Part shown: piece by piece, positions 1 to 64,000 of the stretch
Layout of the letters: each line of letters starts with the position of its first letter
Numbering within the stretch: position 1 is the stretch's first letter
Source of the DNA: a virus
Taxonomy: Duplodnaviria > Caudoviricetes
Reading direction: 5' to 3' (one strand)
IMG/VR virus record: IMGVR_UViG_3300009183_004565
Length of the DNA stretch: 64,000 bases
Position numbers and translations under genes: made by a program
The notes under the pieces: model-generated
What the model was told of the DNA's origin: nothing
Databases searched by the model: none
Seen by the model: only the letters and a program-made list of their open reading frames with translations

Positions 1-48
1 AATTCCATAATTCCCAAGCTAAATAACAAATATACATTTGAGATTGGC

Positions 49-714
49 ATGGCCGCAAACGGAATATCAACATTAGCAACAAAAGAACTAAAGCAAAAGG
101 CTAAACTTGACTTAGCGGCTTCAGACCGAGCCGCTCGCAGCAAGGCTAGATCAACCTATGATCTAAGTCAGCTACCAACTCAATATAACGATAACAGTAT
201 CGTTAACAATCCAAACAGCGGGGGATTAGTTCGAGGACGCCCATGGATTACCACAGTCTCTGCCTTTACATTCTACGAAGCATTTGGAACAACTACAGCA
301 ATATCAACCACACAGTATGTAAGTGGTAACAAGATATACGCTGAATCATCAACATATGATGTTCCTAGTTTTCAACCTGCCAGAGTACTTGTTAATGATA
401 TCGAAGTACTACTTCAGGGAGATAGCCCACTTCCATATGGCCGTGGTCACAACTTGGTAGTGCTAGACTCCAATGGTAATGTTGTTACCGCAGCCACACA
501 GTATGATACTTACATTAGTCCTGCTAATCTAACCACATTAATTTCAGCATTAAATGCAGTAGCAAGCGGAAACATTGTGGTGTTAGTAACGTATGATGCT
601 TCGGCAGTAAGTGCTGGGCTACGTTCAGCAATTAACACAGGTTACGGATCCACTAATGCTAACACATGGGCGGCAGGTAGAAATAGCCACATTTTTATTG
701 GCGTAAAAATTTAA
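49..714 (+). CDS. Hypothetical protein with C-terminal ILEI/PANDER-like domain
   Basis: GRGHNLVVLD...NIVVLVTYDAS...SHIFIGVK pattern resembles ILEI domains; TAAATA at 20-25 upstream. Confidence 0.5.
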   Translation: MAANGISTLATKELKQKAKLDLAASDRAARSKARSTYDLSQLPTQYNDNSIVNNPNSGGLVRGRPWITTVSAFTFYEAFGTTTAISTTQYVSGNKIYAESSTYDVPSFQPARVLVNDIEVLLQGDSPLPYGRGHNLVVLDSNGNVVTAATQYDTYISPANLTTLISALNAVASGNIVVLVTYDASAVSAGLRSAINTGYGSTNANTWAAGRNSHIFIGVKI

Positions 715-817
715 TGTAGTTGGGGCAAATGTTTTTAATCCCAAATTAACCCAAAACAGTTGACAGCATCACAGTAGTCTGCTATATTAGCAAGACTATT
801 CTAAATAAATACTGACT

Positions 818-2458
818 ATGATATTCGGTTACTTAATGATGGCAATTGCCATCTCCATTAGTGCTATTGCCGCTTGGTATTCGGTAGAAGGTCTTACTGC
901 CATATTTGCTGCAGCCGTGGTTCCTGTGATTATCATGGGCGGCGCATTAGAAGCTGGCAAGATCACTGCCACAGTTTGGTTACATAATAACTGGGCTAGA
1001 ATTTCGTGGGCATATAAAACTTATCTTATTCCGGCCATTGTGTTCCTGATGCTGTTAACCAGTATGGGTATCTTTGGCTTCTTAAGCAAAGCACATTCGG
1101 ATCAAAGTCTAGTCAGTGGTGATGCAATGAGTAAAGTTGCCATCTACGATGAACAGATTAAAACCGAAAAAGACAACATAGACGCAAATAAACGAGCATT
1201 GCAACAAATGGATGCACAGGTAGACAGTTTACTTGGTCGTACGGATACCGAACGTGGCGCCGAAAGAGCTGTGCTAGTACGTAAACAGCAGGCCCGAGAA
1301 CGTGCCAGCCTACAAACAGAAATTGTAACTGCACAAAAGAAAATTGCCCGACTACAAGAAGAACGAGCACCTCTAGCAGCCGAGTTTAGAAAGATTGAAG
1401 CCGATGTTGGTCCAGTAAAATACATTGCAGCCTTTGTCTACGGTGACAATCCGGATGCTAATGTATTAGAACGTGCTGTAAGTTGGATCATTATTCTTAT
1501 TGTCGTAGTTTTTGATCCACTGGCCTTGTGTTTAATTCTGGCGTCCAATAAACAATTAGAATGGGCGAGAGAAGATAAAGCTCGCAAGCATGATGAGGAT
1601 CAGGAACCAGGACCAATGGAACGGACAGTTTTTGAGCCAAAGGAATCACGACCTCATGATCCTTATCCTCCATTAACTGAAGAACAGTTAGAACAAATAC
1701 GAGCCATTGCGGCCAATGCTGCTGTGGATCAATTAGAGAAACCTGACCCTGTGGTTGAAGTTATAGAACCCGAAGTGGAACAGTTCTTTGCCAATGCACA
1801 AGCTGTAGCACAGAAAATTGATAGTGGTGAGTATCGTACGGAAGATCTCAACATTCCGGTATTGGAAAATGAAGAGACATGGGCACAACGTGTTATTGAT
1901 GAACACAAAGAACAAGCCGAAGAGCAAGCTGCTGAACAAGCTTCACACGAAGCACTGGTAAAATTATTTCAAGATAATGCACCCAAAGAAGTTGAACAAA
2001 CAGTTGAAGAAACACCACCGGAGCCTGAAAAGCCCGTAGACGAATTTAATACTCCAATACGCCGTGGTGCTGACTATGCTGTTCGCTATCGTGGTAAAGT
2101 GTATAATCTAGATGCATTCAATGCATTGCACCCAAGCCTTGCAATTCAAGCTGATAATGAAACGCTAGAAAATGCCAGCCAATGCGGGTTTGGTGACACC
2201 TTCCCAAATACTCCACTGAAAGGTGATATGTTTATTCGTACAGACTATCTACCTGAGCGTTTGTTTAAGTGGAACGGCGCAAAGTGGATCGAAGTAGATA
2301 AAAACACAACTGATAGTTATACATATAATCAAGCATACATACAGCATCTGATATCTAAATTAGAAGCTGGCGAATACGAAATTGAAGATCTAAGCGATGC
2401 TGAGCAAGCTCAAGTCGAACAACAAATCGAAGATATTTTAAAAAATAAAAATGCATAG
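818..2458 (+). CDS. Membrane-anchored coiled-coil protein, hypothetical
   Basis: Three N-terminal hydrophobic segments, long heptad region, a further TM segment, acidic low-complexity C-half. Confidence 0.6.
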   Translation: MIFGYLMMAIAISISAIAAWYSVEGLTAIFAAAVVPVIIMGGALEAGKITATVWLHNNWARISWAYKTYLIPAIVFLMLLTSMGIFGFLSKAHSDQSLVSGDAMSKVAIYDEQIKTEKDNIDANKRALQQMDAQVDSLLGRTDTERGAERAVLVRKQQARERASLQTEIVTAQKKIARLQEERAPLAAEFRKIEADVGPVKYIAAFVYGDNPDANVLERAVSWIIILIVVVFDPLALCLILASNKQLEWAREDKARKHDEDQEPGPMERTVFEPKESRPHDPYPPLTEEQLEQIRAIAANAAVDQLEKPDPVVEVIEPEVEQFFANAQAVAQKIDSGEYRTEDLNIPVLENEETWAQRVIDEHKEQAEEQAAEQASHEALVKLFQDNAPKEVEQTVEETPPEPEKPVDEFNTPIRRGADYAVRYRGKVYNLDAFNALHPSLAIQADNETLENASQCGFGDTFPNTPLKGDMFIRTDYLPERLFKWNGAKWIEVDKNTTDSYTYNQAYIQHLISKLEAGEYEIEDLSDAEQAQVEQQIEDILKNKNA

Positions 2459-2795
2459 TAATTTAATTACACCACCTGATTTTGTTAAAGATTCTTTACA
2501 CACAGTGACCTTGATAAATCTTACAGAAAACGAAATCGAGCTTGTAGCCAGAATGTGTGCTGCCAGCGACGAAATGTTTAACATTTATGTGTATCGAACA
2601 GAAATGCAAGATCTAACATGGTTAGATCGTGCTGTGGAAATCAGTGATGCTGTAATACTCAATTGTGCTGTGGATTTTGAGTACAATTTTAAAGTGAGTA
2701 ATATGGAAAAAACTCATACATTAGATTTTCCCACGCACACTCAAAATTTAAATCACGTACTAGATTATTTTGAGAATAGAATCACAAAGAAATAA
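2451..2795 (+). CDS. Hypothetical protein
   Basis: 114-aa ORF overlapping upstream stop, operon-like spacing. Confidence 0.6.
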   Translation: MHSNLITPPDFVKDSLHTVTLINLTENEIELVARMCAASDEMFNIYVYRTEMQDLTWLDRAVEISDAVILNCAVDFEYNFKVSNMEKTHTLDFPTHTQNLNHVLDYFENRITKK

Positions 2796-2805
2796 ATATT
2801 TGACT

Positions 2806-3045
2806 ATGGCCTACGAAAAACCAAACAAAGTTATTGGAAATTTAGTTATTGTAACCCAAGACAATGTGGAAAAAGCCCTACGCAAATTCAAAAAGAAAGT
2901 GGCCGAATCCGGACTACTACAAGATCTTCGTGAGCGCGAAACTTACGAAAAACCTACTACCCGCAGAAAAAAAGCCAAAGCCGCTGCACGGCGTCGTTGG
3001 AAGAAAAAGCTGTCCGATGAACAATTGCCAAAAAAATTGTTCTAA
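2806..3045 (+). CDS. rpsU: Ribosomal protein bS21
   Basis: VEKALRKFKKKV..SGLLQDLRERETYEKPT..RKKAKAAARRR signature; ATG 2806 preferred over TTG 2770. Confidence 0.93.
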   Translation: MAYEKPNKVIGNLVIVTQDNVEKALRKFKKKVAESGLLQDLRERETYEKPTTRRKKAKAAARRRWKKKLSDEQLPKKLF

Positions 3046-3070
3046 ATCAAAAAATTTGCTATAATACAGG

Positions 3071-3078
3071 TATAAATA
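3071..3078 (+). promoter_or_regulatory. T4-type late promoter TATAAATA
   Basis: Exact TATAAATA upstream of the dnaK leader; TAAATA recurs before many genes (802, 2793, 7707, 8582, 23501, 38489, 41507, 42747, 45371, 47351). Confidence 0.65.
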
Positions 3079-3084
3079 ATTGTG

Positions 3085-3135
3085 TAGGATGCTTCGGGTC
3101 CTATAAAACTTGCTTATTTTTAAGGAGAAACTATG
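3085..3135 (+). promoter_or_regulatory. ROSE-like RNA thermometer leader of dnaK
   Basis: 5' hairpin TAGGAT-GCTTCGG-GTCCTA, then CTTGCTTA-TTTT-TAAGGAG pairing the SD with a bulged G. Confidence 0.6.
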
Positions 3136-5019
3136 AGTACAATCATTGGTATCGATCTTGGTACCACCAATAGCTGCGTAGCAGTAATCGAAAACGGAAC
3201 CCCAAAAGTAATTGAAAATTCAGAAGGCGCACGTACTACACCTAGTATCGTTGCCTATACTGCTGAAGAGATTATTGTGGGAGCCGGTGCAAAACGTCAA
3301 GCAGTTACCAATCCAAAAAACACAATCTATGCGTCCAAGCGTTTAATAGGGCGTAAATTTACGGAACAGGCAGTTCAAAAAGATATTGATCTCATGCCTT
3401 ACAAGATCATCGAAAGCGCGAACGGCGATGCATGGGTGTCAGTCAACGACACGGAACTAGCACCTCCACAAATCAGTGCCGAAGTGCTTCGCAAAATGAA
3501 GAAGACCGCAGAAGACTATCTGGGTCATGAAGTAACACAGGCTGTAATTACTGTGCCTGCTTACTTCAATGACAGTCAACGACAGGCAACCAAAGATGCC
3601 GGAGCAATTGCTGGACTAGAAGTATTGCGTATTATCAATGAGCCAACTGCAGCAGCATTGGCATACGGAGTCGATAAAAATGAAAAAGCTGATCGCAAGA
3701 TCGCTGTGTACGATCTGGGTGGTGGTACCTTTGATGTTAGCATTATTGACATTGCTAATGTGGACGGTGATAAGCAATTTGAAGTCCTTTCCACCAATGG
3801 TGATACATTCCTAGGCGGTGAAGACTTTGACCAACGCATCATGGATTACTTGATCACTGAGTTTAAGAAAGAGTCAGGCGTTGATCTTGGTCGAGACGTT
3901 ATGGCACTGCAACGTCTAAAAGAAGCTGCAGAACGTACCAAGATTGAATTGAGTAACAGCACACAAACAGATGTGAACTTGCCTTACATCACAGCAGATG
4001 CTACAGGTCCCAAGCACATGAACATCAAGATGACTCGTGCTAAACTGGAAAGCCTAGTTGATGAATTGATTCAGCGCAGTATTGAACCTTGCCGTGTTGC
4101 AATGAAGGACGCAGGTGTCGTAGCCACGGACATCGATGAAGTTATCCTTGTTGGTGGTATGACACGTATGCCACGGGTTCAGGAAGAAGTTGAAAAGTTA
4201 TTTGGACGAGCACCACGTCGTGATGTCAATCCAGATGAAGCAGTAGCGGTTGGTGCAGCAGTACAAGGTGCTGTACTAGGTGGTAGCCGTAAAGACGTTC
4301 TATTACTTGATGTGACCCCACTAAGCCTAGGTATTGAAACCATGGGCGGCGTGATGACGAAACTAATCCAAAAGAATACCACTATTCCTACCAAGCATAG
4401 CCAGGTATTCTCTACAGCCGAAGACAACCAGCCGGCAGTAACTATCAAAGTCTATCAAGGCGAACGCGAACTTGTACAATATAATAAAACATTAGGTGAG
4501 TTTAATCTAGAAGGAATTCAACCTGCTCGACGTGGTGTACCGCAAGTAGAAGTCACGCTGGATGTTGACGCCAATGGTATTCTTAAAGTAAGTGCCAAAG
4601 ATAAAAGTACTGGCAAAGAAAACCGGATTACTATCAAGTCGGACAGTGGTCTAAGCCGAGAGCAGATTGAAGAAATGATTCGCGATGCCGAAGCTAATGC
4701 AGATGCAGACACAAAGCAACGTGAATTGATCGAAGTACGTAACCAAGCAGATGCAGTTGTCCACAAGATTCAAACTGATATGAAAGAAGCGGAAGGCAAG
4801 CTTTCGGAAGATCAGACGAAACAAATAGATGAGGCAATTGCCAACCTCAACAAGGCAATAGCAGAAACAGACAAAGAACTAATTACCACCAAGGTATCTG
4901 AGTTACTTGTTGCTGCGAATATTATTAATGAACTACAACAGCCGCAGACTACAGAAGAACAGCCCGAGCCTAAGGCCGATGACAATGTGGTTGACGCTGA
5001 ATTTAAAGAAACGAAGTAA
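3133..5019 (+). CDS. dnaK: Chaperone DnaK (Hsp70)
   Basis: [36 protein letters not shown] motifs; diderm-type insert; 628 aa. Confidence 0.98.
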
Positions 5020-5029
5020 AGAATATGCA

Positions 5030-5096
5030 GCCTGGATGCCTTCGGGGTCCAGGCTCATATATGTCATACTTGCTTATATGAAAGGAGAAAATTATG
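5030..5096 (+). promoter_or_regulatory. ROSE-like RNA thermometer leader of hsp20
   Basis: UUCG hairpin GCCTGGATGCC-TTCG-GGGTCCAGGC, then CTTGCTT-ATATGA-AAGGAG with bulged G opposite the SD. Confidence 0.65.
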
Positions 5097-5531
5097 ACAA
5101 CCTATATTACAACTTTTGACCTACCAACTCTAGCTCGCCACGCTGTTGGCTTTGATAGATTGTTTACTACTCTAAATCGAAACTTTGCTAACAGTAAAGT
5201 TAACGATAACTATCCTCCGCACAATATTGTGCAAATTGACGAAACGCATTATGCTATTCAACTAGCAGTTGCTGGCTTTGCCGAGGACGAACTAGAAATT
5301 GAATACAAAGACAATGTTCTAACAGTTAACGGCAATCAGAAACAAAAGGACGAACTCACATATCACTATCGTGGTATTAGTGCTCGCTCATTCACTCGTA
5401 GTTTCCCACTTGCTGATCACATGGAAGTACGTGGTGCTACTGTAGTAAATGGTATTCTTGCAATTAGTATTGAGCATATGATTCCCGAAGAGGAAAAAGC
5501 CAAGAAGATTGCAATTACCTTCACTAAGTAA
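5094..5531 (+). CDS. Small heat shock protein Hsp20 (IbpA-like)
   Basis: GFDRLF, NYPPHNI, LAVAGF, RGISARSFTRSF, NGILAI alpha-crystallin motifs. Confidence 0.95.
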   Translation: MTTYITTFDLPTLARHAVGFDRLFTTLNRNFANSKVNDNYPPHNIVQIDETHYAIQLAVAGFAEDELEIEYKDNVLTVNGNQKQKDELTYHYRGISARSFTRSFPLADHMEVRGATVVNGILAISIEHMIPEEEKAKKIAITFTK

Positions 5532-5583
5532 TATAATGTAGTAGTAGGGGAGATTCCTTTCCCCTACTTAACTTGATGATGAT

Positions 5584-5895
5584 ATGAGCAAAACAGATAT
5601 TATTGTAAAACCAAAAATTCAAACTAAAACAAATATTCAACCTCCTGGGTTGTTTAATGTGATCTATTTAAACGACGATACTACTACAATGGAGTTTGTA
5701 GTTGAATCATTGAAGATAATTTTTCATCACAGTGAAGAAACAGCCGTTGAACTTACTCATAAAATTCATGAAGATGGGTCAACTGTAGTCAGTACATTAC
5801 CTTATGAAATTGCCGAACAAAAAGGTGTAGAAGCCACACTACTTGCTCGTACCAATGGTTTCCCTCTCAACGTTAAACTAGAACCCGCAACCTAA
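5584..5895 (+). CDS. clpS: ATP-dependent Clp protease adaptor ClpS
   Basis: VIYLNDDTTTMEFVV...IHEDG...YEIAEQK...GFPL matches ClpS core. Confidence 0.92.
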   Translation: MSKTDIIVKPKIQTKTNIQPPGLFNVIYLNDDTTTMEFVVESLKIIFHHSEETAVELTHKIHEDGSTVVSTLPYEIAEQKGVEATLLARTNGFPLNVKLEPAT

Positions 5896-6369
5896 ATGAT
5901 ATTCAATAAAGTCAAAGAGCTTAAGGCACAAGGCCTTAAGATTGGTATTACCTTCAGTACCTTTGATATGTTACACGCCGGGCATATTGCTATGTTGTCG
6001 GAAGCAAAGAATCACTGCGATTACTTGATTGCCGGCCTGCAAACAGATCCCACTATAGATCGCCCGGATAGTAAGAATCCTCCGGTACAGAGTATTGTGG
6101 AAAGACAGATCCAACTCAGTGCCACTAGATTTGTGGACGAAATAGTTGTTTATCAAACCGAACAAGACCTTATTGACCTCTTGCTTATATTACCTGTTGA
6201 TGTTAGAATACTAGGTGTAGAATATCAAAACAAAGATTTCACTGGCAAAAAAGAATGTTGGGATCGCGAAATTGAATTGATATTTAACGGACGGGATCAT
6301 AGTTTTAGTAGCAGCAGTCTACGTAAACGTGTAGCAGCAGCCGAATCATTGAAAGCACTAAAGGGATAA
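5896..6369 (+). CDS. Cytidylyltransferase (glycerol-3-phosphate cytidylyltransferase-like)
   Basis: TFDMLHAGH (HxGH) and C-terminal SSSSLR motif. Confidence 0.85.
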   Translation: MIFNKVKELKAQGLKIGITFSTFDMLHAGHIAMLSEAKNHCDYLIAGLQTDPTIDRPDSKNPPVQSIVERQIQLSATRFVDEIVVYQTEQDLIDLLLILPVDVRILGVEYQNKDFTGKKECWDREIELIFNGRDHSFSSSSLRKRVAAAESLKALKG

Positions 6370-6371
6370 CA

Positions 6372-6917
6372 ATGGCAGATATTATGCTCGATATCGAAAC
6401 ACTTAGTACACGACCAGAATCGGTTGTGCTCACATTAGGTGCAGTCAAGTTCGATCCATGGGCCGATGAGGTAGACACAGAGTCTGGATTATATCTCAGA
6501 ATAGATGTTGACGAGCAACTGGCATTGGGTCGCCATGTGCAACAAGAAACAGTTGATTGGTGGGGAACGCAACCTGAAGATGTGCGTGAAGAAGCATTAG
6601 GTGAACACGAACGCACAAGTCTAAACAATAGCGTAGATCAACTCAACAGATTCCTTGTTGGCTCAAACAGTATTTGGTGCCAAGGTCCTGCATTTGATAT
6701 TGTTATTCTAGAAAACTTATATAGACAATTGGGTAGACCCACGCCTTGGCAGTTTTGGCAAATACGTGACAGTCGCACACTGTTTGGAGTACACGGAGAT
6801 CCAAGAGAAAAAGGTCGTACAGGTGCACACAATGCTCTCATTGATTGTTATTATCAGGCCCGAGCTGTACAGCATATATACAAAACAGTAGGAGTGAAGA
6901 AAAAAGAATGGACATAA
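6372..6917 (+). CDS. DEDDh 3'-5' exonuclease/exoribonuclease
   Basis: MLDIETL, QGPAFD, RDSRT, HNALIDC motifs. Confidence 0.8.
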   Translation: MADIMLDIETLSTRPESVVLTLGAVKFDPWADEVDTESGLYLRIDVDEQLALGRHVQQETVDWWGTQPEDVREEALGEHERTSLNNSVDQLNRFLVGSNSIWCQGPAFDIVILENLYRQLGRPTPWQFWQIRDSRTLFGVHGDPREKGRTGAHNALIDCYYQARAVQHIYKTVGVKKKEWT

Positions 6918-7210
6918 TTTTTAGTAGAGAAGCTGCAAATCAGCTGGTGGACAGGTATGTGGTATTAGAATTAGAGCCACATAGTGTAGGTGAGGAAATA
7001 CTAGAAACTTTTTGTGTGGTTCCTGCAGATAAAATTCCTTTAGCAGAAACAGTAATGCTAGATCATTGGAAGAAATTGCACAGCGAGTTTGTTCAAGCAA
7101 ACAAAGAAAAGAATGGTAAATTATGCCAGGACCTGTCCGAACACCTGATGGGAAAATGGGGCAAGGAACTTGACGAATTCTACACAATAGTATGCAGTCG
7201 ATATAACTAG
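6908..7210 (+). CDS. Hypothetical protein
   Basis: ATG 6908 overlapping upstream gene end; in frame with track ORF 6845. Confidence 0.6.
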   Translation: MDIIFSREAANQLVDRYVVLELEPHSVGEEILETFCVVPADKIPLAETVMLDHWKKLHSEFVQANKEKNGKLCQDLSEHLMGKWGKELDEFYTIVCSRYN

Positions 7211-7244
7211 TTATTAAAAAAAGTTTATTCGAATACATATTATT

Positions 7245-7583
7245 ATGAATAAACTTTTGGCAGCTACCCTACTAGCATCCATAGCCGTGGCAGCTACAGC
7301 CACTCCTAGAACAAGACAGATACAGGTAATGTGTGGTAGTTTCGAAGATGTTGAAAAAACCATGGAAAAATATGGCGAAAAAATGGTAATTGCTACACAA
7401 GCTCCCGACGAACAAACTGTTAACATGGTATATGCTAATTTTGAAACAAAAACTACCAGTTGGTTTGTACACGATTTACGCACAGATGAGTATTGTATGA
7501 TGGGGGTAGGTAAAGAAATTTATATACCCGAGGATAGTCCATTAAAAGACGCCCCAATTGGAACAAGAACAAAATACAAATAA
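7245..7583 (+). CDS. Secreted hypothetical protein
   Basis: N-terminal signal peptide MNKLLAATLLASIAVAATA. Confidence 0.6.
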   Translation: MNKLLAATLLASIAVAATATPRTRQIQVMCGSFEDVEKTMEKYGEKMVIATQAPDEQTVNMVYANFETKTTSWFVHDLRTDEYCMMGVGKEIYIPEDSPLKDAPIGTRTKYK

Positions 7584-7606
7584 GCCTGGTTATTCCAGGT
7601 TTTTTT
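7582..7606 (+). terminator. Probable intrinsic terminator
   Basis: AAGCCTGG-TTATT-CCAGGTTT followed by T run. Confidence 0.5.
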
Positions 7607-7628
7607 GTGGCTATAAAAGGAGCATATT

Positions 7629-7706
7629 ATGAGTTGGTTTGCACATAGACCCCCTAAGAATCCCCCAATACCCCCCGCACCGACCCGTCCCCCAACCAGA
7701 ATGTAA
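7629..7706 (+). CDS. Proline-rich micropeptide MSWFAHRPPKNPPIPPAPTRPPTRM
   Basis: AAGGAG SD at 7617-7622, ATG 7629, TAA 7704-7706; not in ORF track. Confidence 0.5.
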   Translation: MSWFAHRPPKNPPIPPAPTRPPTRM

Positions 7707-7770
7707 TAAATACACGGTATTCGATAACTATTGGTTCCATCAATTATAACAACAGAGGAATCGAGAAGAC

Positions 7771-8550
7771 GTGGATCCGTTAACCCTGTTTGCCCTGGCA
7801 AACGGTGCTGTAAAACTTGTCAAAGAAGGTTGTAAGCTTTACAAGGATATCAAAGGAGCGGCCGGGGATATCAAAGATGTCCTCAAGGATCTTGACGACC
7901 AATTCCATACTACATTCAAAGACCGAGCACCTACTACAGCCGAACACAATCAGTACATTCAAGAAAAAAACCGCATCATCAACCTAAACAAACAGGATGG
8001 TGAAACAGCTAGTATGTACACACAGATTGGCGAACAGCTAGGTGTATACTTTGACAATCTTTATAAATGTCACGCAATATTTGAGGAAGAGGAACGCCGT
8101 AGCAAAACTGAAGTTTATCACGGTGAGGATAGCGTAGGTAAACGTGCTTTACAACGTGTACTACTCAAAAAGCAATTGGAAGCCATGGGGGCAGAGTTGC
8201 GTGAGATCATGGTGTATCAAAGTCCACCAGAGCTAGGTGCATTATGGACTGAAGTTCAGGCAATGATGGAAGTAGTTGGCAAAGAACAGGCAGTGGCAAT
8301 TGGTATAGAAATGAGAAGAAATGCCGAAGCTGCTCGTCGCAAACGCAAACACATGAAAAAGATCAAGTACAAAGTATTGTGTTGGAGCATGAGTTCCTTG
8401 GCTGTACTTTATCTGTGTTGGTTAATCTGGGCTGTTGTAGAAATTCGTGTTGCAGAAAAACCCGAACTTGGAAGATGTTTAATACCCAAAGGAACTCCTG
8501 GATATAATTGGTATAATAATTTAAAGTGGGTTGATTGCGATATCAAATAA
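7771..8550 (+). CDS. Hypothetical coiled-coil protein with C-terminal TM segment
   Basis: 259-aa ORF, TAAATA at 7707 upstream. Confidence 0.6.
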   Translation: MDPLTLFALANGAVKLVKEGCKLYKDIKGAAGDIKDVLKDLDDQFHTTFKDRAPTTAEHNQYIQEKNRIINLNKQDGETASMYTQIGEQLGVYFDNLYKCHAIFEEEERRSKTEVYHGEDSVGKRALQRVLLKKQLEAMGAELREIMVYQSPPELGALWTEVQAMMEVVGKEQAVAIGIEMRRNAEAARRKRKHMKKIKYKVLCWSMSSLAVLYLCWLIWAVVEIRVAEKPELGRCLIPKGTPGYNWYNNLKWVDCDIK

Positions 8551-8591
8551 GATAGTGTAAACTAGCAGTTTAGTTTCAGTGTAAATATATA

Positions 8592-9344
8592 ATGTTTAAA
8601 ACTATCTCAGCAATACTTATTCTCGCCACCAGTTGTACCTCCTCAGCAATTGAAATTCAAGCTAAGTCTTGGTTAATAGCCGATGGTGATGGGCATATAC
8701 TCGAACAACAGAGTATTGATGTTGTTCAACCTATTGCTTCTATAACTAAATTAATGACTGCAATGGTATATTTAGATAGCAATGAGAATTTAAAAGAAAA
8801 TGCCAAAACTAAGTTCAGAGGATTAACTGTTAGCAAACACAAACTATTAGAATTGGCAATTGTTCATTCTGACAATCAAGCAGCTGATATGTTGTGTAAA
8901 ATTTATCGTCGAGGATACAAAGCCTGTATTGATGATATGAATCATAAAGCACAGGTGTTAGGCATGTACAATACTGCTTTTTATGACAGCACCGGTCTGG
9001 ATAATCGCAATGTCAGTAATGCCATTGATTTGATTAAACTATTACAAGCAGCTGAACGATATCCCGAAATAGTTAATGCAAGTAACAAAACTATAGTTGA
9101 ACTTTTAAAAAGCAAAAAGAAAAAAACAATAAATCTAAAGTATACCAATACCAATCCTTTAGTGGCCAAATATAATGTAGTAGTTAGTAAAACCGGGTAT
9201 GTACAAGCCAGTGGCGGCTGCTTAGTGATGAGTGTATATATTGACGGTAAAAAAAGATTATTTGTAGTTTTGAATAGTAAAACTACAAGAACAAGAATTC
9301 GAGATATGGAAGTACTTATATTGTCAGAGCTATATAAAACATAA
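8592..9344 (+). CDS. D-alanyl-D-alanine carboxypeptidase/endopeptidase (peptidase S11, PBP5/7-like)
   Basis: Signal peptide; SxxK (ASITKL), SxN (SDN), KTG motifs. Confidence 0.9.
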   Translation: MFKTISAILILATSCTSSAIEIQAKSWLIADGDGHILEQQSIDVVQPIASITKLMTAMVYLDSNENLKENAKTKFRGLTVSKHKLLELAIVHSDNQAADMLCKIYRRGYKACIDDMNHKAQVLGMYNTAFYDSTGLDNRNVSNAIDLIKLLQAAERYPEIVNASNKTIVELLKSKKKKTINLKYTNTNPLVAKYNVVVSKTGYVQASGGCLVMSVYIDGKKRLFVVLNSKTTRTRIRDMEVLILSELYKT

Positions 9345-9351
9345 ACATTAA

Positions 9352-10611
9352 TTAATCTAATAGAGTTTTTTTAATTTTTTCAAAATCTAGATTTTCAACT
9401 GGTAATCGATAACGCTCGGATTTATGTAAATTATAAATTTTAGTACAAGTTTCAAAATTTTCTACTAGTTCGTTAACAATTATAGTTTTAAAATCTCCAA
9501 AGAAGTGTTGATGATTATAATCCAACACTTCTTGCATGTCTTGATGCATGGTCATTAACTCGTTCCATGGTAAATGGCACAATTTAGCTATTTCGTCCGC
9601 AATCATTGACATGCGACGATCAGGATCGTGTTCTGAATCATAACTTTCATCAATCCAACGATCAAAAGTTTTAAATCCGTAACTTCTTAGATAAGCTAAA
9701 TTTTCTAGAGCTCCTACTAGTATGAAAGGTCTTTTAGTAACTATAGGTTTAAATATTTTCTCAGTGAGATGTAATTTTTCGTCGTAATAAATTGTTTCAG
9801 TTACTACGTTCCAAAGAGCAGTATACGAATAATACGGAATATCTGCACTGGCATCATTATAATTTGTGGCATCTATTATTAACGGATTGGCGTTTTTACT
9901 AAGATTTGTATAAACATGTTTTTTTGCCGCTGTACTTAATGGCGAAGTCTGTTGTAATAACTCTTTTTTTAGTAGATCAATTGAAAGATTTGGGCAGGAT
10001 ACTAATCCATATTGTACAAGGTCTTTTTCATACAAGTGGGCTAACAAATGTAATCTATAGTTTCGCTTATCTGATACTAGATGATTAAGACACATAAATA
10101 CCTTTGTAATTTCAAGATTCCCGGGATTGTATATCTTTTTAAAATCTCTATACCAATCAAGGCATACAAATCCATGAAAGAAAAAATACCAGTCGTAATA
10201 TGAGTGATAAAGAGTACCACCATTACCGTTTGCAAACGACTTTAACCAATCTTTTTTAAGTTTACTAATTTCTGAATTTGCAAACACATGAAAATTGACA
10301 TCATAAAAAACTTCACTGATAACACCAATATCTCGCCAGAGTCTGCAATCACTGCGTTGCTCAGGATACTTGGTTAGATTGTTTAGATTTTTTAAGTCTG
10401 CTAAATCGTGTGAATTTAATGGTTCTTCGTGACTCCAAATTACATGCCCGTTGAAATCTTCGTTATGCATAGATCGTCTAGCACTAGACAAATATTCATC
10501 AAAATGTTCAATTTTAGTAGAACATGATGGAGCGTATCCTTGGGAAGTTAAAAATAACGGATCAAGCAGCAATTTTTCGAGTAGTTCAATAAAACGTATA
10601 TAGGATATCAT
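9352..10611 (-). CDS. Hypothetical protein, putative glycosyltransferase-like (paralog of 18802-19941)
   Basis: ET..HLTEKIFKP...PFILVG...LRSYGFKTF..IDESYD motif shared with 18802-19941; loosely GT10-like. Confidence 0.45.
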   Translation of the reverse strand: MISYIRFIELLEKLLLDPLFLTSQGYAPSCSTKIEHFDEYLSSARRSMHNEDFNGHVIWSHEEPLNSHDLADLKNLNNLTKYPEQRSDCRLWRDIGVISEVFYDVNFHVFANSEISKLKKDWLKSFANGNGGTLYHSYYDWYFFFHGFVCLDWYRDFKKIYNPGNLEITKVFMCLNHLVSDKRNYRLHLLAHLYEKDLVQYGLVSCPNLSIDLLKKELLQQTSPLSTAAKKHVYTNLSKNANPLIIDATNYNDASADIPYYSYTALWNVVTETIYYDEKLHLTEKIFKPIVTKRPFILVGALENLAYLRSYGFKTFDRWIDESYDSEHDPDRRMSMIADEIAKLCHLPWNELMTMHQDMQEVLDYNHQHFFGDFKTIIVNELVENFETCTKIYNLHKSERYRLPVENLDFEKIKKTLLD

Positions 10612-10616
10612 TTAAA

Positions 10617-11843
10617 ATGAATGTAGGATTTATAGGATTAGGAAAATTAGGATTATCGTGTGCTGAAACAATGGCTACTCATTATTCAGTCACTGGATAT
10701 GATATTTACCCAAAACAAAGCGACTGTATTAAAATATCTGACAGCTTACGTGGAGCAGTTACTGGAAAAGATATTGTATTTGTTGCAGTACAAACACCGC
10801 ACGATCCTGCGTATGATGGCAGTCAACCAATTACTCATTTGCCCAACAAAGACTTTGATTATTCTATAGTCAAGGATGTACTAAAACAAATTGATGTATG
10901 GGCTGGTCCGGATCAGCTAATCGTTCTTATTAGCACTGTGTTACCAGGTACTGTACGTAGAGAGCTTAGAGACTGTATTACCGTTCCGCGTTTCATTTAC
11001 AATCCTTATCTTATTGCTATGGGAAGTGTAGAATGGGACATGGTTAATCCCGAAATGGTTATCATTGGTACAGAAGATGGCAGTGAAACAGGCGATGCAA
11101 AATTACTAGTAGATTTCTATCAACCGTTGATGCAAAACAATCCACGCTATGTCATAGGTACATGGGACGAAGCAGAAAGCATAAAAATATTTTATAACAC
11201 ATTTATCAGTACAAAGATTGCACTAGTGAATATGATACAAGACGTTGCTATGAAAAACGGCAACATCAATGTTGATGTGGTTACTGATGCACTGTCAGCA
11301 AGTACCACACGTATCATGAGCAGTAAGTACATGACTGCAGGCATGGGCGATGCAGGACCGTGTCATCCTAGAGATAACATTGCACTTCGTTGGCTAGCGG
11401 AAAACTTAAATCTAGGCTACGACATATTTGATACCATAATGAGTGCAAGGGAAGCACAAGCACTTAATCTAGCACGTTATTTAAAACGCATACAGCTAGA
11501 AAAAAACTTACCTATCTATGTATTAGGAAAAGCCTACAAACCTGATGTAGATATTCTTGATGGTAGTTATAGTTTATTACTAGGGCATTATTTAGAATCA
11601 ATTCAAGCAAAGTTTTATTATGTAGATCCGTTGACAGGAGATGCTCCACCGTTCGCCGGCATGCCTGTGATTGCCTTTATAGCACACAACAGAAAAATAA
11701 CTTATGGCTACACTGGAGAACAAACGGAACCGGAGTTATATGTAGACTTGGAGCCAGGCAGCGTGGTTGTTGATCCCTGGCGTCAGTATACAACAGAAAA
11801 AGATTACGAGGTTATACATTATGGCAACACACGACTCGTTTAA
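10617..11843 (+). CDS. UDP-glucose/GDP-mannose dehydrogenase family protein
   Basis: GFIGLGKLG Rossmann motif, ISTVLPGT, E.IK.FYN, GPCHPRD catalytic Cys. Confidence 0.9.
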   Translation: MNVGFIGLGKLGLSCAETMATHYSVTGYDIYPKQSDCIKISDSLRGAVTGKDIVFVAVQTPHDPAYDGSQPITHLPNKDFDYSIVKDVLKQIDVWAGPDQLIVLISTVLPGTVRRELRDCITVPRFIYNPYLIAMGSVEWDMVNPEMVIIGTEDGSETGDAKLLVDFYQPLMQNNPRYVIGTWDEAESIKIFYNTFISTKIALVNMIQDVAMKNGNINVDVVTDALSASTTRIMSSKYMTAGMGDAGPCHPRDNIALRWLAENLNLGYDIFDTIMSAREAQALNLARYLKRIQLEKNLPIYVLGKAYKPDVDILDGSYSLLLGHYLESIQAKFYYVDPLTGDAPPFAGMPVIAFIAHNRKITYGYTGEQTEPELYVDLEPGSVVVDPWRQYTTEKDYEVIHYGNTRLV

Positions 11844-12336
11844 CATTGCTCCATTCTGGGACGATGAATATAAACATTTAACATACAAAAAAGAACAGTT
11901 CAATGATCCTGAGACCATGATTGCTTGGGAGGATGCGGGATTTCGTGGACCGTTTGGTGGCTACATGTGCGACATGCGTAGTCCACAACCCACTTGGAAT
12001 CAAAAGTTTGTAGATTTTTTTGCAACTTATGAGAAATGGCAAGATATAGGTACAAGTTATTATCGCATGGATGCAGGAAGTATGTTACCCGAACATGTGG
12101 ATACATATCGTAGATATATTGAGTTGTTTGATCTTCGAGGCCGAGAAAGTACTATCAGACGTGCAGTGGTATTCTTGGATGAGTGGCATTCGGGTCACTA
12201 CGCAGAATGCAACGGGCAAGGATATACAAATTGGATTCGAGGATTTTGTTTGACATGGGATTGGGACAGTCCTCATATTGCTGCTAACCTAGGCACAGTT
12301 CCAAGATACACATTACAGATTACCGGACACATATGA
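11821..12336 (+). CDS. 2OG-Fe(II) oxygenase-like protein
   Basis: HxD (PEHVD) and distal His (HIAAN), R-x-T at C-terminus. Confidence 0.6.
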   Translation: MATHDSFNIAPFWDDEYKHLTYKKEQFNDPETMIAWEDAGFRGPFGGYMCDMRSPQPTWNQKFVDFFATYEKWQDIGTSYYRMDAGSMLPEHVDTYRRYIELFDLRGRESTIRRAVVFLDEWHSGHYAECNGQGYTNWIRGFCLTWDWDSPHIAANLGTVPRYTLQITGHI

Positions 12337-13250
12337 TTCACAGTTACAACGAGTGGGATCCAATTCGAGAGATCGTTGTAGGTCGTGCTGATTATGCCAA
12401 TTGGCCCTCAGACGATCCAGTATTTGCCAGAGAAAGCGAAAAGACTACATGGAAAGAAAGTCCCGTACCCACGGGTCCGGTTCCAGACTGGATCATTGAT
12501 GAAGCCAACGAAGATCTAGATATGTTATCTTTGGTATTGGAAAAATGCGGTGCTGTAGTACATAGACCTAAAGAACTAAATTACCAAGAGCGTGGTGGTA
12601 TGTATGGATATTGCCCACGTGACAGACTGATAGTATATGGTAATACTGTGGTTGATCCAGCCATGATGTATCCCTGCAGAGATATGGAAAGCGAAGCATT
12701 AGAACAGGTTATCTATCGTGCCGATACAGTATTAAGAATGCCTAGGGATGAAGGCATGATATTAGATGCTGCCAATGTGTTACGCCTAAATGACACTATG
12801 TTGTATTTAGAAAGTGCTAGCGGTAATTTGCGAGCATATTCCTGGTTGCGTAAACAGTTTCCCGATGTTACAATAGAAATATGTAATTTTTACAGTGGTG
12901 TGCATATTGACAGTACTATAGTTCCTATACGCGAAGGACTAGTTGTAGTTAATGCCAGCAGAGTTAACGAAAATAATTTGCCTAAGGTGTTTAATGGGTG
13001 GCAAGTTATATGGGTAGATGAAGTGGTAGAACAAGGGTTTTATCAATATCCTTATGCTAGCAAATGGATAGCATTGAATATGTTGGTAGTTGATCCCACA
13101 ACAGTTGTAGTAGATAAACATCAAACTCGATTAATAAAAATGCTAGAAGATTATAATGTGCTAGTTCTCCCGCTTGAATTACGTCATAGTCGCACCTTGG
13201 GCGGCGGGTTTCATTGTGTTACACTAGACTTAGTACGCCAAACTCAATAA
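12333..13250 (+). CDS. Amidinotransferase (glycine/inosamine-phosphate amidinotransferase family)
   Basis: SYNEWDP, CPRD, DAA, HIDST and C-terminal GGGFHCVTLD catalytic Cys. Confidence 0.9.
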   Translation: MIHSYNEWDPIREIVVGRADYANWPSDDPVFARESEKTTWKESPVPTGPVPDWIIDEANEDLDMLSLVLEKCGAVVHRPKELNYQERGGMYGYCPRDRLIVYGNTVVDPAMMYPCRDMESEALEQVIYRADTVLRMPRDEGMILDAANVLRLNDTMLYLESASGNLRAYSWLRKQFPDVTIEICNFYSGVHIDSTIVPIREGLVVVNASRVNENNLPKVFNGWQVIWVDEVVEQGFYQYPYASKWIALNMLVVDPTTVVVDKHQTRLIKMLEDYNVLVLPLELRHSRTLGGGFHCVTLDLVRQTQ

Positions 13251-13279
13251 ATAACTTACTAATAATAAAAAAGGTTATC

Positions 13280-14020
13280 ATGAGTTTTGAAAGTTATACT
13301 GATTGTGTTCTGCAAGCTTTTTGTTCTCATCCAAAACCAGCTGAAATAGTTAAACGTAAACACGGAATTATTTTAGGAGTTTCGGAGTATCATAATTATA
13401 CACCAGAATCAATATTGTACATAGGATTTAATCCTGCAATTATGATTGATCAAACTCCGGAAATTTCAGTTACCTATATAAGCAAAGCTGCACAGGATCA
13501 TCTTAATAGTAATGGTATTAAATTTAACGTAATAGATCCCAATAAGTTATCTTTGTACAATAAACAGTTTGATGTAGTGGTTGCCATGGATGAGTATTTC
13601 ACTTTTTCAAGTTCTGATCAGGAACAAAAAGATCAAGTTACGAAAATATGTAACCTGGCAAAGGAATTCATCATAACTACTTGTAAGGACTATAAGAATC
13701 AAGACTTTAAAGATAGAGAATTTTCAATTCCTGCACTGATTCGAAATCAGACACAGAACAAGATATATCTTGAATTTCATGATCATGACCTCACTGACAG
13801 AAACAGTTGGAAAACTACTGTACATGAGATCGCTGATAATAAATTAAATACCAATGGTCCATACGCACGTAGGGCTATGTTTTTTAAGCAACTGGCAAAG
13901 TTTAGCGCAGATGCAGACGCAGTAGATTTTAGTGTACATAAAAATTTAATGTACAAGAGTTTAATCAAGAAAAATTACGAACATGTAATTAGTATTCGAT
14001 TTGATAATAATGGATCTTAA
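13280..14020 (+). CDS. Hypothetical protein
   Basis: ATG 13280 downstream of TAAATA at 13248. Confidence 0.6.
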   Translation: MSFESYTDCVLQAFCSHPKPAEIVKRKHGIILGVSEYHNYTPESILYIGFNPAIMIDQTPEISVTYISKAAQDHLNSNGIKFNVIDPNKLSLYNKQFDVVVAMDEYFTFSSSDQEQKDQVTKICNLAKEFIITTCKDYKNQDFKDREFSIPALIRNQTQNKIYLEFHDHDLTDRNSWKTTVHEIADNKLNTNGPYARRAMFFKQLAKFSADADAVDFSVHKNLMYKSLIKKNYEHVISIRFDNNGS

Positions 14021-15269
14021 TCAACACTTAGGCGCTATAGTTGAAAATTTAATCGGAGACATAACTGCAAACGTTTTATCACAAGTAGAAACTGTGATAA
14101 CAAACGCAGTTAATGCCCGCTTATCTACCTATAACTTTGAGCCGCATATCAAAGAAGCAGCATCAGAGGCTTTTGAAAAGAAAGTCAATTTATATCAAAT
14201 TGACAATCGTAAACTTGAAGGTCGCATCGCTGAAAGAATTACGCAGACGATTGATAGTATACAAGCCAATACCACTGAAAAAATAAATCAAGCAGTCAGC
14301 AACAGTATCAAAAATACCAACTTTGATCTTGCAATGCAAGGAGCAGTTGGTCATATTATCGCAGATAGAATGCGTGATCATGTATTCCCCAATAACAGTA
14401 TACACGCCAGTGCAATTAATTTTGAAAATTACACAATCAGTGGTGATTTAATACAAGGCGGGATAGTTACACAATTTAGTAGCAGCGGAATTGACGATAG
14501 AGCAAGTCAAGTTGCATTAACTATCTTAGATGAAGCCACTGTAGTTGAAAACAATCTATTAACACGAGATCTTACTGTTGAAGGAACTGTTACAGTCAAC
14601 GGCAATTTAATCATAAATGGTTCTGTTCCAGAAGATTCAAAATTCTACACAGACCTAGTAAACAATTCTACAACTACAACTTTATCAAGACTTGACAATA
14701 CACTATTTAATAATTACAGTACCACAATATTCAACAAGATTCGTGAAGACGGTCTTGATTTAAGTAAAATTACAATCAATGGTCAAGAAGTTATAAATGA
14801 TAATTCGTTATCAAATTCGATAACTGAAAGCAACTTACAAAAGCTCGGACAGTTAAGAGAATTACAAGTTAGTGGCGAAAGTTTATTAGCCCAAACTCTT
14901 TATGTATCCGGAAAACGTGTGGGTGTTAATACCATTGAGCCAAGTGGAGCTTTGTCTGTTTGGGATGATGAAGTCGAAATAGTGCTAGTTAAACGAAAAA
15001 AAGACACAGGCAGTTTTGGAACTCCAAGAAATCAATCTCTTATATTAACTAGTAATAACAAAGACAACATTGTATTAGATCCAGATGGATCCGCACGTAT
15101 TGATGATTTGCGTATGGGAGACATGCGTTTTTCTACTTCTAACGAACCACCAAGGCATGTCAGTGAGCGTGGTCATGTTGTGTTCAATAACAACCCAAAT
15201 CCTGGAGGTCCTATGGGATGGATCTGCTTGGGATCTGCAAATTGGGCAAACTTTGGCATAATTGATTAA
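14010..15269 (+). CDS. Hypothetical protein, possibly virion structural
   Basis: N/T/S-rich, beta-repeat-like LTVEGTVTVNG segments, C-terminal GWICLG..NW..FG. Confidence 0.4.
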   Translation: MDLNQHLGAIVENLIGDITANVLSQVETVITNAVNARLSTYNFEPHIKEAASEAFEKKVNLYQIDNRKLEGRIAERITQTIDSIQANTTEKINQAVSNSIKNTNFDLAMQGAVGHIIADRMRDHVFPNNSIHASAINFENYTISGDLIQGGIVTQFSSSGIDDRASQVALTILDEATVVENNLLTRDLTVEGTVTVNGNLIINGSVPEDSKFYTDLVNNSTTTTLSRLDNTLFNNYSTTIFNKIREDGLDLSKITINGQEVINDNSLSNSITESNLQKLGQLRELQVSGESLLAQTLYVSGKRVGVNTIEPSGALSVWDDEVEIVLVKRKKDTGSFGTPRNQSLILTSNNKDNIVLDPDGSARIDDLRMGDMRFSTSNEPPRHVSERGHVVFNNNPNPGGPMGWICLGSANWANFGIID

Positions 15270-15316
15270 CAATTTTGCAACGTTGACATAAATCAAATAT
15301 ACTGCTATAATGCAGT

Positions 15317-15544
15317 ATGACTCTTACTTTAACTGAAAAAAAATGGAACGAACTCTATAACCAGATCCGCGAGGAACACGGTGATAGTACCGTTCTACTC
15401 TCTTGGAAATTAAAGGAAACATTAGGATTTACTGTTCGTAGACATCGTGACTATAATCCCGTCAATGGACACATGGTCAATGATATACGTTTGGATTTTT
15501 ACGACGAAGCAGCATTAACCTTTTTTCAGTTAAAGTATCTATGA
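15317..15544 (+). CDS. Short ORF, FxL(K/R)W C-terminal family
   Basis: Ends FYDEAALTFFQLKYL. Confidence 0.6.
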   Translation: MTLTLTEKKWNELYNQIREEHGDSTVLLSWKLKETLGFTVRRHRDYNPVNGHMVNDIRLDFYDEAALTFFQLKYL

Positions 15545-15891
15545 CCACTAATGCTTATCTCGTGTATTGGTGTAATGAAGGACTAGAAGGTGTAGTACCT
15601 ATTACTGAATACGAACAAATAGATGCGGAAAATACATTTAGGATTCTCAAAGACCAAGGTACTATACGTAATCCCGTGTATGATATCATTCAAAAAATGA
15701 TATTACGCGGCCGGGCAAATTCGCAACGGCATTATGAACTATATGCTATTGACTGTGACGAGAACATTAGTGAAGAAGATTTCAAACAATGGTTTGAAAC
15801 CACACCACAGGCAGCAGCAGATTTAATTAGAAGTCGAGGCTTGAAAATCTACAGCGATCGTGCTGGAGAAAACAGAGTCAAAATAGTGTGA
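15541..15891 (+). CDS. Hypothetical protein
   Basis: ATGA overlaps at both ends. Confidence 0.6.
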   Translation: MTTNAYLVYWCNEGLEGVVPITEYEQIDAENTFRILKDQGTIRNPVYDIIQKMILRGRANSQRHYELYAIDCDENISEEDFKQWFETTPQAAADLIRSRGLKIYSDRAGENRVKIV

Positions 15892-16133
15892 GCAGACGAT
15901 ATAAAGTACTAGTGTTGGATCGTAAGATAGGACGTTGGGTACAAATAGACAACAATCCATATGACCCTACAGAACTGGCTCATCATTATCACATGAATAT
16001 GACTGAAGATGCAATGGTTGAAATAGATCGTTGGGTATTACAACACGACCTAGGACGTAGGCAATCGTTTGATATGTGGCAGTTACATGATGATCGTGCA
16101 TTAACAATGTTTTTATTAAAATGGGGAGAGTAA
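15888..16133 (+). CDS. Short ORF, FxL(K/R)W family
   Basis: Ends DDRALTMFLLKWGE. Confidence 0.6.
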   Translation: MSRRYKVLVLDRKIGRWVQIDNNPYDPTELAHHYHMNMTEDAMVEIDRWVLQHDLGRRQSFDMWQLHDDRALTMFLLKWGE

Positions 16134-16134
16134 C

Positions 16135-16314
16135 ATGAATTTTGCTTTGGTAATTTATACAGTAGTAGCAATGTCAGGTAAAAACGCAGACTTGGTACAG
16201 GCACGTGATTGGCGTCCTGTTGCTAGTTTTAGTACGGTAGAACTTTGCAATGATGCTGCACACTTGATGGGTATATCATCGGAACGGTATCGTTGTGTAC
16301 GATTAACAAAGTAA
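16135..16314 (+). CDS. Small hypothetical protein (59 aa)
   Basis: Fills gap between neighbours; hydrophobic N-terminus, F.TVELC..AA...RC pattern; not in track. Confidence 0.5.
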   Translation: MNFALVIYTVVAMSGKNADLVQARDWRPVASFSTVELCNDAAHLMGISSERYRCVRLTK

Positions 16315-16317
16315 GCA

Positions 16318-16551
16318 ATGAGTCTTGTATTTCCTGAAGATGGACGTTTTATTGCCACCGGTCCTTTTGACCAGGAAATGCCACATCACTATATAATCAT
16401 ACGTGACTATCGTTGGTTCAATCTGCACGAAGCAGAAATATATGAGTGGATGGATCAATGCTTGCCACAGGGCAGGAAACATCAACGAGGCATGGTTATT
16501 GTGATCGAAGATGAAAGTGATGTTAGTAATTTCCTATTGAGGTGGCAATGA
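16318..16551 (+). CDS. Short ORF, FxL(K/R)W family
   Basis: Ends EDESDVSNFLLRWQ. Confidence 0.6.
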   Translation: MSLVFPEDGRFIATGPFDQEMPHHYIIIRDYRWFNLHEAEIYEWMDQCLPQGRKHQRGMVIVIEDESDVSNFLLRWQ

Positions 16552-16709
16552 CCCGGTATCGTAGTCCCAAAATGTCCGAAGCATGGGCTCGTATGCAATG
16601 GTGTGAGCAAATGTTTGGTGATCACGACATTCGTTGGTGGCGCGATCGAGGACATCTATTCTTTCGTTATGAGTCGGACTATATGCTATATTTGTTGAGG
16701 TGGGCTTAA
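16548..16709 (+). CDS. Short ORF, FxL(K/R)W family (53 aa)
   Basis: MTRYRSP...FFRYESDYMLYLLRWA; ATGA overlap upstream, TAATG overlap downstream; not in track. Confidence 0.6.
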   Translation: MTRYRSPKMSEAWARMQWCEQMFGDHDIRWWRDRGHLFFRYESDYMLYLLRWA

Positions 16710-16969
16710 TGAGTTCTAGAATACACATTCCATTTGCAACAATGCAATCTAAAAAAGCCAAAATTGATTCTTGGCTTGAAGCCAATGCTGGCACCGGAAG
16801 TGCTAGATATGGTGGTAAAGAAGGCATAATTAATCATTGGCTCAACGGAGAAGATTACTGTTACTTTGACCAATTCACCACCAAAGACGGTTTATTCGAA
16901 ACCTTTGATACTGTATTTGTATTCCGCGACGAACGTGTAGCAACAGAGTTTGCCTTGAGGTTCGCATGA
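16709..16969 (+). CDS. Short ORF, FxL(K/R)W family
   Basis: Ends FRDERVATEFALRFA. Confidence 0.6.
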   Translation: MSSRIHIPFATMQSKKAKIDSWLEANAGTGSARYGGKEGIINHWLNGEDYCYFDQFTTKDGLFETFDTVFVFRDERVATEFALRFA

Positions 16970-17172
16970 TAGTAGAATTATATGACGTTGATGATGACAT
17001 CGAAACAGGTCTATGGGCACACAAAAACTGCCCAAGTTTTACTGGTTGGGTCATCATTGACGGTCATCCACATGATGACTATAGATCAATGTGTAAATTC
17101 TATTTCGCCGAAGAAAAAGATACTATGTTATTCCTGATGCGTTGGCAAGGTCAGTCTGATGTACACCTATAA
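16966..17172 (+). CDS. Short ORF, FxL(K/R)W family
   Basis: FAEEKDTMLFLMRWQ. Confidence 0.6.
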   Translation: MIVELYDVDDDIETGLWAHKNCPSFTGWVIIDGHPHDDYRSMCKFYFAEEKDTMLFLMRWQGQSDVHL

Positions 17173-17365
17173 CAAAAAGCATTGGCCATATCAATTTCGT
17201 ATGCTGCCCAAATTGGATGCTTGGGAACAGATGTGTCAACTTGAGGCATATTGTTATGAACATTTCAAAAGTGGTAATTGGCGCAACAACGGACTTTACT
17301 TTGCATTTAAACGAGAATCAGATGCTGCACTATTTGTGTTGAGGTGGAACTGTGAAGGATCATAG
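17159..17365 (+). CDS. Short ORF, FxL(K/R)W family
   Basis: FKRESDAALFVLRWN. Confidence 0.6.
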   Translation: MYTYNKKHWPYQFRMLPKLDAWEQMCQLEAYCYEHFKSGNWRNNGLYFAFKRESDAALFVLRWNCEGS

Positions 17366-17591
17366 CAACCCATTAAGCCGTCCTTATGAGGTTCGATTGG
17401 CCGAACAAGGATTTGTGTATAGAGTCAATTTACGGAACAGTATAGAACCGGATACCTTGGATGATTTAAACGATTGGCTAAAGGAACGTGGATTACGCCC
17501 AAAACAGGATTACATAATGAGTAATTGGGGATATTATTTTAAAGAAGACCAAAAAGAAACTGCCACATTGTTTGCTCTAAAATGGGCATAA
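17352..17591 (+). CDS. Short ORF, FxL(K/R)W family
   Basis: Ends KETATLFALKWA. Confidence 0.6.
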   Translation: MKDHSNPLSRPYEVRLAEQGFVYRVNLRNSIEPDTLDDLNDWLKERGLRPKQDYIMSNWGYYFKEDQKETATLFALKWA

Positions 17592-17595
17592 ACTC

Positions 17596-17826
17596 ATGAC
17601 TAGTCCATATCACTTTCCTATTACTACAGTTCAAGATTCCTGGTCAACTACAAGTTATCCGGCCACAGCAGGAACAGGATTAAAACATACAACTATTACC
17701 GAAACCCACTATCCTGAGGGAAGTAGCACTAGACACGTAGAGACATATAGTGTTATAGTGTATGATGCTGCAGGAAGATTAAATGCTTACAACAATAGAT
17801 CCAACTATATTGACATATACGTATGA
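17596..17826 (+). CDS. Hypothetical protein
   Basis: 76-aa ORF coupled to uvsE by ATGA overlap. Confidence 0.5.
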   Translation: MTSPYHFPITTVQDSWSTTSYPATAGTGLKHTTITETHYPEGSSTRHVETYSVIVYDAAGRLNAYNNRSNYIDIYV

Positions 17827-18848
17827 TTAAACGAATTGGTTTTGCTTGCAAATGGTTAAATGATCCCTCCGAATGTGGGGGCATGAAAGTAAATGCTGTA
17901 GATCGTGACCTCAATGGCCGTAGCACTACTATGCGCTGGCTACGCGAACATCCTGCCGAAGCCGAACAGCGTCAGTGGGACATAATGAATCACAATGCCT
18001 CGGCTGCTGTAAAAATGATCGAGCGTGTGGCCACATTACCAGCTGAACGCAGAATGGTGCGGCTAGGCTCGGAAATGCTGCAAGGCTACACTGAAAAAGA
18101 CTGGCAGACATGGTGGCAGCAAGCAGATGTGCAACGCCATCTAGAACGGATATTTGCACCCATTGGTGAAACTGCACGACGTCTAGATGTACGCCTCAGC
18201 TTCCATCCCGGACAGTTTTGTGTGTTGGCCAGTGAAAATGACAACATAGTAAATAGATCTATAGAGGAGTTTGAATATCATGCAGATATGGCAAGATGGA
18301 TGGGCTACGGCACTTCGTTCCAGGACTTTAAAATCAATGTCCACATCTCGGGTAAACGCGGTCCGGCCGGTATCCGCAGTGCGCTCAGCCGACTCAGCCC
18401 TGAAGCAAGAAATTGCATCACAATCGAAAACGACGAAATGTCCTGGGGCATTGACGCCAGCCTTGAATTGGTCACGGACGTTGCTCTGGTGCTAGACCTA
18501 CACCACCACTGGATCAGAACCGGAGAATATATTGACCATAGAGATGATCGTATCAAGAGGATCCAGGATAGTTGGCGCGGTGTTCGTCCTGTTGTTCATT
18601 ACAGTACTAGTCGTGAGGATGTTGTGGTGGATCATGCATGCGATATCAAACCTGATCTAGATCGATTGTTAGCTGAAGGATACAAGAAACAAAAGCTCAG
18701 AGCACACAGTGACTTTGCATGGAATCGCGAAACAAATGCATGGGCACTAACACATTGGACATGGGCTGACATCATGGTTGAGGCCAAAGGCAAAAATCTT
18801 GCTAGTCAGCAATTGTACGAGCAACAACTGAATTTAACTGCTGACTAA
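17823..18848 (+). CDS. uvsE: UV DNA damage endonuclease UvsE/UvdE
   Basis: RIGFACK, RLSFHPGQF, IENDE, LDLHHHW, HSD and MVEAKGK motifs. Confidence 0.9.
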   Translation: MIKRIGFACKWLNDPSECGGMKVNAVDRDLNGRSTTMRWLREHPAEAEQRQWDIMNHNASAAVKMIERVATLPAERRMVRLGSEMLQGYTEKDWQTWWQQADVQRHLERIFAPIGETARRLDVRLSFHPGQFCVLASENDNIVNRSIEEFEYHADMARWMGYGTSFQDFKINVHISGKRGPAGIRSALSRLSPEARNCITIENDEMSWGIDASLELVTDVALVLDLHHHWIRTGEYIDHRDDRIKRIQDSWRGVRPVVHYSTSREDVVVDHACDIKPDLDRLLAEGYKKQKLRAHSDFAWNRETNAWALTHWTWADIMVEAKGKNLASQQLYEQQLNLTAD

Positions 18849-19941
18849 AATCATTATACCAATCTTTTTCAACAATAAGACGCTGATTATGTTCCACAGC
18901 GTCTTTTATTTTGGCATAAATTTCAACTGGATCTTGAGTGCATAGATATTTCAATTGATCTAGAGCCTTGGTCCAGCGAATATTTTGATCAGGCTCGTTG
19001 TCATAACTTTCGTCAATTACATTATCAAATGTTTGAAATCCAAAACTTTTTAAATTTTTAAGATAATATTGCCCAGCAATTGCAACAATCAATCGACCGG
19101 CGATTAGTGGCTTAACTGTTTTTTCTGTGTAAAAATTAAAATGATTGACAGCATTTGTTTCTGCAATCAGTGTGTAGTAGGTTTGATTATACACTGTCAA
19201 CGGAATTACTTGACTCAAATTCATTTTATAACCATAATACTTCACATGATGTACGGTATGTTGTGGAGTTTCAATGAATTCAACACCATCGTATTCGGAA
19301 ATAAATTCATCTGATTGTCGAAGATCAATATTCCATCTTCTATGATAAGTCATTATATTTTTATCATTGAGATTGTTTTCAATGATATAGTTATAAACAA
19401 AATCTCGATGTGTACGTTGACAGCCTAGTAGGATATCAAAAAATTTTGATTTATTGCTATGTGGTATTAATTTTTCTTTAAGGAAGTTTGGCTGTATTAC
19501 TTTATAAAAATAATTGGAAGTATGAAACCAATCCATCCAATGATACACAACAGCATTATTAAATTTAACATTCAGAAACCCGGCCAAGAACATTGTTACT
19601 CTGGGCAAGTCCAATGACATCAATTGGTTCACTGTGGATTCGTGTAATTCTGAGCAGAATATTACACAATGACTGGAATGAGAGTAAACTTTATGAAAAC
19701 GTTCGACCCAAGTTTCTTCTGGTGGAAATGCTACATGAAAACCGGCAAATTTATTTTTATAATTACTAGCAACAAATTGATCGATAGTTGATTTATAATA
19801 GTAGTGATTGGAGTCAAATCTTAAATGGCTATTATGATCGTTACGATCGGCCAATTGAGCAAAATGAAATTCGGTGATGCCATTTGAATTGGATTCGGAG
19901 TCATGGTAGACTCCGGAATCCGGTATAAACCACTCTAACAT
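18802..19941 (-). CDS. Hypothetical protein, putative glycosyltransferase-like (paralog of 9352-10611)
   Basis: AETN..FYTEKTVKP...GFQTF..IDESYD. Confidence 0.45.
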   Translation of the reverse strand: MLEWFIPDSGVYHDSESNSNGITEFHFAQLADRNDHNSHLRFDSNHYYYKSTIDQFVASNYKNKFAGFHVAFPPEETWVERFHKVYSHSSHCVIFCSELHESTVNQLMSLDLPRVTMFLAGFLNVKFNNAVVYHWMDWFHTSNYFYKVIQPNFLKEKLIPHSNKSKFFDILLGCQRTHRDFVYNYIIENNLNDKNIMTYHRRWNIDLRQSDEFISEYDGVEFIETPQHTVHHVKYYGYKMNLSQVIPLTVYNQTYYTLIAETNAVNHFNFYTEKTVKPLIAGRLIVAIAGQYYLKNLKSFGFQTFDNVIDESYDNEPDQNIRWTKALDQLKYLCTQDPVEIYAKIKDAVEHNQRLIVEKDWYNDFSQQLNSVVARTIAD

Positions 19942-19944
19942 TAA

Positions 19945-20256
19945 TTATGCTTTAGGTTTACTGGGGGCTTTTGCTTTTTTGACAGCGGTTTTAACTTTGG
20001 CTTCTACTTCAACTGCTGCTTTCTTTGCCTTGGTTGCTGTTTTCTTTGCTACAGTTTTGACTTCTTCTGTTACTACTGTTGCCACGGCTACTGCATCTTT
20101 GATATCAACTTTACCGTCATTGTTAACATCAAGTACATTGGGTTTAGTTACGCTGTCCAGCGGATGACGTTCGTCGCTTTTTGGTTGTTGACGACCGATC
20201 CAAAGAAAGAACCCAATACCAACTAAAAATGCTATAAGTACAAAAATTAAATCCAT
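19945..20256 (-). CDS. Membrane-anchored protein with Lys/Ala-rich histone-like tail
   Basis: N-terminal TM segment, DVNNDGKVD loop, AKKTATKAKKAA tail. Confidence 0.6.
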   Translation of the reverse strand: MDLIFVLIAFLVGIGFFLWIGRQQPKSDERHPLDSVTKPNVLDVNNDGKVDIKDAVAVATVVTEEVKTVAKKTATKAKKAAVEVEAKVKTAVKKAKAPSKPKA

Positions 20257-20333
20257 TGAAAATCTCCTATATAGTTCGATTATTTATTATAGAGAAATGG
20301 AAAAATAAAATCATTATATATGCATATTCTCTG

Positions 20334-20362
20334 TTGCAACGCAGCATAAATTATAGTATAAT
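20334..20362 (+). promoter_or_regulatory. Sigma70-type promoter with overlapping PhaR-box-like site
   Basis: TTGCAA-17-TATAAT; TGCAACGCAGCA at 20335-20346. Confidence 0.6.
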
Positions 20363-20391
20363 GTAGAAACATTACTTTTAAGGAGATTCAA

Positions 20392-20610
20392 ATGTTTACA
20401 GTAGATACCCTAGTTGACAATGCAGCCAAACAAACCAAACAAACCTTTACCCATATTCCCAACGACGATTTTCGTACTGGTCTGGAAAGCATCGTGGATG
20501 CACAGGCAGCATATACCAAAACCGTTTGGTCTACCACTGCAGATTTGTTAAAAACAGCCCAGGAAAACGTTGTTGCTTATTACACAACAAAATCTGTTGC
20601 TAAAAACTAA
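20392..20610 (+). CDS. Phasin-like protein
   Basis: Small amphipathic helical protein (DTLVD..KQ...F...L...VDAQAAYTK), strong SD, PhaR-like box upstream. Confidence 0.5.
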   Translation: MFTVDTLVDNAAKQTKQTFTHIPNDDFRTGLESIVDAQAAYTKTVWSTTADLLKTAQENVVAYYTTKSVAKN

Positions 20611-20634
20611 ACAGTTGTAGCGATACAACAACCT

Positions 20635-20674
20635 AAAAGCCCTGCTTGACAGGGCTTTTTCTTTATGCTATACT
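20635..20674 (+). terminator. Terminator hairpin overlapping a TTGACA-17-TATACT promoter
   Basis: AAAAGCCCTG-CTTGA-CAGGGCTTTT; -35 at 20646, -10 at 20669. Confidence 0.55.
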
Positions 20675-20708
20675 CGCTGTGTTATTAACTAATCCGACAG
20701 GAATAACC

Positions 20709-20987
20709 GTGAATAAACTCTTATTAAACTGCCGTCCTGGTACAGTTTTTGATGCTACTAACAAAGAGCATCGTAAATCCTACCACGTCTTTATTACCAA
20801 CTCAAGTTGGGGTCGTAGTCCTTATCAATTTATCCTTGAACCTGGGTTTGAGGATGTGCCCACCATGTGTCGTCATCGTCTTTGTGAATACTATGTAAAC
20901 AGGGAATTCTCTAACAGTATTAAATCTAAACGTGTTAACAAAGATGCAAGACTTACTGTAGTTAAACTAAAGCCAAAAAAAGATTGA
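20709..20987 (+). CDS. Hypothetical protein
   Basis: GTG 20709 downstream of promoter; track start lies inside the promoter. Confidence 0.55.
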   Translation: MNKLLLNCRPGTVFDATNKEHRKSYHVFITNSSWGRSPYQFILEPGFEDVPTMCRHRLCEYYVNREFSNSIKSKRVNKDARLTVVKLKPKKD

Positions 20988-21012
20988 CCAAAAATACCCA
21001 TTTTGCTATAAT
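20984..21012 (+). promoter_or_regulatory. Early sigma70 promoter cassette
   Basis: TTGACC-17-TATAAT, member of repeated family. Confidence 0.75.
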
Positions 21013-21043
21013 TTAAAAACTGAATAACAAAACGGAGGTTGTA

Positions 21044-21436
21044 GTGGGTTTAGATCAATATGCTTATGCTGCTGCCAAAGCCAATATGGACTGGAACAAT
21101 AATAATCAGCGTGAACTCGCCTACTGGCGCAAGCATCCCAATTTGCAAGGTTGGATGGAGCAACTGTGGAGAGCAAAGGGCTGTCCGGGTGTTAGTAATA
21201 ATCTTGATATTGATAACAACGATGTCATCTTTAATGGTGTCGAAGTTGAACTCTCGTGGGAAGATTTAGATGCACTGGAGGAAGATGTTAGAAATAGTCG
21301 ACTTCCTAGTACAAGTGGATTCTTCTTTGGTAATCCGTCGGACGATTATTACTTGCAAGAAGATTTAGAATTTATTCGTAAAGCCCGTGCAGAAATTTTT
21401 ACAGGCCTCAAAGTTTTTTACAACTCATCTTGGTAA
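21044..21436 (+). CDS. Phage hypothetical protein (MGLDQY type)
   Basis: MGLDQYAY, YWRKHPNLQGW, GFFFG, VFYNSSW; GGAGG SD. Confidence 0.65.
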   Translation: MGLDQYAYAAAKANMDWNNNNQRELAYWRKHPNLQGWMEQLWRAKGCPGVSNNLDIDNNDVIFNGVEVELSWEDLDALEEDVRNSRLPSTSGFFFGNPSDDYYLQEDLEFIRKARAEIFTGLKVFYNSSW

Positions 21437-21446
21437 AGGAAATACA

Positions 21447-21599
21447 ATGACTAAAGCACAACGATTTGCAGACGAAGCAGTTTATATTTTGCAACTAAAC
21501 AGCCGTGACGCTGTGAAATATATTCAGCGAAATGCTGGCTGTGACGAAACAACTGCTACCGCAGTATTTAAAACTACAGTGGCTCCTTATAAGAAATAA
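21447..21599 (+). CDS. Small hypothetical protein
   Basis: AAAGGA SD and ATG 21447. Confidence 0.5.
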   Translation: MTKAQRFADEAVYILQLNSRDAVKYIQRNAGCDETTATAVFKTTVAPYKK

Positions 21600-21841
21600 T
21601 GAAAATCTTAATAATTATTGCTGCAATACTGGCTACAGGATGTGCAACTGAGCACAGAGCCTCAACCCAGGACCTTCGTAATGTGTACATTGACTGTACT
21701 AATAGACAGGCATTTGAAAACTATTATAACAAACAATTGCGACTTACGGATACTGGCAAGGCAACCATAGATCCGGTAGAGCAGCAATATTATGCAGCGA
21801 TTAAAGAAAAACTTTGGACGCTGAGGACTGTATGCAAATAA
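21599..21841 (+). CDS. Putative lipoprotein
   Basis: Lipobox LATGC. Confidence 0.6.
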   Translation: MKILIIIAAILATGCATEHRASTQDLRNVYIDCTNRQAFENYYNKQLRLTDTGKATIDPVEQQYYAAIKEKLWTLRTVCK

Positions 21842-22158
21842 AATCATTCATCGTTACCGTTACAATTCTAGCAGTAACTGGATGCAGCACTACCACTACT
21901 GCCAGAATGGATTTTCAATCAATCAATCAGTTTCGGGTTAATTGTGCGAAAAAACAAGAGCAACTGGACTTTTTATACAGCCAATGGCCTAGCAAAAAGG
22001 ATCAGTTTTTAAATGCAATGATGATCCGTAGCGACACTGGATTTGTCATGTCAGTGGCAGATGATACGTATCAAGAACGTAGATACTTGGATGAAGGACG
22101 TTATACTGCAGTTCTGAGATTACTAATAGATCAGGTGAAACAATGTCCAAACTATTAA
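21832..22158 (+). CDS. Putative lipoprotein
   Basis: Lipobox AVTGC. Confidence 0.6.
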   Translation: MQIKSFIVTVTILAVTGCSTTTTARMDFQSINQFRVNCAKKQEQLDFLYSQWPSKKDQFLNAMMIRSDTGFVMSVADDTYQERRYLDEGRYTAVLRLLIDQVKQCPNY

Positions 22159-22712
22159 TTTTGTTAGTAACAGCGGGTGTCTGCAGCTCTGCCATGGCAG
22201 AATGCTACATGCGCTCTGCTACAGTTAAAGAATCCAAATCCACGGTTACAAGAATTGCAGACATCAAGCGTTATGTAACTCCTGTGGATGCAGAGCATTT
22301 TAAATGTACCGTGGGATTTAGAGCTGAAGTTAACCATGTGTGGCAAACCGGCGAAGGGCAAAGTATCGGAACTAACGGTGACAGCATTGATACTGTATGT
22401 ACCCAAGCACTAGATTCCGCACGTAGTTATTTGTTGGCCCGAGTCAGTAATGGTAAAATGTTAAATGAACAAGAAATGATTTGTACAGATCGCCCGGATC
22501 CAGAAGTCAAGTCCGTTAAAATTGGCGATATAGTACAGATATCAGAATTGGCACCACATCCACAAAAACCTGATTTCTTTGCGTATCGTGGAGCTCAATG
22601 TCGTTGGTTTGTAGAAACGGATGTCAATTTAGCAGCCAGAGACCTTTTTCAATGGCAAGGTATTGCCTGTAATGTGCGAAAAGGTGAATGGCAAGTGATT
22701 GACAAATTTTAA
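22143..22712 (+). CDS. Secreted Cys-rich hypothetical protein
   Basis: Signal peptide, several paired Cys. Confidence 0.55.
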   Translation: MSKLLILLVTAGVCSSAMAECYMRSATVKESKSTVTRIADIKRYVTPVDAEHFKCTVGFRAEVNHVWQTGEGQSIGTNGDSIDTVCTQALDSARSYLLARVSNGKMLNEQEMICTDRPDPEVKSVKIGDIVQISELAPHPQKPDFFAYRGAQCRWFVETDVNLAARDLFQWQGIACNVRKGEWQVIDKF

Positions 22713-22733
22713 TCAACCTGTTATAATACAGCT

Positions 22734-22868
22734 ATGAATAAATTATTCCTAATTATAGTATTTGCAGCAACAGCGTTCGCTACCGGCTGTTCTACGGTAG
22801 CAGGAGCCGGTAAAGATATTACTAGCGGCGCCGAATATGTTCGTGATAAAATTGGAGGTAGTAAATGA
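22734..22868 (+). CDS. Entericidin EcnA/B-like small lipoprotein (44 aa)
   Basis: MNKLFLIIVFAATAFATG-CSTVAGAGKDITSGAEYVRDKIGGSK; TTGACA/TATAAT promoter upstream; not in track. Confidence 0.7.
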   Translation: MNKLFLIIVFAATAFATGCSTVAGAGKDITSGAEYVRDKIGGSK

Positions 22869-23431
22869 AGAAGTTTCTAGTCCTGGTTCCTGTAGTTGCA
22901 GTCCTCGCTGCCTGTGGCACGACAGAAAAGTTTGAAAAGCGCACTGAGCAGATTACCGAGCGTCAAGAGAAGCTGGCGGAACGTGCAATTGACAAGGCTC
23001 CCAAGTGGATGACGCAACTGCCAGAATCTAGTGCCGCTGTGTATGCCAATGGTAGCGCAGTTAGTCGTGACTTTAGCATGGCCGATGAAAAGGCCAAACT
23101 GGTTGCACTTGGTAAGATTTGTACTGCAGCCGGTGGTGAAGTAGACAAGCAGAGCAAGATGTTCTTGAGTGACACAGAAGATACCAGTGTTGAGCGCAGT
23201 GAGAGTGCTATACGTTCCATGTGCCGCGGTGTAGATGTATCGGGTACCGAGATCATTGAAGTTAAACGTATTGCAGAAGGTGCACGTTTTAGGTCGTACA
23301 TTCTAGTTAGTTTACCCATGGGAGAAGCTAATCAACTGGCAATACGTAACGATCGTCGTCGAGCGGCAGCAGGTACCAAAGTACGTTCCGATCGAGCATT
23401 TGACGAAATGGATGCCAACAACAAACGATAG
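22865..23431 (+). CDS. Lipoprotein (LPP20-like)
   Basis: Lipobox LAAC; KAPKWM..P; A..KA...A helix. Confidence 0.55.
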   Translation: MKKFLVLVPVVAVLAACGTTEKFEKRTEQITERQEKLAERAIDKAPKWMTQLPESSAAVYANGSAVSRDFSMADEKAKLVALGKICTAAGGEVDKQSKMFLSDTEDTSVERSESAIRSMCRGVDVSGTEIIEVKRIAEGARFRSYILVSLPMGEANQLAIRNDRRRAAAGTKVRSDRAFDEMDANNKR

Positions 23432-23444
23432 TAGCATTTTAAAC

Positions 23445-23471
23445 AAAAATGCCCTTCGGGGCATTTTTTTT
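23445..23471 (+). terminator. Intrinsic terminator
   Basis: AAAAATGCCC-TTCG-GGGCATTTTT followed by T run. Confidence 0.8.
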
Positions 23472-23510
23472 GACAAAAACTTCTTAAATTCAAATACCAC
23501 TAAATACTAG

Positions 23511-24512
23511 ATGCGCTTACACGAAATTTCACAAAAGACCAAATATCGCCCAGAAGTATTCCTGGACATGGACGGTGTTCTAGCCGATTTCTTCTCAGAA
23601 TATGCTGTACTAGCCGGATTACCCCCAGGCAGTAGCTATAGGGAAATCCCCCCAGCTAAAAGTGATCCTACCTTGAACAAAATGATAGGCACTGACTTCT
23701 TTTACAGATTGCCTAAGTTTAGTACAGCGGACGCACTAGTGGCAATGGTAGTAAAGTTCTTTGGTGGATACAACATCTGCTCAAGTCCGTTACGTGGAGA
23801 CCATGAAAATTCAGGCGTACAAAAAACACGTTGGATTCAACAACATCTAAATCCACAACCCCAACACATTTACATAGAATCACGTAAAGAACGATATGCA
23901 TTACAGCCCGACGGTACACCCAATATCCTAATTGATGATCGTAAAGACAACATCATTAGATGGGAAGCGGCTGGCGGTGTGGGTATCAAGTATCAAGCAG
24001 ATGAAGATGGGCTAGATGTAATTGCTCGAGGTTTACGTCGTGCATTGGAAATATATAAAGGGCGGCGTGAGCAGGATCAGTTGCCGTTAACACCAAGTTT
24101 GGATCGTGGGGCTCCGGTAGCAACGGCCCAAGATCAACAGGTTAAAGAAAGTACTGCAAGCGATCATGAAGAACGAATTCGTCATTTTATGCAGTGGTGC
24201 AAGCATAAGTTAAAACTAGAACAAGAATTACCCGACATAGAATTCAGTGACGAAAAAGACAGTGAAGGCATGCACCATACCGGTTACTATAATGATCAAG
24301 AAGATAAACTATGGGTCTATACCGGTAATCGTAATCTAATAGATATACTACGCACAGTGGCACATGAATTTACCCATCGTAAACAAGATGAACAAGGTAG
24401 AATTGATCCCGATCAATCTTATCCCGGCAGTCCAATTGAACAAGAAGCAGATGCAGTGGCCGGATACCTAATGAAACTTTACGGTAAAGAATATCCGGAG
24501 ATTATAGAATGA
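23511..24512 (+). CDS. HAD 5'(3')-deoxyribonucleotidase fused to a HExxH metalloprotease-like domain
   Basis: FLDMDGVLADF and ILIDDR motifs; C-terminal VAHEFTH...EQEAD. Confidence 0.75.
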   Translation: MRLHEISQKTKYRPEVFLDMDGVLADFFSEYAVLAGLPPGSSYREIPPAKSDPTLNKMIGTDFFYRLPKFSTADALVAMVVKFFGGYNICSSPLRGDHENSGVQKTRWIQQHLNPQPQHIYIESRKERYALQPDGTPNILIDDRKDNIIRWEAAGGVGIKYQADEDGLDVIARGLRRALEIYKGRREQDQLPLTPSLDRGAPVATAQDQQVKESTASDHEERIRHFMQWCKHKLKLEQELPDIEFSDEKDSEGMHHTGYYNDQEDKLWVYTGNRNLIDILRTVAHEFTHRKQDEQGRIDPDQSYPGSPIEQEADAVAGYLMKLYGKEYPEIIE

Positions 24513-25207
24513 GGTCGGATGATTTTGTAGCAGGTAATGTAGATTATCACGAAGAACTAAGCCCAGCTGCCTGGGACGGCGACGAGCTACGTACCGACGT
24601 TCGTGTTCACTTGCTACGTGCCGCAAAGTTTTTTACTGCTTATCTTGAGATTCCAGGATTTCGAGTGTATGATGTTGTACTAACAGGCAGCATGGCCAAT
24701 TACAACTACACAAAATTTAGTGACTTTGATCTACATGTGGTCACACGTTACGCAGACCTAGAGTGTGATGATCTTGCTGAAGCATTTTATCGTGCTAAAA
24801 AATCTATATGGAATGATGCACATGACATTACTATTCGTGGTCATGAAGTAGAACTGTATGTTGAGGATGTTGACAATCCTCCAGTCAGTTCGGGCATGTA
24901 CAGTTTGTTGTCTGGCACATGGATCAAGGAGCCCGAATACTCCGCGCCTACAGTGGACAATACTGCCATCAATGCCAAGGTACGTGATCTAATTAAACAA
25001 ATTGATGTTGCTATAGCACAGGCCGATGACCCCGAAGACATCAAACGTATCACAGACAAACTGAGAAAGATGCGTCGATCAGGCCTAGATACTGCTGGCG
25101 AGTTTGGCGTAGAGAATTTAACATTCAAGATACTACGTAACCTAGGTTATCTAGATGCATTAAATACAGCATTCCATAATGAACAAGATCAGGATTTAAG
25201 TTTATGA
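24509..25207 (+). CDS. Nucleotidyltransferase (Pol beta superfamily)
   Basis: LTGSMANYNY..SDFDLH, VELYVED. Confidence 0.75.
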   Translation: MRSDDFVAGNVDYHEELSPAAWDGDELRTDVRVHLLRAAKFFTAYLEIPGFRVYDVVLTGSMANYNYTKFSDFDLHVVTRYADLECDDLAEAFYRAKKSIWNDAHDITIRGHEVELYVEDVDNPPVSSGMYSLLSGTWIKEPEYSAPTVDNTAINAKVRDLIKQIDVAIAQADDPEDIKRITDKLRKMRRSGLDTAGEFGVENLTFKILRNLGYLDALNTAFHNEQDQDLSL

Positions 25208-28086
25208 GATATAAAGAATTCAATTTAACTGAAGATGAGTTGTTTGAGCTCAAAATGAGTCCAAGCAATCTTAAGAAGATGGCCGCAGAAACCGGTGCAG
25301 TGGCCGGCATAGAATTTGAAATGTATGTGCCCGGTGCTGCCGAAGCCGACGAAGACGATTACGAAGTTGAACCAGACTATGAAATGGACGAAAGTTTTCC
25401 AACTGGTCGTGGTTGGCGTCAGGAGGTGATAGATTTCTTTAGAGGTGGCGATTATGGCAGTACTCGCAGCACAATCCAACGTGCCCTTGATAACCTAGAT
25501 GAAGATTACTGGTCATGGAAGGATGAAAACTTTGAGGAATGGTTCAATGACAATGACTCATTGCTAGACAACTATCTCAGAGAAGAACTTCCACAGGACC
25601 CAGATGAAAGTGACGACGAATACACAGAACGATTGGGCAGCGACGATGAAGAAGTCCAACAGGCACGAGAGCGGGCCATGGAGCGAATGCGTGAGGAACA
25701 CCAAAGCGAAGATCAATGGGAAGATTTCTTACGAGATCAAGATATTGGATCCATGTTGGACTTCGGTAACCGAGAGAGTCTTGATTGGCCCTATGTCAAC
25801 TATCCCGAAAGCAGTGGTGGCAGCGTAGATATCAGTGATGTTGCTAGCGATTTTCAATCAGCAATTGGTCGCAGAGTCAAATCAGGTAGTTACCACAGTG
25901 GTGCTGGCAGTCAAACCGATAACTATCGGGTAGAACCAGATGGCAGTCTCACTGATCCCAACGATTCATATGATGGTGGCCTTGAATTTATCAGTCCTCC
26001 ACTGCCATTGGCTGAAATGTTATCAGACTTGGAAAAGGTAGTCAAATGGGCCGCTCGCAACGACTGTTATACCAATGACAGTACCGGACTGCACATGAAT
26101 GTCAGTGTACCTGGCTTTGAACTCAACAAACTTGATTATGTCAAACTGGCTATATTCTTGGGCGACGAATATGTATTAGATCAATTTGGTCGTGCCGGTA
26201 ACACCTACTGTGCCAGCGCCATGGAAAAGATTAAAAGTATTGCCAGGACTCAGCCAGATAAAGTCAAGACTATGCTGCAACAGATGCAGGGTAATCTAAG
26301 TGCTATGGCATCCAAGATTGTACACACTGGCACTACAAGCAAATATACCAGTATTAACACCAAAGATGGCTACATTGAGTTTCGTAGTCCAGGAGGTGAC
26401 TGGCTGGGAGAATATGCTGCTGATCCTGGTAAGATTACCAATACTCTACTACGTTTCACAGTGGCGCTTGATGTTGCCATGAAGCCAGAAGCATTTAGAC
26501 AAGAGTACATGAAGAAGTTGTACAAGACTTTATCACTGGGCGAAAGTGATGACACTATTCAATTCTTTGCACGTTATGCTGCCGGCGCCTTACCACAGTC
26601 GGCCCTGAAGAGTTTTGTCAAGCAAGCACAAATACAGCGTAAAGCTAAAAAACTACTGCCTGGCGCAATCAAAGGACAACAATTAATTCAGTGGCAGGCC
26701 ACTTCAGGTGCAGCTACCGCTACTGTTGTGGCACGTACCGAAGAGGAAGCAAGAAAGAAAGCTGCCTTCAATATTGGTATTCCGTTCACTGACAGTGCTA
26801 TAGACCGAATGGACATACAGCCCTTGGATCTTTATACCGGGCCAGTTAACAAATACAGAATCATTAGAGACTCTAACGGAGCCGAACTAGACACCATCGA
26901 AGGTGTTGACGAACGCGATGCTATCACAAACTTCCGAGTAACTAAACCCCATTGGACCACTGATATAACTGCTCGATTGGTAACACCAAATCAATCTCCT
27001 CCAGATTATCCGGCAGCGACCAGTAACACACCGGGTTCGTGGACCATCATGAATCAATCGACTCGTAGAATGTTACAAGGCGTTGGTGGCACATTCATTT
27101 ATGCCTCCCAAGCAGCAGCAGAGATAGCCATGGGTAACAACATACGTCGTGCAGATATCCGTATCATAAACACCGACAATGGTCAGGTCTATGACATTGA
27201 CGGACGTCCTACTAGATACAATACCGGCACAGAATCAAACACTTCAAGTCGTGATCAAGAGTTTACTGGCACTTGGGAAGTTGTAAGTAGACCCACTGAT
27301 GAAGTTGTATATACCATAAGTGGTATAGGTAATGCGGTTTCTGATGCAGAAAGATATGCAAATAGATGGGTTGATCAAACAGGATTTAGTGATCCTGTTT
27401 ATGTGCGTCCACAAATGCAGCCAAGATCCACGGGTGGCGGCGGATTTGACCGAGCACCACATACCAGCATATATCAATTGGTTGATAATAGAGATGGTAG
27501 AATATTACTAGGTGGCGAAACACGAACTTTTGCCTACACTGTTGAAATGGCTGGTCTTGCGATTCGTAGTTATGGTGTTCCTTCCGGCGATATTAGAATT
27601 ATTGATATGGCTACCAATCGTTCTTATAACATAGATGGTTCACCTGCTAATACATCTGCACCAGCAGCACAAACAGAACAACTTTACAATGTTAGATGGA
27701 CAGATGAAAATGGCGAACACGATGTAAATCGTAGAGCTCCTAATGCCAATGCTGCCATGGAGGATGTGCGTAACAGTTTAGAAAGCGGCAGATTTAGAGT
27801 AATTTCTATAGAAGCCAACCCTATAGGATCAAACACCGGTGATTCTACTCCTATTCCTGGTTCTACCATGGACCGAGTTCAACAACGAGCACAAGGATCG
27901 GAAAGTTTACCACCAGGTAATGCACGTTGGTTGATACTGGATCGCAATAACCAAGAAGTATATTCGTTTATTAATACCACAACACAAAGCGATGCCAATC
28001 AGTATGCAAGGAATTGGCTGCTTAATACTGCATCGGCTGAAGTTAGAGACCGCGGCCCATTTGATATATTACCGGTGTCAAGATGA
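25204..28086 (+). CDS. Putative amidoligase-domain protein with C-terminal repeats
   Basis: GIEFEM, EPDGSL, GLEFISP, TGLHMNV, IEFRSPG motifs; repeated IRII...(Y/S)xIDGxP modules. Confidence 0.7.
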   Translation: MRYKEFNLTEDELFELKMSPSNLKKMAAETGAVAGIEFEMYVPGAAEADEDDYEVEPDYEMDESFPTGRGWRQEVIDFFRGGDYGSTRSTIQRALDNLDEDYWSWKDENFEEWFNDNDSLLDNYLREELPQDPDESDDEYTERLGSDDEEVQQARERAMERMREEHQSEDQWEDFLRDQDIGSMLDFGNRESLDWPYVNYPESSGGSVDISDVASDFQSAIGRRVKSGSYHSGAGSQTDNYRVEPDGSLTDPNDSYDGGLEFISPPLPLAEMLSDLEKVVKWAARNDCYTNDSTGLHMNVSVPGFELNKLDYVKLAIFLGDEYVLDQFGRAGNTYCASAMEKIKSIARTQPDKVKTMLQQMQGNLSAMASKIVHTGTTSKYTSINTKDGYIEFRSPGGDWLGEYAADPGKITNTLLRFTVALDVAMKPEAFRQEYMKKLYKTLSLGESDDTIQFFARYAAGALPQSALKSFVKQAQIQRKAKKLLPGAIKGQQLIQWQATSGAATATVVARTEEEARKKAAFNIGIPFTDSAIDRMDIQPLDLYTGPVNKYRIIRDSNGAELDTIEGVDERDAITNFRVTKPHWTTDITARLVTPNQSPPDYPAATSNTPGSWTIMNQSTRRMLQGVGGTFIYASQAAAEIAMGNNIRRADIRIINTDNGQVYDIDGRPTRYNTGTESNTSSRDQEFTGTWEVVSRPTDEVVYTISGIGNAVSDAERYANRWVDQTGFSDPVYVRPQMQPRSTGGGGFDRAPHTSIYQLVDNRDGRILLGGETRTFAYTVEMAGLAIRSYGVPSGDIRIIDMATNRSYNIDGSPANTSAPAAQTEQLYNVRWTDENGEHDVNRRAPNANAAMEDVRNSLESGRFRVISIEANPIGSNTGDSTPIPGSTMDRVQQRAQGSESLPPGNARWLILDRNNQEVYSFINTTTQSDANQYARNWLLNTASAEVRDRGPFDILPVSR

Positions 28087-28994
28087 GAGCTAGCGAATTC
28101 GTAACAGAAGCACCACGTGACGTATTCCACTTCGTTGGGCATAGTCCTGCTGTTCCTCGCCCCACTGGAAATTATTACAAATGGCGTGTGAGTCTCAGCA
28201 ATGGTCAATACTATCATGTTAGAGCCGGTGCACACACTGACTTATCAAAATTCCAACAATACTTCACACGTAAATGGGGCGCAGAAATGCCCGATGTTGA
28301 AGCAGTGAAAGCCGAACGTTTAGAAAGACTCAGCGAACAAGATGTAGATGAAATGGCTGGCGAAATACACGGCGGGGTCAGGAAAGCCTTGATGGACAAA
28401 GGCTACAAATATCTAGGCAGCGGTATTGACAAGCAAGCATACCTAGAGCCAGGTACCGGACAGGTGTTGATCATATTTGGCTATCGCAAAGGTCAAAAAG
28501 ATTTCAGTCCTGATCAACGTATGTTTATAAACTGGATAAACTACTGTAATAAGAATCAGTCTAACCCACATTTACCCAAGTTCTCAGGATTTGAAAGTTT
28601 CAAATTCCAAGGCAAAAACTATATTCAAGCAAGAATGGAACCACTGCAAGAGTTACCTGATGAAATAGGATATCTAGTTGGACATGCTGATGAAGTTATA
28701 AAGAAACGCAAAACAGATTACAAAAAAGAACTCAAAACAATGTCACAGTATGCTATGCATACGTTTAATGACGAAGGCGGCGGTACATGGTATGAGTTAA
28801 AAGACGTCGTAAAGCATTTGGGTGGTAAAAAGGCAGCAGCGAATTTACTAAACACAGTGTATGATGTCAAACGTTTTGGACGTAAGCAAGGATACTCAAT
28901 TGATTTACACAAAGGAAATTATATGCAACGTGCCAACGGTACTATTGTGGTAAATGATCCTTTTGTATTATGGTTGAGGGGGATGCTAGATTGA
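28083..28994 (+). CDS. Protein kinase-like protein
   Basis: LGSGIDKQAY Gly loop, DLHKGN catalytic loop, VVNDP. Confidence 0.55.
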   Translation: MRASEFVTEAPRDVFHFVGHSPAVPRPTGNYYKWRVSLSNGQYYHVRAGAHTDLSKFQQYFTRKWGAEMPDVEAVKAERLERLSEQDVDEMAGEIHGGVRKALMDKGYKYLGSGIDKQAYLEPGTGQVLIIFGYRKGQKDFSPDQRMFINWINYCNKNQSNPHLPKFSGFESFKFQGKNYIQARMEPLQELPDEIGYLVGHADEVIKKRKTDYKKELKTMSQYAMHTFNDEGGGTWYELKDVVKHLGGKKAAANLLNTVYDVKRFGRKQGYSIDLHKGNYMQRANGTIVVNDPFVLWLRGMLD

Positions 28995-29641
28995 GAGCTA
29001 CTGAATTCATAGCAGAAGGTAAAAATACTCCAGTCATAGTAGTAGATGTTCAACCTGCCTATGTACCGTATGGGCCACAAGTATGTGAACGCATAGTGCA
29101 ATTTGTAAATAATCAAACAGGTCCCGTATTAATGTTTGTCAATGCTGAACGAGATGGAATGACCAATGATACCATTGATGATGTATTGTCTTATTGGGAA
29201 GAAACAGCAGCAGAGAATGATCCTGATTGGTATGACGATAATCCATTTGCACCAAGAAGTCCTGTAAATTGGAATCGTTTTCATATAGTAGACAAAGGGT
29301 ATGGTTGGTTTAGAACTTGGATGGATCAAGGAGTGCAACCAAAATTCATAATACAGTTGATTCGTTACATGTATCAGCGTAGAATAACCGACATTCGTGA
29401 TGACATTGATGGTGTTTATGAATATATGACACACAATCCCACAGGAGGCCAAATTGTTGATTGGCAGGATTGGATGGAAGATGAATCCTTTACAATCAAT
29501 TGGACCAGTGTAGCACAACTAAAAAGATTTAATGGATCTTATATAGTAGGCGGTGGTAGAGATGAATGCTTGCGTGAAGTCGAATTACTCATGAATGCAT
29601 TCAATATAAAATATAGAAGAGTGGATAGTTTGATTTACTGA
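28991..29641 (+). CDS. Isochorismatase/cysteine hydrolase-like protein
   Basis: VIVVDVQPAY and GGGRDECL; TTG start gives MRATEFIAE. Confidence 0.5.
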   Translation: MRATEFIAEGKNTPVIVVDVQPAYVPYGPQVCERIVQFVNNQTGPVLMFVNAERDGMTNDTIDDVLSYWEETAAENDPDWYDDNPFAPRSPVNWNRFHIVDKGYGWFRTWMDQGVQPKFIIQLIRYMYQRRITDIRDDIDGVYEYMTHNPTGGQIVDWQDWMEDESFTINWTSVAQLKRFNGSYIVGGGRDECLREVELLMNAFNIKYRRVDSLIY

Positions 29642-30258
29642 TGAGAGCTAAAGAATTTATCACTGAAATAGATCGTAGAGGATTCCTAGGAGCACTAGGA
29701 GCTGGTGCTATGGCTGCTGCTGGAGTTCCTGCCGAAGCAAAATCCAAGAAACCAGAGCCAATGGCATTTTTAAGTGCCCACATGGAAGCAGAAGAAATGT
29801 TACACAAGACTGCTCTAAATTCCGGAATGCGTGGTACAGAACTGGCACAATTTTTAGCACAATGTTACCACGAATCTGCCGGCTTTGCTCGTATGCACGA
29901 ATATGCTAGCGGTGCAGAATACGAAGGACGTCGTGATCTTGGTAATGTAAACCGGGGCGACGGGGTGAGATACAAAGGACGTGGCTTTATACAGATCACC
30001 GGTAGAGATAACTATCGTCGTGCTGGACAAGCCCTGGGCTTGCCACTAGAAGAACGACCTGGATTAGCCAGTAGACCTGATGTTGCTGCACGGATTGCTG
30101 TATGGTATTGGGCAAGTCGTGTTAGACCCAATGTTGCTAACTTTAATGATACTCGTGCAGTTACACAACGTATCAATCCCAAACTAAATGGGCTAGCTGA
30201 TAGACACGAAAACTTTAAAGATTATAAAAATATGTTTGTTGCAACAAGGACAAGATAA
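29641..30258 (+). CDS. Glycoside hydrolase family 19 (endolysin/chitinase-class)
   Basis: AQFLAQCYHESAG, YKGRGFIQITGRDNY, VTQRIN..NGL.DR; N-terminal RRGFL Tat-like motif. Confidence 0.9.
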   Translation: MRAKEFITEIDRRGFLGALGAGAMAAAGVPAEAKSKKPEPMAFLSAHMEAEEMLHKTALNSGMRGTELAQFLAQCYHESAGFARMHEYASGAEYEGRRDLGNVNRGDGVRYKGRGFIQITGRDNYRRAGQALGLPLEERPGLASRPDVAARIAVWYWASRVRPNVANFNDTRAVTQRINPKLNGLADRHENFKDYKNMFVATRTR

Positions 30259-31499
30259 TGAGAGCAAAAGATTTTGCACTAGAAGCAAAGCCGCTAGCAC
30301 CACTAGAAATACCAACACCAGCACAGTCCACAGTTGAAAAATCTGTCAAAATGGCCAATCATATTGACAAAGTGCTTGACCAATACGAAATTAAAAAATC
30401 AATTATTCAACAAGAAATAGACCGATTAAAAGATCAAATTGAATCACTAAAGTACGGCCCACCCGAAGGATCAACTGTAACACAGAAAGGTCGGGGATGG
30501 GTCGGTAGAGATAGAGAAGGACACCCAATTGGCGGCGGTCCCGTGGACGAAGCATTTGACCAACCTTATGACATGAGCTGGGAAAAAGGTGAAGCTGGCG
30601 AAGATTACGATGCACTGGTTCGACTACCCGATGGGTCTAATCTTTCCATAATGTTTAACGAAGAAGGTCCTGGTCAGTACATGGTTGAGTTCTGGAGAGG
30701 CGCTGAACAATCAGTTACTGGCGAAGGCGACGCACAAAGAATATTTGCCACTGTGTTAGCAGCAATAGCCAAATTTATACAACAACATCAACCACAATCA
30801 ATCGTCTTTTCTGCACACAAAGAAGATGATCCGGAACAAAAATCAGACAGCCGCAGTAAATTGTACAATAGATTAGTGCAGCGGTATGCCGGTACTATAG
30901 GTTATAGTTATCGAAGTTGGGATACTGGAGACAGTGTACAATATGAACTGACTAGATTAAAGCCGGGTGTAGCGGAAAGCAGAGAAAACTTCAATGGTAT
31001 AGATATCTCTCTTGAAATACAGAAAGATGATGAATATGTCGATGATGAAGATTATGATAACCAGGTAATATATGTTACTGCTAGTAGCAACGGTAGAGAA
31101 TTGGGTCATGTGTTATTTGCGTTTGATGGTGAATATTTAATGCCGCAGGATTTAGAAGTTGAAGAACGCTTTCGTGGTCAAGGTATTGCTCAAACAATGT
31201 ACGATTATGTAAAGAGTAAAGGATATAAAATTCGCCGTAGTGGACAACAAACTGATGCCGGCGCTGGATTTTGGGACAAACACAAAGGTCAAGGACAACA
31301 TGTCTGGGAGCAAGGTGTAGTGGAAAATTTCGCTGATGGCAAGGTCAAAGGTAAAAGCCGTCCAGGTCGGGTCAAACGTGCAGGTGCCAGTTGCAACGGA
31401 TCAGTCACTGACCTACGTCAACGTGCAAAAAATGCATCAGGTGAACGAGCCAAAATGTATCACTGGTGCGCTAACATGAAAAGCGGTCGTAAGAAATAA
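30258..31499 (+). CDS. Multidomain protein including a GNAT acetyltransferase domain
   Basis: VEERFRGQGIAQTMY acetyl-CoA motif; E-containing linkers; basic C-terminal HWC module. Confidence 0.6.
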   Translation: MRAKDFALEAKPLAPLEIPTPAQSTVEKSVKMANHIDKVLDQYEIKKSIIQQEIDRLKDQIESLKYGPPEGSTVTQKGRGWVGRDREGHPIGGGPVDEAFDQPYDMSWEKGEAGEDYDALVRLPDGSNLSIMFNEEGPGQYMVEFWRGAEQSVTGEGDAQRIFATVLAAIAKFIQQHQPQSIVFSAHKEDDPEQKSDSRSKLYNRLVQRYAGTIGYSYRSWDTGDSVQYELTRLKPGVAESRENFNGIDISLEIQKDDEYVDDEDYDNQVIYVTASSNGRELGHVLFAFDGEYLMPQDLEVEERFRGQGIAQTMYDYVKSKGYKIRRSGQQTDAGAGFWDKHKGQGQHVWEQGVVENFADGKVKGKSRPGRVKRAGASCNGSVTDLRQRAKNASGERAKMYHWCANMKSGRKK

Positions 31500-32327
31500 A
31501 TGAACCAATGCATTGATCATAATATGCATGATATAATTTCCCAATTGGACTTTGATCCTAAGAATCCTTTTGATCTAGATACTGATATTGTTCCCGAACG
31601 TTTTGTTCAAGGATTTTATAGTACATATTTGCTGAGTTGTTATACTGGTGATTACAATGCTACAATAGTTTACCCAGCAATCCTAAATAATTTAAAAACT
31701 AAACAATATGAACAATATATAGGATCATTTAATCAACAAGAAAGAGAACAGCTTTATCAATACTTTGATAAAATGATACAGGATGAAACAGAACACACTG
31801 ATCAGTTTTTAATTATGCTTAATAAAATAAATCCTCAAGACATTGACCTAAACTGTTTAAAACAAAACGCTCAATGGATGATAGAAAATACCAATCTAAT
31901 AAAGTTATTAGCAAGAATTTATGTTGCAGAATGTTACGTTTGGGTATCTTTTTTTCAAATATATAAAACTAGTACTAGTGATGATAAAAAACGTATTTTT
32001 AAAAAACTGTTGGTCGAAGAATCCCAACATAATAATAATATATTAAAATTCTTAAAGAAAATTAAACAGACTACTGTTGCTTTAACTAAAGACGAATACA
32101 TTAATTTTGTCAAGGAAGATAGATTAATGAATCTTTTATATATTCAACACGAGTGTAAAATTCCTGATGCTAATTCTGCGGCTTTTAAAAAAGTAGTACA
32201 GTTTGTTTACAATAATGCATGGCACGATAAGTTTAACGAATTACTAATTAAAAAAACATATCAATTGTCTGCTGTACTATTTCCCGAAATAACATTTGAA
32301 GAATTTAAATCCGCTGTAAACGGTTGA
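31500..32327 (+). CDS. Ferritin-like di-iron protein, hypothetical
   Basis: Two ExxH motifs (DETEH, EESQH). Confidence 0.5.
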   Translation: MNQCIDHNMHDIISQLDFDPKNPFDLDTDIVPERFVQGFYSTYLLSCYTGDYNATIVYPAILNNLKTKQYEQYIGSFNQQEREQLYQYFDKMIQDETEHTDQFLIMLNKINPQDIDLNCLKQNAQWMIENTNLIKLLARIYVAECYVWVSFFQIYKTSTSDDKKRIFKKLLVEESQHNNNILKFLKKIKQTTVALTKDEYINFVKEDRLMNLLYIQHECKIPDANSAAFKKVVQFVYNNAWHDKFNELLIKKTYQLSAVLFPEITFEEFKSAVNG

Positions 32328-32352
32328 CCAAAAATACCCATTTTGTTATACT
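32324..32352 (+). promoter_or_regulatory. Early sigma70 promoter cassette
   Basis: TTGACC-17-TATACT. Confidence 0.7.
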
Positions 32353-32382
32353 CTTATTATAGTAACTAATAGGGAGTTAACA

Positions 32383-32679
32383 ATGTCACAAATATCTATT
32401 CAGGATGTTAATTCAGCAATTATGTTTGGCTCGTTTACAAATGAGCAACTGGAAAGCATTGCGTCTGCTGTAAAATATCGTCGTAGCGAAATTGCCAAGT
32501 CCGTCAAACGTAGTGTTGCAAAAGGTGCAACTGTGCGTTTCTATCATAACGGACAAGGGCGTGAAGTTGTTGGTACAGTGGAAAAAGTTGCAATAAAGTT
32601 TATTACTGTCCGTGAAAATAATCGCGCTCTGGGCGGGCTGTGGCGTGTTTCTGCCAGCATGTTAACTGTTATTGAATAA
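32383..32679 (+). CDS. Hypothetical protein
   Basis: AGGGAG SD, follows promoter cassette. Confidence 0.65.
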   Translation: MSQISIQDVNSAIMFGSFTNEQLESIASAVKYRRSEIAKSVKRSVAKGATVRFYHNGQGREVVGTVEKVAIKFITVRENNRALGGLWRVSASMLTVIE

Positions 32680-32695
32680 GCAACACTTTTTTTGG

Positions 32696-32748
32696 TAGAC
32701 CAAAAATCCCCATTTTGCTATAATATGTTTATAGTAACTAATAAGGAG
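32696..32748 (+). promoter_or_regulatory. Early promoter plus RBS cassette
   Basis: TAGACC-17-TATAAT...TAAGGAG. Confidence 0.7.
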
Positions 32749-32754
32749 TACACA

Positions 32755-33054
32755 ATGTCAAAGCTAATCGCATTTACTGTTGAGCTGTATAAAACAGATC
32801 GTCGTATCAAAAAAGACGAGCGTTATGGTCGTAACAAAAAAGGTCTACGTTTTGTAGAAGCGGTAGATTTCACACCCAGCACCCGGGACTATATCAGCAC
32901 CGTTGAAGCTGACATGCGCGAGCGGGGTTTTGTTGTCAACGTGTTTGAAACTTTTGTTACAAAAAAGAACATGATGTCAGGTTATGAGTATCAAGAACGT
33001 TATGACACACCTGCCTTCTGTTCACCCAGTTCTGAATCTTTTTGGAGTATGTAA
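32755..33054 (+). CDS. Hypothetical protein
   Basis: ATG 32755 after SD; track start runs through the promoter. Confidence 0.65.
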   Translation: MSKLIAFTVELYKTDRRIKKDERYGRNKKGLRFVEAVDFTPSTRDYISTVEADMRERGFVVNVFETFVTKKNMMSGYEYQERYDTPAFCSPSSESFWSM

Positions 33055-33055
33055 T

Positions 33056-33397
33056 ATGGACTTTACTCAAGACCAAATCAACAATATCGTGCGTGAAGCT
33101 AGAGATGCTGCTTATGCGGCTTCGGATGAATTTTTCCGAGAGAAACTAGGTGGTGTGGATCAATTTGCCTGTGGCTTTGCTTGGACCAACATCTACAAGG
33201 TCAAAGGCAATACTCGATTGGGTCGGATGCTAAAGGCAGCAGGTGTGCGCCAAGACTACACCAAAACCTTTCAGTTGTGGAACCCTGCAGGATATCCAGT
33301 GCAGAATATTGACACATTGGAAACAGGTGCCAGGGCTGCGGCTGATGTATTCCGCAAGTATGGCTTTGATGCTTACGCAGGTAGCCGACTAGATTGA
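33056..33397 (+). CDS. Hypothetical protein
   Basis: ATG 33056; CGFAW..YAGSRLD pattern. Confidence 0.6.
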   Translation: MDFTQDQINNIVREARDAAYAASDEFFREKLGGVDQFACGFAWTNIYKVKGNTRLGRMLKAAGVRQDYTKTFQLWNPAGYPVQNIDTLETGARAAADVFRKYGFDAYAGSRLD

Positions 33398-33447
33398 CTC
33401 TAATTGCCTATCTTGCTATAATGACACTTTTGTTATAGGAGTTATAC

Positions 33448-33729
33448 ATGTGGTCAGATACAATTCAAAAAGATCCTTATCCGCATCTTTGTGTCGCTCT
33501 TGACAAAGATACTTTCTTTGCGGATCTTGATGCCAAAGCGGAACATGCCAAATCCATGCGCGAAAGTATTTGCATAAGAGAAGAAATTGAACACAGATTC
33601 GAAAATATTACCCAATGGTTGACTAGACATGGTTACCGCTGCGGCGATGATTATTTTGAATATAGAGATAGTTACAGATTTGCAAACAATGGCCTGGCTA
33701 CAGCCTTTGCTTTAGTGTGGACAAAATAA
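33448..33729 (+). CDS. Short ORF, FxL(K/R)W-like family
   Basis: Ends YRFANNGLATAFALVWTK. Confidence 0.55.
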   Translation: MWSDTIQKDPYPHLCVALDKDTFFADLDAKAEHAKSMRESICIREEIEHRFENITQWLTRHGYRCGDDYFEYRDSYRFANNGLATAFALVWTK

Positions 33730-33879
33730 ACAAGGAGATTGTTATGAAAAAACGATTTTTAGAAAATTTAATTGATGCAATCCCTACGCCGAGTCCTGAA
33801 TTTGGCGACACCTTGGTTAATCTAGGCTTGGCGTTTACTGCAGGATTCCTTATTGCCATGTTAGTTTTTGCGGGATAAT

Positions 33880-34146
33880 GTGAACGCCCGTAGCACATAT
33901 CAAATAATGCAGGAGATGAAGGCGGCCAAGCAAGAGGAAATTGACCGCTTCAAAGCCAAGGTTGTGCATCCTGAAACACTAAAGCTGTTATTTGAAATGC
34001 AACAAGAACGTGTACCTTGTGTCAACTGTCTTGCTATTACCAAAACAGATGTACACGTAGAATATCGTACCGGCATAGCAGTGTTCACCAAATATGTTTG
34101 CCCTAGGTGTAAACATGAATTTATGGAGAAGGATATTCCACGATGA
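33880..34146 (+). CDS. Small Zn-ribbon protein
   Basis: CVNC and CPRC pairs. Confidence 0.55.
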   Translation: MNARSTYQIMQEMKAAKQEEIDRFKAKVVHPETLKLLFEMQQERVPCVNCLAITKTDVHVEYRTGIAVFTKYVCPRCKHEFMEKDIPR

Positions 34147-34412
34147 ATGAAAAGATCAAATTACTTGCTGAACAAGCCAAAGCCAGTGTTCCTGCCGGTT
34201 TACTTGTAAACGAGTGGATAGAGCGGTATAATGAAATATTTGCTAAATTGATTATTGAAGAATGTATATCAAGTGTAGGATCACAGGCAGATAAAATGTA
34301 TCTTCGCAAACGATTTGATCTTCCTGTGGAGAGTGATATTGTATACCCTGCCACAGAAGAATCGTGGTCGGTTAAATCGCAATACAATAGAGAGTATAAC
34401 TTTCCAAAATGA
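34143..34412 (+). CDS. Hypothetical protein, FAxLIxxEC family
   Basis: MNEKIKLLAEQA...FAKLIIEEC. Confidence 0.55.
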   Translation: MNEKIKLLAEQAKASVPAGLLVNEWIERYNEIFAKLIIEECISSVGSQADKMYLRKRFDLPVESDIVYPATEESWSVKSQYNREYNFPK

Positions 34413-34913
34413 AAGAGTTTATATCAGTTATCTTTTCAATTCCAATATTAATATTTGGATTCGTCTATGTCTTTTTATGGGTAGTTCCGTTGGATTTGAT
34501 CAAGCAGAGAATGAACAAAAAACAACCTTTTAATACTCATCCTTTACCCATGCAAAATTTAATTGATAAAGTAAAAGAAGAGAATACATTAAAATCAAAT
34601 GATTGGGGAGGAGCATAATATGAACGATCCACGTTGCTGCGGTACAGATAACTGTGTTATCAATCAAGATGGTGAATGTTGGTGTGGACAGCGTTGGGAT
34701 GGTGAGAAGATGTGCCAACCTTATTTCGTAAATGAATCAGGCGTAAAAGTCAGTGCTGTAACTGGAGATCTTGTGAATGATTAAGAAAATTAGAGTTCGT
34801 CTGGCACGTTGGATCTTGGGTCAACATTGTCCTTGCTATGTAATGGGTTATCATCATATGGTAGACTTTCAGCAGCGTAGTGCAGATTCTTTAATGAAGA
34901 AAGTGATAAAGAA

Positions 34914-35132
34914 ATGAACAACCAATTGGAAGATTTAATGTACCAAGCCGGATTAACTGCACAAGGCTGTTGGGATGAAATGGATGATTATGCCAAAGAA
35001 GCCATTAAACGGCTTGCCGAGTTAATTGTTACAGAATGTGCCCTGATTGCCAACGAAATTGTTGAAGAATACGAAGGTGTCAACTATGGGGTTGGCCGTA
35101 TTTTGAAAAACCGTTTTGGAGTTACTGAATAA
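34914..35132 (+). CDS. Hypothetical protein, FAxLIxxEC family
   Basis: RLAELIVTECA...RFGVTE. Confidence 0.55.
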   Translation: MNNQLEDLMYQAGLTAQGCWDEMDDYAKEAIKRLAELIVTECALIANEIVEEYEGVNYGVGRILKNRFGVTE

Positions 35133-35146
35133 GCAACTTTTTTTGG

Positions 35147-35208
35147 TTGACCAAAAATCCCTATTTTGCTATAATATGTTTATAGTAATTAACAAGGAGC
35201 AGCAAATG
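35147..35208 (+). promoter_or_regulatory. Early promoter plus RBS cassette
   Basis: TTGACC-17-TATAAT...AACAAGGAGCAGCAAATG. Confidence 0.75.
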
Positions 35209-35409
35209 GGCTATACTGTACTTGGAGAGCGTGATGCACGTTTTCAACCGCGTAAAGGACTAGAAGGTCCGTTTTACTTTGGTAACGGTCGTGTGTTGTA
35301 CTACGACCCAAAGGTAGGCGAGTATTGGGATCCACTCACTGACTTTTATGTGGACCGCGAAGAAGTTAACCTGTTGCACGAATACATGGCAAAAATATTG
35401 TCGCGATGA
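35206..35409 (+). CDS. Hypothetical protein
   Basis: ATG 35206; GLEGPF..GRVLYYDPK.GEYWDP.TDFY. Confidence 0.65.
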   Translation: MGYTVLGERDARFQPRKGLEGPFYFGNGRVLYYDPKVGEYWDPLTDFYVDREEVNLLHEYMAKILSR

Positions 35410-35648
35410 AAGTTCTAATTAAAGACATACAACCGGCGTTCGACAATGCACATAAGCCCATGTGGGCCAAGCATTCCGGAGGACGCATATTAGATCAATA
35501 TGAAGGACGAACACTACCTTCACAGTGGTGGGAAAAAGAATACAATGTAAAGATTCACTGTGATAAATCAACTTGGCCATATAAATGGCACATGGCTGAG
35601 TTTGAAAGTTCGGAAGTGTTAACTATGTTTCTACTGAAGTGGAGTTAA
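35406..35648 (+). CDS. Short ORF, FxL(K/R)W family
   Basis: Ends EFESSEVLTMFLLKWS. Confidence 0.6.
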   Translation: MKVLIKDIQPAFDNAHKPMWAKHSGGRILDQYEGRTLPSQWWEKEYNVKIHCDKSTWPYKWHMAEFESSEVLTMFLLKWS

Positions 35649-35755
35649 TAATGCAAACTATTACCTTATCAACTGTTGTTTTTTTAGCAACAATTGCTGT
35701 TACTTTTGTTGCAAGTTTCATAACTTTGGGCAACATACTAGCCCAATACTTTTTT

Positions 35756-36057
35756 GGTTGACCATAATTCCCTATTTTGCTATAATATGTGTATAGTGAA
35801 TAACAAGGAGTAGCAAATGAGCAAACTTTACCAAGTAACATACACTTTAGAAGTAACCGAGCTTGTTGAAGCAGATAGCAAAGAAGATGCAGAGCAAGCG
35901 TTTAGTGAGCAGTTTAGTGATGCACAAGACTTGTTGGAAATGGGCAAGTATAAAGTCAAACGTGTCACAGAACGTTCTGCTTAAAACGGTTGACCATAAT
36001 TCCCCATTTTGCTATAATATGTGTATAGTGAATAACAAGGAGTAGCAAATGAGCAAA
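35756..36057 (+). repeat. 70-bp direct repeat (35756-35825 and 35988-36057) of promoter+RBS+MSK start
   Basis: GGTTGACCATAATTCCC(T/C)ATTTTGCTATAATATGTGTATAGTGAATAACAAGGAGTAGCAAATGAGCAAA, one mismatch. Confidence 0.9.
35817..35984 (+). CDS. Small hypothetical protein (55 aa)
   Basis: MSKLYQVTY..., starts inside the repeat after the SD; not in track. Confidence 0.65.
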   Translation: MSKLYQVTYTLEVTELVEADSKEDAEQAFSEQFSDAQDLLEMGKYKVKRVTERSA

Positions 36058-36204
36058 AAACACTTTGAGTCGTTGGCCAAATATGTTCGTGCTATTATGG
36101 ATCCGCATGCCAGACTGCAAGCGGCTTGTGCGGTAGCAAGTGCCTGTGCCGAAGCCAATCCAAGATTTGATACACAGAAATTTTTTGATGCGTGTGGAGT
36201 ATAA
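36049..36204 (+). CDS. Small hypothetical protein (51 aa)
   Basis: MSKKHFESLA...NPRFDTQKFFDACGV; not in track. Confidence 0.65.
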   Translation: MSKKHFESLAKYVRAIMDPHARLQAACAVASACAEANPRFDTQKFFDACGV

Positions 36205-36206
36205 TT

Positions 36207-36461
36207 ATGCAAACCGAACAAGAATTGGTGTTTAATATTTTAAAAGACAGCCCGCAGTTCAAACGCGAGCAGCATGGTAGTTTGTGGGATCGTGGTAGTG
36301 CAGACAGTTATTATCATCGTCCAAGAGGCCCACATTGGTGGCCTGAAGGTACGGGTAATGGCGAAAAGATTACAGACCTGACCCCTGCAGAACGTGCCGA
36401 GTATGATGCAGGTTACGATTATAACGAAGAGTACGGCGACAAGAAAAACTACGGAGATTGA
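36207..36461 (+). CDS. Hypothetical protein
   Basis: HGSLWDRGSADSYY.R...PH; ATG 36207. Confidence 0.6.
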   Translation: MQTEQELVFNILKDSPQFKREQHGSLWDRGSADSYYHRPRGPHWWPEGTGNGEKITDLTPAERAEYDAGYDYNEEYGDKKNYGD

Positions 36462-36462
36462 T

Positions 36463-36672
36463 ATGCGAATTAAAAAGAAAGCGGTAGACGTCGTTGAAGT
36501 AGCAGTAGAAACAGATCCAGCCATTATAGAGTTTTTGGCCAAAGGTGGAGTTATTCAGTCAATTCCTACAGGCAAGAGTTCTCCAGAAGCAGGCAACAGT
36601 GCCTGGGGCAATTCCAAAGCCAAACCTAAGCCAAAAGACATTACTGACATCAACATTGATGCATTGGATTAA
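36463..36672 (+). CDS. Hypothetical protein
   Basis: EFLAKGGVIQ motif. Confidence 0.55.
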   Translation: MRIKKKAVDVVEVAVETDPAIIEFLAKGGVIQSIPTGKSSPEAGNSAWGNSKAKPKPKDITDINIDALD

Positions 36673-36854
36673 TGATGACACATATTGAGAAACTAGCAAA
36701 CGACATTGCCTTTCTGTCAAATGACAGTTTACAGAAGTTGGCACAGGAGTTAGTAGTACATTATGCTACTCGTGCTGATGTGCTTGAAACAAAACTAGGC
36801 GCAGCATTTTTTGACAACGAAGTATTTTTCGGAGGAGAACTTTTAAATGGGTAA
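36672..36854 (+). CDS. Hypothetical protein
   Basis: 60-aa ORF coupled to upstream stop. Confidence 0.5.
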   Translation: MMTHIEKLANDIAFLSNDSLQKLAQELVVHYATRADVLETKLGAAFFDNEVFFGGELLNG

Positions 36855-37457
36855 CTTTCTTGTTCAGGTAGAATACGATCCGGGCACAAACAACTATTAT
36901 GCTCAATTCGCAGATGGTGATACTGTTAATTTAAATGCAAGCAATTATCAGGATGCTGTCATTGAAGCAGATCATATCAATCCGGCCAACTACGAGTTGG
37001 GCTATAACTAATGACTGCCCAGCCTGTCGCCGGCGAACTTGGACCTAAACAGCAAATGGCTGCTGACGGTCCAGACACTGGTCCAGACATGATGATATAC
37101 GTATGCGCCGGGTGCAATAGGCAGTATTATGATACCGGATTGTATTTTTATGGTACGAGTTCTACTCGTTGTATTTGGTGTACTAAATTTCCGAAAGGAT
37201 CTAAAAAATGAGCAAGTTTATTTTGGGTGTAGTGGTTACTTTGGCTGTACTGTATCCGGCTGTGACAAAGAATCTCTTTGGGCAGGCTGTGGATACTACG
37301 CATACCGTGGTTACAACCACTATCGAAAAGAATCAGTGATTTTGGTAATACTGCCGCCAAAAAGAGGTTGACTCAAAGTTCGAAAGGCAGTAATATAGTA
37401 GGACGTTGCAGTGAAGCAACTGGTGTTTTTATCAATTAACTTTATGGAGTATTTCTA

Positions 37458-37781
37458 ATGTCTGACAAAACTTTTAATGTTGGTGGTGTTTCTAAATCTA
37501 AAGGTGGTTACAAAGTTCGTTTTGCTAGCGACATGACTCGTGTCAAGATCCTGGCCAAAACTGATACGGATATCAACCTAGTCGAACTTCCAACAGCAAT
37601 GACCAAGCCTGAGCTGGTCGCGTTCCTTAAAACTTCCGAGCTGTATCTCAAAGCCGAGTACAAGGAAGCAATTGACGCAGCAGATACCAAGTACAACGAT
37701 GCAGGTACTGTCAAGGTCAAAGCTTCGGCGCCTAGCATGGATGCTATCAAAGCCCGTGCTAGCAAGAAGCAGGTCGCTTAA
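37458..37781 (+). CDS. Hypothetical protein
   Basis: GGAG SD, TTGACT promoter upstream, followed by terminator. Confidence 0.65.
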   Translation: MSDKTFNVGGVSKSKGGYKVRFASDMTRVKILAKTDTDINLVELPTAMTKPELVAFLKTSELYLKAEYKEAIDAADTKYNDAGTVKVKASAPSMDAIKARASKKQVA

Positions 37782-37798
37782 TAAATACTAAGCACCGG

Positions 37799-37829
37799 GA
37801 AAAGCGGGCTACGGTCCGCTTTTCTTTTA
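37799..37829 (+). terminator. Intrinsic terminator
   Basis: GAAAAGCGGGC-TACG-GTCCGCTTTTC followed by T run. Confidence 0.7.
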
Positions 37830-38137
37830 TAGGATACTGTAATGGGTAGTGAACAGTTGTACTTTGTAATTGGATTCTTGCTAGGCACTATCATCACAGG
37901 ATGTCTGTGTATGATAGGGTTTATCGTGTGGCATGAATGGTTTTATCGACCACCGCAGCAGGAAGAATAGTGTCAGTGTATGTTTGGACATTGGTAGTTT
38001 TTATATATGCTGATGGAGTATGGCGTGATTGGCGCAGCTACAATCGTCTTGAAGAATGTTTAGAAGCAGCTCATGTTATATCGTATCGTAGAGCAGATGT
38101 ACTTGACGTTAAATGTGAGCGTAGAGAAGTAAAATAA

Positions 38138-38444
38138 GAATTGTTGTAATTCCTTTAAAGCAAAGGCATGTTGGACGGGGTTTCGATACCCCCATCTCCA
38201 CCAGAAGCACATTATGGAGTTACCCGCTACACTACTAAAGGATCGCTACCTTTAGTAATATACAACGTGTGGTAGTGTGTTTCTGATGGGGATGAATTGG
38301 TTTCGACAGCGTGAGATAGTAGAGAAGGCAACACGGTAGGCGATCTCCGTAAAAGAAGCAAAACTCGTAACTGCAAACGATAGTTACTACGCAATGGCCG
38401 CTTGAGCCAAAGCCGGGGGTAGCGCCTTGTTAACCAATAGCTAG
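38138..38444 (+). ncRNA. ssrA: Circularly permuted (two-piece) tmRNA; tag ANDSYYAMAA
   Basis: T-arm and CATCTCC-A-CCA (38177-38203) precede GGGGATG (38288-38294), forming a 7-bp acceptor stem with G3.U70; tag ORF 38373-38405 after TAACT resume motif; 5' boundary approximate. Confidence 0.9.
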
Positions 38445-38469
38445 AATAGGACCTTCGGGTCCTATTTTT
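38445..38469 (+). terminator. Intrinsic terminator after tmRNA
   Basis: AATAGGACC-TTCG-GGTCCTATT-TTT. Confidence 0.85.
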
Positions 38470-38514
38470 GTTTTAGATGTCTAATAGATAAATAGCTAAA
38501 ACGGAGAAAACACC

Positions 38515-38871
38515 ATGGCACAATTGTTTATACTACCTAAATCTGTTCTGCAATACAATGAGCAATCAATTCGGGTCGATTTCTGGGAATGGGCCCAAAT
38601 GACATTATCCACGGCACAATTAGAAGAATTCGAACAGGAAATAAACAGTCATTATTCCTATATAGCGGGATTAATTGAATCCAATAGATATCAAAATGTT
38701 GATTTTGAAGTGTTGCCCAATGGCGACAATTGTGAAGCATTTGTTCTACCTGGTGCCCCTACTGATATTCCCGAAACAGATGCAGCCCGATTAAAATGGG
38801 AAGCAATTTTTGCAGCCGACCCAAATGTTACCTATAGCGGTTCCATGTTTACCTATGTTCGAGATGTCTGA
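38515..38871 (+). CDS. Hypothetical protein
   Basis: TAAATA at 38489, GGAG SD. Confidence 0.6.
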   Translation: MAQLFILPKSVLQYNEQSIRVDFWEWAQMTLSTAQLEEFEQEINSHYSYIAGLIESNRYQNVDFEVLPNGDNCEAFVLPGAPTDIPETDAARLKWEAIFAADPNVTYSGSMFTYVRDV

Positions 38872-38879
38872 TAGTCATT

Positions 38880-39821
38880 ATGGCTATTGGATTAGAACTA
38901 GTCACTAGATCAAATAATTCTAATATTGTTATAGAGTTACTATCAAATAATTTTATTCATGATTTTGTTGTCCAATTAAAACGAAATCATGAATTATATC
39001 CCATAAATTCCTTTAAAGAAATAATACGACCCAAATCTGTAGTACCTTGGAACCAAAAAACAATAGACCAGCTGACAGAAGTTTTTAAAAAAACAATTCG
39101 CGATCTCAACGCATTAGGAGTTTCTTTTCCAGTTACAGAAAATGAAATCATTATTGCCAATAATGCGTATACCAGGGATTTGCTTAATCGATTACACAGA
39201 CATTTTACAACAAGTCATAATAGTGGAAATACTTGGAAGTATGGATCAGACCTGAATTTTGTTGTTCCGGAATCTAAATCAGATGAATGGAAAAAATTAA
39301 TACATGATATAAATCATGCTGTACACGAAATAGAAGTTTATGTTATGACTGAACATATACAAACATTTAAATCGTTATATTTTGAGTATCAAGTAATATT
39401 TGACAGATCAAGCCCAAAGCGTAATGACATGATTCCAGTAGTCACTGGTTACGATCCAAATGGCGGTTATTTTCAAGAACTCAAACAAGAACATAAACAA
39501 TATTTTTCTGACGCACTCGAATACGATGTTTGGTTAACTTTGGATCAAGTGCAAGGAAAAAACTATCACAGATGTTATTTTGAAATGGATGATCCAAGAG
39601 AATGGGATATTGACACTCACGTGGTGTACAGTGGCAGTTTATCATTGACTGATCGTGCTGTAGCCAAGGATCCTCAAATAACCAAATGGTTAAAATCCTA
39701 CGGAATTGAACCTGGCCCGGAACATTGCGGTATGCCAATTGGTAATATTGTCGAAGGAAAAGAAGCAGTCCTGTCTCTAAGAGATCAATCAATTGTTGAT
39801 ATCATAATACACGAAAGTTAA
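38880..39821 (+). CDS. Hypothetical protein
   Basis: 313-aa ORF, no recognised motif. Confidence 0.6.
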   Translation: MAIGLELVTRSNNSNIVIELLSNNFIHDFVVQLKRNHELYPINSFKEIIRPKSVVPWNQKTIDQLTEVFKKTIRDLNALGVSFPVTENEIIIANNAYTRDLLNRLHRHFTTSHNSGNTWKYGSDLNFVVPESKSDEWKKLIHDINHAVHEIEVYVMTEHIQTFKSLYFEYQVIFDRSSPKRNDMIPVVTGYDPNGGYFQELKQEHKQYFSDALEYDVWLTLDQVQGKNYHRCYFEMDDPREWDIDTHVVYSGSLSLTDRAVAKDPQITKWLKSYGIEPGPEHCGMPIGNIVEGKEAVLSLRDQSIVDIIIHES

Positions 39822-39863
39822 ACATCTCTTGCTCTAAATTGAGCTTTTTGCTATAATAAGAGC

Positions 39864-40271
39864 ATGAAAACTCAATTTCAATCTCCCAATCCTGGTTGTA
39901 AAGTTGCTATTACTTTTGAGCTCAATAGCTATGTGCTGGGGCACGAAGGACCTGTTGCTACAACTGTAACAGGCATTGTTGATTCAGCAACTCGATTCAC
40001 CCCACCTAACTTTGTTAGAATCGTGACAGATTTTGATAGCCCTGTGCGTATTCGAGAAATTCCACTAGACCGTATAACTGAAATTAAATACGCAGACGGA
40101 GGAGTTGGTGAGAAGGTACTTGCAAAAGATGCCCCAAAGACCTGGGTGGTAGAAGGTAGCAAGGGATCCAAATATACTGTGGTACGATCTAAGAATATTT
40201 GGACTTGCACTTGCCCAGGTTTCCAATTTCGTAAATCTTGTCGACATGTGACGGAGTTAAAAGACTTATGA
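39864..40271 (+). CDS. SWIM zinc-finger protein
   Basis: WTCTCPGFQFRKSCRH. Confidence 0.75.
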   Translation: MKTQFQSPNPGCKVAITFELNSYVLGHEGPVATTVTGIVDSATRFTPPNFVRIVTDFDSPVRIREIPLDRITEIKYADGGVGEKVLAKDAPKTWVVEGSKGSKYTVVRSKNIWTCTCPGFQFRKSCRHVTELKDL

Positions 40272-40289
40272 TATTACAAAGGATCAATT

Positions 40290-40523
40290 ATGGAACGCAA
40301 GGCATTAAAAGAATTATTGTATGGCGGTATTGAAGAATTGTTACAGAACAGTAGATATTATTATCAGAGTTCTATAGGCCCAGGGTATAGTCATTTTACC
40401 GACGAAGGTAAGCGAAATCTCAATGAGTTTCTAGATATAGTTGCACATGAAATGAAGAAATGTCGTGATGCAGAAGATGAGCAACGCAGTCGAGAACTAG
40501 TTATAAAGGAACTTACACAATGA
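40290..40523 (+). CDS. Hypothetical protein
   Basis: AAAGGA SD. Confidence 0.55.
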   Translation: MERKALKELLYGGIEELLQNSRYYYQSSIGPGYSHFTDEGKRNLNEFLDIVAHEMKKCRDAEDEQRSRELVIKELTQ

Positions 40524-40670
40524 CACTAGACGAGGCAGTCGTACAATTGCATAATGTAGCAAGAACATTGGAACAAGAAATTGGTCGCGGGCAACTAAGC
40601 GATGACATTAGAGACTGTGCGGACCGATTGCACAGGTTAGCACGATACGATTACATTAAGAAAGAAGAAG

Positions 40671-40931
40671 ATGGAATACAATAGAGACAATATTGCAGAC
40701 ATGCTGCGCGAAAGTGTATGCGAAGTTACCTTTACTAAAATTAATGGCGAATCAAGAACCATGCCTTGTACACTAAAAGCAGATCTAGTGCCTCCGGTCA
40801 ATGTCAAAGAATTGCGAGAAGAAAGAACTCGTAAGCCAAACCCAGATAATTTAAGTGTATGGTGCACGGATAAGAACGAATGGCGTAGTTTTAAAATTGC
40901 CAATGTTACTCGGGTAGAACGAATTGGATAA
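40671..40931 (+). CDS. WYL_2/DUF2693-like small SH3/Sm-fold protein
   Basis: VTFTKINGESRTMPCTL...VWCTDKNEWRSFK. Confidence 0.65.
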   Translation: MEYNRDNIADMLRESVCEVTFTKINGESRTMPCTLKADLVPPVNVKELREERTRKPNPDNLSVWCTDKNEWRSFKIANVTRVERIG

Positions 40932-41103
40932 GACTTGGACTATAACACTAGAAGAAGATCCTGAGACTGGAGAACTAATTCTACCATTCCCGCCTGACCT
41001 ATTAGCGGAATCCGGATGGAAAGAAGGTGACACTCTCGAGTGGATTGATCGCGGTGACGGCAGTTGGGGTTTGGAAAAACAAAAAGACAAAACGGACAAA
41101 TAA
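40924..41103 (+). CDS. AbrB/MazE-like small DNA-binding protein
   Basis: ELILPFPPDLL...GWKEGDTLEW; TTG start; not in track. Confidence 0.6.
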   Translation: MDKTWTITLEEDPETGELILPFPPDLLAESGWKEGDTLEWIDRGDGSWGLEKQKDKTDK

Positions 41104-41181
41104 ATTGTTGCTATTTCCTAAACGTTCGCATATAATAGATAAATGCTGTAGTACAGCATATCTATTTAGGAGATATTAAAG

Positions 41182-41451
41182 ATGTTTGATTTAAACACAA
41201 AACAAGGTAAGTTGTTCCGCGCTCTCGTCCTTGAAGGAGAGTCACTAACTGCTAGTCAGATTCAGAAGCGTTTTGGCATCAAGAATCCACGTGCTACCGT
41301 TAGCGAAATTCGTTACGCAGGTTTTCCTGTGTATGCTAACACCCGTAAAGCAGGCAACGGCGTTCGTGTAACTGAATACCGTCATGGCAAGGCAAGCCGC
41401 GCACTAGTCGCAGCAGGTTACAAAGCAATTGCAATGGGTCTAGTTGACTAA
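41182..41451 (+). CDS. Winged-helix DNA-binding protein
   Basis: LTASQI..RFGIKNPRATVSEIR..GFPVY; AGGAG SD. Confidence 0.6.
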   Translation: MFDLNTKQGKLFRALVLEGESLTASQIQKRFGIKNPRATVSEIRYAGFPVYANTRKAGNGVRVTEYRHGKASRALVAAGYKAIAMGLVD

Positions 41452-41471
41452 TTCTAGTTCAACTTTGTAGG

Positions 41472-41498
41472 AAAGGCAGCGCAATGCTGCCTTTTTTT
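41472..41498 (+). terminator. Intrinsic terminator
   Basis: AAAGGCAGC-GCAAT-GCTGCCTTT followed by T run. Confidence 0.75.
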
Positions 41499-41517
41499 AC
41501 GGCTAATAAATATCTGT

Positions 41518-41871
41518 ATGCATAGACGTATCTTTAACCTCGAGCGGGATCTACGCAGTACTTGGTGGTTAGTGGAAAAAGTACAAGCCAAAGATGCTTA
41601 CGCTCAACATTTATATGCCACCTTGTGCAACAACGAGTTTGCACCCCGGGACACTTGGGCTATCCTACAAAATATTAAATGGAGTTGTACCTGGCGCTAT
41701 GCTGGTGGTATTATAGCCGACATACGTGGCTCCGGCGACTACTTAGATTGGTACTGTTCGGGTATGTTTAATGATGGAATAATTGACTGGGAAATGGCCG
41801 AAGAAGGTGTTGTGTACCCAGAAATTGAAGAGGACATCAATAACATAGGTTGGTTAGTTATAACCAAATAA
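41518..41871 (+). CDS. Hypothetical protein
   Basis: WSCTWRYAGG..ADIR..GDYLDWYCSG; TAAATA 5 nt before ATG. Confidence 0.6.
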   Translation: MHRRIFNLERDLRSTWWLVEKVQAKDAYAQHLYATLCNNEFAPRDTWAILQNIKWSCTWRYAGGIIADIRGSGDYLDWYCSGMFNDGIIDWEMAEEGVVYPEIEEDINNIGWLVITK

Positions 41872-41897
41872 AAAAAGAGCCCCTAAGGGCTCTTTCT
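41870..41897. terminator. Bidirectional terminator between convergent genes
   Basis: AAAGAGCCC-CTAA-GGGCTCTTT with A/T tails on both sides. Confidence 0.7.
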
Positions 41898-41938
41898 TAT
41901 ATGTAGTAATTGTTCGATCCATGCAATGAATCGATTTA

Positions 41939-42586
41939 TTACTTTCCCAATAGGCTGTCAACCTTTGCTTCAACGATATTTAAACGTACTTCAACAGCAT
42001 CTAATGCTGGATCAGCGGGCATAACAACTGCGTCAGCAACTTGTTGCATTACTTCAGGAGCAACAGCGTCAACACCGGTTGCGGTAGCGATAACACCAGA
42101 AACTGCAGCAACAATTTGCTCAACTACTTCTGGTGCTGGAGCTGGAGCATCAGCAACTGCTTGTACAATGGCTTCTGTTAAGGCTACTGGATCCATGACA
42201 ATCTCTGGATCGGCTGTAACAATAGCAGCAACAGCAGCAGCAACTACGTCAGACACCTGAGTATCTACTACTGATTCTGCGGCGTGTTGTTCAGCAATAA
42301 CATCGGCAACAATAGCAGCGGCTTCTGGAACTTCGGCGCTTGGTGATAGTGCAACTAGATCTTCAACTGCTACAGGTGCAGTCGCAGCCGGTGCAGCAAT
42401 AATTTCTTCAATATGTTTTTGAGTTTTTTCAGTAATTAATTGATCAACTTGAACTTCAACTACGGATAATCTTGCATCTAGTTCTTCAACGCTTGTGGCA
42501 TTGTTGGTGTTAACCGCGGTTCCGGTTAATGTTGCTAATTTAGCTTCGACAGCAACCAATCTTGCAGCCAGGTCTTCTAATCTCAT
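41939..42586 (-). CDS. Ala/Val/Glu-rich acidic protein with three short heptad motifs
   Basis: LAARLVAVEAKL, LDARLSVVEVQV, VEVRLNIVEAKV; AGGAG SD on minus strand. Confidence 0.7.
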   Translation of the reverse strand: MRLEDLAARLVAVEAKLATLTGTAVNTNNATSVEELDARLSVVEVQVDQLITEKTQKHIEEIIAAPAATAPVAVEDLVALSPSAEVPEAAAIVADVIAEQHAAESVVDTQVSDVVAAAVAAIVTADPEIVMDPVALTEAIVQAVADAPAPAPEVVEQIVAAVSGVIATATGVDAVAPEVMQQVADAVVMPADPALDAVEVRLNIVEAKVDSLLGK

Positions 42587-42640
42587 GAATAGCTCCTTTT
42601 AAGTTTTTTTGAGTTGGTGTACCATTTTGGAACACGCATG

Positions 42641-42675
42641 TACTTATCATTTGGGTCATTACATTATTGTTACAA
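42641..42675 (-). promoter_or_regulatory. Pho-box-like tandem repeat plus TAAGTA element (minus strand)
   Basis: TTGTAAC-N4-ATGTAAT, 11 nt gap, then TAAGTA. Confidence 0.5.
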
Positions 42676-42717
42676 ACTGCAAACTACGCCTAAATATTTT
42701 TTTACCAGATCCCTAAT

Positions 42718-42752
42718 TTGTAACACGCTTGTAATACTAGTGTGCTTAAATA
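42718..42752 (+). promoter_or_regulatory. Pho-box-like tandem repeat plus TAAATA upstream of pstS
   Basis: TTGTAAC-ACGC-TTGTAAT (11-bp period), 11 nt gap, then TAAATA. Confidence 0.6.
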
Positions 42753-42786
42753 TTCACTGTAACGAAATATTTCAAAGGAGAAATTA

Positions 42787-43812
42787 ATGAAGAAGTTTGT
42801 GACATTAGCAGCACTAGTATTTTCTACAGTAGTATCAGCAGCTGATTTAACAGGCGCTGGTGCAACTTTTCCCTACCCAATTTATGCCAAATGGGCAGAA
42901 GCATATAAAGCAGCAACAGGTATAGGACTCAATTATCAATCCATCGGTTCAGGTGGTGGTATTCGTCAAATCAAAGCCAAGACAGTGGACTTTGGTGCCA
43001 GTGATATGCCATTGAAAGTAGAGGAATTAGACAAAGAAGGCTTAATGCAATTCCCCGCAATCATTGGTGGTGTTGTTCCGGTATTCAACCTTGATGGTGT
43101 ACAACCTGGTGAATTGAAACTGACCAGTGATGTAATCGCTAATATTCATCTAGGTAAAATTACCAAATGGAATGATCGAGCAATTGCTGAATTGAATCCT
43201 GGTGTCACACTACCAGCAATCAATATCACTGTTGTGCATCGTGCAGATGGCTCAGGCACAACATTCATTTGGACAAACTATCTGAGCAAAGTAAACGCCG
43301 ACTTTAAGAATACTGTAGGCGAAGGCTCTGCTGTGAAATGGCCAACTGGTGTAGGCGGCAAAGGTAACGAAGGTGTTGCGGCCAACGTTCAACGTGTCAA
43401 AGGCGCTTTTGGTTACGTGGAATATGCCTACGCCAAGAAAAACAAAATTGCGTATGCACAATTGAAAAATCGTGATGGTAACTTTGTACAACCAAGTGAT
43501 GATACATTTAAAGCAGCCGCAGCAGGTGCTGATTGGAACAATGCTCCAGGAATGTATTTGTTACTGACAAACCAAACTGGCAAAGATTCATGGCCAGCAA
43601 CTGGTGCCAGTTTTATCATAATGCACAAGCAACAAGCAGATGCTTTAACTGGTCGTGCTATTCTAAAATTCTTTGATTGGTCGTATAAAAACGGCGCCAA
43701 GATGAGTGAAGATTTGGAATATGTACACATGCCTCAGTCAGTTATCAAGTTAGTTCAAGATAACTGGAAAAAAGAACTCAAAGGACCAGACGGTCAATCA
43801 ATTTGGAAATAA
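42787..43812 (+). CDS. pstS: Phosphate ABC transporter substrate-binding protein PstS
   Basis: GAGATFPYP, YQSIGSGGGI, DFGASD, RADGSGTT, GGKGNEG. Confidence 0.97.
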   Translation: MKKFVTLAALVFSTVVSAADLTGAGATFPYPIYAKWAEAYKAATGIGLNYQSIGSGGGIRQIKAKTVDFGASDMPLKVEELDKEGLMQFPAIIGGVVPVFNLDGVQPGELKLTSDVIANIHLGKITKWNDRAIAELNPGVTLPAINITVVHRADGSGTTFIWTNYLSKVNADFKNTVGEGSAVKWPTGVGGKGNEGVAANVQRVKGAFGYVEYAYAKKNKIAYAQLKNRDGNFVQPSDDTFKAAAAGADWNNAPGMYLLLTNQTGKDSWPATGASFIIMHKQQADALTGRAILKFFDWSYKNGAKMSEDLEYVHMPQSVIKLVQDNWKKELKGPDGQSIWK

Positions 43813-43817
43813 ATCAT

Positions 43818-43856
43818 TTGACATACTCTAACACTTTTAATATAGTGTTAGAGTAT
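43818..43856 (+). promoter_or_regulatory. TTGACA-17-TATAGT promoter inside a 13-bp perfect inverted repeat
   Basis: ATACTCTAACACT (43823-35) / AGTGTTAGAGTAT (43844-56). Confidence 0.6.
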
Positions 43857-43875
43857 CAACATAAAGGAAAATGTA

Positions 43876-45291
43876 ATGAAACAATTTAAAATACTAACAG
43901 CGGCTCTGGCAATAGCTATGATGTTTGCTGGCGCAGCACAAGCAGATGAGTACACTGACACGTTAGATATTCTTTTACAAAAAGGAATTCTCACCAAGCA
44001 AGAACACGCTGCCAAAATTGAAGCACATAAAGATCGCTTGGAAAACAAAGAATTCCAATCATCTAGAATTGACAAAGATGTTAAAGACAACAACAACTAT
44101 CGTTTGAGCAAAGTGAATGATGGCGCTGTAATGGAAAATGGTCTTGGGATCAAATCAAAAGATGGCAATACCACAGCACAGTTTACTGGTCGTATTCATA
44201 TGGACTATAGAAGTTATACTCAAACATTTAGTTCTGGTCAAAGCACTGATCCATATCAAGACACACTAGAAGTTCGTCGTGGACGTTTTGGTGTACGTGG
44301 ACAGATTGCCAAAGACTTCAAATATCTGCTACTAGCAAACTTTGGTAACGATGCTGGCGCAAGTTCAACTACATCAACAATTGATGAGTTTTGGTTTAAC
44401 TATGCCGCTATCACAGAAGCACAACTACAAGTTGGTACATTCAAGATGCCTTTCAGTCTTGAACAGTTGACCAGTTCCAACAACATTGACTTTATGGAAC
44501 GTAGCCTGATTGGTCAGACCGAAGGCGAATTTATTCCTGCCAAAGAAACTGGTGTGATGCTGCATGGTATTCCTAGAACAGGATTCACCTATGCGTTGGC
44601 ACTAAGTCGTGGTCGTGCTAACAAGAGTACTACAGTTGATGGTGTAGATGTTATTGGTCGTGTGACTACAAACGTTGCAGAAGTAATTCAGAACAAAGAC
44701 TTTGTAGCACACTTAGGTGCAGCATACAGCACAGGCAATGTCAAAACAGGTGTTGCTCCCGCTAGTGGTCGTACTGAAGGACGTCAACAAAGTGCATGGT
44801 TCACAGGTTCATCTGCAATGAGTGGTGATACTGCACGAACACGCCAGGGCATTGAAGCAGCATTTGCCTGGAAGGGTTTGAAAGTACAGGGTGAGCAATT
44901 CGTCTTTAACTACGATCCTGCTACAGGAACAGACAAAGAGATCAAGGGTCACTATGTTCAAGCAATTTATAACATCACAGGTGAGAGTCACAACTACAAA
45001 GATGGCGTATTTGGTTGGATCAAACCTAACTCTGCTTTCACAAGTGGTGGCAGAGGCGCATGGCAAGTTGGCGTAAGAGCCAGTGAGTTTAATGCCGAAG
45101 ATATTACAGTTGCAACTGGTAAAGCAAATCTAGCAACGTCATTGACTTACGGTATTACTTGGTTTCTGAATGACAATGTACGCATAATGGCAAACTATGT
45201 TGACACCAAATTCAACAAACCAGTTGGTACATCTGGTGCCCGTGTAGATGGTGAACAGGCAGTTATGCTCAGAGGTCAGATCAGTTTCTAA
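43876..45291 (+). CDS. Phosphate-selective porin OprO/OprP family
   Basis: Signal peptide, LLQKGILT periplasmic motif, RRGRFG, GTFKMPFSLEQLTS, FMERS, C-terminal RGQISF. Confidence 0.88.
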   Translation: MKQFKILTAALAIAMMFAGAAQADEYTDTLDILLQKGILTKQEHAAKIEAHKDRLENKEFQSSRIDKDVKDNNNYRLSKVNDGAVMENGLGIKSKDGNTTAQFTGRIHMDYRSYTQTFSSGQSTDPYQDTLEVRRGRFGVRGQIAKDFKYLLLANFGNDAGASSTTSTIDEFWFNYAAITEAQLQVGTFKMPFSLEQLTSSNNIDFMERSLIGQTEGEFIPAKETGVMLHGIPRTGFTYALALSRGRANKSTTVDGVDVIGRVTTNVAEVIQNKDFVAHLGAAYSTGNVKTGVAPASGRTEGRQQSAWFTGSSAMSGDTARTRQGIEAAFAWKGLKVQGEQFVFNYDPATGTDKEIKGHYVQAIYNITGESHNYKDGVFGWIKPNSAFTSGGRGAWQVGVRASEFNAEDITVATGKANLATSLTYGITWFLNDNVRIMANYVDTKFNKPVGTSGARVDGEQAVMLRGQISF

Positions 45292-45310
45292 TTTCAAAAT
45301 TAGAACAAAT

Positions 45311-45334
45311 AAAAGGCACTTAGGTGCCTTTTTT
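45311..45334 (+). terminator. Intrinsic terminator
   Basis: AAAAGGCAC-TTAG-GTGCCTTTT. Confidence 0.75.
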
Positions 45335-45340
45335 TACGAC

Positions 45341-45376
45341 TTTGTAATGGATTTGTAATCTTGCAAACCTTAAATA
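45341..45376 (+). promoter_or_regulatory. Pho-box-like tandem repeat plus TAAATA upstream of plcP-like gene
   Basis: TTGTAAT-GGAT-TTGTAAT (11-bp period), 12 nt gap, then TAAATA. Confidence 0.6.
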
Positions 45377-45381
45377 ATTAT

Positions 45382-46227
45382 ATGAGCAAGACCTATCGTA
45401 GTATTTTTATCAGTGATATACACCTTGGTACTAAAGACTGTAAGGCTGTTGAGCTAAACAATTTTTTAAAAAATAATACCTGTAACACGTTATATCTTGT
45501 TGGTGATATTATAGATGCATGGAAAATAAAACAGAACAAGTGGCGTTGGAAACAAAGTCATACAAATGTTATACGCCGCATACTGGGTCATGCCAAAAGA
45601 GATACTCGTATTATATATGTACTAGGTAATCACGATGAGTTTTTAAGACCGTTCCTGCAATACAATTTAAATTTTGGAATGGTAGAGTTACATAACCAAT
45701 ACGAGCATATAGGTGCCGACGGTAAACATTATCTAGTCACACACGGTGACCTGTTTGATGGTATTACTAGACTGGCACCTTGGCTTAGTATATTAGGAGA
45801 CAAAGCATATGATTTCATACTTACTCTCAATTCTAGATTCAATTGGCTCCGTCATAGACTTGGCTTTGGTTATTGGAGTCTTAGCCTTTATCTTAAACAA
45901 CGGGTTAAACGAGCTTTAGACTTTATATTCCAGTTTGAAAGAAATCTAGCCGCATACTGTAAAAAGCGTGGATTTGATGGTGTCATATGCGGACACATAC
46001 ATCACGCAGAAATCAAAGAAATAGATGGTGTAGTATACATGAACGACGGTGACTGGGTTGAGTCAATGACAGCATTAGTAGAACATCATAACGGTCGTTG
46101 GGAAATCATAACTTGGACGCAGGAGAAGGATGATGTGGTTGATGATATTGATGGCAGTACACATAAACGATCCACGGGACGTTCCAGCAAAAATGACCTT
46201 GGAGTTCCCGGATCAACAGACGTGTGA
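45382..46227 (+). CDS. Metallophosphoesterase, LpxH/PlcP (phospholipase C)-like
   Basis: SDIHLG, GDIID, GNHD, HGD, CGHIH, NDGDW. Confidence 0.85.
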   Translation: MSKTYRSIFISDIHLGTKDCKAVELNNFLKNNTCNTLYLVGDIIDAWKIKQNKWRWKQSHTNVIRRILGHAKRDTRIIYVLGNHDEFLRPFLQYNLNFGMVELHNQYEHIGADGKHYLVTHGDLFDGITRLAPWLSILGDKAYDFILTLNSRFNWLRHRLGFGYWSLSLYLKQRVKRALDFIFQFERNLAAYCKKRGFDGVICGHIHHAEIKEIDGVVYMNDGDWVESMTALVEHHNGRWEIITWTQEKDDVVDDIDGSTHKRSTGRSSKNDLGVPGSTDV

Positions 46228-46287
46228 ACAAAGTGCAAAGTCGATGACGTATTGGGTAAAATTTGAATCATTCAAGATTGATGTAAA

Positions 46288-47301
46288 ATGCGTAAAAAAA
46301 TATTAGTAATAACAGATAACACACCGGATCAGATTAATGGCGTGGTTACAACTTTTAAGAACCTTGAGACCATGGCTGTTCTGGACGGTTATAGTATTGT
46401 ATACCTTACTCCCCGGGAGTTCGTACATTTTGATTGCCCAGGCTACCCTGAAGTTAAATTTGCCTGGCCGTGGGGTCTGGGTAAAAAGATTAAGGAGATA
46501 TCTCCGGATTATATACACATCGCCACAGAAGGTCCTCTTGGTTTGTGTGCTAGACTTTATCTTGACCTCCGGGGCTATAGGTATAATACTAGTTACCATA
46601 CTAAGTTCCCTGAATTTCTAAAAAAGATATACAATGTTCCAGAATGTATTACCTGGGGTTACCTACGTTGGTTCCATAAACACTCAGGCATAGTGTTAAC
46701 TAACACTAATACCATGGTCAATGAATTACGCAGACATGGATTCGAAGGTGGAATCATTCCATGGACTCGCGGAGTCAATAGAGAAGAATTGCAGCCCACA
46801 CAAGCATGGCCTCATCCTAATCCAAGGCCCTTGATATTATACGTGGGCCGTGTTAGTCAAGAAAAAGACATTGATGTAGTATGTCGACTAATTGATACAT
46901 ATGACGTGGTTGTTGTTGGTGACGGACCTGACAGAAAAAGGCTAGAGCAAGAACATCCAGGGTGTCAATTTGTGGGATATAAAACTGGAAAAGAATTAGC
47001 AGACTGGTATGCAAGAGCAGATGTACTGGCTTTTCCTAGTAGAGTTGATACATTTGGTATAGTAATGATTGAAGCAATGAGTCTAGGTACTCCAGTAGCA
47101 GCATACCTAGTACCTGGACCGCAAGATATTATTCGTCAAGGTGTTTCGGGATACATGAGCGAACGATTAAGAGACGCCGTGGACTTATGCTTACATATTC
47201 CTAGAGCCAGAGTTGTAGCAGACAGTGAGCGTTGGACGTGGGAATTATGTTGGGTTATATTTCGTAACAATCTAGTAGATTTAAATCGGGTGCAACAATA
47301 G
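46288..47301 (+). CDS. GT4 glycosyltransferase, Agt-like glycolipid synthase
   Basis: QINGVVTT, HIATEGPLG, SYHTKFPE, DTFGIVMIEAMSLGTPV. Confidence 0.85.
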   Translation: MRKKILVITDNTPDQINGVVTTFKNLETMAVLDGYSIVYLTPREFVHFDCPGYPEVKFAWPWGLGKKIKEISPDYIHIATEGPLGLCARLYLDLRGYRYNTSYHTKFPEFLKKIYNVPECITWGYLRWFHKHSGIVLTNTNTMVNELRRHGFEGGIIPWTRGVNREELQPTQAWPHPNPRPLILYVGRVSQEKDIDVVCRLIDTYDVVVVGDGPDRKRLEQEHPGCQFVGYKTGKELADWYARADVLAFPSRVDTFGIVMIEAMSLGTPVAAYLVPGPQDIIRQGVSGYMSERLRDAVDLCLHIPRARVVADSERWTWELCWVIFRNNLVDLNRVQQ

Positions 47302-47397
47302 AGCACCGCTGGAACTCGTAACCAGATTTCCCATTGGGGATTTTCATGTATAAATATTAGTATCAAAGGTAAAGAGCGCCTGCCCTTTTATTCAATT

Positions 47398-47649
47398 ATG
47401 TGGGAATGTTTAGTAACATTTTTTTCTATATTTTTTCTCGACATTGTATACACCTACTATCTTAGATGTGTAGCAAATGACAATGTATTAGGTGCGAGTT
47501 TTTGGAGTGTGGCCTGCTACATATTAGGAAGTGTTGCAGTTATTAGCTACACAACAAATCACTGGTTAGTTGTTCCTGCAATTGCTGGCGCATTTTGCGG
47601 AACTTATGTTGGAATGAAGATTAAAAAGCGCCAATCAAAAGACGAGTAA
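47398..47649 (+). CDS. Small multi-pass membrane protein
   Basis: Three hydrophobic helices; TATAAATA at 47349. Confidence 0.6.
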   Translation: MWECLVTFFSIFFLDIVYTYYLRCVANDNVLGASFWSVACYILGSVAVISYTTNHWLVVPAIAGAFCGTYVGMKIKKRQSKDE

Positions 47650-47656
47650 ACACCCC

Positions 47657-48301
47657 ATGAAACCTACCATTGCTATGTTCCTGTACCAGCCCCGAGCGTC
47701 TGTGCAATGTGGAAATGCAATGATGGAGGTTCTTTCTGATTACTACAAATTCAAAATTTTTACCAAGCAGGATATGGAAAAAGATTTCTTTGATGGAGTA
47801 GATATCGTGGCTTTTCCTGGCGGCGATGGGGATAGTGAAAGCTATCATTTTTTAATGAAGCATCACGAAAAACGTATACAAAACTTCGTACAAGACGGTG
47901 GTCGTTATTTAGGTATTTGTATGGGTGCTTATTGGGCCGGAAGCCATTACTTTGATATGCTAGACGGTGTAGATGCTGTACAGTATATTACACAACCCAA
48001 TACAGACACTCGCCGACCTCATGCCAAAGCCTGTCCTGTCAATTGGGACGGAGAAGATATGCGAATGTATTTTTACGATGGCTGTGCTTTAGCAGGTGAC
48101 GAGAGCAAGTTTGACACCATTGCTCGCTATGCAAACGGTGACCCAATGGCCATATTTCAAGACCGTATTGGAATCATGGGCTGTCACCCCGAAAGTGAAC
48201 AATGGTGGTATGAAATACATAACTATCTAAAACCGCATTATCATAACGGATATCATCATCAATTGTTGCTCGAATTTGTTGACCAATTAATGCAACAGTA
48301 G
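47657..48301 (+). CDS. Class I glutamine amidotransferase-like (BPL_N-type) protein
   Basis: FPGGDG, YLGICMGAY, GCHPE (Cys-His-Glu). Confidence 0.8.
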   Translation: MKPTIAMFLYQPRASVQCGNAMMEVLSDYYKFKIFTKQDMEKDFFDGVDIVAFPGGDGDSESYHFLMKHHEKRIQNFVQDGGRYLGICMGAYWAGSHYFDMLDGVDAVQYITQPNTDTRRPHAKACPVNWDGEDMRMYFYDGCALAGDESKFDTIARYANGDPMAIFQDRIGIMGCHPESEQWWYEIHNYLKPHYHNGYHHQLLLEFVDQLMQQ

Positions 48302-48329
48302 TATAATAATTTTTTAGAAGGAGAAGTCA

Positions 48330-48767
48330 ATGAGTAATCTCAAAGGTAGCAAAACAGCTGAATGTCTCAAAGAAGCATTTGCCGGAGAATCAATGGCAAA
48401 TCGTCGTTACTTGTATTTTGCAAACGGTTGCGATATTGCAGGTGAAAATGATCTAGCAGCATTGTTCCGTTCAACCGCCGAAGGTGAAACAGGACATGCA
48501 CATGGTCATATGGAGTATTTGATTGAAGGTGGTGCAGGCGAACCCGGTACAGGCTTACCAGGTAAGACACCACTTGAAATGTTACAAGCAGCAATTCATG
48601 GCGAAACACACGAGTACACAGACATGTATCCGGGTATGGCACGTACTGCCCGTGACGAAGGATTTGATGAAGTTGCTGATTGGTTTGAAACATTGGCCAA
48701 AGCAGAACGCAGTCACGCCAATCGTTATCAAAAAGCACTAGAGAAGTACACTGCTGATAATGCCTAA
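48330..48767 (+). CDS. Rubrerythrin/erythrin (di-iron domain only)
   Basis: [33 protein letters not shown]. Confidence 0.92.
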
Positions 48768-48801
48768 CATGGTGTGGCTAAAGTTTTAAACAGTTAAACA
48801 C

Positions 48802-48823
48802 AAGCCCCCATTGGGGGCTTTTT
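48802..48823 (+). terminator. Intrinsic terminator
   Basis: AAGCCCCC-ATT-GGGGGCTT followed by T run. Confidence 0.6.
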
Positions 48824-48836
48824 CGACGGAGATTAA

Positions 48837-49070
48837 ATGGAAACACAACTAAGAACAACAGTTAAAACCATAATATGGAGATTAATTTGTATTTTGGGTT
48901 TAGCTTACTGGACTGGTTTAGGCGGATCAATATTAATAAATATTTTTTTCATGACACTTTATTACATACATGAAAGAATTTGGTTGAGAATCAGTTGGGG
49001 TCGCTCCAGCCATTCATTAGATCAAAATAATGATTTTACGCATACTGACGCAGCGCAACATCGTGTATAG
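48837..49070 (+). CDS. DUF2061-like membrane protein
   Basis: KTIIWR...YYIHERIW..ISWG. Confidence 0.65.
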   Translation: METQLRTTVKTIIWRLICILGLAYWTGLGGSILINIFFMTLYYIHERIWLRISWGRSSHSLDQNNDFTHTDAAQHRV

Positions 49071-49117
49071 TAATCATACATACTAATGCAGTATGTCACT
49101 TTTTAAGGAGAAATAAA

Positions 49118-49192
49118 ATGGCATGGATTACACCAGCAGCACAAGATATGCGTTTTGGTTTTGAAATCACAATGTATATTGCAAATAGATAA
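49118..49192 (+). CDS. pqqA: Coenzyme PQQ precursor peptide PqqA (MAWITPAAQDMRFGFEITMYIANR)
   Basis: W-x2-P...MRFGFE-x3-Y-x-A-N-R consensus with E16/Y20; AAGGAG SD at 49105; own terminator; not in track. Confidence 0.92.
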   Translation: MAWITPAAQDMRFGFEITMYIANR

Positions 49193-49193
49193 T

Positions 49194-49218
49194 AAAAAAG
49201 GCTTCGGCCTTTTTTTTT
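49194..49218 (+). terminator. Intrinsic terminator after pqqA
   Basis: AAAAAAGGC-TTCG-GCCTTTTTT followed by T run. Confidence 0.85.
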
Positions 49219-49251
49219 ATAATTTTTTAATCAAATTGATAAATAATTATG

Positions 49252-49280
49252 TTGACTAGTCCTTAGTCATCTTGTATAAT
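49252..49280 (+). promoter_or_regulatory. Sigma70 promoter with palindromic operator candidate
   Basis: TTGACT-17-TATAAT; TGACTA-N5-TAGTCA over the -35 region. Confidence 0.6.
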
Positions 49281-49362
49281 TCAATTAACAGAATTAGTCT
49301 TTCTGTTTTGCACTAAAAACAAATCCACACAAAACCATTTTATATCAAGGAGAACAATTTAA

Positions 49363-50607
49363 ATGCGTTTAATTCCATCATTAGTAGTGGCACTCGCTGC
49401 GGCCTGTGTTACCTCTGTTGCATTGGCCGATAGACCTTTGCAACCAATCGTAGAAGTATCAAAGAAAGGTACAAAGTGTAAGCAAGATCCCAACTGTTTT
49501 AATCGGTTGAGTCCTGCTATCAAGCCTGTTGCCAAGGCCAAACCAGGCGAGTTAATTAGAGTCCAAACAAGGGATGCGGTGGATGCCGAACTAGACATCA
49601 ATGCAAAACCCAAAGATGTTACCGCAATTGACCTAAGTTTAGTACACCCAATGACTGGTCCAATTTATATCGAAGGCGCAAAGCGCGGTGATGTATTGGC
49701 AGTTAAGATTGTAGACGTTGAGCCAGAAAAACACGGCTGGACCACAATCATTCCAGGATTCAACTTCCTGAGTGACATGTTCCCAGAGCCGTACATTGCC
49801 AACTGGCGTTTGAATCGCCTTGAGGCAGTGAGCGAGCAAATTCCTGGTGTACGTATTCCTATGCGAGCATTTACAGGTATCATTGGTGTTATGCCTGGTG
49901 AACCAGAAATTGATAAATGGTTGGCTCGTGAAACTCAATTGGCAGATGCCGGCGGCGCAGCATTAAAACCATTACCAAGTGGAGCTCACCCTGCTAACAT
50001 TTGCGGACCTAACGGTTCACACAAAGACAAGTGCTTGAGATCTGTACCACCACGTGAAAACGGCGGTAACATGGATGTCAAACAGATGGTTGTCGGAACT
50101 ACTTTACTCTTTCCATGTTTTGTAGATGGATGCGGACTGTACATCGGTGACGTACACTATGCACAAGGCGATGGCGAAGTAGCAGGTACTGCAATCGAAA
50201 TGAATGGTGTTGTTACTGTTGAAACCAGTATTCGTAAGGGTGGTGCTGCTACACTTAAATCGATTCAATTCGAAGGCGGTTCGCAGTTGAAGGCATTGGA
50301 ACCAGATGCTTTCCATGCTACCATTGGATTCCCACTTAAGAATGCCGGCGAAATCCCACCACACTTGACTTACTTAGACAGCAAGAAAATTGGTCCTCTT
50401 ACCAATCTGTCACAAGACTTGACTCAAGCAGCACGTAGCAGTTTGATTCAAATGATTGATTGGCTACAACAAACCAAAGGTCTAACCAAAGAACAGGCCT
50501 ATGTTGTAACCAGCGTTGCTTGCGATCTGCGTATCAGCAATGTAGTTGACGTACCAAACTATGCTGTGACCACGATCTGCCCGTTGGAAATTTTTGAATC
50601 CAAGTAA
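49363..50607 (+). CDS. Acetamidase/formamidase family protein with signal peptide
   Basis: HPMTGPIYIEGA..GDVLAV, ENGGNMD, GDVHYAQGDGEV.GTAIE; N-terminal hydrophobic signal ending VALA. Confidence 0.9.
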   Translation: MRLIPSLVVALAAACVTSVALADRPLQPIVEVSKKGTKCKQDPNCFNRLSPAIKPVAKAKPGELIRVQTRDAVDAELDINAKPKDVTAIDLSLVHPMTGPIYIEGAKRGDVLAVKIVDVEPEKHGWTTIIPGFNFLSDMFPEPYIANWRLNRLEAVSEQIPGVRIPMRAFTGIIGVMPGEPEIDKWLARETQLADAGGAALKPLPSGAHPANICGPNGSHKDKCLRSVPPRENGGNMDVKQMVVGTTLLFPCFVDGCGLYIGDVHYAQGDGEVAGTAIEMNGVVTVETSIRKGGAATLKSIQFEGGSQLKALEPDAFHATIGFPLKNAGEIPPHLTYLDSKKIGPLTNLSQDLTQAARSSLIQMIDWLQQTKGLTKEQAYVVTSVACDLRISNVVDVPNYAVTTICPLEIFESK

Positions 50608-50662
50608 TTGATTGTCAACCACAAGGGAGGAAAATTTCCTCCTTTATTTTGTAGGAAAAATA

Positions 50663-51235
50663 ATGAAACTCACAAAATTGTTTATTGTTACCATGTTGGT
50701 AGCAAGTACTTCAGTCTCTGCACATACACCTTACGGACAATGGGATGTTTTTCGTAGTAGATTTTTACAGATAGTTACTTCTAAAAGTGACCTGCCCGGA
50801 GACACTATTGGCGAAGAATGGGCGTCTGATCTAAGAAGTAAACTGCCAGAGTCAAGAGCTTTGGTAAGTCGTGCCGGCAGTATGGAACATTTGGCCAGTT
50901 TGATTAAAACTGATCAAGCAAAGTTGGCAATCATTTCTTATGCCGATGCCAAAGCTATACAATCAGGCAAGCCGCCTTTTGCAGAATTTAATCCAATACC
51001 GTTACAAGTACTAGTTGACAACGGAACCCACTTACTAGTGGCAAGAGATAACTTGCCTTTATATCACGGTTATCTAATAACATCTGCTTTGATGCAAGAA
51101 CCAAATTGGTTACGTGTTAAAATTCCCTCTAATGGTAAATTTGGAATTCCATTACATCCTGGAGCAAAAGCAACTGCCGATGGAGAAAAGCTAGTTGCGC
51201 CTGTGGCCAAAGAGCAAACCGTACATAATCATTAA
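50663..51235 (+). CDS. Periplasmic solute-binding-like (TAXI-like) protein
   Basis: Signal peptide ending VSA-HTPYGQW; C-terminal IPLHPGA typical of TAXI proteins. Confidence 0.5.
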   Translation: MKLTKLFIVTMLVASTSVSAHTPYGQWDVFRSRFLQIVTSKSDLPGDTIGEEWASDLRSKLPESRALVSRAGSMEHLASLIKTDQAKLAIISYADAKAIQSGKPPFAEFNPIPLQVLVDNGTHLLVARDNLPLYHGYLITSALMQEPNWLRVKIPSNGKFGIPLHPGAKATADGEKLVAPVAKEQTVHNH

Positions 51236-51237
51236 AA

Positions 51238-52449
51238 ATGTATAAACTAGAGCAAAACGACAAAATTGGCTATTACACCGTTGGCACAAAAAAGTTTTAT
51301 GCCAAGGTTGAAGCATTAATCGAAGCCACCAAAGTTAATCAATTTCCGCAGTGGCATTTTAATACTGATGTTTATGGTTCTATAAAATGGGATCATGATC
51401 CCCAAGTTTCATTGCGTGAACTATACAGGCTTAGAGCAGTACAATTACGAGAAAAATACGACTGGATCAGAATTGAAGCTTCCGGTGGTGGTGACAGTAC
51501 CACTGCACTATTGAGCTTTTTGAATAATGGCATTCATATAGACGAGGTAGTGTTTAGATATCCAAAGACAGGAGAAAAAAATGTACACGGAGATCCGTTT
51601 AATACCAAATGTGAAAATACATTGAGTGAATGGGATTTTGCAGCAAAACCTTTACTAAACTGGATCTCCACTCATCATCCTCGAGTAAAAATTACAGTGC
51701 ATGATTTCACTGACAGCATGGTCAATGCTTCATACGAGGAAGATTGGGTATTTAGATCAAAGGATTATTTTTTACCTAGTCATCCTTTTAAACACGATCC
51801 TGTTGGGTATGCAGATCACCGCAAAGATGCTGATGCGGGTAAAAAGATTGCAGTATTGTACGGAATAGACAAACCAAGAGTATGCGTTAAGGATAATAAA
51901 TGGTATGTTTATTTTATGGATCTACAGGCCAATCATTCAAATTCTGTAGTTAACGAGTACAATAACATTACCAACGAATATTTTTATTGGACTCCAGATT
52001 TACCAGAAATTGTACACAAACAAGCACACATGATTAAAAATTGGTTCATGTTGCCACAAAATCAATCGTTGCAACATCTAGTAAAGTGGCCCAATAACAG
52101 TATCGCAGCTCGTACTACATATGAACAAGTTGTTAAACCTATCTTGTATCCAGATTATGATCCAGCTACATTTCAAACCATAAAGCCAACAAATAGTTTT
52201 TACAATGAGATGGATTATTGGTTTTATGTAAATTTCAAAGAAACTCGAGCATATCAAATTTGGAAAGCAGGACTCAAATTCCTAGTAGATAATATTGACC
52301 AGAAATATATGTATAAAGAAATGGGAGAGCCAATGGGATTTGTGGGTTTTCTAAGTCCATTCTATTATCTAGGACCAGCTACTTATGTTGATACCGGGGT
52401 AAACAATTATGCTAGATTTGATCAACCACCAACAGAAAATATAACTTAA
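51238..52449 (+). CDS. PP-loop (adenine nucleotide alpha-hydrolase)-like protein
   Basis: ASGGGDS motif; G.DKP. Confidence 0.5.
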   Translation: MYKLEQNDKIGYYTVGTKKFYAKVEALIEATKVNQFPQWHFNTDVYGSIKWDHDPQVSLRELYRLRAVQLREKYDWIRIEASGGGDSTTALLSFLNNGIHIDEVVFRYPKTGEKNVHGDPFNTKCENTLSEWDFAAKPLLNWISTHHPRVKITVHDFTDSMVNASYEEDWVFRSKDYFLPSHPFKHDPVGYADHRKDADAGKKIAVLYGIDKPRVCVKDNKWYVYFMDLQANHSNSVVNEYNNITNEYFYWTPDLPEIVHKQAHMIKNWFMLPQNQSLQHLVKWPNNSIAARTTYEQVVKPILYPDYDPATFQTIKPTNSFYNEMDYWFYVNFKETRAYQIWKAGLKFLVDNIDQKYMYKEMGEPMGFVGFLSPFYYLGPATYVDTGVNNYARFDQPPTENIT

Positions 52450-52493
52450 ATAACATTATTAGATAATAGTTTGTTATATAAGGAGTTCATAGC

Positions 52494-52721
52494 ATGACTA
52501 CAGATTGGATACGAAAACACGTTAAACCTAGTCTTGTAGCTAAGTATGAGCAAGAAATGACCAAGCTTCGTGGAGAACCAAGTAGTAGTAGACACATAGT
52601 AGAAAATATCAAAAAGTTAAACGAGGAATCAGACAAAATTGAAACTGATGAAGAGCGGCATGCTCGAGAATTAGCCGAGGACGAAGAAGATAACAGACGT
52701 TTTCATGAACGAAAAAAATAG
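52494..52721 (+). CDS. Hypothetical protein
   Basis: AAGGAG SD; acidic C-terminus. Confidence 0.55.
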   Translation: MTTDWIRKHVKPSLVAKYEQEMTKLRGEPSSSRHIVENIKKLNEESDKIETDEERHARELAEDEEDNRRFHERKK

Positions 52722-53382
52722 CATGAATGCCATTGTTGTAGGAGGGGGATCTAAGTTTGGCCAATTTGTTGTTGATAGTTTAAGGTCTTTAGATTATCAG
52801 GTTTACGTTCTGAGTCATCAAGATTACAACACTGGCGATCCTACACATTTAAGTGCTGATTTTAAAAATACCAATAGTGTTAAATCTCAATTTCAAAAAA
52901 TACTAGAACAAATTGACACGTTAGATTTATTTTTATACGTGTCAAATTTTGACTTTGGACCCGGAAAACCGGAACACTTTGGGTTATTAACTTCGACAGT
53001 TGAAAAAATGTGGTTTGACACAACTAGAGTAAACGTCGTACTACCGCATGAATTATCTTTACTGGCCTTACGAAAAACTCACAATGATAGTAAAATTGTC
53101 TTTATGGCATCAGGCTTGGCTTATGAATTTGAAAGAACTGACTACACTGAAATGGCTGCTTATGCAGGATCAAAAGCAGCACTAAATCATTTGATGACAG
53201 CATTATCTGCGCACAACAAAGAAATCATATGTGCTCTAAGTCCACACTTTCCGGCCGATGAAGAATTAAAAATTAAAGAATATCAATTTGCGTTTAATCG
53301 ATTGGTTTCATTGACTCGTGCCGATAAAGGTAAAATTATAAAACTATATCTTGAAAGCCCGCATAGGCTACAAAATCATTAA
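52705..53382 (+). CDS. Short-chain dehydrogenase/reductase
   Basis: VVGGGSKFG Rossmann motif, YAGSK (YxxxK). Confidence 0.8.
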   Translation: MNEKNSMNAIVVGGGSKFGQFVVDSLRSLDYQVYVLSHQDYNTGDPTHLSADFKNTNSVKSQFQKILEQIDTLDLFLYVSNFDFGPGKPEHFGLLTSTVEKMWFDTTRVNVVLPHELSLLALRKTHNDSKIVFMASGLAYEFERTDYTEMAAYAGSKAALNHLMTALSAHNKEIICALSPHFPADEELKIKEYQFAFNRLVSLTRADKGKIIKLYLESPHRLQNH

Positions 53383-53425
53383 CAAACTAGCAACATTGTT
53401 GCTAAAGATGCAACAAAATAAATAG

Positions 53426-53454
53426 TTGACCATTAATCAGTATTTTGCTATACT
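53426..53454 (+). promoter_or_regulatory. Sigma70 promoter for tRNA/ncRNA cluster
   Basis: TTGACC-17-TATACT. Confidence 0.65.
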
Positions 53455-53622
53455 ATTGAAACTGTGTAAAACAACACAGCCCGTGCAGTAACAAAAACGT
53501 TCTATAACAATTTAGAAGTTTAATACAAAAAGACAACGCATCAGGACCTAGTCCTTCTCTGCGACACAACACAAACGGCACACCAGGACTTGGCTCCTTC
53601 TCTGTGCAGTTTAAAAATTTTT

Positions 53623-53706
53623 GCCTGGGTGGTGTAATGGTAGCCACGCTGGTCTTAGAAGCCAGTGTCGAAAGACGTGCGAGTTCGAGTCTCGCCCCAG
53701 GCACCA
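53623..53706 (+). tRNA. tRNA-Leu(TAG)
   Basis: Cloverleaf, anticodon loop CT-TAG-AA, long variable arm, CCA end. Confidence 0.95.
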
Positions 53707-53777
53707 TATTAAAACACATTTCGAACGGTGAAAGTCCGTCCCAAAGATTTATCTAGGATAGTGTGTTTCAATATGGT

Positions 53778-54205
53778 AGAGACACAAGGGAGTGGGTAGG
53801 CCCGCCGCGTTAGCACCACGTAAGGCATCCTTGTTATACTTAATGTTGGAGTAAGGACCAACCTACCAACCAAACGTTCCAGCGTCACTGGATACTCTGA
53901 CCCAGAGGATGAGAAGTGGTATGACAACCACGGGTGGTACCGTTCCAACCGAAAGTGCGCTGGCAATGCGAGAACGGACCCTGTTGTGGAGCGGGTGGAG
54001 GCCGTAGCAATACGGTATAATTACCGCCAGGGGTCGCAGAGCATTTAACTTGAGTTATGGCAAGAGGTCCATAAACGGGAGTGTAACCCGATGGATACAG
54101 AACATAAGTATTCAACGTGAATGAGCCTTGTTTGACCGTAGAGTTTAGGCAAGAAACACATAACGAAACGGCAGGCGTTAAACAGGATTACAATCGCCTA
54201 GGTAA
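53778..54205 (+). ncRNA. Candidate large structured ncRNA (GOLLD/ROOL-like context)
   Basis: GC-richer stretch between tRNAs with no credible ORF, many complementary segments and possible pseudoknots; boundaries approximate. Confidence 0.55.
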
Positions 54206-54216
54206 TCAATAATTAT

Positions 54217-54291
54217 GCACCGTTCGTCTATCGGTTAGGACACCCGCCTTTCACGCAGGTAAGAGGAGTTCGATTCTCCTACGGTGTACCA
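54217..54291 (+). tRNA. tRNA-Glu(TTC)
   Basis: Anticodon loop CT-TTC-AC, CCA end. Confidence 0.93.
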
Positions 54292-54300
54292 AGTTTTAAA

Positions 54301-54375
54301 GCGGGCGTAACTCAGAGGTAGAGTGTCAGCCTTCCAAGCTGTTCGTCGCAGGTTCGAATCCTGTCGCCCGCTCCA
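54301..54375 (+). tRNA. tRNA-Gly(TCC)
   Basis: Anticodon loop CT-TCC-AA, U discriminator, CCA end. Confidence 0.95.
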
Positions 54376-54384
54376 ATTTCCCAA

Positions 54385-54413
54385 TTGACCATAATTCCTT
54401 TTTATCATATAAT
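54385..54413 (+). promoter_or_regulatory. Early sigma70 promoter cassette
   Basis: TTGACC-17-TATAAT. Confidence 0.7.
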
Positions 54414-54442
54414 ATGTGTAGTTCAATTACAAGGAGTTTTAC

Positions 54443-55678
54443 GTGGGTACAGCAATTTCAACAAAATCAATGAATGCAGTAAAAAATGCTTACATTGATT
54501 GGCGATTTGATCAACCCAACGATTTTAATTTACTAGGACAACCAGTTAACTCTTTGGCAGCAATAAAGCCCATGATTAACCAGATCAAGTCCGACGGATT
54601 TACGGGTATTGTTTTAAACACCAATGTGCCCATCGATCCCGAAACTGGTCGATTGACTCTTTATGATCCTGCTCCTGGTGCGTTTATTACTAATAAAAAT
54701 GTACCTGCGGACACTTGGGCTGTGATAAAACATGCTAAAAAAAGTGGTTTAGCTGTTACACTTAATCTTAATATTGTTGATTATAGAAATGATAAGGCAC
54801 TTACTGCTGACTCTGTAGGCAGTGGTTTTTCAACTGATACCTTTTTTAAAGATGTTGCCAGTTATGAAGCCATGCTTGCTGGTAAAGCTAAATCAAGTGG
54901 CGTTAATGTAATAGGTATTGGCGTGTGTCAATATGGGCTAGACACTGATGCATATAAAGAACAATGGCAAACTATTATTAATGCTATACGTAAAAATTAC
55001 TCAGGTAAACTGACATACTCATCCGGAGAATATAGTACTCCGGTCTGGTCTATGGTTGATATTGTTAGCACCGTAGGTTGGGATAATGTAGGCGGAGCAC
55101 TAGACAGAATGAACTCTTTAGCAGATACCTATCGTAAACCAGTATATATAGATAGTGTTACTGCTGGTGGTGGCGAAGGACAAGCAGCAAGGATTAGAGA
55201 TATAATAAAGGCGTCGATCATTGACCGTAAAGAAGATCTAGCCGGACTATCATTTCATGAATTTGCACCATGGCAACAATCCAACTGGATTGTAAACCCG
55301 CAAACAGAAAACGATAAACAATGGTTGGCCTCAAATAATTATTCAAATGACCTTTATAACAAAGAAGCAGCAAATGCGTTAACAAACTGGTTTAATTATT
55401 CTACAGCTCCTATCAACGGGTCAAAAAAGAATGATAGACTTAAAGTATATGCCGGAGATAAAACAGTAGATGGTGGCAAAGGCGTTGATACTGTAGTGGT
55501 ATTAAATAAAGCAAAGGACTGTCAATTGTCTTTTGACAGTCCGGGAAGTTTTACATTAGTAAACAACACAGAAGGTACTAACAAGTTACTTAACTGTGAA
55601 TATATCCAATTTATGGATACACGGGTTAGTTTAATTGGACGCCAAGACTATAGCCAATACGGTTGGACGTCATGGTAA
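54443..55678 (+). CDS. GH113/GTA-type TIM-barrel protein with RTX-like C-terminus
   Basis: FF..A.YE.MLA..A...GV...IG; W..II..IR..YSGKLTY; GGKGVDTV tail. Confidence 0.55.
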   Translation: MGTAISTKSMNAVKNAYIDWRFDQPNDFNLLGQPVNSLAAIKPMINQIKSDGFTGIVLNTNVPIDPETGRLTLYDPAPGAFITNKNVPADTWAVIKHAKKSGLAVTLNLNIVDYRNDKALTADSVGSGFSTDTFFKDVASYEAMLAGKAKSSGVNVIGIGVCQYGLDTDAYKEQWQTIINAIRKNYSGKLTYSSGEYSTPVWSMVDIVSTVGWDNVGGALDRMNSLADTYRKPVYIDSVTAGGGEGQAARIRDIIKASIIDRKEDLAGLSFHEFAPWQQSNWIVNPQTENDKQWLASNNYSNDLYNKEAANALTNWFNYSTAPINGSKKNDRLKVYAGDKTVDGGKGVDTVVVLNKAKDCQLSFDSPGSFTLVNNTEGTNKLLNCEYIQFMDTRVSLIGRQDYSQYGWTSW

Positions 55679-55711
55679 TTTAATTGCAATTTTAGCAACA
55701 TTATCTTTTGG

Positions 55712-55774
55712 TTGACCAAAAAGATCCATTTTGCTATAATAGCAGTATAGTAATTAACAAGGAGCAGCAAAATG
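55712..55774 (+). promoter_or_regulatory. Early promoter plus RBS cassette
   Basis: TTGACC-17-TATAAT...AACAAGGAGCAGCAAAATG. Confidence 0.75.
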
Positions 55775-56095
55775 AAGCTACTAATCACTACCCAAGTTTA
55801 CGAAAACTACGCATGGAACCAAGACGGTACTACCATTGGCACCGGCGATGCGGCTTACTGGAAAGCCAAGGGTGGTAACGATTATGTTATCAGCAATTTT
55901 GATCCCACTCGTTATGCGCCGGGTATAGTAGTTGAACTCGTTCGTTCCAAAGTTGAATCCAACAACGACTACTTTCGTGAACACATTTTGGATTGGTCTG
56001 TTGTAGAAGACGATTACCTTACCGAATTCGAGCGTAGTCAACTGGAGTACGAAGGTCGGATTACTTATCCGGCTCAAGAATTAGAATTAGCATAA
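55772..56095 (+). CDS. Phage hypothetical protein
   Basis: MKLLITTQVYENYA...YWKAKGG..EFE.SQL. Confidence 0.65.
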   Translation: MKLLITTQVYENYAWNQDGTTIGTGDAAYWKAKGGNDYVISNFDPTRYAPGIVVELVRSKVESNNDYFREHILDWSVVEDDYLTEFERSQLEYEGRITYPAQELELA

Positions 56096-56111
56096 TTATA
56101 AGGAGAACAAA

Positions 56112-56675
56112 ATGCCAGCAGTATTTCTTGTAAGTGACACGCATTTTGGTCACGCTGGCGTTTGCCGCTTCTTGCGTAACGACGGTGTAACTAAACTGCG
56201 TCCTTGGGATAATCCTGAGGAAATGGACGAGTTTATGGTCAAGGCCTGGAACGAGCGTGTTCGGCCCAACGACAAAGTGTACCATCTTGGTGACGTTGTT
56301 ATCAACAGACGGGCACTTGCTACACTTGAACGTCTAAACGGTGACAAAGTTTTAATACGTGGTAACCACGATATCTTCCGTGACGACGAATATAGAAAGT
56401 ACTTCCGTGAACTACGTGCGTATCATGTCATGAACGGAATGATACTGAGCCATATTCCCATACACGAAGAAAGTCTGGGTCGCTTTGGTACCAACATACA
56501 CGGACATCTACATAGCAACAGAGTTATGAAAGATGGTGCAGTTGACGTTAGATACCATTGCGTCTGCGTAGAACAAACAGACTTTGCGCCCATCTTGTTT
56601 GAAGATGTTATCAAGCGTATCACGGCAGAAGGTGGTAGTATAGGCTTCAAAAACGGTAACGGCCCTACAATGTAA
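56112..56675 (+). CDS. Calcineurin-like phosphoesterase
   Basis: SDTHFGH, HLGD, RGNHD, SHIP, HGHLH. Confidence 0.88.
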   Translation: MPAVFLVSDTHFGHAGVCRFLRNDGVTKLRPWDNPEEMDEFMVKAWNERVRPNDKVYHLGDVVINRRALATLERLNGDKVLIRGNHDIFRDDEYRKYFRELRAYHVMNGMILSHIPIHEESLGRFGTNIHGHLHSNRVMKDGAVDVRYHCVCVEQTDFAPILFEDVIKRITAEGGSIGFKNGNGPTM

Positions 56676-56715
56676 TTGTTGACAGGGCTGTTACTAACAT
56701 ATATACTAAGAACAT

Positions 56716-56807
56716 GGAGCGTTGGCCGAGGGGTCGAAGGCAGCGGTTTGCTAAACCGTCGTATTGAGTAATCAGTACCATTAGTTCGAATCTAATACGC
56801 TCCGCCA
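56716..56807 (+). tRNA. tRNA-Ser(GCT)
   Basis: Anticodon loop TT-GCT-AA, long variable arm, G discriminator, CCA end. Confidence 0.93.
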
Positions 56808-56825
56808 AGTTTACCAGGAGGCAAC

Positions 56826-56984
56826 ATGGGCGCCAGTGACGTTCTAAAAGCAGCATTAGAAAAAAAGAAACAACAAACAACCTCAGTAGCAAAATCTAAA
56901 AACAATACCGCAGGTAAAAATGCTGTAGGTAATCAAGTAACCAGTAATAAACCAACCAAGAAATCCTCGGGTCGAGGACGATAG
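56826..56984 (+). CDS. Small basic protein (52 aa)
   Basis: AGGAGG SD; MGASDVLKAALEKKK...SSGRGR; not in track. Confidence 0.6.
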   Translation: MGASDVLKAALEKKKQQTTSVAKSKNNTAGKNAVGNQVTSNKPTKKSSGRGR

Positions 56985-56987
56985 TAG

Positions 56988-58349
56988 ATGACCAAAATTG
57001 CATCTGTACTCTACGACAACATTCCTGAAAACTTAAATGACATTAGAAATAATCTAATAGATCTTACCAAATTCAAGATGCAAGGGATGTTGCCAATTGA
57101 CATCATTAAAACCAATAAACTAAGCGACACGCTAGATAATATCAAGCAGGATGTGGATTGGGCAGTGGTAATTGCTGCAGGACATTATCTTGAAGGTCAA
57201 TATCTAATACAAGAAACTGTTGATCACGCCATAAAAGAAAATGTACCACTGGCCTGCCATATCCTGGCCAAAGGTGGTTACTTTCATTTTCATCAGCAAT
57301 GGTTCGCTATACACTTACCAACATGGCGGGCGGTTGGATCGCCAAGATTTGAAGAATCCCGCGGTAGGACCTTGACTGTTAAAGAAACTGTGCGTGACCC
57401 AAACAATGTACACGATGACTATACTCCGTGGTGGTTAAAACCCGGTGATTCAGATAAAACATATAGAACTGACTACGGGTACTTCGGGTTGAATGTGATT
57501 GAAGCATTGATTAATCACAATCATGCAATCACAAACATACCGCAGAATATACGTAATCGTAAATGTTATCCTTATCCAGATGCAAATCATCAAGAGATTA
57601 GAGAAATAATCAACAATCCAAAAAAAGAGTTTCCTAAAGAAACCACAAACTCATCTGTATGGTGGTTTAAACAATTGTTGGATAGATTAACTGATCAATT
57701 GGATCGCGGCTTTTATGTATTAAACACTGAACCATTTACATTAAATTCTCGAGTTGATAATGCTAAATTTGATTGTTTTGTGGGAGTATGCGGTGGAATT
57801 AAACCTGCTTGTATTGTTGGACGAGATAACTTTATAGCACCGTCATCGGTACACTTGTTTGATATAAGTGACGCAGCACTTGATTGGCAAAAGTATCTAA
57901 TAGAACATTGGGACGGCGATTTTTCAACGTTTGAGTCTGTGTTTAAATCTTTTATGGACAAGAACCCAGGATATTACCCCATGTATCATTCCCATCTTTC
58001 AATAGAAGAAAATATTGGGTGGTACTTTAAGAGTGGAAACTTAACTAAAGAAGAATTTCAAATTAGATGGAACAAGTATCGTACTTCGGAATTTAATTTT
58101 CATAAATTAGATTTGTTGGCACCAGACGCTGCAGACCAAATATTATCATTAATTGGTGATAAAAAATGTTGTTACCTCTGGGCCAGTAATGCATTTTCTA
58201 TGGATTATTTAATGTTCTATAAAACTGAAAAGGGTTCTGAACTAATTGGCGAAACCTTTAAACGAACTCTTCAGAACAAATCATCTACAGAAATATTCTA
58301 CGAAGAATGTAATCAAATAAAGTACATTAGGCCTGTTGGTAACTGTTAA
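56988..58349 (+). CDS. Hypothetical protein
   Basis: 453-aa ORF, no confident motif. Confidence 0.6.
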   Translation: MTKIASVLYDNIPENLNDIRNNLIDLTKFKMQGMLPIDIIKTNKLSDTLDNIKQDVDWAVVIAAGHYLEGQYLIQETVDHAIKENVPLACHILAKGGYFHFHQQWFAIHLPTWRAVGSPRFEESRGRTLTVKETVRDPNNVHDDYTPWWLKPGDSDKTYRTDYGYFGLNVIEALINHNHAITNIPQNIRNRKCYPYPDANHQEIREIINNPKKEFPKETTNSSVWWFKQLLDRLTDQLDRGFYVLNTEPFTLNSRVDNAKFDCFVGVCGGIKPACIVGRDNFIAPSSVHLFDISDAALDWQKYLIEHWDGDFSTFESVFKSFMDKNPGYYPMYHSHLSIEENIGWYFKSGNLTKEEFQIRWNKYRTSEFNFHKLDLLAPDAADQILSLIGDKKCCYLWASNAFSMDYLMFYKTEKGSELIGETFKRTLQNKSSTEIFYEECNQIKYIRPVGNC

Positions 58350-59025
58350 CAACTATTTGATCCCATTCTGGTCCACGCCAAGTTCCATGTACAATAATGT
58401 GAAATCGATCTTGGGTGCTATCATTGTAAACTGCATGATCATAATGATTGTTGAATAAAAAGGCACTGCCGGTATTTTCAAAAGGAACTGTACCTTGCGT
58501 AGTTACCAGTTGACAACCTTCAGGATTGTTCAGCGATATGTTAACTGCTCCACCTAAAAAAGTATCACGATTGTCACTATGAGGCATTATGTATCCTTGG
58601 GGTTCTACCAGCATGTAACGCAGTCGCTGGTATGATCTATAAGGAAAAACATTTTTAAAATAATTCACAGTTACAGGGCAATACTCTGCGATTTCAGTCC
58701 ATTGATAAGTGACTTCGTTGGAATTTAATCCGTGCATTTCCGGAACGTTAGTAACATGCGATGCTACGCCATGTATGGTAAGACTACGCCATCCTTCACT
58801 TTGATCATCCCTATGTACTACAAATCGTTCTTTAAGAGCTCGAGCTTCGGCCAACATTTCTGCATACGGAGCATCAATGATTAATTTTAGCCAAGCAGCA
58901 CGAGCTTTAGTAAGAATCCAATGTGAGCAATGATTTATACTTCTATCTTCGGGCAATGGTTCGTACTCAAATGAGTTATTTTGATTGTCGTTGACGAATT
59001 TTTTAACTAGATTGATATGTTTCAT
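58327..59025 (-). CDS. Asp/Asn beta-hydroxylase-like 2OG-Fe(II) oxygenase
   Basis: IMPHSD (HxD), HAVYN, RFHII. Confidence 0.7.
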   Translation of the reverse strand: MKHINLVKKFVNDNQNNSFEYEPLPEDRSINHCSHWILTKARAAWLKLIIDAPYAEMLAEARALKERFVVHRDDQSEGWRSLTIHGVASHVTNVPEMHGLNSNEVTYQWTEIAEYCPVTVNYFKNVFPYRSYQRLRYMLVEPQGYIMPHSDNRDTFLGGAVNISLNNPEGCQLVTTQGTVPFENTGSAFLFNNHYDHAVYNDSTQDRFHIIVHGTWRGPEWDQIVVNSYQQA

Positions 59026-59080
59026 ATTTGATATTGACTGTAATATATTTATATGCTACAATTTGTTTTAAATAGTTAAA

Positions 59081-59165
59081 GCCCGGGTGGAGAAATGGTA
59101 TACTCAGGAGACTTAAAATCTCCCGCTCACAAGGCATGCCGGTTCGAGTCCGGCCCCGGGCACCA
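59081..59165 (+). tRNA. tRNA-Leu(TAA)
   Basis: Anticodon loop CT-TAA-AA, variable arm, CCA end. Confidence 0.95.
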
Positions 59166-59170
59166 AACAA

Positions 59171-59245
59171 CTGGCTATAGTATAATGGATAATACAGGGG
59201 ATTTCTACTCCCTCGATGTGGGTTCGATTCCTGCTAGCCGGACCA
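59171..59245 (+). tRNA. tRNA-Arg(TCT)
   Basis: Anticodon stem GGGGA/TCCCT, loop TT-TCT-AC, A20 identity element, CCA end. Confidence 0.88.
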
Positions 59246-59253
59246 AGTTTTAT

Positions 59254-59331
59254 GCAACGGTGGCAGAGAGGCCCAATGCAAGGGACTGCAAATCCCTAAA
59301 ACCGTCAGTTCGAATCTGACCCGTTGCTCCA
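59254..59331 (+). tRNA. tRNA-Cys(GCA)
   Basis: Anticodon loop CT-GCA-AA, U discriminator, CCA end. Confidence 0.93.
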
Positions 59332-59357
59332 GGTTAAATACATAGAAGGGAGCCACT

Positions 59358-59663
59358 ATGTCCGACGATAACAATAAAATTAAAAATAGCAGTCGTAGAT
59401 ATAAAGATGAAGTAGCAATTGAAAGACAAATCCGTATTGCCAAAGACTATCATATGCATCAAGGCGGCGGCGACAAGTGGAAGTATATTGAACAACCACA
59501 CCGTAATCACAAGAAGCATATACTAAACTGCGGTGATCCAAAGTGTTATATGTGTGCCAATCCTCGCAAAGTGTTCAAAGAAGAAACCATGCAGGAACGT
59601 AAACATAAGCAAGATAAATTTTACTTAGAGTCTAATGTTGACATTAAAGATGAATTCAAGTAA
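59358..59663 (+). CDS. Hypothetical basic protein with CxxxxCxxC motif
   Basis: LNCGDPKCYMCANPRK. Confidence 0.6.
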   Translation: MSDDNNKIKNSSRRYKDEVAIERQIRIAKDYHMHQGGGDKWKYIEQPHRNHKKHILNCGDPKCYMCANPRKVFKEETMQERKHKQDKFYLESNVDIKDEFK

Positions 59664-59675
59664 AATATAAAGTAT

Positions 59676-59749
59676 TCCGGTGTAGTATAGTGGCAGTGCA
59701 ACGGTCTCCAAAACCGTGAGTGGCAGTTCGATTCTGTCCACCGGAGCCA
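59676..59749 (+). tRNA. tRNA-Trp(CCA)
   Basis: Anticodon loop CT-CCA-AA, G discriminator, CCA end. Confidence 0.92.
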
Positions 59750-59770
59750 AACTTTTTAGGAGCATATTCA

Positions 59771-59953
59771 ATGAAACAATTAAAAGTAGCAGTTCCAGTT
59801 CTTCTAGTAATCATAGCTGCAATGAACATAGCAGTAAATTATATGTCAGGCAACGACAATGCGGCATGGGCAAATTTTTCTGCTTTGTGTGCCTGGCTTA
59901 TTGTTGCCGGTGATGAAATTGTCAAGTTTCTAGACGAAAGAAAATCTATTTAA
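59771..59953 (+). CDS. Small two-TM membrane protein
   Basis: AGGAG SD, ATG 59771. Confidence 0.55.
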   Translation: MKQLKVAVPVLLVIIAAMNIAVNYMSGNDNAAWANFSALCAWLIVAGDEIVKFLDERKSI

Positions 59954-59957
59954 AATT

Positions 59958-60710
59958 ATGAGACTTGGATTTTTTGGCGATAGTTATATTGATGTACAAC
60001 ACGCTGTACATTCTAATTTCAAAGATAAATCTTTATACACAGACACTTGGGCGGCAAAATTATTAAGCGATTTAAATAAAGAAGTATTAAGTACTGGGTT
60101 TGGTGGATCAAGTATTTACTATGCTGTTTCTCGATGGAAAGAGGATTTGGTAAAATATCATGATCAGTCTTACGATTATGCAATTTTTACATTCACATGG
60201 GATGATCGATTATATACTGATCGTGATTACAGATCTGTCTATGCTGCCATGGCCGAAAAAAGAGATGTTGACGTAAACAACGAACCTGAATTAGCTAAAG
60301 TGTTAGAAGCATTAAATCTCTATTATCAATATATTCACAGCAACGAACAGTCTAAATTTAACTACGAGCTTACGCTAAAATGGATATTAGATCTGCCAGC
60401 TCAACATCCTGAAACAAAGTTTATTTTTTTACCATGCACTGAATTTGCCAGATCAACAGCATTAAAATATTTTCAAAGCGGAGTGTTATTAAATTTTAGT
60501 TTTGAAACATTATCTAATTTAGAATCCGGAAGTCCTTGTATCATGCCTTGTATGTGTAATAGATCAGGCCATTTAAATGAACAAAATAATACCTTGTTCA
60601 AGGATCTAATAAAAAATATATTATTTGATTACCCAAACTTTGAAAATACAGTACTTGACCCGGATTTTACAAACTTCGATTTAACTGAAATACCTAAATT
60701 TGAAAGATAA
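59958..60710 (+). CDS. SGNH/GDSL hydrolase-like protein
   Basis: FFGDSY block I, G.GG.S, C-terminal GHL. Confidence 0.6.
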   Translation: MRLGFFGDSYIDVQHAVHSNFKDKSLYTDTWAAKLLSDLNKEVLSTGFGGSSIYYAVSRWKEDLVKYHDQSYDYAIFTFTWDDRLYTDRDYRSVYAAMAEKRDVDVNNEPELAKVLEALNLYYQYIHSNEQSKFNYELTLKWILDLPAQHPETKFIFLPCTEFARSTALKYFQSGVLLNFSFETLSNLESGSPCIMPCMCNRSGHLNEQNNTLFKDLIKNILFDYPNFENTVLDPDFTNFDLTEIPKFER

Positions 60711-60801
60711 TTAAATTTTTTAATTTTATCAAAAAGCCCATTGGGCTTTTTCTTGACTCGATATTTTAATTTTGCTAAAATATGTAACGAGGTAACATAT
60801 T

Positions 60802-60981
60802 ATGCGTAAACCAGACAAAATTTATAAAGTAAAAAATCTTCGTACCAATGAAGTTTTTACTACCAGCACAATCTATGAAAAAAATATTGACGGTGAACCC
60901 TTTATTGGTGTGTGGCGGGAATCTGACTCGCATCGCAGAATAAACTGGATCAGAAAAGACAGCACAGAAAAGGTAAAATAG
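60802..60981 (+). CDS. Small hypothetical protein (59 aa)
   Basis: GAGG SD; MRKPDKIYKV...; not in track. Confidence 0.55.
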   Translation: MRKPDKIYKVKNLRTNEVFTTSTIYEKNIDGEPFIGVWRESDSHRRINWIRKDSTEKVK

Positions 60982-61379
60982 TGGCGGCCACACCAATTAA
61001 AAATACAGCAACATCTAATCTAACAGTTACAATTCCGACTGGTGGTTCTGCTAGCACCATATCAATAGTTGGTGGTGGCGGTGGTGGTGGCGGAACTTAT
61101 GGACCAATTTATACCATAAACGGTACAGTATCCAATCCTGCCACTTCGGGCCAAATTCATGTACAGGGCGATGCTACGTTCGAAGGTAACATTACTTGGC
61201 AAGGGCGAGATATGCGAGAATGGTTCGCAACTGTGGAATCTCGTCTTGGCATGCTGCAGCCAAACCCCAAACTCGAAGAAGGTTGGGGAGAATTGGCCGA
61301 TCTTAGAATGAAGTATGTAGAGCTGGAGCGAAAGTTGCTAGAACAGCAACGTGTGTTTGATATCCTTAAACAGGAATAG
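60981..61379 (+). CDS. Hypothetical protein with Gly-rich linker and coiled coil
   Basis: GGGGGGGG run; LQPNPKLE..W.EL. Confidence 0.55.
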   Translation: MAATPIKNTATSNLTVTIPTGGSASTISIVGGGGGGGGTYGPIYTINGTVSNPATSGQIHVQGDATFEGNITWQGRDMREWFATVESRLGMLQPNPKLEEGWGELADLRMKYVELERKLLEQQRVFDILKQE

Positions 61380-61410
61380 ACACAAAATCGTAAATATTTT
61401 ATAATACGTT

Positions 61411-61584
61411 ATGACTAAAATATTAATTGATGTTAATCATGCCAGCGATGCTATTAGATGGGCCGTTACTCATTTTGGCAGCGGCAATAACTTTACTGTA
61501 CAGCATGATTTTCCTAGTAGCAAGTATCGGTTTGAATTTGATGATGATAATCAAGCAACAATGTTTGCCTTAAAATGGGTGTAA
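61411..61584 (+). CDS. Short ORF, FxL(K/R)W family (57 aa)
   Basis: Ends FEFDDDNQATMFALKWV; not in track. Confidence 0.6.
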   Translation: MTKILIDVNHASDAIRWAVTHFGSGNNFTVQHDFPSSKYRFEFDDDNQATMFALKWV

Positions 61585-61585
61585 T

Positions 61586-62425
61586 ATGAAAATCGCAGTA
61601 TGCAGCGATCTCCATTTAGAGTTTGGAGATTTGGACTTAGAGAACACCAAGAACGCCGACGTGCTGATTCTTGGTGGTGACATCTTCATTGCCGAAGATT
61701 TAAATCACTTTGAGCCCAACTTGATCAATAATGATGTGTTGATTCCGACTCGCATGGCTCTACGTGCCCAGCGTTCATATGACTTTGTTCAACGCTGTTG
61801 CGAACGGTTTCCGCATGTTGTATTAATCGCAGGTAACCACGAACACTATCACGGTGATTTTGCTGAGACTCATTGGACGTTGCGTAAGGTGTTTGCAGAC
61901 TTTACTAATCTACACATCTTGGACAAACAGTTTACTATAATTGACAATGTTGTATTCTTTGGTGGCACACTATGGACCAACATGAACAGCGAAGATCCTG
62001 AAACCATGCGGACTGTTCGTGGCATAATGAATGACTACAACTGTATCAAGAATACATCAGAAGAAGGTATGAAAGTATTCATGCCCGAAGATTCTGTTAC
62101 GGATCATAAAAAGTTCTTGGCCGAACTTGATCGGGTGTTGCGTGTTTATCCCACACAACCTACAGTGGTAGTCGGGCATCATGCACCTAGCAAAGCAAGC
62201 ACTCATCCTCGTTATAAAACTGAAACAATAATGAATGGTGCATATAGCAGCAACTTGGACAATTTTATTCTTGACAATCGTCAGATCAAACTTTGGACAC
62301 ATGGACACACACACGAAGATTTTGATTACATGATCGGATCTACTCGTATTGTTTGCAACCCACGTGGCTATGATGGGTACGAGGCCAAGGCTGATACATT
62401 TACTCTTAAATACGTGGAGATCTAA
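61586..62425 (+). CDS. Metallophosphoesterase
   Basis: SDLHLE, GGD, AGNHEH, GHHAP, HGHTH, CNPRGY. Confidence 0.9.
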   Translation: MKIAVCSDLHLEFGDLDLENTKNADVLILGGDIFIAEDLNHFEPNLINNDVLIPTRMALRAQRSYDFVQRCCERFPHVVLIAGNHEHYHGDFAETHWTLRKVFADFTNLHILDKQFTIIDNVVFFGGTLWTNMNSEDPETMRTVRGIMNDYNCIKNTSEEGMKVFMPEDSVTDHKKFLAELDRVLRVYPTQPTVVVGHHAPSKASTHPRYKTETIMNGAYSSNLDNFILDNRQIKLWTHGHTHEDFDYMIGSTRIVCNPRGYDGYEAKADTFTLKYVEI

Positions 62426-62647
62426 ATGAAAACATTTGATACATTTGAAGAAGTAGTTGGAATGCAGCATTGCATGAAGAGGCCGATTGTGGTGCATGCC
62501 AAGAAGATGGATGTGGAATTCCGTGTTGACACACTAGAAGGCAATTACAAACAAGGCAAGCCCGGTGACTATCTTATGCGAGGTATCAACGGCGAACTTT
62601 ATATCTGTGATGGTACTATCTTTGAACGAACATACGATTGGGTTTAA
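62426..62647 (+). CDS. PGDY-motif hypothetical protein
   Basis: TLEG...GKPGDYLMRG..GELY. Confidence 0.6.
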   Translation: MKTFDTFEEVVGMQHCMKRPIVVHAKKMDVEFRVDTLEGNYKQGKPGDYLMRGINGELYICDGTIFERTYDWV

Positions 62648-62649
62648 TA

Positions 62650-62907
62650 ATGGACAGTGACTTTCCTGACTTTGATGAAGCGTATGTTAAATTGATGTTG
62701 CCTGAGAATCCCAATCAATTTGATCTACTGGCTGCTCGGGCAAACTTTGGCATTTATCGTCATGATCTATGGCAGGGTACAGGTCGACGCTTTGCTGAGT
62801 CTATTGTTAAAGAATGTATGAGTGTTGTGCAAAATGCTGTAGATCATCGCGAACCCGCAAGTACCTATGCGGATAAGATTCGAGAACGTTTTGGAATCGA
62901 CGAATGA
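62650..62907 (+). CDS. Hypothetical protein, FAxLIxxEC family
   Basis: RFAESIVKEC...IRERFGIDE. Confidence 0.55.
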   Translation: MDSDFPDFDEAYVKLMLPENPNQFDLLAARANFGIYRHDLWQGTGRRFAESIVKECMSVVQNAVDHREPASTYADKIRERFGIDE

Positions 62908-63149
62908 AAAATCTACTTGATATTCTTCCAAAGTTATTGGAATTAATGCCGGGAATTGTACAATTCCTAAAGTATATTCCTATTCTGATGGTTTTGGCGG
63001 GTATTGGGTACGGTGCATTTTATTGGAGTCAGAACTACAAAGATCCTTTTAAGTGTGTTGACAATCAAATTTACGAACAAGTGAGAGTGGACTCTAATGT
63101 GTATGAATTCAAAGGCGGCTACTGTGTGGATGGAGCTAGTATAAAATGA
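62904..63149 (+). CDS. Small membrane protein
   Basis: TM segment followed by a Cys-pair domain. Confidence 0.55.
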   Translation: MKNLLDILPKLLELMPGIVQFLKYIPILMVLAGIGYGAFYWSQNYKDPFKCVDNQIYEQVRVDSNVYEFKGGYCVDGASIK

Positions 63150-63970
63150 GAAACCATTATTGGACTTGCAGTAAATTTGCAGACTGGTTACGTGGCACAC
63201 CTAGTCCCGGTGCTTTGACCAGCAAAGACTGGAAAGCGTGGCATAAAGAAGCCAAGGCAGCACACCCTGTTCGTTATTGGCTAGCCGATGATGGACTTGA
63301 TTATATACAACAATTTGTTTTCTACATTCCGGATCAACTATATGCGATCAAATATTATATCAACAATCGATGGGTTACTGGAACCCACTCACTCCGTGCT
63401 CACCCTCGTGATATTACCCCTGGTGATTGGTGCGATGTTGGCAATCGTTTCCTGCCATGTCTTTTTAACGAACTTGTTGATTTTGTTGAAGTAGAACTGG
63501 CATGGTGGCATATTGCCTGGAGTGATCGAGCAGAACGGGCCAAGTACGATGCTCCTTTTTGGGCAACTGGATGGTTCCGTTGGCGTAACTGGCGCTGCCC
63601 ACAAGCAGGCCTAGATAATCTTGCCTGGCAAATGACCTGTGATAATAAAGATTATACTCCTGAAGATCATCCTGATTATGGCCAACTTACCCCACAGGCA
63701 CACAATGCAGCAGAAATCTTGGCGTTGTACACTTGGTGGACCCAAGAGCGTCCCAAGCGTGTGGATCCTATGGAAGCTAGTGGATGGACAGCCTACTGTG
63801 AGAGTAAACGCCAAGCAGGTGGCAGTGTACTGGATACTCTTGATCATGACGATGGTGTTGATACCACACCCATGCATGACATAATGCGTGACTTAGAAGA
63901 TAAGTATGAAATGGAGGACGAAAAGATGATGATTCGTCTAATTAAAATTCGCCAAGCACTTTGGACCTAA
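63146..63970 (+). CDS. Trp-rich hypothetical protein
   Basis: 274-aa ORF ending EMMIRLIKIRQALWT-like motif. Confidence 0.6.
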   Translation: MRNHYWTCSKFADWLRGTPSPGALTSKDWKAWHKEAKAAHPVRYWLADDGLDYIQQFVFYIPDQLYAIKYYINNRWVTGTHSLRAHPRDITPGDWCDVGNRFLPCLFNELVDFVEVELAWWHIAWSDRAERAKYDAPFWATGWFRWRNWRCPQAGLDNLAWQMTCDNKDYTPEDHPDYGQLTPQAHNAAEILALYTWWTQERPKRVDPMEASGWTAYCESKRQAGGSVLDTLDHDDGVDTTPMHDIMRDLEDKYEMEDEKMMIRLIKIRQALWT

Positions 63971-64000
63971 GGAGCAGAGATGTTAGATGTTTTAATATAT

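Follow-up and report, generated by a model that had tools for sequence, protein, structure and literature searches.

Ribosomes that have stalled are set free by tmRNA. According to Keiler, Shapiro and Williams (2000), as that work is cited in later papers (PMC9004378, PMC11915505), permuted tmRNA is cut into two pieces that stay base-paired. The experimental model is the tmRNA of Caulobacter crescentus, for which the cited account describes one precursor that gives an acceptor piece and a coding piece, paired with each other and competent for tagging. The Caulobacter gene is chromosomal, belongs to the alpha lineage, and has been tested, whereas the phage gene studied here is described from its sequence. 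One-piece tmRNAs are carried by phages of the mycobacteriophage Bxz1 group and by Bacillus phage G, and phage DS6A encodes an inhibitory RNA that has the tRNA-like domain only and no tag frame. Like the gene described below, all of these are phage-borne, and they depend on host SmpB, as that gene is predicted to do, but they have the standard gene order and not the permuted one (PMC4131195). The closest described phage systems are the two-piece tmRNAs of aquatic T4-like myophages, namely Methylophilales phage Melnitz and Pelagibacter phages Mosig and HTVC008M (Buchholz 2022, PMC9004378). Of the 133 unique phage tmRNA structures in the same study, 53 were permuted, and 50 of these came from marine or aquatic phages; its Table S1 lists phages of Caulobacter, Synechococcus, Pelagibacter, Roseobacter, Stenotrophomonas, and others (PMC9004378). 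A tmRNA database of 2025 contains 79 phage sequences (PMC11915505).

In the present study, we examined a window of 64,000 nucleotides of viral DNA (IMG/VR record IMGVR_UViG_3300009183_004565), in which a preliminary description, made from the letters of the sequence, had proposed a permuted two-piece tmRNA gene with the tag ANDSYYAMAA on a phage. This proposal was supported by two Rfam models, by covariation in the helices between the halves, and by the phage context and synteny of the locus. The features that had been pointed out (the T arm, the acceptor strands, the CCA, the spacer hairpin, the tag, and the terminator) were all found where they had been placed (Table 1). We consider it highly likely, from comparison of the sequences, that a large uncultured T4-like freshwater phage carries here an ssrA gene of the permuted betaproteobacterial type and that this gene is functional. 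The gene is a real tmRNA gene and probably a functional one. As permuted tmRNAs in aquatic phages have already been published (PMC9004378), it is a fairly ordinary gene, and its only unusual traits are a T-loop that is one base short and a patchwork origin.

In the Rfam scan, the model RF01850 (beta_tmRNA; gathering score 84) matched positions 38089-38469 (+) over its full length (model positions 1-331) with 156.7 bits (E 2.4e-48). The score with RF04321 (tmRNA_permuted) was 141.7 bits at 38142-38405 (model positions 1-213), against a gathering score of 47, so that the comparison with permuted-tmRNA models, which had been suggested as a check, came out in favor of the proposal, with RF01850 scoring higher still. 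No other model of the tmRNA clan scored as high as RF01850 in the window or in any of the 15 relatives with a clan-level match, and these relatives scored 96-188 bits with RF01850. The bacterial beta-type genes used as controls gave 160.7 and 169 bits, comparable to the score of the window gene. As expected for the permuted order, the encoded CCA lies upstream of the GGGGAUG strand, and the spacer separates the two halves.

Table 1. Predicted features of the tmRNA locus and its surroundings (positions in the window)
Feature	Position	Strand	Details
Weak promoter-like pair	38103-38135	+	TTGACG 38103-38108, TAAAAT 38130-38135, 21 nt apart
Probable recombinant block (tRNA-like module and spacer)	38137 to about 38340	+	
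Acceptor piece (3' tRNA-like half)	38142-38203	+	Rfam alignments; covariation in 107 unique relatives
Outer P2 strand, acceptor side	38142-38146		pairs with 38329-38333
Local hairpin in acceptor piece	38152-38166	+	
P2a strand CAUGUUG	38167-38173		pairs with CAGCGUG 38307-38313
T arm	38177-38192		stem GGGGU/ACCCC, loop UUCGAU
Acceptor 3' strand CAUCUCC	38193-38199		
Discriminator A73	38200		
Encoded CCA	38201-38203		
Intervening segment (spacer)	38204-38287 (84 nt)	+	hairpin, -26.9 kcal/mol, z -3.8
Coding piece	38288-38469	+	RF01850 alignment over full model
Acceptor 5' strand GGGGAUG	38288-38294	+	
P2a strand CAGCGUG	38307-38313	+	
Outer P2 strand, coding side	38329-38333	+	
PK1	38333-38356	+	stem 1 ACGG 38333-38336 / CCGU 38347-38350
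PK1 stem 2	UCU 38344-38346 / AGA 38354-38356	+	
Tag reading frame	38373-38405	+	UAACU, then resume codon GCA 38373; ANDSYYAMAA; TGA 38403-38405
3' hairpin of coding piece	38420-38443	+	
Intrinsic terminator	38443-38468	+	11-bp stem, UUCG loop, then T run; last RF01850 helix

Two-piece tmRNAs of the betaproteobacterial lineage, which Sharkady and Williams reportedly described in 2004 (cited in PMC9004378), are represented by RF01850, and their gene order, helices, PK1, resume context, tag pattern, and terminator helix are as in the window. The window gene differs from the bacterial members of RF01850 in that it is located on a phage, its T-loop has 6 nt instead of 7, its spacer has 84 nt instead of about 25-35, and the middle of its P2 can form a local hairpin. 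To compare it with bacterial genes, we used a sample of 401 genomes from the same order as a Noviherbaspirillum genome, which we take to be the GTDB order Burkholderiales. Seven of the 401 gave BLAST matches; these nearest bacterial genes found were only about 73% identical to the window gene and had spacers of 25-35 nt. Like the window, the phages Melnitz, Mosig, and HTVC008M are T4-like aquatic phages with a complete permuted ssrA and no reported smpB. The Mosig ssrA, however, is of the alpha type (RF01849, 67.6 bits) and lies beside a late-transcription accessory gene, whereas that of the window is of the beta type. A glutamine riboswitch has been reported for the Melnitz ssrA and is listed for Mosig (PMC9004378); the Rfam scan gave no riboswitch match at the tmRNA of the window.

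The window has the appearance of phage DNA, with long runs of small ORFs on the same strand, PHROG matches that include a virion structural protein, and a cluster of eight tRNA genes. The best match of the structural protein among cultured phages was to Pelagibacter phage Mosig (Kyanoviridae), at 38% identity. Auxiliary genes for Hsp70, PstS, a phosphate porin, and formamidase are also present; the Hsp70/DnaK gene (3133-5019) is full-length and matches PF00012 with 850 bits. Around the tmRNA gene, the ORFs at 37458-37781, 37937-38137, 38515-38871, and 38880-39821 had no match in Pfam or PHROG and no link to trans-translation. Farther downstream are genes for a small SWIM zinc-finger protein (39864-40271), a homolog of which holds the same position in related contigs, and for a WYL_2 protein (40671-40931). 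Many IMG/VR and metagenome contigs (for example, L353, L302, L303, L339, and L354) align collinearly with the window, with identities of 65-81%, and their tmRNA genes are located between homologs of 37337-38126 and 39824-40272. This conserved position indicates that the tmRNA gene is a stable part of the phage group and not a contamination. A BLAST search of 50,697 deposited phage records gave nothing at E 1e-5, and at E 5 only matches of 49 nt in the T arm to the tmRNAs of Stenotrophomonas phages.

To examine the structure by comparison, we collected relatives with a pattern for the permuted layout, which matched 114 IMG/VR stretches, and compared 107 unique tRNA-like domains. In the window, the acceptor stem is formed between the halves by 7 bp (38288-38294 with 38193-38199) and contains G3-U70, next to A73. 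All seven pairs form in every one of the 107 relatives, with no mismatches, and G3-U70 is kept in 107/107. Pair 5:68 of this stem covaries (G-C in 45, A-U in 36, and C-G in 21), and so does the last pair of the T-stem (G-C in 65, C-G in 24, and U-A in 18). Pairing of P2a was found in 86-100% of the same relatives, with several types of pairs. In the local hairpin of the acceptor piece, a T to C change at 38156 and an A to G change at 38162 jointly preserve a pair; they occur at equal depth in the runs X1 and X5, the latter being a freshwater metagenome, and both are present in contig L038. When the mature pieces were folded as two strands, the acceptor stem, the T arm, and the intermolecular P2 were reproduced, with the fold about 2 sd better than those of shuffled sequences and the register of P2a shifted. 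As this result is modest and the P2a register is displaced, the argument for the structure rests on the comparative evidence instead.

The T arm of the window has a 5-bp stem and a loop of 6 nt, as opposed to the 7 nt of the consensus. The preliminary description had considered the loop to be either short or closed by a mismatch. We ran a T-arm pattern (5-bp stem and 6-nt loop) over IMG/VR and over a set of 185,579 bacterial and archaeal species, each represented by one genome. The pattern matched at least 119 stretches of IMG/VR and was rare in cellular genomes, with 58 stretches among the 185,579 species. Among the matches listed, the closing pair in viral contigs was C-G in 79, U-A in 43, and a mismatch in none; in bacteria it was U-A in 38, C-G in 15, U-G in 3, and C-A in 2. 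As the closing pair covaries and is never mismatched in viral contigs, where it is always of the Watson-Crick type, the loop truly has 6 nt; of the two earlier suggestions, the short loop stands and the mismatch does not. Four genomes of Mesorhizobium, Aliihoeflea, and Aquamicrobium that contain the 6-nt pattern each gave a single permuted-tmRNA match above the cut-off, and thus it is very probably that gene which carries the short loop. The 6-nt T-loop is therefore very probably a tolerated variant that is compatible with function, as it is the probable loop of the sole permuted tmRNA of these genomes.

The true bacterial holders of the 6-nt loop have tmRNAs of the alpha type or of the one-piece form. 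The combination of the beta type with the 6-nt loop was confined to contigs of phages or metagenomes and to tiny contigs of metagenome-assembled genomes that resemble mis-binned phage fragments. Mis-binning of phage fragments also probably accounts for three contigs of 2.6-4 kb with phage-like permuted tmRNAs (L137, L156, and L166), which had been placed in metagenome-assembled genomes of Erysipelotrichaceae, a Lake Erken bacterium, and Thermoleophilia.

ARAGORN, another check that had been suggested for the locus, called eight tRNAs in the window (53.6-59.7 kb) and left the tmRNA uncalled. The same program found 102/104 permuted genes with 7-nt loops (98%), and about 55% overall of the genes with 6-nt loops (70/123 viral genes among the matches listed, and 29/58 bacterial genes). 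Phage tmRNAs with a 6-nt T-loop are thus undercounted in surveys that are based on ARAGORN.

By analogy with known two-piece tmRNAs, the spacer between the halves is expected to be removed on maturation. The base stem of its hairpin resembles the short spacer of bacterial beta-type genes. The inner 56 nt (38216-38271), with TGG at both borders, is an insertion/deletion polymorphism: it is missing from contig L270, which has both halves as in the window and a spacer of 28 nt, and a contig of run X1 skips it at a depth about equal to that of the unskipped form. Elsewhere in about 420 loci, these 56 nt were not found. The contigs L302, L315, L339, L380, and L408, which have the PK1 variant of the window, possess spacers that are far longer than 84 nt and alike one another. 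The 11-mer TAGTGTGTTTC has exactly two copies in the window, one at 38273 in the 3' arm of the spacer hairpin and one at 53759 in the 3' arm of a hairpin that trails tRNA-Leu (53707-53777). Both hairpins start directly after a CCA end and have CACATT in common on the 5' arm; they may have a processing signal in common or a common origin.

In the coding piece, PK1 is maintained by compensatory changes. Its stem 2, UCU/AGA in the window, occurs in relatives as UGA/UCA, UCG/UGA, and AGA/UCU, which makes four combinations, and 12/13 unique combinations were fully paired, whereas 1000 shuffles gave 3.9 on average and never more than 8. The tag had been described as distinctive, a judgment that did not hold, as the same tag is present in related contigs and fits the AND...A(L/M)AA pattern that is usual for beta-type tmRNAs of bacteria and phages. 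ANDSYYAMAA is unchanged in L353, with one synonymous change, and in L297 and L374, with two synonymous changes each. From 190 permuted tmRNAs we collected 86 unique tags; 79 of these begin with AND and nearly all end with AA, the endings including ALAA (43), RLAA (13), and AMAA (5). The tags of bacterial beta-type genes include ANDENFAMAA, ANDENFALAA, and ANDESYALAA. Judged by these sequences, nothing sets ANDSYYAMAA apart from the other tags of the family.

Upstream of the tmRNA gene, a sigma-70 scan called no promoter; the promoter-like pair in Table 1 was not called because its spacing is too long. Contig L112, which has the spacer of the window together with a T arm with a 7-nt loop, contains a better-spaced TTGACG/TACAAT at the equivalent place. 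Inspection of the upstream region by eye found no T4-type late or middle promoter motif. Transcription may start at a promoter of its own or, equally possibly, run through from the upstream ORF, whose end is at 38137.

We judge it very probable that the window gene is a recombinant, a patchwork in which the tRNA-like module and the spacer appear to have come in from another phage tmRNA lineage, while PK1, the tag, and the 3' module would be the version native to the phage group of the window. Over the block from 38137 to about 38340, the window shares 97-100% identity with the tmRNAs of five phage contigs (L038, L053, L110, L114, and L255), in which the spacer is 83/84 identical. The flanks of these contigs are unrelated to the window, the identity collapses past 38345, and their tags are ANDSYYGEDRLAA or ANDNYYGEDRLAA. 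In contrast, the tag module of the window is 95% identical to that of the collinear relative L353. In a three-sequence breakpoint test of the window, L038, and L353, from which the spacer was removed, the best of about 55 candidate breakpoints was located between 38328 and 38345 (Fisher P 1.5e-9 for this best candidate). To the left of it, the window agrees with L038 at 28 sites and with L353 at 2; to the right, it agrees with L038 at 7 sites and with L353 at 28. Both strands of PK1 stem 2 lie on the right of the breakpoint, so that the paired partners moved together.

The patchwork might instead have been made by the assembler, through a switch between the tmRNAs of co-occurring phages inside the shared block of about 210 bp, in which case no single phage would have the gene in the form given here. 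The same samples do contain several variants side by side, branch points of Logan contigs lie at 38192, 38281, 38299, and 38344, among the matches listed no contig spans 38345 with 31 nt on each side, and the exact combination of the window is present in no other contig of about 420 loci. However, in run X1 one unbranched contig (37985-38209) runs from the upstream flank into the acceptor piece and another (38364-38700) from the tag module into the downstream flank, and run X5 carries 38415-38678 with zero differences. As both flanks are collinear in the relatives, one tmRNA gene between them is the simplest path. Discordance between the modules, moreover, recurs in other contigs from independent samples. 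For this comparison, we used 137 unique phage or metagenome tmRNAs. Among the pairs with tRNA-like modules at least 95% identical, 10/86 had message modules less than 70% identical; conversely, 14/52 pairs with message modules at least 90% identical had tRNA-like modules less than 85% identical. The correlation between the identities of the two modules was 0.36. An assembly artefact is thus an unlikely explanation, and we favor recombination in the phage genome. For the broader proposal, that the tmRNAs of freshwater phages evolve as two swappable modules (a tRNA-like module of both acceptor halves, the T arm, P2, and the spacer, and a message module of the 3' strand of PK1, the tag, and the 3' hairpins), with the combination of 6-nt loop and beta type seen only on phage-like DNA, we regard the chances as about even.

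Three other views of the gene were considered. In the first, the tRNA-like domain serves as a decoy; it would sequester SmpB (or AlaRS or EF-Tu) of the host and block trans-translation there, as has been reported for the DS6A RNA. In favor of this view, tmRNA in E. coli is inhibited by a molecule of the DS6A type (PMC4131195, PMC11915505), the window gene has an atypical T-loop, and no SmpB of the phage was found in the window or in two tmRNA-carrying phage contigs (see below). A decoy would not need the message half, yet PK1 is preserved by compensatory changes and the tag frame by changes that are synonymous only, within a family of tags with the nearly uniform ends given above, and some free-living bacteria very probably have the 6-nt T-loop in their sole permuted tmRNA. 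We consider a decoy very improbable. Slightly less improbable, but still with little to recommend it, is the view that the gene is a passenger, a bacterial ssrA captured recently that plays no part in the infection. Small, fast-changing accessory ORFs without assigned function surround it, and its Rfam score equals those of bacterial genes; however, its position is retained in relatives of which the flanks are only 65-81% identical, intact relatives with covarying helices are present in more than 100 IMG/VR contigs, and the nearest bacterial genes found are so distant (only about 73% identical) that the capture was not recent. The gene could also be a fragment of a host ssrA left at a prophage attachment site after imprecise excision, as integration into tmRNA genes is common and fragments of such genes can be present on phages (PMC4383910, PMC9004378). 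Here, the whole gene is present, with both halves, the tag, the terminator, and a full-length model match, and the phage is of the T4-like kind, with its best cultured match in Pelagibacter phage Mosig of the Kyanoviridae; such a remnant is hardly conceivable. A working tmRNA gene of the phage remains our preferred reading.

The preliminary description had noted that the window contains no smpB, and we confirmed this: the best E value obtained by tblastn with three SmpB proteins was 1.7, and an HMM built from three sequences gave no match. SmpB was likewise absent from two tmRNA-carrying IMG/VR phage contigs, namely G403 (357 kb, rated complete), which has weak DNA similarity to the window and little in common with it beyond the tmRNA, and G402 (261 kb, rated 74% complete), which is 71-74% identical to the window. 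In the control search, SmpB was detected in 10/14 reference genomes. From these results, we infer that the phage RNA must rely on the SmpB of the host.

By analogy with the two-piece tmRNA of Caulobacter, the window gene would be expressed as a single transcript from about 38140 to the terminator at 38468. Host RNase P would cut on the 5' side of G38288, 3' trimming would halt at the encoded CCA (38203), and the 84-nt spacer would be discarded. The resulting acceptor piece of about 62 nt and coding piece of about 180 nt would be held together by the 7-bp acceptor stem and the long P2. Host AlaRS would charge the acceptor piece, in which G3-U70 and A73 are present, and host SmpB and EF-Tu would bring the RNA to ribosomes stalled on broken mRNAs. 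Translation would resume at GCA 38373, ANDSYYAMAA would be added, the ribosome would be released at the TGA codon, and the tagged protein would be passed to host proteases of the ClpXP or ClpAP type. The likely benefit, again by analogy, would be that ribosomes are kept free while the phage degrades host mRNA and transcription of the host ssrA falls.

Contigs from two RNA runs matched the window only at 38297-38364, with 90-95% identity, and then continued into sequence unlike the window. Owing to this divergence, they represent relatives and are neutral with regard to the expression or processing of the window gene. In run X20, a riverine metatranscriptome, we observed a contig, aligned at 38297-38365, of a related phage-type tmRNA with a tag that begins ANDAFYGE and with spacer sequence upstream of GGGG. 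The spacer-containing contigs of relatives in RNA libraries could be precursor RNA or contaminating DNA.

The beta type of the gene points to a betaproteobacterial source. In the case of phage Melnitz, it was found that the type of the tmRNA need not match the host (PMC9004378), and recombination in the tmRNA gene of the window further weakens the use of its type to deduce the host. Internal recombination would likewise make a tmRNA tree unsafe for inference of phage hosts and host switches, as made for phage Melnitz. Our literature search found no report of recombination within tmRNA genes; this recombination and the short T-loop are the only possibly new points of the present study, and they are modest ones. 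The window adds a well-documented example of the beta type to the known phage-borne two-piece tmRNAs. If the exchange of modules is selected, a phage could match the charging and SmpB machinery of its host separately from the host proteases that recognize the tag. A phage tmRNA that works with host SmpB would be a simple system for asking why large lytic phages invest in ribosome rescue.

Follow-up and report, generated by a model that had tools for sequence, protein, structure and literature searches.

The window analyzed here is a 64-kb stretch of DNA that forms part of a large T4-like freshwater phage. Four intact ORFs occupy positions 42787 to 47301 on one strand and encode, in order, PstS, a porin, a metallophosphoesterase, and a GT4 glycosyltransferase (all features described below lie on the + strand). 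The original prediction that these genes are adjacent is correct down to the exact coordinates, and this adjacency is not a product of chance, because related viral contigs carry these genes together as well. Purifying selection acts on all four, with median dN/dS values against phage relatives of 0.10 (PstS), 0.10 (porin), 0.08 (PlcP), and 0.19 (GT4) and values of 0.07 to 0.12 for the four genes against the closest relative, L001. The genes are organized as two cassettes, pstS-oprP and plcP-GT, each with its own promoter and with a terminator between them. The single phosphorus-scavenging module proposed originally therefore stands as a set of four neighbors but not as one unit, and its linkage elsewhere is only occasional: of the best 80 viral PlcP loci, 17 have PstS no more than 6 kb away from PlcP, and 7 have the porin at such a distance.

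The first gene (42787 to 43812), preceded by the Shine-Dalgarno sequence AAGGAG (42775 to 42780), encodes a PstS of phrog_5385 with a Sec signal peptide (cleavage at VSA/A) that scores 443 bits on NCBIfam NF008171 (cutoff, 339) and ∼400 bits against E. coli-type PstS structures in the PDB. The second (43876 to 45291) encodes an OprO/OprP-family phosphate-selective outer-membrane porin with a signal peptide (AQA/D) and a Pfam Porin_O_P (PF07396) score of 141.7 bits against a cutoff of 20.9; residues 87 to 460 align to the OprO (4rjx) and OprP (2o4v) structures with an E value of 8e−15. Of 17 viral porin loci, 14 have pstS immediately upstream of the porin gene, two are truncated at the 5′ end of the porin gene, and one, L206, is without an upstream PstS. 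The pstS-porin spacer contains a perfect 13-bp hairpin (43823 to 43856; −18.7 kcal/mol, z = −4.9) that is overlapped by a near-consensus sigma-70-like promoter, TTGACA-17-TATAGT (43818 to 43846; 11 of 12 matches). The hairpin is lineage specific, as the spacer is only 9 to 10 nt long in relatives L002 and L004. An intrinsic terminator with a 9-bp G+C-rich stem and a T run (45311 to 45338; −12.3 kcal/mol, z = −3.9) closes the pstS-porin unit.

The second cassette begins with the metallophosphoesterase gene (45382 to 46227), for which the ATG at 45382 is a likelier start than the alternative at 45361 because relatives are 276 to 281 amino acids long. The protein scores 44.6 bits on Pfam Metallophos, and all of its metal-binding motifs are invariant. 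The original prediction set this protein apart from LpxH, and that separation was borne out. On two NCBIfam LpxH equivalogs, it scores 42 and 31 bits against cutoffs of 134 and 190, and in a phylogenetic tree the branch that sets LpxH apart from its group has a length of 4.29 and 100% support. All five bacterial genomes tested that contain a PlcP homologue also contain a separate LpxH (179 to 336 bits on TIGR01854), and the PlcP homologue registered on that model in one of the five (41 bits). Proteins from alpha-, beta-, and gammaproteobacteria share 47 to 58% identity with the window protein. In about 50 of 80 bacterial loci, the gene immediately downstream of the PlcP homologue, in the same orientation, encodes a GT4 with 36 to 42% identity to the window GT4; this order, plcP and then an Agt-type GT4, has been published as the type 2 plcP-agt arrangement (PMC4796936). 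By its similarity to these proteobacterial homologues upstream of agt, we assign the protein to the PlcP family and not to LpxH; it is a predicted phospholipase C that would release diacylglycerol (DAG) and a phospho-headgroup. In the tree, the phage PlcP proteins do not fall inside any one bacterial class and therefore point to no particular donor. PlcP-family genes are usually mislabeled LpxH.

The GT4 (46288 to 47301) matches Pfam Glycos_transf_1 (80.8 bits) and Glyco_transf_4 (49.7 bits). The catalytic and binding residues of the characterized SAR11 Agt (GTcp) have been mapped and tested by mutagenesis (PMC8231724), and the window protein keeps every residue mapped as needed, including Asp for Glu at the signature site (H104, G18, G82, G85, GRVSQEKD at 187 to 194, FPSRVDTFG at 249 to 257 with D254, and E262). 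These signature residues support the Agt-like identity originally suggested, and its predicted reaction is the transfer of a sugar from a UDP-sugar to DAG, giving glycosyl-DAG.

PlcP relatives are encoded on at least 478 IMG/VR viral contigs. In the best 80 of these loci, a glycosyltransferase directly follows PlcP in 74, either a GT4 (31 loci) or an unrelated GT2 fold (43 loci), and the partner of viral PlcP is thus interchangeable. Alternative glycosyltransferases also occur downstream of bacterial plcP (PMC4796936). Downstream of the window GT4 lies a gene (47657 to 48301) for a stand-alone class I glutamine-amidotransferase-like enzyme (Pfam BPL_N, 46 bits) with an intact and invariant Cys88-His177-Glu179 catalytic triad, whose predicted model (pLDDT 93) matches Pdx2 and HisH folds at TM scores of ∼0.65 to 0.7. 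This gene is a frequent, phage-specific neighbor of plcP-GT: 36 of ∼100 viral loci have it no more than 6 kb from the pair (21 within 350 bp), against 0 of 80 bacterial loci. A small 83-amino-acid protein (47398 to 47649) without a family match is possibly a further module member; it has homologues in 7 viral loci and lies 3′ of the glycosyltransferase gene in several relatives.

The two cassettes share a promoter pattern, TTGTAAY-N4-TTGTAAT followed after 11 nt by TAAATA, of which the pstS and plcP promoters are the only two exact matches in the 64-kb window. The pstS promoter (42718 to 42752) consists of TTGTAAC-N4-TTGTAAT (42718 to 42735) and a −10-like TAAATA (42747 to 42752), and the plcP promoter (45342 to 45376) consists of TTGTAAT-N4-TTGTAAT (45342 to 45359) and TAAATA (45371 to 45376). 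The latter TAAATA ends 5 nt before the plcP ATG, implying that the plcP mRNA is probably leaderless or near-leaderless. Among viral loci, a conserved copy of the motif precedes pstS in 17 of 30 and the PlcP gene in 33 of 89, with a constant offset of about −36 to −39 in the PlcP loci. Across 1.06 Mb of viral loci, TGTAA-N6-TGTAA occurs at 57 + strand sites, 50 of them in the 130 nt preceding pstS or plcP; glycosyltransferase and porin genes have none upstream. The element travels with pstS and plcP even where gene order differs.

Judged by its sequence, this element resembles a Pho box without having the canonical sequence. Both half-sites deviate at position 5 (TGTAA versus TGTCA), and, set against the 14 half-site bases of CTGTCAT-N4-CTGTCAT, the window repeats differ at 4 to 5. 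TGTCAT predominates in the Burkholderiales pstS promoters that were sampled. It is possible, if doubtful, that the repeats instead bind a phage-encoded regulator or form an upstream element of a phage late-type TAAATA promoter, in which case expression would follow the infection program and not phosphate. This would fit the noncanonical half-sites, the resemblance of TAAATA to the T4 late-promoter core, and the presence of TATAAATA without repeats upstream of the next gene (47350 to 47357). However, essentially all of the repeats belong to pstS and plcP, both of them classic members of the Pho regulon. Their 11-bp phasing and 11-nt distance from the −10-like element match the architecture of PhoB-activated promoters, and TGTAA half-sites are present within some bacterial pstS Pho boxes.

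We favor, with a probability of about 0.62, the reading that these are two phosphate-stress cassettes, pstS-oprP for uptake and plcP-agt for lipid replacement, that supply phosphorus to the phage. Bacteria normally keep both cassette types in the Pho regulon. The first cassette would send a phosphate-binding protein to the periplasm and an anion-selective porin to the outer membrane, and the two together would raise phosphate capture via the host's own PstCAB transporter. The second would provide a cytoplasmic PlcP-family metallophosphoesterase and an Agt/GTcp-type GT4. If they act as in bacteria, PlcP would convert phosphatidylethanolamine, phosphatidylglycerol, or phosphatidylcholine to DAG and a phospho-headgroup, and Agt would convert DAG to mono-glucosyl or glucuronosyl DAG. 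Phosphorus from membrane phospholipids would then enter the cell pool for phage DNA synthesis, while the phosphorus-free lipid would keep the bilayer intact. The two 11-bp-phased TGTAA half-sites at the −35 position of both cassettes would most likely respond to host PhoB, so that expression of the cassettes would be limited to hosts starved of phosphate. It is a well-motivated proposal that the phage draws on membrane phosphorus for its genome and patches the membrane with glycolipid. PlcP would free phospho-headgroups and not orthophosphate, and a further step would therefore be needed for phosphorus supply.

The enzymes could also act as predicted but remodel the envelope instead of supplying phosphorus, changing membrane charge or composition; candidate purposes are defense against superinfection, against attack by the host or competitors, or lysis timing. 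One review discusses P. aeruginosa lipid renovation in connection with phage infection (PMC9804370), most viral loci have the PlcP-GT pair without nearby pstS or porin, and the phage-specific amidotransferase-like partner, which bacterial operons lack, is a hint that the role has been modified. We nevertheless consider this improbable, as the pair has its distinctive promoter element in common only with pstS, a dedicated phosphate acquisition gene, the pair adjoins pstS-oprP in this lineage, and phoH is also present in relatives.

Far less probable is a divergent LpxH paired with a lipopolysaccharide (LPS) or cell-wall glycosyltransferase, together acting on lipid A or LPS. Source annotations carry the LpxH label, a Lake Baikal viral metatranscriptome files lpxH under LPS biosynthesis, and the best fold matches to the predicted PlcP model are LpxH structures, which resemble it in the metallophosphoesterase fold, the helical insert (two helices in the model), the di-metal site, and the use of a lipid as substrate. 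Identity to these structures is only 17 to 22%, however, and the missed equivalog cutoffs, the coexistence of bacterial homologues with a paralogous true LpxH, the very long branch, and the DAG-glycosyltransferase signature of the GT4 all argue for a separate family. Least probable is that the stretch is bacterial DNA, from a host island or a misbinned contig: all four genes have bacterial homologues and the window holds DnaK and other cellular-type genes, but strand use is near-uniform, ORFans are numerous, 8 tRNAs are scattered across the window, its nearest relatives are IMG/VR viral contigs of 170 to 360 kb, some of them CheckV-complete genomes, with T4-type Gp23, terminase, and PhoH, and the best bacterial identities (58% for PlcP, 70% for PstS) fall below the 73 to 99% seen with viral or metagenomic relatives.

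Cyanophage pstS and phoA are expressed in the host phosphate stress response under the control of host PhoBR. Cyanophages are not known to carry a lipid-remodeling pair. As in those phages, the window has a T4-like background and a host-type PstS that would need to dock with host PstCAB, with a Pho-type promoter upstream; unlike them, its host is taken to be a Gram-negative heterotroph, and it combines PstS with an outer-membrane porin and has a lipid-remodeling pair next to the two. Cyanophage PstS is described in one preprint as integrating into the host uptake system (bioRxiv 10.1101/2021.07.20.453049).

Bacterial PlcP-Agt systems are known from Sinorhizobium meliloti and Phaeobacter MED193 (PlcP), SAR11 HTCC7211 (PlcP with Agt/GTcp), P. 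aeruginosa (PA3219-PA3218), and Methylosinus OB3b (PMC4796936, PMC8528852, PMC9239053, PMC8231724). The window pair shares with them the plcP-then-GT4 order, the metallophosphoesterase motifs, the Agt catalytic dyad and UDP-sugar motifs, LpxH as a distant outgroup, an upstream promoter of the phosphate starvation type, and a variable glycosyltransferase partner (six neighborhood types in bacteria). It differs in being virus encoded, in forming its own clade at no more than 58% identity to any sampled bacterium, in its TGTAA half-sites and probably leaderless plcP mRNA, and in its frequent amidotransferase-like companion.

We found no published report of a phage PlcP-Agt pair, which makes this lipid-remodeling pair a viral trait for which we found no literature precedent. 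The original view that a linked lipid pair plus porin is little known in phages thus holds for the pair but not for the porin, as phage oprP appears in a 2026 preprint on freshwater amoC-phages infecting Nitrosomonadaceae, which treats it as a host-like marker (bioRxiv 10.64898/2026.06.18.733297). Those phages are likewise large (155 to 338 kb; ∼36 to 39% G+C) and carry a phosphate-selective porin gene. The searched text of that preprint does not mention pstS, phospholipase, glycosyltransferase, or lipids, and AmoC is absent from five viral relatives of the window.

Two cultured T4-like phages carry a PlcP-family gene, Pelagibacter phage Mosig EXVC030M (50.6% identity) and Synechococcus phage S-SRM01 (38%). 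Both genes are annotated as LpxH and, unlike the window gene, have no glycosyltransferase or porin gene beside them. The searched text of the Mosig genome announcement does not mention phosphate or lipid, and the window PstS had no tblastn match at the Mosig locus. The PlcP homologue there, Mosig_00120 (MT647606), is divergent from the neighboring gene, which is annotated “putative phosphate ABC transporter.”

Gene calling of the window places four plus-strand ORFs between 42787 and 47301, which bears out the original prediction of four adjacent genes there. The third of these (45382-46227) encodes a calcineurin-type metallophosphoesterase in Pfam searches and is predicted to belong to the PlcP family. 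Relatives are 276 to 281 amino acids long, which favors the ATG at 45382 over the TTG at 45361 as the start codon. Residues D12, H14, G41-D42, G82-N83-H84-D85, H121, and G204-H205-x-H207 are invariant in 30 family members including the window protein, a check that covered the general calcineurin-type metal motifs (DxH, GD, GNHD, H, and GHxH); the published study of B. cenocepacia PlcP contains no motif data.

The alternative that this enzyme is LpxH draws on structural similarity. LpxH alone was matched when the PDB was searched with the sequence (E of ∼0.003), and the 25 best PDB structure matches of an AlphaFold model (pLDDT of 82.7; a metallophosphoesterase core with a two-helix insert) were all LpxH, at only 17 to 22% identity. 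Against this, the protein scored 42.3 bits on the LpxH equivalog model NF003743 (cutoff of 134) and 31 bits on TIGR01854 (cutoff of 190.35). A scan of one genome per species returned 595 relatives, and all five homolog-bearing bacterial genomes that were searched with the LpxH model carry a separate LpxH (179 to 336 bits), while the PlcP homolog itself registered on that model in one of the five, at 41 bits. A maximum-likelihood tree of 102 sequences set LpxH apart on a branch of 4.29 substitutions per site (100% support) and placed the window protein in a phage clade of 14 sequences that has full support and is sister to the bacterial clade. The failed cutoffs, the coexistence with true LpxH, the long branch, and the low identity lead us to reject LpxH identity and to regard LpxH as the nearest solved fold rather than the family. 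Scores, paralog survey, and tree thus agree with the original prediction in placing the enzyme outside LpxH, and published PlcP trees take LpxH as the outgroup (PMC9239053).

The best 80 of the 595 bacterial relatives belong to the alpha-, beta-, and gammaproteobacteria and are 47 to 58% identical to the window PlcP. It is this identity to proteins of proteobacterial plcP-agt operons, including those of Pseudomonas species, that points to PlcP membership, for which published work has used an E value of <1e−40 to MED193_17359 (PMC4796936). The window enzyme is accordingly predicted to cleave PE, PG, or PC to diacylglycerol in an Mn2+-dependent manner. A second, unrelated metallophosphoesterase of 279 amino acids is encoded at 61586-62425; it has weak similarity to cAMP phosphodiesterase models, and its homologs occur near plcP in four viral loci.

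Directly after PlcP lies a plus-strand glycosyltransferase gene (46288-47301) with a Pfam match to GT4 and residues of the Agt/GTcp type. The signature of GTcp, the SAR11 Agt enzyme, comprises a His104-Asp256 dyad in which Asp replaces the usual GT4 Glu, the motifs GRVAxEKN and FPSxTDTFG, and Gly16, Gly82, Gly85, Arg190, Lys195, and Glu264 (PMC8231724). The window GT4 has H104, D254, GRVSQEKD (187-194), FPSRVDTFG (249-257), G18, G82, G85, R188, K193, and E262, such that every residue defined as essential by mutagenesis of GTcp has a counterpart. These residues place it in the Agt/GTcp group, with MGDG or GADG synthesis from DAG and a UDP-sugar as the predicted activity. The gene order is like that of the bacterial type 2 plcP-agt operon, the commonest plcP neighborhood in marine bacteria, where other neighborhood types carry different glycosyltransferases (PMC4796936). 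A same-strand GT4 is found directly downstream of the PlcP homolog in ∼50 of 80 bacterial loci and is 36 to 42% identical to the window GT4.

Among the best 80 viral loci in IMG/VR, 74 have a glycosyltransferase directly after the PlcP gene, which is a GT4 in 31 and a GT2 in 43, so that GT2 replaces GT4 in more than half of the sampled loci. The GT2 protein (236 amino acids, e.g., 10921-11631 of the related locus L002) has a fold unrelated to GT4. It scores just above the Pfam cutoff for GT21 (the family to which the processive glycolipid synthase Pgt belongs), a weak signal, and its homologs are very abundant in metagenomes under generic names only. The position after a conserved PlcP is taken by either of two unrelated glycosyltransferases, which strongly supports coupling of the two steps. 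A gene of the UDP-glucose/GDP-mannose dehydrogenase family at 10617-11843, about 33 kb upstream of the four genes, could be a source of UDP-glucuronate for a glucuronosyl lipid. A link between UDP-glucose dehydrogenase and the PlcP cassette was rejected, as only 1 of ∼100 viral loci has a homolog within 6 kb of PlcP.

The first of the four genes (42787-43812, plus strand) encodes PstS, which scored 443 bits on NF008171 (cutoff of 339), 395 bits on TIGR00975 (cutoff of 205), and ∼400 bits against E. coli-type PstS structures in a PDB sequence comparison. Judged by its score above the cutoff and by the N-terminal signal peptide read from its translation, it is a full equivalog. The second gene (43876-45291, plus strand) encodes a porin that likewise has a signal peptide, scores 141.7 bits on Pfam Porin_O_P (gathering score of 20.9), and aligns with the structures of OprO and OprP along the barrel (residues 87 to 460, E of 8e−15). 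An arginine ladder and a lysine cluster confer phosphate selectivity on the OprO/OprP channel; of the window porin, the GR..DY and RR segments align with OprO. All four genes are under purifying selection. In the pstS-porin spacer, at 43818-43856, a perfect inverted repeat of 13 bp encloses a near-consensus sigma-70-type promoter (TTGACA-17-TATAGT); the repeat may serve as an operator or fold into an RNA hairpin. The element is missing from relatives with a pstS-porin gap of 9 to 10 nucleotides.

Whether the four genes form one module is a separate matter. A PlcP relative is encoded on at least 478 IMG/VR contigs, and of the best 80 viral loci, 17 have PstS and 7 a porin within 6 kb of PlcP. 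The porin directly follows pstS in 14 of 17 porin loci; two of the remaining three are cut at the 5′ end of the porin, and the third (L206) has no PstS upstream. One complete relative has pstS and plcP ∼170 kb apart, and a search for a porin gave no hit in it. Because linkage of pstS and porin to plcP is thus only occasional, we regard the unit as two cassettes that are neighbors in this lineage, in either order. The one-module claim therefore holds only for the adjacency of the four genes in this lineage; in the window, a plus-strand terminator at 45311-45338 separates pstS-porin from plcP-GT.

Each cassette is preceded by TTGTAAY-N4-TTGTAAT followed after 11 nucleotides by TAAATA, a pattern with no further exact match in the 64 kb. 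On the plus strand, TGTAA-N6-TGTAA was counted 57 times in 1.06 Mb of viral loci. Of these sites, 50 lie no more than 130 nucleotides upstream of a pstS or plcP gene, and no glycosyltransferase or porin gene has one upstream. Spacers differ among the loci, while the half-sites are constant. A Pho box consists of two CTGTCAT-like half-sites 11 bp apart in place of the −35 element. The phasing and position of the repeats and their restriction to pstS and plcP fit a Pho box, but the half-sites read TGTAA rather than TGTCA (4 to 5 mismatches in 14 bases), and sampled Burkholderiales pstS promoters mostly have the canonical TGTCAT form. We therefore term the repeats Pho-box-like, as they have the architecture of PhoB-activated promoters without the TGTCA half-site. 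Weighed against a phage-encoded factor, control by PhoB is given roughly an even to a two-in-three chance. A strict scan for canonical Pho boxes upstream of bacterial plcP returned 2 of 80 and is uninformative on regulation there. At plcP, TAAATA ends 5 nucleotides before the ATG and this offset is conserved, which suggests that the plcP mRNA is leaderless. In the locus of the cultured Pelagibacter phage Mosig (L087, MT647606), the intergenic region 5836-6000, between the PlcP-like gene and a divergent gene annotated “putative phosphate ABC transporter,” contains several repeats of TTAAC(A), two of which have an 11-bp spacing, and may hold another type of Pho box.

Downstream, 47657-48301 on the plus strand encodes a stand-alone class I glutamine-amidotransferase-like protein of 214 amino acids with an invariant Cys88-His177-Glu179 triad. 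It has no sequence match in NCBIfam or the PDB; a confident structure model matches the Pdx2/HisH fold. The gene is found within 350 bp of phage plcP-GT in 21 viral loci (further copies include L002:11977-12615 and L169:5352-5984, both in related loci) and in none of 80 bacterial plcP loci, which makes it a candidate for a third, phage-specific member of the module. Between it and the GT4 lies a small plus-strand ORF (47398-47649, 83 amino acids) with no family match, which also follows the glycosyltransferase in several relatives. It is preceded by a TATAAATA element at 47350-47357 that resembles a T4 late promoter.

The window has nearly all its genes on one strand, along with eight scattered tRNA genes, and most of its large ORFs have no family. 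IMG/VR viral contigs and metagenomic contigs of 350 to 367 kb carry the closest PlcP relatives (73 to 99% identity). A T4-type major capsid protein (325 to 475 bits) is encoded by three related viral genomes rated 95 to 100% complete by CheckV, one of which also has a large terminase and PhoH. On these grounds, the window is assigned to a large T4-like phage. Its DNA is present in freshwater and lake metagenomes, with no near-identical DNA among GenBank phages; a search for RNA data sets containing the region or plcP-GT returned none. The closest PstS in the 301 Burkholderiales genomes sampled shares only 70% identity with that of the window. AmoC was not found in five viral relatives, which gives no link to the amoC-phages.

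In bacteria, PlcP converts PE, PG, or PC to DAG, from which Agt makes MGDG or GADG with a UDP-sugar (PMC4796936, PMC8231724). In a phosphate-starved host, PstS and OprP would act with the host PstCAB to raise phosphate capture, and plcP-GT would convert phospholipid to glycolipid, freeing phospho-headgroups into the cell pool. Release of orthophosphate from the headgroups would require a further step.

Phosphorus often limits phage production, as the virion is mostly DNA. The known phage answers are uptake genes (pstS and phoA) and recycling of host nucleotides, to which a PlcP-Agt pair would add the host membrane as a third source. Of the phosphorus in a cell, roughly a tenth to a fifth is in phospholipids. 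The amount is comparable to that of several 350-kb genome copies and could thus be a relevant gain for a large phage with a small burst. We put at about one in four the chance that large T4-like freshwater phages run their own phosphate-starvation-induced lipid renovation with PlcP, GT4 or GT2, and the amidotransferase-like enzyme, that it is a significant phosphorus source for genomes of 170 to 360 kb in phosphate-poor lakes, and that it is an unrecognized source of environmental glycolipids and of plcP or “lpxH” signals.

Searches for phage PlcP or Agt, for PlcP with phage auxiliary genes, and for pelagimyophage with phospholipase found no paper. Phage oprP is already described in a 2026 preprint on amoC-phages (bioRxiv 10.64898/2026.06.18.733297). 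The original view that these linkages are less known agrees with the searches for the lipid pair and has been overtaken for the porin. The cultured phages Mosig and S-SRM01 carry PlcP-family genes labeled LpxH. Mosig has PlcP and no glycosyltransferase beside it, and its genome announcement, when searched by text, mentioned neither phosphate nor lipid. In a viral metatranscriptome study of Lake Baikal, lpxH is placed under LPS synthesis. The viral “lpxH” of auxiliary-gene and metatranscriptome tables is probably plcP, and part of the environmental plcP that is counted as a marker of phosphate stress in bacteria may therefore come from viruses. Elsewhere in the window, other cellular-type genes encode DnaK (3133-5019), a D-Ala-D-Ala carboxypeptidase-like protein (8592-9344), the UV endonuclease UvdE (17823-18848), rubrerythrin (48330-48767), and a formamidase/acetamidase (49363-50607).

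What the first reader, a model, noticed from the sequence alone, without database searches (positions are those of the whole stretch)
49105..49218. Stand-alone phage pqqA (PQQ precursor peptide) missed by the ORF track
Seen: AAGGAG SD, the 24-codon ORF MAWITPAAQDMRFGFEITMYIANR, then a UUCG terminator, so it is a self-contained unit. No pqqB/C/D/E genes are in the window. Established: PqqA is the ribosomal precursor whose Glu and Tyr (ExxxY) are cross-linked by PqqE/PqqD, and it is consumed stoichiometrically to make PQQ for periplasmic methanol, alcohol and sugar dehydrogenases. Inference: the phage supplies only the consumed substrate to keep host quinoprotein respiration running. This is a very small auxiliary metabolic gene that length-filtered annotation would miss.
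Basis: partly seen in the sequence, partly recalled or inferred. Interest (0 to 1): 0.88.

Follow-up and report, generated by a model that had tools for sequence, protein, structure and literature searches.

The report
Phage-borne PQQ precursor gene pqqA
A large freshwater phage carries an intact 24-codon copy of pqqA, the small peptide that bacteria use up to make the redox cofactor PQQ. The gene is genuine and under selection, but viral pqqA was reported in 2020 and this scan has met it many times.

Summary
A 24-codon ORF at 49118-49192 (+) has an AAGGAG ribosome-binding site 7 nt upstream and a GGCC/UUCG/GGCC terminator after it. It scores well above the curated cut-offs of both PqqA models (Pfam PF08042 36.3 vs 21.1 bits; TIGR02107 37.6 vs 20).

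It is stand-alone: no pqqB-E in the window, in the flanks of 80 related viral loci, or in five large related viral contigs, four of which carry a T4-type capsid gene.

At least 586 IMG/VR stretches encode a PqqA. The 80 examined all have an intact ORF, nearly all with a Shine-Dalgarno-like purine run upstream. Purifying selection is strong (pN/pS 0.22).

The closest cellular peptides belong to freshwater Burkholderiales. Five such genomes have PqqE and PQQ alcohol dehydrogenases and often keep pqqA unlinked from pqqBCDE.

The gene sits in a compact cassette: upstream box, -10, 5' hairpin, SD, ORF, terminator. The box is related to a palindrome that marks pqqA in those bacteria.

Best reading: the phage supplies the consumed precursor to host PQQ enzymes. 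This function is inferred, not shown.

It is not new. Coutinho et al. 2020 reported viral PqqA, and this scan holds 55 earlier notes on phage pqqA in at least 37 genomes. Verdict: a new member of a known kind, of moderate interest.

The parts
49028..49042 (+). Upstream box (TAATGATTTT...). It is a half-site remnant of the TNATGA-WWW-TCATNA palindrome found upstream of pqqA in phages and in Burkholderiales. Its centre lies 31 nt before the -10 element.
   Evidence: A 10-nt core ATGAWWWTCA (up to 1 mismatch) lies 60-140 nt upstream of pqqA in 43 of 86 viral loci (background 0.053 per window) and 42 of 79 bacterial loci (background 0.018). In five bacterial genomes the 16-mer occurs 10 times, 7 of them directly upstream of pqqA. 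Spacing from box to a -10-like hexamer peaks at 30-33 nt. The box is not enriched elsewhere in the window. In the window the second half-site is degenerate.
49066..49071 (+). -10-like hexamer TATAGT. There is no good -35 at 16-18 nt.
   Evidence: Read from the sequence. A TAnAAT hexamer sits 3-5 nt before the leader hairpin in the closest viral cassettes. The simple sigma-70 scan did not call it, because no -35 is present. This part is inferred.
49078..49096 (+). Predicted 5' stem-loop of the pqqA mRNA: a 7-bp stem (ACAUACU / AGUAUGU) with a 5-nt loop.
   Evidence: Found in the minimum-energy and centroid folds of 49074-49224 (z = -3.0). A hairpin at this position recurs in most viral cassettes with different stem sequences: 73 distinct leaders, mean z -1.6, 53% below -1.5.
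49105..49110 (+). Shine-Dalgarno AAGGAG, 7 nt before the ATG.
   Evidence: Nearly all of the 80 viral homologues show a comparable purine-rich SD-like run (read by eye).
49118..49192 (+). pqqA, 24 codons plus stop. Glu16 and Tyr20 form the E-x3-Y cross-link motif.
   Evidence: PF08042 36.3 bits and TIGR02107 37.6 bits. The C-terminal 13 residues are identical to Burkholderiales PqqA. The viral copies show purifying selection.
49194..49220 (+). Intrinsic terminator: G+C stem, UUCG loop, U run.
   Evidence: A terminator-like hairpin with a T tail follows 40 of 66 distinct viral homologues within 80 nt.

Best explanation
This is a genuine, selected, phage-borne copy of pqqA, carried as a compact host-derived mini-gene of about 190 bp. 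The phage is a large T4-like freshwater phage whose host is most likely a PQQ-producing betaproteobacterium of the order Burkholderiales.

Proposed mechanism (inferred). Host RNA polymerase transcribes a short mRNA of about 150 nt that starts with a stem-loop and ends at an intrinsic terminator. The exposed SD drives translation of the 24-residue peptide. The host's own PqqD/PqqE then cross-link Glu16 to Tyr20, and the host protease, PqqB and PqqC finish PQQ.

One peptide is destroyed for each PQQ made. A phage copy would therefore keep or raise precursor supply during infection, sustaining periplasmic PQQ-dependent alcohol dehydrogenases and the energy they deliver.

Shown here: identity, integrity, selection, stand-alone state, viral context, and pathway enzymes in candidate host genomes. 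Inferred: transcription start, regulation through the upstream box, and actual conversion to PQQ.
For: 1. Identity. Both curated PqqA models are exceeded. E16 and Y20 are present. The core RFGFEITMYIANR is identical to cellular PqqA of Burkholderiales.

2. Selection on the peptide. Among 87 viral copies there are 74 distinct DNA sequences. Third-codon-position entropy is 1.12, against 0.45 and 0.28 at positions 1 and 2. Pooled pN/pS is 0.22. The invariant Arg, Gly, Thr and Pro are each written with four to six synonymous codons.

3. Breadth. At least 586 IMG/VR stretches encode a relative. All 80 fetched have an intact 23-25 codon ORF, nearly all with an SD-like run. The gene is also in Methylophilales phages Melnitz, Venkman, P19250A, MEP301 and MEP401/402.

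4. Stand-alone state. No pqqB-E in the window or within 6 kb in any of the 80 viral loci. No PqqB, PqqC, PqqE or PQQ alcohol dehydrogenase above cut-off in five related viral contigs of 100-172 kb, one of them complete with terminal repeats.

5. Viral setting. Four of those five contigs carry T4 Gp23 and share many accessory genes with the window at 55-85% identity. The window's structural protein matches only phages. There are tail, exonuclease and endonuclease PHROG hits, 8 tRNAs and a tmRNA. G+C is an even 0.34-0.44, while the homologous bacterial loci are mostly 0.48-0.70, with five at 0.42-0.44.

6. Not a chimera. An independent metagenome run has a 1865-nt contig, about 96.5% identical, that spans rubrerythrin, the 77-aa ORF, pqqA and fmdA.

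7. A host able to use it. Five genomes with the closest PqqA all have PqqE at 536-544 bits, 2-4 PQQ alcohol dehydrogenases, and FmdA 71-75% identical to the phage's. In four of the five, pqqA lies on a different contig from pqqE, so unlinked pqqA is normal there.

8. Literature. Methylotrophs carry several pqqA copies, including highly expressed unlinked ones. That paper cites a study in which a cell extract converted purified PqqA into PQQ (PMC9851590).
Against: No experiment shows that a phage PqqA becomes PQQ. The host is unknown, and the peptide is too short to place it by phylogeny.

The rest of this phage genome could not be searched, so pqqB-E or a quinoprotein elsewhere in it is not excluded. 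Only relatives were tested.

In the window the upstream palindrome is reduced to one half-site, and the promoter is inferred, not mapped.

Expression evidence is weak. Contigs from two lake RNA libraries match the ORF at 90% identity or more, but they come from relatives, and DNA carry-over cannot be excluded.
Confidence: 0.75

Rival explanations
1. Decoy. The phage peptide binds host PqqD/PqqE unproductively and shuts PQQ synthesis down, for example to redirect resources or to block a PQQ-dependent process harmful to the phage.
For: A stand-alone leader peptide could in principle titrate the PqqD chaperone. No tool result supports inhibition specifically.
Against: Both cross-linked residues and the whole C-terminal core are identical to host PqqA. 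The N-terminal differences fall at positions that also vary among hosts. Selection conserves the same residues as in cells, which is what a substrate predicts. A blocker would be expected to lose Glu or Tyr.
Confidence: 0.06
2. Substrate for a different pathway. The peptide is processed by phage-encoded enzymes elsewhere in the genome (for example radical SAM enzymes) into a product other than host PQQ.
For: Other first-stage notes, which are unchecked, mention several radical SAM genes elsewhere in this genome. Two relatives hold radical SAM proteins with weak PqqE similarity, 17-25 bits.
Against: Those hits are far below the PqqE cut-off of 381 bits. Small phages of 35-44 kb with no such enzymes carry the same gene. 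The peptide is unchanged from the host type.
Confidence: 0.07
3. Passenger DNA. The ORF is a recently captured piece of host DNA, or an attachment-site remnant, with no function for the phage.
For: The cassette keeps host-like upstream signals. In three bacterial loci pqqA lies 2-4 kb from an fmdA operon, as it does in the window.
Against: There are hundreds of viral copies, all of those inspected intact, with heavy synonymous turnover and pN/pS 0.22. Composition is fully adapted to the phage. The gene occurs in many different neighbourhoods and in lytic T4-like phages.
Confidence: 0.04
4. Mis-assembly. The window is a chimeric or misbinned host contig, and the gene is simply bacterial.
For: The surrounding 10 kb is rich in host-like genes: pstS, a porin, rubrerythrin and formamidase.
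Against: G+C is even across the window. Phage-only homologues and PHROG hits are present. An independent contig spans the junctions. Related viral contigs with Gp23 carry the same accessory genes.
Confidence: 0.02

Closest known systems
Viral PqqA of Lake Baikal methylotroph phages (population VP_266; Coutinho et al. 2020, Microbiome 8:163, PMC7678222)
   Same: A virus-encoded PqqA precursor peptide, proposed as an auxiliary metabolic gene that supports PQQ-dependent dehydrogenases of a freshwater betaproteobacterial host.
   Different: That virus also encodes methanol dehydrogenase and was assigned to Methylophilaceae. Here no quinoprotein was found in the window or in relatives. The peptide is of the ...EITMYIANR type, found in Oxalobacteraceae, Comamonadaceae and Thauera-like genomes, not the ...EVTMYVMNK type seen in all the cultured Methylophilales phages. 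The phage is a large T4-like one.
Unannotated pqqA of cultured Methylophilales phages (Melnitz, Venkman, P19250A, MEP301, MEP401/402)
   Same: A stand-alone ORF of 23-24 codons, usually with an SD-like run and often a terminator, and no pqqB-E. It is missed by annotation. Identity to the window peptide is 59-68%.
   Different: Different peptide subtype and marine or LD28 hosts. Most are small sipho- or podoviruses. In Melnitz an antisense ORF is annotated over the gene. The Melnitz paper does not mention pqqA.
Unlinked (orphan) pqqA copies of Burkholderiales chromosomes
   Same: Peptide 88% identical with an identical 13-residue core. Also a single small gene away from pqqBCDE, with an upstream palindromic box, a leader hairpin and an SD. 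Multiple and orphan pqqA copies are documented in methylotrophs (PMC9851590).
   Different: The cellular copies sit in genomes that also encode PqqB-E, mostly at 48-70% G+C. The phage copy is at about 40% G+C, its box is reduced to a half-site, and its leader is shorter (box about 89 nt before the ATG, against 120-135 nt).
Operon-linked PqqA (pqqABCDE; PF08042 / TIGR02107)
   Same: Same family, same E-x3-Y motif, same length class.
   Different: It is not followed by pqqB, whereas 36 of 80 bacterial loci have pqqBCDE immediately downstream.

Membership tests
PqqA (Pfam PF08042; NCBIfam TIGR02107 equivalog) | Score above the curated family cut-offs | tested here: met
   36.3 bits against 21.1; 37.6 bits against 20.
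PqqA (Pfam PF08042; NCBIfam TIGR02107 equivalog) | Conserved Glu and Tyr, four residues apart (E-x3-Y), that are cross-linked to form PQQ | tested here: met
   E16-I-T-M-Y20 in the translation. Both columns are invariant in the alignment with phage and bacterial PqqA.
PqqA (Pfam PF08042; NCBIfam TIGR02107 equivalog) | Small translated peptide of about 20-40 residues with its own translation signals | tested here: met
   24 codons, with AAGGAG 7 nt upstream.
PqqA (Pfam PF08042; NCBIfam TIGR02107 equivalog) | Genomic linkage to pqqBCDE. This is typical but not universal. | tested here: not met
   None in the window, in 80 viral flanks or in five related viral contigs. Cellular genomes with unlinked pqqA exist, so this feature is not strictly defining.
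PqqA (Pfam PF08042; NCBIfam TIGR02107 equivalog) | Binding by PqqD and cross-linking by PqqE, with conversion to PQQ | not testable with these tools
   The peptide is shorter than the 30-residue minimum of the complex predictor. No solved structure matches it by sequence.
Viral auxiliary metabolic gene | Lies in a bona fide virus genome, not in host DNA | tested here: met
   PHROG tail, structural and nuclease hits; phage-only homologues; relatives with Gp23; even G+C; an independent contig across the junctions. The whole genome was not available.
Viral auxiliary metabolic gene | Host-derived gene for host metabolism, maintained by selection in viruses | tested here: met
   88% identity to Burkholderiales PqqA; pN/pS 0.22 across viral copies.
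Rfam RF02980 freshwater-2 RNA (considered for the leader) | Score at or above the gathering score, with the stems formed | tested here: not met
   23.3 bits against 49.9. The match rests on the SD/AUG end, and the stems are not formed. No hit at gathering score in 29 related viral loci.

The most novel reading that the evidence does not exclude
Phage pqqA travels as a complete host-type regulatory cassette. Many viral copies keep the same palindromic operator (TNATGA-WWW-TCATNA, centred about 43 nt before the predicted start) that marks pqqA in Burkholderiales genomes. In those genomes the operator is nearly specific to pqqA, and it also precedes a TonB-dependent receptor gene and a cytochrome c peroxidase-like gene.

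If so, the phage copy is wired into an undescribed host PQQ regulon. Precursor supply would then be the step of PQQ synthesis that hundreds of phage lineages, far beyond methylotroph phages, have independently chosen to reinforce.
Probability: 0.3. Interest if true: 0.6.

Novelty: new member of a known kind. Interest (0 to 1): 0.4.

Why it matters
PQQ is needed by periplasmic alcohol, methanol and sugar dehydrogenases, and its synthesis destroys one PqqA peptide per cofactor. A phage that carries only this peptide points to precursor supply as the weak link of PQQ synthesis in an infected cell.

The gene is below the length cut-off of common gene callers, so it is largely invisible in viral catalogues. 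At least 586 IMG/VR stretches encode it, and the GenBank phage records checked here leave it unannotated.

This example extends the pattern from small phages of methylotrophs to a large T4-like freshwater phage whose peptide matches non-Methylophilaceae Burkholderiales. It also adds a shared host-phage upstream box that could be tested as a regulatory site. The basic idea is already published, so this is extension and better description, not discovery.

Tried and rejected
1. Whole-genome search for pqqB-E or xoxF. No genome is held for this window. An exact look-up of its FmdA protein found no contig on record. None of the 80 IMG/VR loci listed has a peptide identical to the window's (best 96%).

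2. Megablast of 48000-52000 against GenBank phages: no match.

3. Rfam freshwater-2 as the identity of the leader: rejected, see the membership test. A literature search for the motif name returned only unrelated papers.

4. T4 late promoter TATAAATA. There are 3 in the window against 5.9 expected, and none near pqqA.

5. The upstream box as a general phage promoter. It is not enriched in the window: 107 matches against 120 expected.

6. nhmmer profile of the bacterial upstream regions against the viral loci. It gave only two marginal hits, so homology of the whole leader is not detectable. Only the short box is shared.

7. tmRNA DNA similarity to five candidate host genomes. Only a 36-nt conserved piece matched, which does not narrow the host.

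8. Solved structures by sequence: none.

9. Complex prediction with PqqD was not attempted, because the peptide is below the 30-residue minimum.

11. 'Acinetobacter phage MD-2021a' hits are bacterial contigs with pqqABCDE. They served only as a source of PqqB-E queries.

12. Parts of the stretch without cover in the RNA-library contigs are not interpreted.

Full report
**1. Observation**

AAGGAG lies at 49105-49110. An ATG at 49118 opens a 24-codon frame that ends in a double TAA at 49190-49195. A G+C stem with a TTCG loop and a T run follows at 49194-49220.

The peptide exceeds the curated cut-offs of both PqqA models: PF08042 at 36.3 bits against 21.1, and TIGR02107 at 37.6 against 20. It has the Glu-x3-Tyr pair (E16, Y20) from which PQQ is built. 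It is the only such ORF in the window.

**2. Is it stand-alone, and is this a phage?**

tblastn with PqqB, C, D and E finds nothing in the window (best E 0.3). The same queries hit 36 of 80 bacterial pqqA loci, which serves as a positive control.

No whole genome is held for the window, so the phage setting was tested indirectly:
- Nearly all ORFs lie on one strand.
- G+C is an even 0.34-0.44.
- There are 8 scattered tRNA genes and a tmRNA.
- PHROG hits include tail protein, virion structural protein, exonuclease and endonuclease.
- The 546-residue structural protein at 818-2455 matches only phages, namely Pelagibacter phage Mosig and jumbo phages of Xanthomonas, Stenotrophomonas and Ralstonia.

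The region around pqqA is an island of host-like accessory genes: pstS, a phosphate porin, two metallophosphoesterases, a GT4 glycosyltransferase, rubrerythrin and formamidase. It has the phage's composition.

A contig from an independent metagenome run covers 48680-50537 at about 96.5% identity. It bridges rubrerythrin, a 77-residue ORF, pqqA and fmdA.

**3. Relatives**

tblastn against GenBank phages finds the same small ORF in 10 true phage records, covering every cultured Methylophilales phage the search returned: Melnitz (four isolates), Venkman, P19250A, MEP301 and MEP401/402, plus one uncultured spring podovirus. It is unannotated in six of them. In the four Melnitz isolates and the spring podovirus a 'hypothetical protein' lies under the match; the two inspected are antisense ORFs.

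The two 'Acinetobacter phage MD-2021a' hits are bacterial contigs with pqqABCDE.

Of these, 586 encode a relative.

All 80 fetched loci have an intact ORF of 23-25 codons, nearly all with an SD-like purine run. None has pqqB-E within 6 kb.

Five large contigs of 100-172 kb carry peptides 83-96% identical to the window's. None has PqqB, PqqC, PqqE or a PQQ alcohol dehydrogenase above cut-off, and four of the five carry the T4 capsid protein Gp23.

Many of the viral loci share other accessory genes with the window at 55-85% identity, but in shuffled order. pqqA is thus a persistent small module in a fluid region.

**4. Selection**

Across 87 viral copies there are 74 distinct DNA sequences and 45 distinct peptides. 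Entropy is 1.12 bits at third codon positions, against 0.45 and 0.28 at first and second positions. Pooled pN/pS is 0.22. The invariant Arg, Gly, Thr and Pro are each spelled with four to six synonymous codons.

The peptide is therefore what is conserved, not an RNA or a DNA site. This argues against passenger DNA or an attachment-site remnant.

**5. Likely host**

A scan of one genome per prokaryotic species found 566 cellular relatives. The best 80 are almost all freshwater Burkholderiales MAGs and isolates labelled Oxalobacteraceae, Burkholderiaceae, Comamonadaceae, Limnohabitans or Thauera. Their peptides are 79-88% identical, with an identical 13-residue C-terminal core. Several MAG titles, such as 'uncultured Bifidobacterium' and 'Bordetella parapertussis', are evidently mislabels.

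The window's tmRNA is of the betaproteobacterial type, at 156.7 bits. Related DNA is held mainly by lake and freshwater metagenomes. Only two DNA holders (one labelled freshwater) and two RNA libraries were laid.

Five genomes with the closest peptide, each 2.4-3.1 Mb, were examined:
- All have PqqE at 536-544 bits.
- All have 2-4 PQQ-dependent alcohol dehydrogenases.
- All have an FmdA 71-75% identical to the phage's.
- In four of the five, pqqA lies on a different contig from pqqE.

Unlinked pqqA is therefore normal in the candidate host group. The exact host remains open. Related cassettes also carry peptide variants intermediate towards the ...EVTMYVMNK type of the cultured Methylophilales phages, so a Methylophilaceae host is not excluded.

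**6. Anatomy of the unit**

Upstream regions were compared across loci. They show a recurring layout:
- a box (viral consensus TAATGA-WWW-TCAyTA);
- a TAnAAT hexamer about 31 nt after the box centre;
- a hairpin starting a few bases later;
- a U-rich stretch, the SD, the ORF and a terminator.

In the window these elements lie at 49028-49042, 49066-49071, 49078-49096, 49105-49110, 49118-49192 and 49194-49220. The predicted transcript folds with the SD and AUG unpaired, at z = -3.0. The leader hairpin recurs with different stem sequences in most cassettes.

The 10-nt core of the box occurs 60-140 nt upstream of pqqA in 43 of 86 viral loci and 42 of 79 bacterial loci. That is roughly 10-fold and 30-fold above background. 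The bacterial form is the fuller palindrome TCATGA-WWW-TCATGAG.

In the five bacterial genomes the 16-mer occurs only ten times, and its reversed control never. Seven of the ten lie directly upstream of pqqA. Two others precede a TonB-dependent receptor gene next to pqqA and a cytochrome c peroxidase-like gene; both identities were read by eye from the translation.

The fixed distance to the -10 puts the box centre near -43. That is the classical position of an activator that replaces a -35 element (general knowledge of class II promoters). This step is inference.

In the window only one half-site survives, and the box is not a general motif of the phage. A profile of the whole bacterial leader does not detect the viral leaders, so only the short box is demonstrably shared.

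**7. Mechanism and rivals**

The best-supported reading is precursor supply. The phage makes the peptide, and the host's PqqD/E, protease, PqqB and PqqC turn it into PQQ. Supporting knowledge:
- PqqA is consumed stoichiometrically.
- Methylotrophs keep several pqqA copies, some unlinked and highly expressed.
- PMC9851590 cites a study in which purified PqqA added to a cell extract was converted to PQQ.

A decoy role is unlikely, because the phage peptide keeps exactly the residues a substrate needs. Use by phage-encoded enzymes cannot be excluded for this genome, but it does not fit the small phages that carry the same gene.

Expression is only hinted at. Contigs from two lake RNA libraries match the ORF (49129-49192), and one joins the rubrerythrin end directly to the pqqA SD region. 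These come from relatives, and DNA carry-over is possible.

**8. Novelty**

Viral PqqA was reported from Lake Baikal in 2020 as a proposed auxiliary metabolic gene (PMC7678222). Literature searches found no other paper describing it in phages, and the Melnitz paper does not mention it.

This scan has found it before on other DNA: 55 notes in at least 37 genomes, several with follow-up reports that reached the same conclusion.

What this window adds is modest:
- a large T4-like freshwater phage with a peptide of the non-Methylophilaceae Burkholderiales type;
- counts showing how widespread and how well conserved the viral gene is;
- the shared host-phage upstream box.

Verdict: real, correctly interpreted, a new member of a known kind, of moderate interest.

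Noticed in passing
window 38089-38469 (+): A betaproteobacterial-type tmRNA (RF01850, 156.7 bits) that also matches the permuted tmRNA model. ARAGORN did not report it. Similar tmRNAs lie near pqqA in at least 12 related viral loci.
   Followed up: partly
window 48330-48767 (+): A rubrerythrin gene lies just upstream of the pqqA unit. Rubrerythrin lies within 6 kb of pqqA in 14 of 80 viral loci. Eight are 73-85% identical to the window's and six are only 33-37% identical, so the pairing recurs across lineages. A link to peroxide released by PqqC, or to protection of PqqE, is speculation.
   Followed up: partly
window 49252-52449 (+): A strong sigma-70-like promoter (TTGACT-17-TATAAT, 49252-49280) precedes a formamidase/acetamidase gene and two genes without a Pfam family. 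FmdA is 71-75% identical to Burkholderiales FmdA. In three bacterial loci (L088, L095, L110) an unlinked pqqA lies 2-4 kb from the homologous fmdA operon.
   Followed up: partly
window 48837-49070 (+): A 77-residue predicted membrane protein with a weak DUF2061 match (16.7 bits, below cut-off). Its 3' end overlaps the pqqA box and -10. Homologues lie beside pqqA in L019 and L020 and within a few kb in L016 and L048. One RNA-library contig joins 48709 directly to 49112, so a relative lacks this ORF.
   Followed up: partly
window 42787-47301 (+): A phosphate-type accessory island: PstS-like binding protein, phosphate-selective porin O/P, metallophosphoesterase and GT4 glycosyltransferase. The same genes recur at 53-85% identity in pqqA-bearing viral loci.
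   Followed up: no
window 3133-5019 (+): A full-length DnaK (Hsp70), about 65% identical to bacterial DnaK over its whole length and 48-57% identical to copies in uncultured huge phages and Lak megaphages. A 78% identical copy lies in viral locus L029.
   Followed up: no
L179-L188 (bacterial genomes G006-G010): The palindrome TCATGA-WWW-TCATKAG occurs 10 times in five genomes, and its reversed control 0 times. Seven occurrences lie directly upstream of pqqA. One lies before a TonB-dependent receptor gene next to pqqA (L183) and one before a cytochrome c peroxidase/MauG-like gene (L182); both identities were read by eye from the translation. This may mark an undescribed PQQ regulon.
   Followed up: partly
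L001 2967-3072 (Melnitz-1, MZ577095.1): The GenBank record annotates a hypothetical protein on the minus strand (2967-3062) that overlaps the unannotated plus-strand pqqA (3001-3075). pqqA is flanked there by tRNA genes.
   Followed up: yes
L005 (CAKLQF020000010.1) and the other 'Acinetobacter phage MD-2021a' records: Records filed as phage are bacterial contigs carrying ppk, pqqABCDE, dnaK and hscA. They would contaminate any census of phage genes.
   Followed up: partly
window 53623-59749 (+): Eight tRNA genes (Leu x2, Glu, Gly, Ser, Arg, Cys, Trp) are interspersed with protein genes downstream of the pqqA region. In relatives pqqA often directly abuts large tRNA arrays.
   Followed up: no

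Follow-up and report, generated by a model that had tools for sequence, protein, structure and literature searches.

The locus analysed here raises the question of what a phage keeps in a 510-nt gap (53707-54216) of its tRNA array, between the genes for tRNA-Leu(UAG) and tRNA-Glu. Positions refer to the window, by which the whole analysed stretch of 64,000 nucleotides is meant. The initial annotation had described 53778-54205 as an ORF-free stretch inside a tRNA array, which was borne out: on the + strand of the gap between the two tRNA genes, no ORF longer than 32 aa was present. It had further proposed that the stretch encodes one large, pseudoknotted noncoding RNA of about 430 nt, belonging either to the giant ornate RNAs (GOLLD, ROOL) or to a new class. 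The analysis supported the presence of structured RNA in the gap and led to a different view of how many RNAs there are and of how they are folded.

Genomic setting and probable transcription unit

The window derives from an uncultured phage with a DnaK gene akin to the DnaK genes of huge phages. Eight tRNA genes were identified in it (ARAGORN, Rfam), all on the + strand. A permuted two-piece tmRNA was recognized at 38089-38469 (+) by Rfam (beta_tmRNA, 156.7 bits; tmRNA_permuted, 141.7 bits), with ARAGORN remaining silent, and a tmRNA was likewise present in the related loci L002 and L007. A gene for a calcineurin-like phosphoesterase is located among the tRNA genes at 56112-56675 (+; phrog_547, E 3e-48); assigning it a role in RNA-end healing would be speculation. 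Inside the tRNA arrays of close relatives, group I introns (RF00028, 52.7-59.2 bits) were detected (L004:4552-4748, L004:5921-6130, and L005:11324-11520).

The gap differs from its flanks in GC content (0.48-0.52 vs. 0.33-0.40, respectively). It is delimited by tRNA genes and preceded by a promoter:

53426-53454, + strand: sigma-70-type promoter (TTGACC, 17 nt, TATACT, with TG)
53623-53706, + strand: tRNA-Leu, anticodon UAG (ARAGORN; Rfam tRNA, 56.1 bits), the upstream boundary
54217-54375, + strand: tRNA-Glu (UUC) at 54217-54291, then tRNA-Gly (UCC) (ARAGORN, Rfam), the downstream boundary

The predicted promoter at 53426-53454 probably drives the whole RNA operon. The next promoter on the + strand was found at 54385-54413, with no terminator-like site on that strand between the two. 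Because neither a promoter nor a terminator intervenes on the + strand before 54385, the tRNA-Leu, the RNA modules of the gap, the tRNA-Glu, and the tRNA-Gly probably form one transcript.

When 53300-54450 was compared to Rfam 15 with cmscan, only the three tRNAs and a chance match to Plastid-ycf2 were returned at E ≤ 10, and zero matches inside the gap reached the gathering score. With neither GOLLD nor ROOL among the matches of this Infernal search, the assignment to a known giant class was not upheld, while the alternative offered along with it, a class absent from Rfam 15, was. The whole spacer (blastn) and the flanking GH113-like protein (tblastn) both gave zero matches among 50,697 GenBank phages, and the search for related IMG/VR loci via the flanking proteins retrieved none. 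Folding energies in the gap were no better than those of shuffled sequences (z −0.97 for the whole gap and −0.7 to −1.2 for its parts). With the exception of a trailer hairpin behind tRNA-Leu, the evidence for structure is therefore comparative.

A family of phage RNAs with covarying helices

Homologs were retrieved from IMG/VR by three pattern scans with different anchors, giving 11, 71, and >117 loci (the third number being counted among the matches listed, chance matches included). From a MAFFT alignment of 54 distinct copies, a covariance model with 206 positions and 40 pairs was built (R1). A search of the whole window with R1 produced one match:

53872-54048, + strand: core RNA, 177 nt (R1 model, 193.8 bits, E 2e-55, model positions 1-206)

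The members of this family are 176-284 nt long, and within the MAFFT set their lengths differ by 1-2 nt. Conservation sets in just past an ACGU near 53875 and continues up to the end of an invariant tail near 54044. Big insertions in the P3 or P4 loop were seen in the members L096, L161, L162, L168, L145, and L101, which measure 257-284 nt.

Among 91 distinct full-length members, aligned by fitting to R1, 99.2% of the pair cells were paired and 31 of the 40 pairs showed compensatory changes. None of 500 shuffles was as good (0/500), and sliding the partners by 1-3 columns lowered the paired fraction to 35-48%. As this alignment had been fitted to the model, the count was repeated on a MAFFT-only alignment, in which 98.4% of the cells were paired and 24 of the 40 pairs were compensatory; stacked covarying pairs are already visible in the plain MAFFT alignment of the 54 distinct copies. 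The frequent G-U pairs in the helices fix the RNA on the + strand. The initial annotation had called for a search for covariation among homologs. Such covariation was found both in the core (the 31 of 40 pairs given above) and in a second RNA immediately 3' of it (11 of 27 pairs), and it backs the underlying notion of a structured, pseudoknotted noncoding RNA in a phage tRNA cluster.

About half of the core positions are nearly invariant, mainly in junctions and loops, and the conservation of the junctions is at the level of catalytic RNAs. All homologs were retrieved with exact-match patterns, which makes the conservation of the anchor motifs partly a matter of construction. Among all 91 members the junctions hardly vary, even in sequences retrieved by an anchor that does not contain them, and in the third scan, made with a different anchor, the earlier anchor motifs were still nearly unchanged.

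On this comparative evidence, the core is assigned to a widespread family of predicted phage RNAs that has no entry in Rfam and is represented on more than 100 IMG/VR phage contigs. Eight pattern matches were obtained in 185,579 genomes of prokaryote species (one genome each); all of them failed R1 and had no tRNAs nearby. As far as tested, the core RNA appears to be phage-restricted. It was present as one copy each in G003 (92% complete) and G004 (100% complete), with genomes of 320 and 353 kb.

Architecture of the core RNA

The model of the core comprises five local hairpins, one long three-part arm (P5-P6-P7) with conserved bulges, and a kissing loop. Helices P1-P7 all form in the window copy, bar two mismatched pairs in P4:

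53878-82/53888-92, + strand: P1 (R1 model, covariation)
53895-98/53904-07, + strand: P2 (R1 model), with an invariant five-base loop, GACCC
53916-20/53927-31, + strand: P3 (R1 model)
53940-44/53953-57, + strand: P4 (R1 model)
53940-53957, + strand: mismatches in P4 of the window copy (53941 with 53956, 53942 with 53955)
53958-60/53968-70, + strand: P4a (R1 model), with a seven-base loop
53977-82/54030-35 plus 53985-86/54028-29, + strand: P5 (R1 model)
53991-94/54024-27, + strand: P6 (R1 model)
54001-06/54011-16, + strand: P7 (R1 model), with a GCAA loop
53884-53925, + strand: kissing-loop pseudoknot of 4 bp between the P1 loop (53884-87) and the P3 loop (53922-25)

Across the family, 94.8% of the kissing-loop cells are paired, despite a register slip of the AACG/CGUU type, and 18 cells are changed on both sides. 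The loops switch jointly between members, with the forms GUC/GAC, AUC/GAU, and AACG/CGUU. Pseudoknots, as predicted initially, do exist in this stretch, namely this kissing loop and an H-type knot at 54173-54207; they are different from those drawn in the initial annotation.

The ten helices listed there fared unevenly. Compensatory changes uphold five of them: GTGGT/ACCAC is P3, CCGTA-GCAA-TACGG is P7, and TTATGG/CCATAA, CGGG/CCCG, and AGGCG/CGCCT all belong to the second RNA, termed the 3' module. ACAAGG/CCTTGT stands by conservation, with no covariation. The remaining four fail, including both long-range helices of the core. The strands of CCAGCG/CGCTGG belong to two separate local hairpins, P1 and P4a, each of which covaries within itself throughout the family; their mutual pairing is part of the minimum-energy fold, and one subclade could form it, whereas other subclades could not. 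In place of CTCTGACCC/GGGTCGCAGAG, the family forms the local hairpin P2 (CTCT/AGAG) and P5, in which GGGTC pairs with 53977-82. In CCGTTC/GAACGG, the GAACGG strand is invariant, while the strand assigned to it varies and takes part in the local helix P4; only the window copy could form this pairing. As for GGTAGG/CCTACC, the partner of CTACC is GGTAG at 53776-80. Two further pairings were evaluated: no covariation was found between the 5' ACGU and the AGAACG junction, and a pairing of the 3' tail with 53892-99 was rejected since it is not maintained.

The window copy carries the majority form of the invariant elements, i.e., the P2 loop GACCC, two GGGUGG motifs, the P4a loop, and the 3' tail. 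In most members, P7 appears to extend into a longer arm with a kink-turn-like base and a tip that is often a GNRA loop; the window copy is without this long k-turn-bearing arm and has the short GCAA-capped P7 instead. In the divergent members L001 and L121, three elements are altered jointly, namely the P2 loop, the P4 loop, and J3/4 (the first GGGUGG junction). This hints at a contact among the three, although the joint change in the two members may be one evolutionary event.

The two mismatches in P4 are unique to the window among the 54 sequences. In this P4, the 5' strand resembles the type seen in L026/L028, and the 3' strand the type seen in L002. At 53941-42, a ~96% alike contig from a freshwater RNA library has A and C, by which the P4 pairs are restored. 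In view of the two mismatches, the window copy may be impaired. A T-box identity was also considered, as GGGUGGUACCG of the window resembles the T-box core; it was rejected because other members differ after GGGUGGUA and no Rfam match was obtained.

Modules flanking the core

Further elements were delineated on either side of the core:

53703-53777, + strand: long trailer hairpin, in which the CCA end of tRNA-Leu and the trailer pair with 53761-53777 (z −3.07 vs. shuffles)
53775-53868, + strand: 5' module, a putative tRNA-like minihelix (closing stem 53776-80/53863-67, then ACCA; inner stems 53785-90/53829-34 and 53845-49/53858-62)
54049-54209, + strand: 3' module (hairpins 54055-60/54069-74, 54076-79/54087-90, and 54093-98/54108-13; H-type pseudoknot)
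54173-77/54195-99 crossing 54186-91/54202-07, + strand: H-type pseudoknot of the 3' module (MAFFT alignment)

The stem of the trailer hairpin has 17-18 bp and encloses a variable loop. It recurs in L004, L005, and L007, and elsewhere in L002, L008, and L009, with compensatory changes between the window and L005. Its recurrence behind several tRNAs and ahead of RNA modules would suit an element of processing or punctuation. An RNase P identity was tried for GGUGAAAGUCCG at 53727-38 and rejected: this is the loop of a small hairpin in the trailer stem, and no model matches.

Of the features of a tRNA, the 5' module has an acceptor-like stem with ACCA only, and no tRNA was called in 53707-54216 by ARAGORN or by Rfam RF00005. 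A copy that is 96% identical lies at L056:3441-3535, ~690 nt from the core of that locus and followed by tRNA-Glu. In L002 and L008 the stems of the module are kept around a different interior, and in L004, L005, and L007 only the closing hairpin with ACCA is present. A pattern scan for the module led to L056 only, the pattern being too strict for the L002/L008 variant. By its predicted form, the module may be a tRNA-like minihelix serving as a processing signal.

The 3' module lies directly behind the core in L004 and L005 (96% identical), upstream of the core in L027 and L028, and between other tRNAs in L183 and L184. It is also present in a complete phage record of 170 kb (G001), from which the core is absent. 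In six of its seven copies (window, L005, L027, L028, L183, and L184; L004, 96% identical to the window, was left out), 98.8% of the pair cells were paired and 11 of 27 pairs were compensatory, vs. 27-42% paired in slid controls. These copies show the 3' module to be an independent second RNA with a predicted pseudoknot. At its junction with the core, no tRNA-like punctuation was found in the window, and the two abut in L004 and L005 as well; owing to this lack of punctuation, both may stay joined in the window as an RNA of ~340 nt.

The single RNA of ~430 nt proposed initially could therefore not be retained, as its parts occur apart and in other orders and no covarying pair links them. By the distribution and alignment of its predicted parts, the stretch is a set of three separately occurring modules of ~95, 177, and 160 nt rather than one 430-nt unit.

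Genomic slot of the core RNA

All of the 1154 tRNAs in the 91 member loci (1154/1154) are on the same strand as the core RNA. In 45 of the 91 loci an upstream tRNA (tRNA-Tyr more often than any other) has its 3' end ≤2 nt from the start of the member, and in 36 of the 91 the member ends ≤5 nt from the next tRNA; the arrays concerned hold up to 30 tRNAs. Most members are without a 5' or 3' module and directly abut tRNAs. The core of the window is on the strand of its tRNAs too, 165 nt and 168 nt from the nearest ones, with the other modules intervening. In members without an upstream tRNA, promoter-like hexamers end a few nt before model position 1. From its slot, strand, and copy number, the core thus behaves as a phage gene that sits tRNA-like in the tRNA array.

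Clustering of the neighbouring genes at the 91 loci revealed no constant protein neighbour. The commonest one was a calcineurin-like phosphoesterase, encoded within 4 kb in 22 of the 91 loci and in each case on the same strand; MazG-like, RNase H-like, and HNH genes were rarer neighbours. Just 3' of the core in L001 (3810-3970, RNA orientation), a GC-rich conserved block of ~160 nt was noticed, and likewise in L002, L008, L015, L029, L060, and L081. It fills the 161-163 nt between the core and the tRNA, has no Rfam match, and is unlike the 3' module of the window; the block probably represents another uncatalogued RNA in such arrays.

Transcription evidence from public sequencing runs

Evidence at the RNA level was taken from Logan assembled contigs, with small word shares. 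Such contigs carry no information on ends, strand, or abundance, and parts that they leave uncovered are uninformative. The contig of ~96% likeness mentioned above, 197 nt long and from a freshwater metatranscriptome, spans 53820-53999 with eight differences and so runs from the 5' module into the core; it may stem from DNA carry-over. Another RNA run covers 54164-54298 with one difference. Close relatives of the locus are present in RNA libraries. A contig from a probable DNA run joins 53710 to 54215 with two other letters between them, a weak match whose shorter side has only 34 letters. Taken at face value, this join means that a relative has tRNA-Leu beside tRNA-Glu, without the 504-nt RNA block.

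Proposed explanation and its alternatives

The best explanation overall, which we consider likely, is that several small RNA genes, separate from each other, are strung together here within one phage tRNA operon and give rise to stable processed RNAs. The order would be tRNA-Leu, trailer hairpin, minihelix module, 177-nt core, 160-nt second RNA, tRNA-Glu, and tRNA-Gly. Transcripts of tRNA operons are processed by RNase P cutting and by trimming at CCA ends, and this machinery would release the RNAs from the polycistronic transcript. The 3' end of the core would be set by the RNase P cut at the next tRNA and its 5' end by trimming at the preceding CCA end or minihelix; where no tRNA lies upstream, the core RNA would start at its own promoter. 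With regard to function, we tentatively propose, as a possibility that is still rather doubtful, that the core adopts a compact fold and has a conserved target in trans, one connected with tRNA or translation, rather than acting as a gene leader. This target could be the end of the tRNA itself or a protein that modifies, repairs, or cleaves tRNAs. That the core is itself an active RNA on the co-transcribed tRNAs, as a ribozyme or a binder of tRNA 3' ends, seems improbable. The two invariant GGGUGG motifs of the core are reminiscent of the GGU and UGGN elements by which the CCA end is bound in RNase P RNA and in T-box leaders. If the core did act on tRNAs, the RNA at 54049-54209 and the CCA-ended minihelix could be further parts of a phage RNA-processing toolkit.

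These readings have to be weighed against several others. A single ornate RNA of ~430 nt, belonging to or resembling the GOLLD/ROOL classes, would suit a stretch that is contiguous, ORF-free, and without an internal promoter or terminator. It would also suit the location in a phage tRNA cluster, where GOLLD and ROOL are often found (PMC12286853), the unpunctuated abutment of the core and the 3' module in three loci, and the RNA-library contig that bridges the 5' module and the core. We nevertheless judge it very improbable, and largely refuted already by the separate occurrence of the modules: these are reordered between loci, in one complete phage the 3' module is present and the core absent, most core members are flanked directly by tRNAs, the long-range helices fail with no covarying pair between modules to take their place, and Rfam gave no match at E ≤ 10. 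Still less credible, to the point of being negligible, is that the conservation stems from a protein gene on the minus strand or from a site acting at the DNA level. ORFs of 85 and 76 aa do overlap the region on the minus strand of the window, and antisense ORFs of ≥70 aa exist at 36 of the 91 member loci. At the other 55 loci there is no such ORF, however, and the antisense ORFs are an artefact of conservation. In addition, members vary in length by 1-2 nt, compensatory substitutions are seen across helices, the many G-U pairs would be C-A on the other strand, and the scanned proteins of the window (all ORFs outside the stretch) showed no link to the region.

If the core is an RNA gene, it could yet serve in cis, as a riboswitch or processing signal in the leader of a downstream gene or of the tRNAs. 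The very high conservation of its unpaired junctions is aptamer-like, a U-rich run often follows the invariant 3' tail, and about 11 of the 91 members have a MazG-like ORF ~30 nt downstream, so that a cis role is conceivable. The downstream element is too variable, however, for the core to be a leader: it is a tRNA directly in 36 of the 91 loci and otherwise other RNA modules or unrelated ORFs. No conserved alternative pairing of the terminator/anti-terminator type was found, the possible partner of the tail (53892-99) covaries with P2 and not with the tail, and the U-run is 8 nt past the last helix. A leader function is hence unlikely. Slightly less so, although still unlikely, is a decoy or inhibitor of a host defence that targets tRNAs, such as an anticodon nuclease. 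Phage tRNAs counter tRNA-targeting host defences, and the core would be carried like spare tRNAs. This would agree with its tRNA slot in arrays of up to 30 tRNAs, its restriction to phages as far as tested, and its presence or absence between related phages, as suggested by the probable DNA contig that joins 53710 to 54215. On the other hand, no cloverleaf or anticodon-arm mimic was detected in the core by ARAGORN or Rfam, no linked defence or anti-defence gene was found at the 91 loci, and the conservation across very different phages exceeds what would be expected from an arms race.

Comparison with known systems

Phage tRNA islands carry several enigmatic RNAs (GOLLD, ROOL, and T4 RNAC and RNAD) whose functions have stayed open for decades. 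The core family adds a further RNA that is smaller and far more constrained in sequence, with unusually clean covariation and a kissing loop; most members also have a predicted kink-turn arm, and the family is spread over many large environmental phages in the exact slot of a tRNA. The window also illustrates that such arrays may bear several different uncatalogued RNAs side by side, swapped as cassettes. With a size of ~180-200 nt, the core is tractable for structure determination and for tests of RNA tools against tRNAs or host defences, and the R1 model is usable to annotate phage genomes.

GOLLD (RF02032) and ROOL (RF03087) are structured, pseudoknotted RNAs of phages and prophages that are often located beside tRNA islands and whose function is unknown (PMC12286853). 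They share with the core the phage origin, the proximity to tRNA genes, and the pseudoknots. They differ in giving no match at E ≤ 10 and in size, exceeding 500-800 nt as compared to ~180-280 nt for the core. Instead of the single RNA of >500 nt with many conserved helices that would characterize these classes, the gap holds modules of ~95, 177, and 160 nt that occur apart. RNAC and RNAD of T4 (species 1 and 2 RNAs) are small stable RNAs of unknown role in the tRNA region of that phage (PMC3014915). Located on the tRNA strand and abutting tRNA-Arg, they resemble the core by position only: a search of the T4 tRNA locus (L072) with R1 gave no match, and the conserved motifs of the family were absent by eye. 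A further point of comparison is the catalogue of structured RNAs from IMG/VR, with 8495 candidates of 29-151 nt (Fremin et al., 2023; PMC10690425). It shares its data source and type of evidence with the core family, differs from it in the length of its entries, and may hold a fragment of it.
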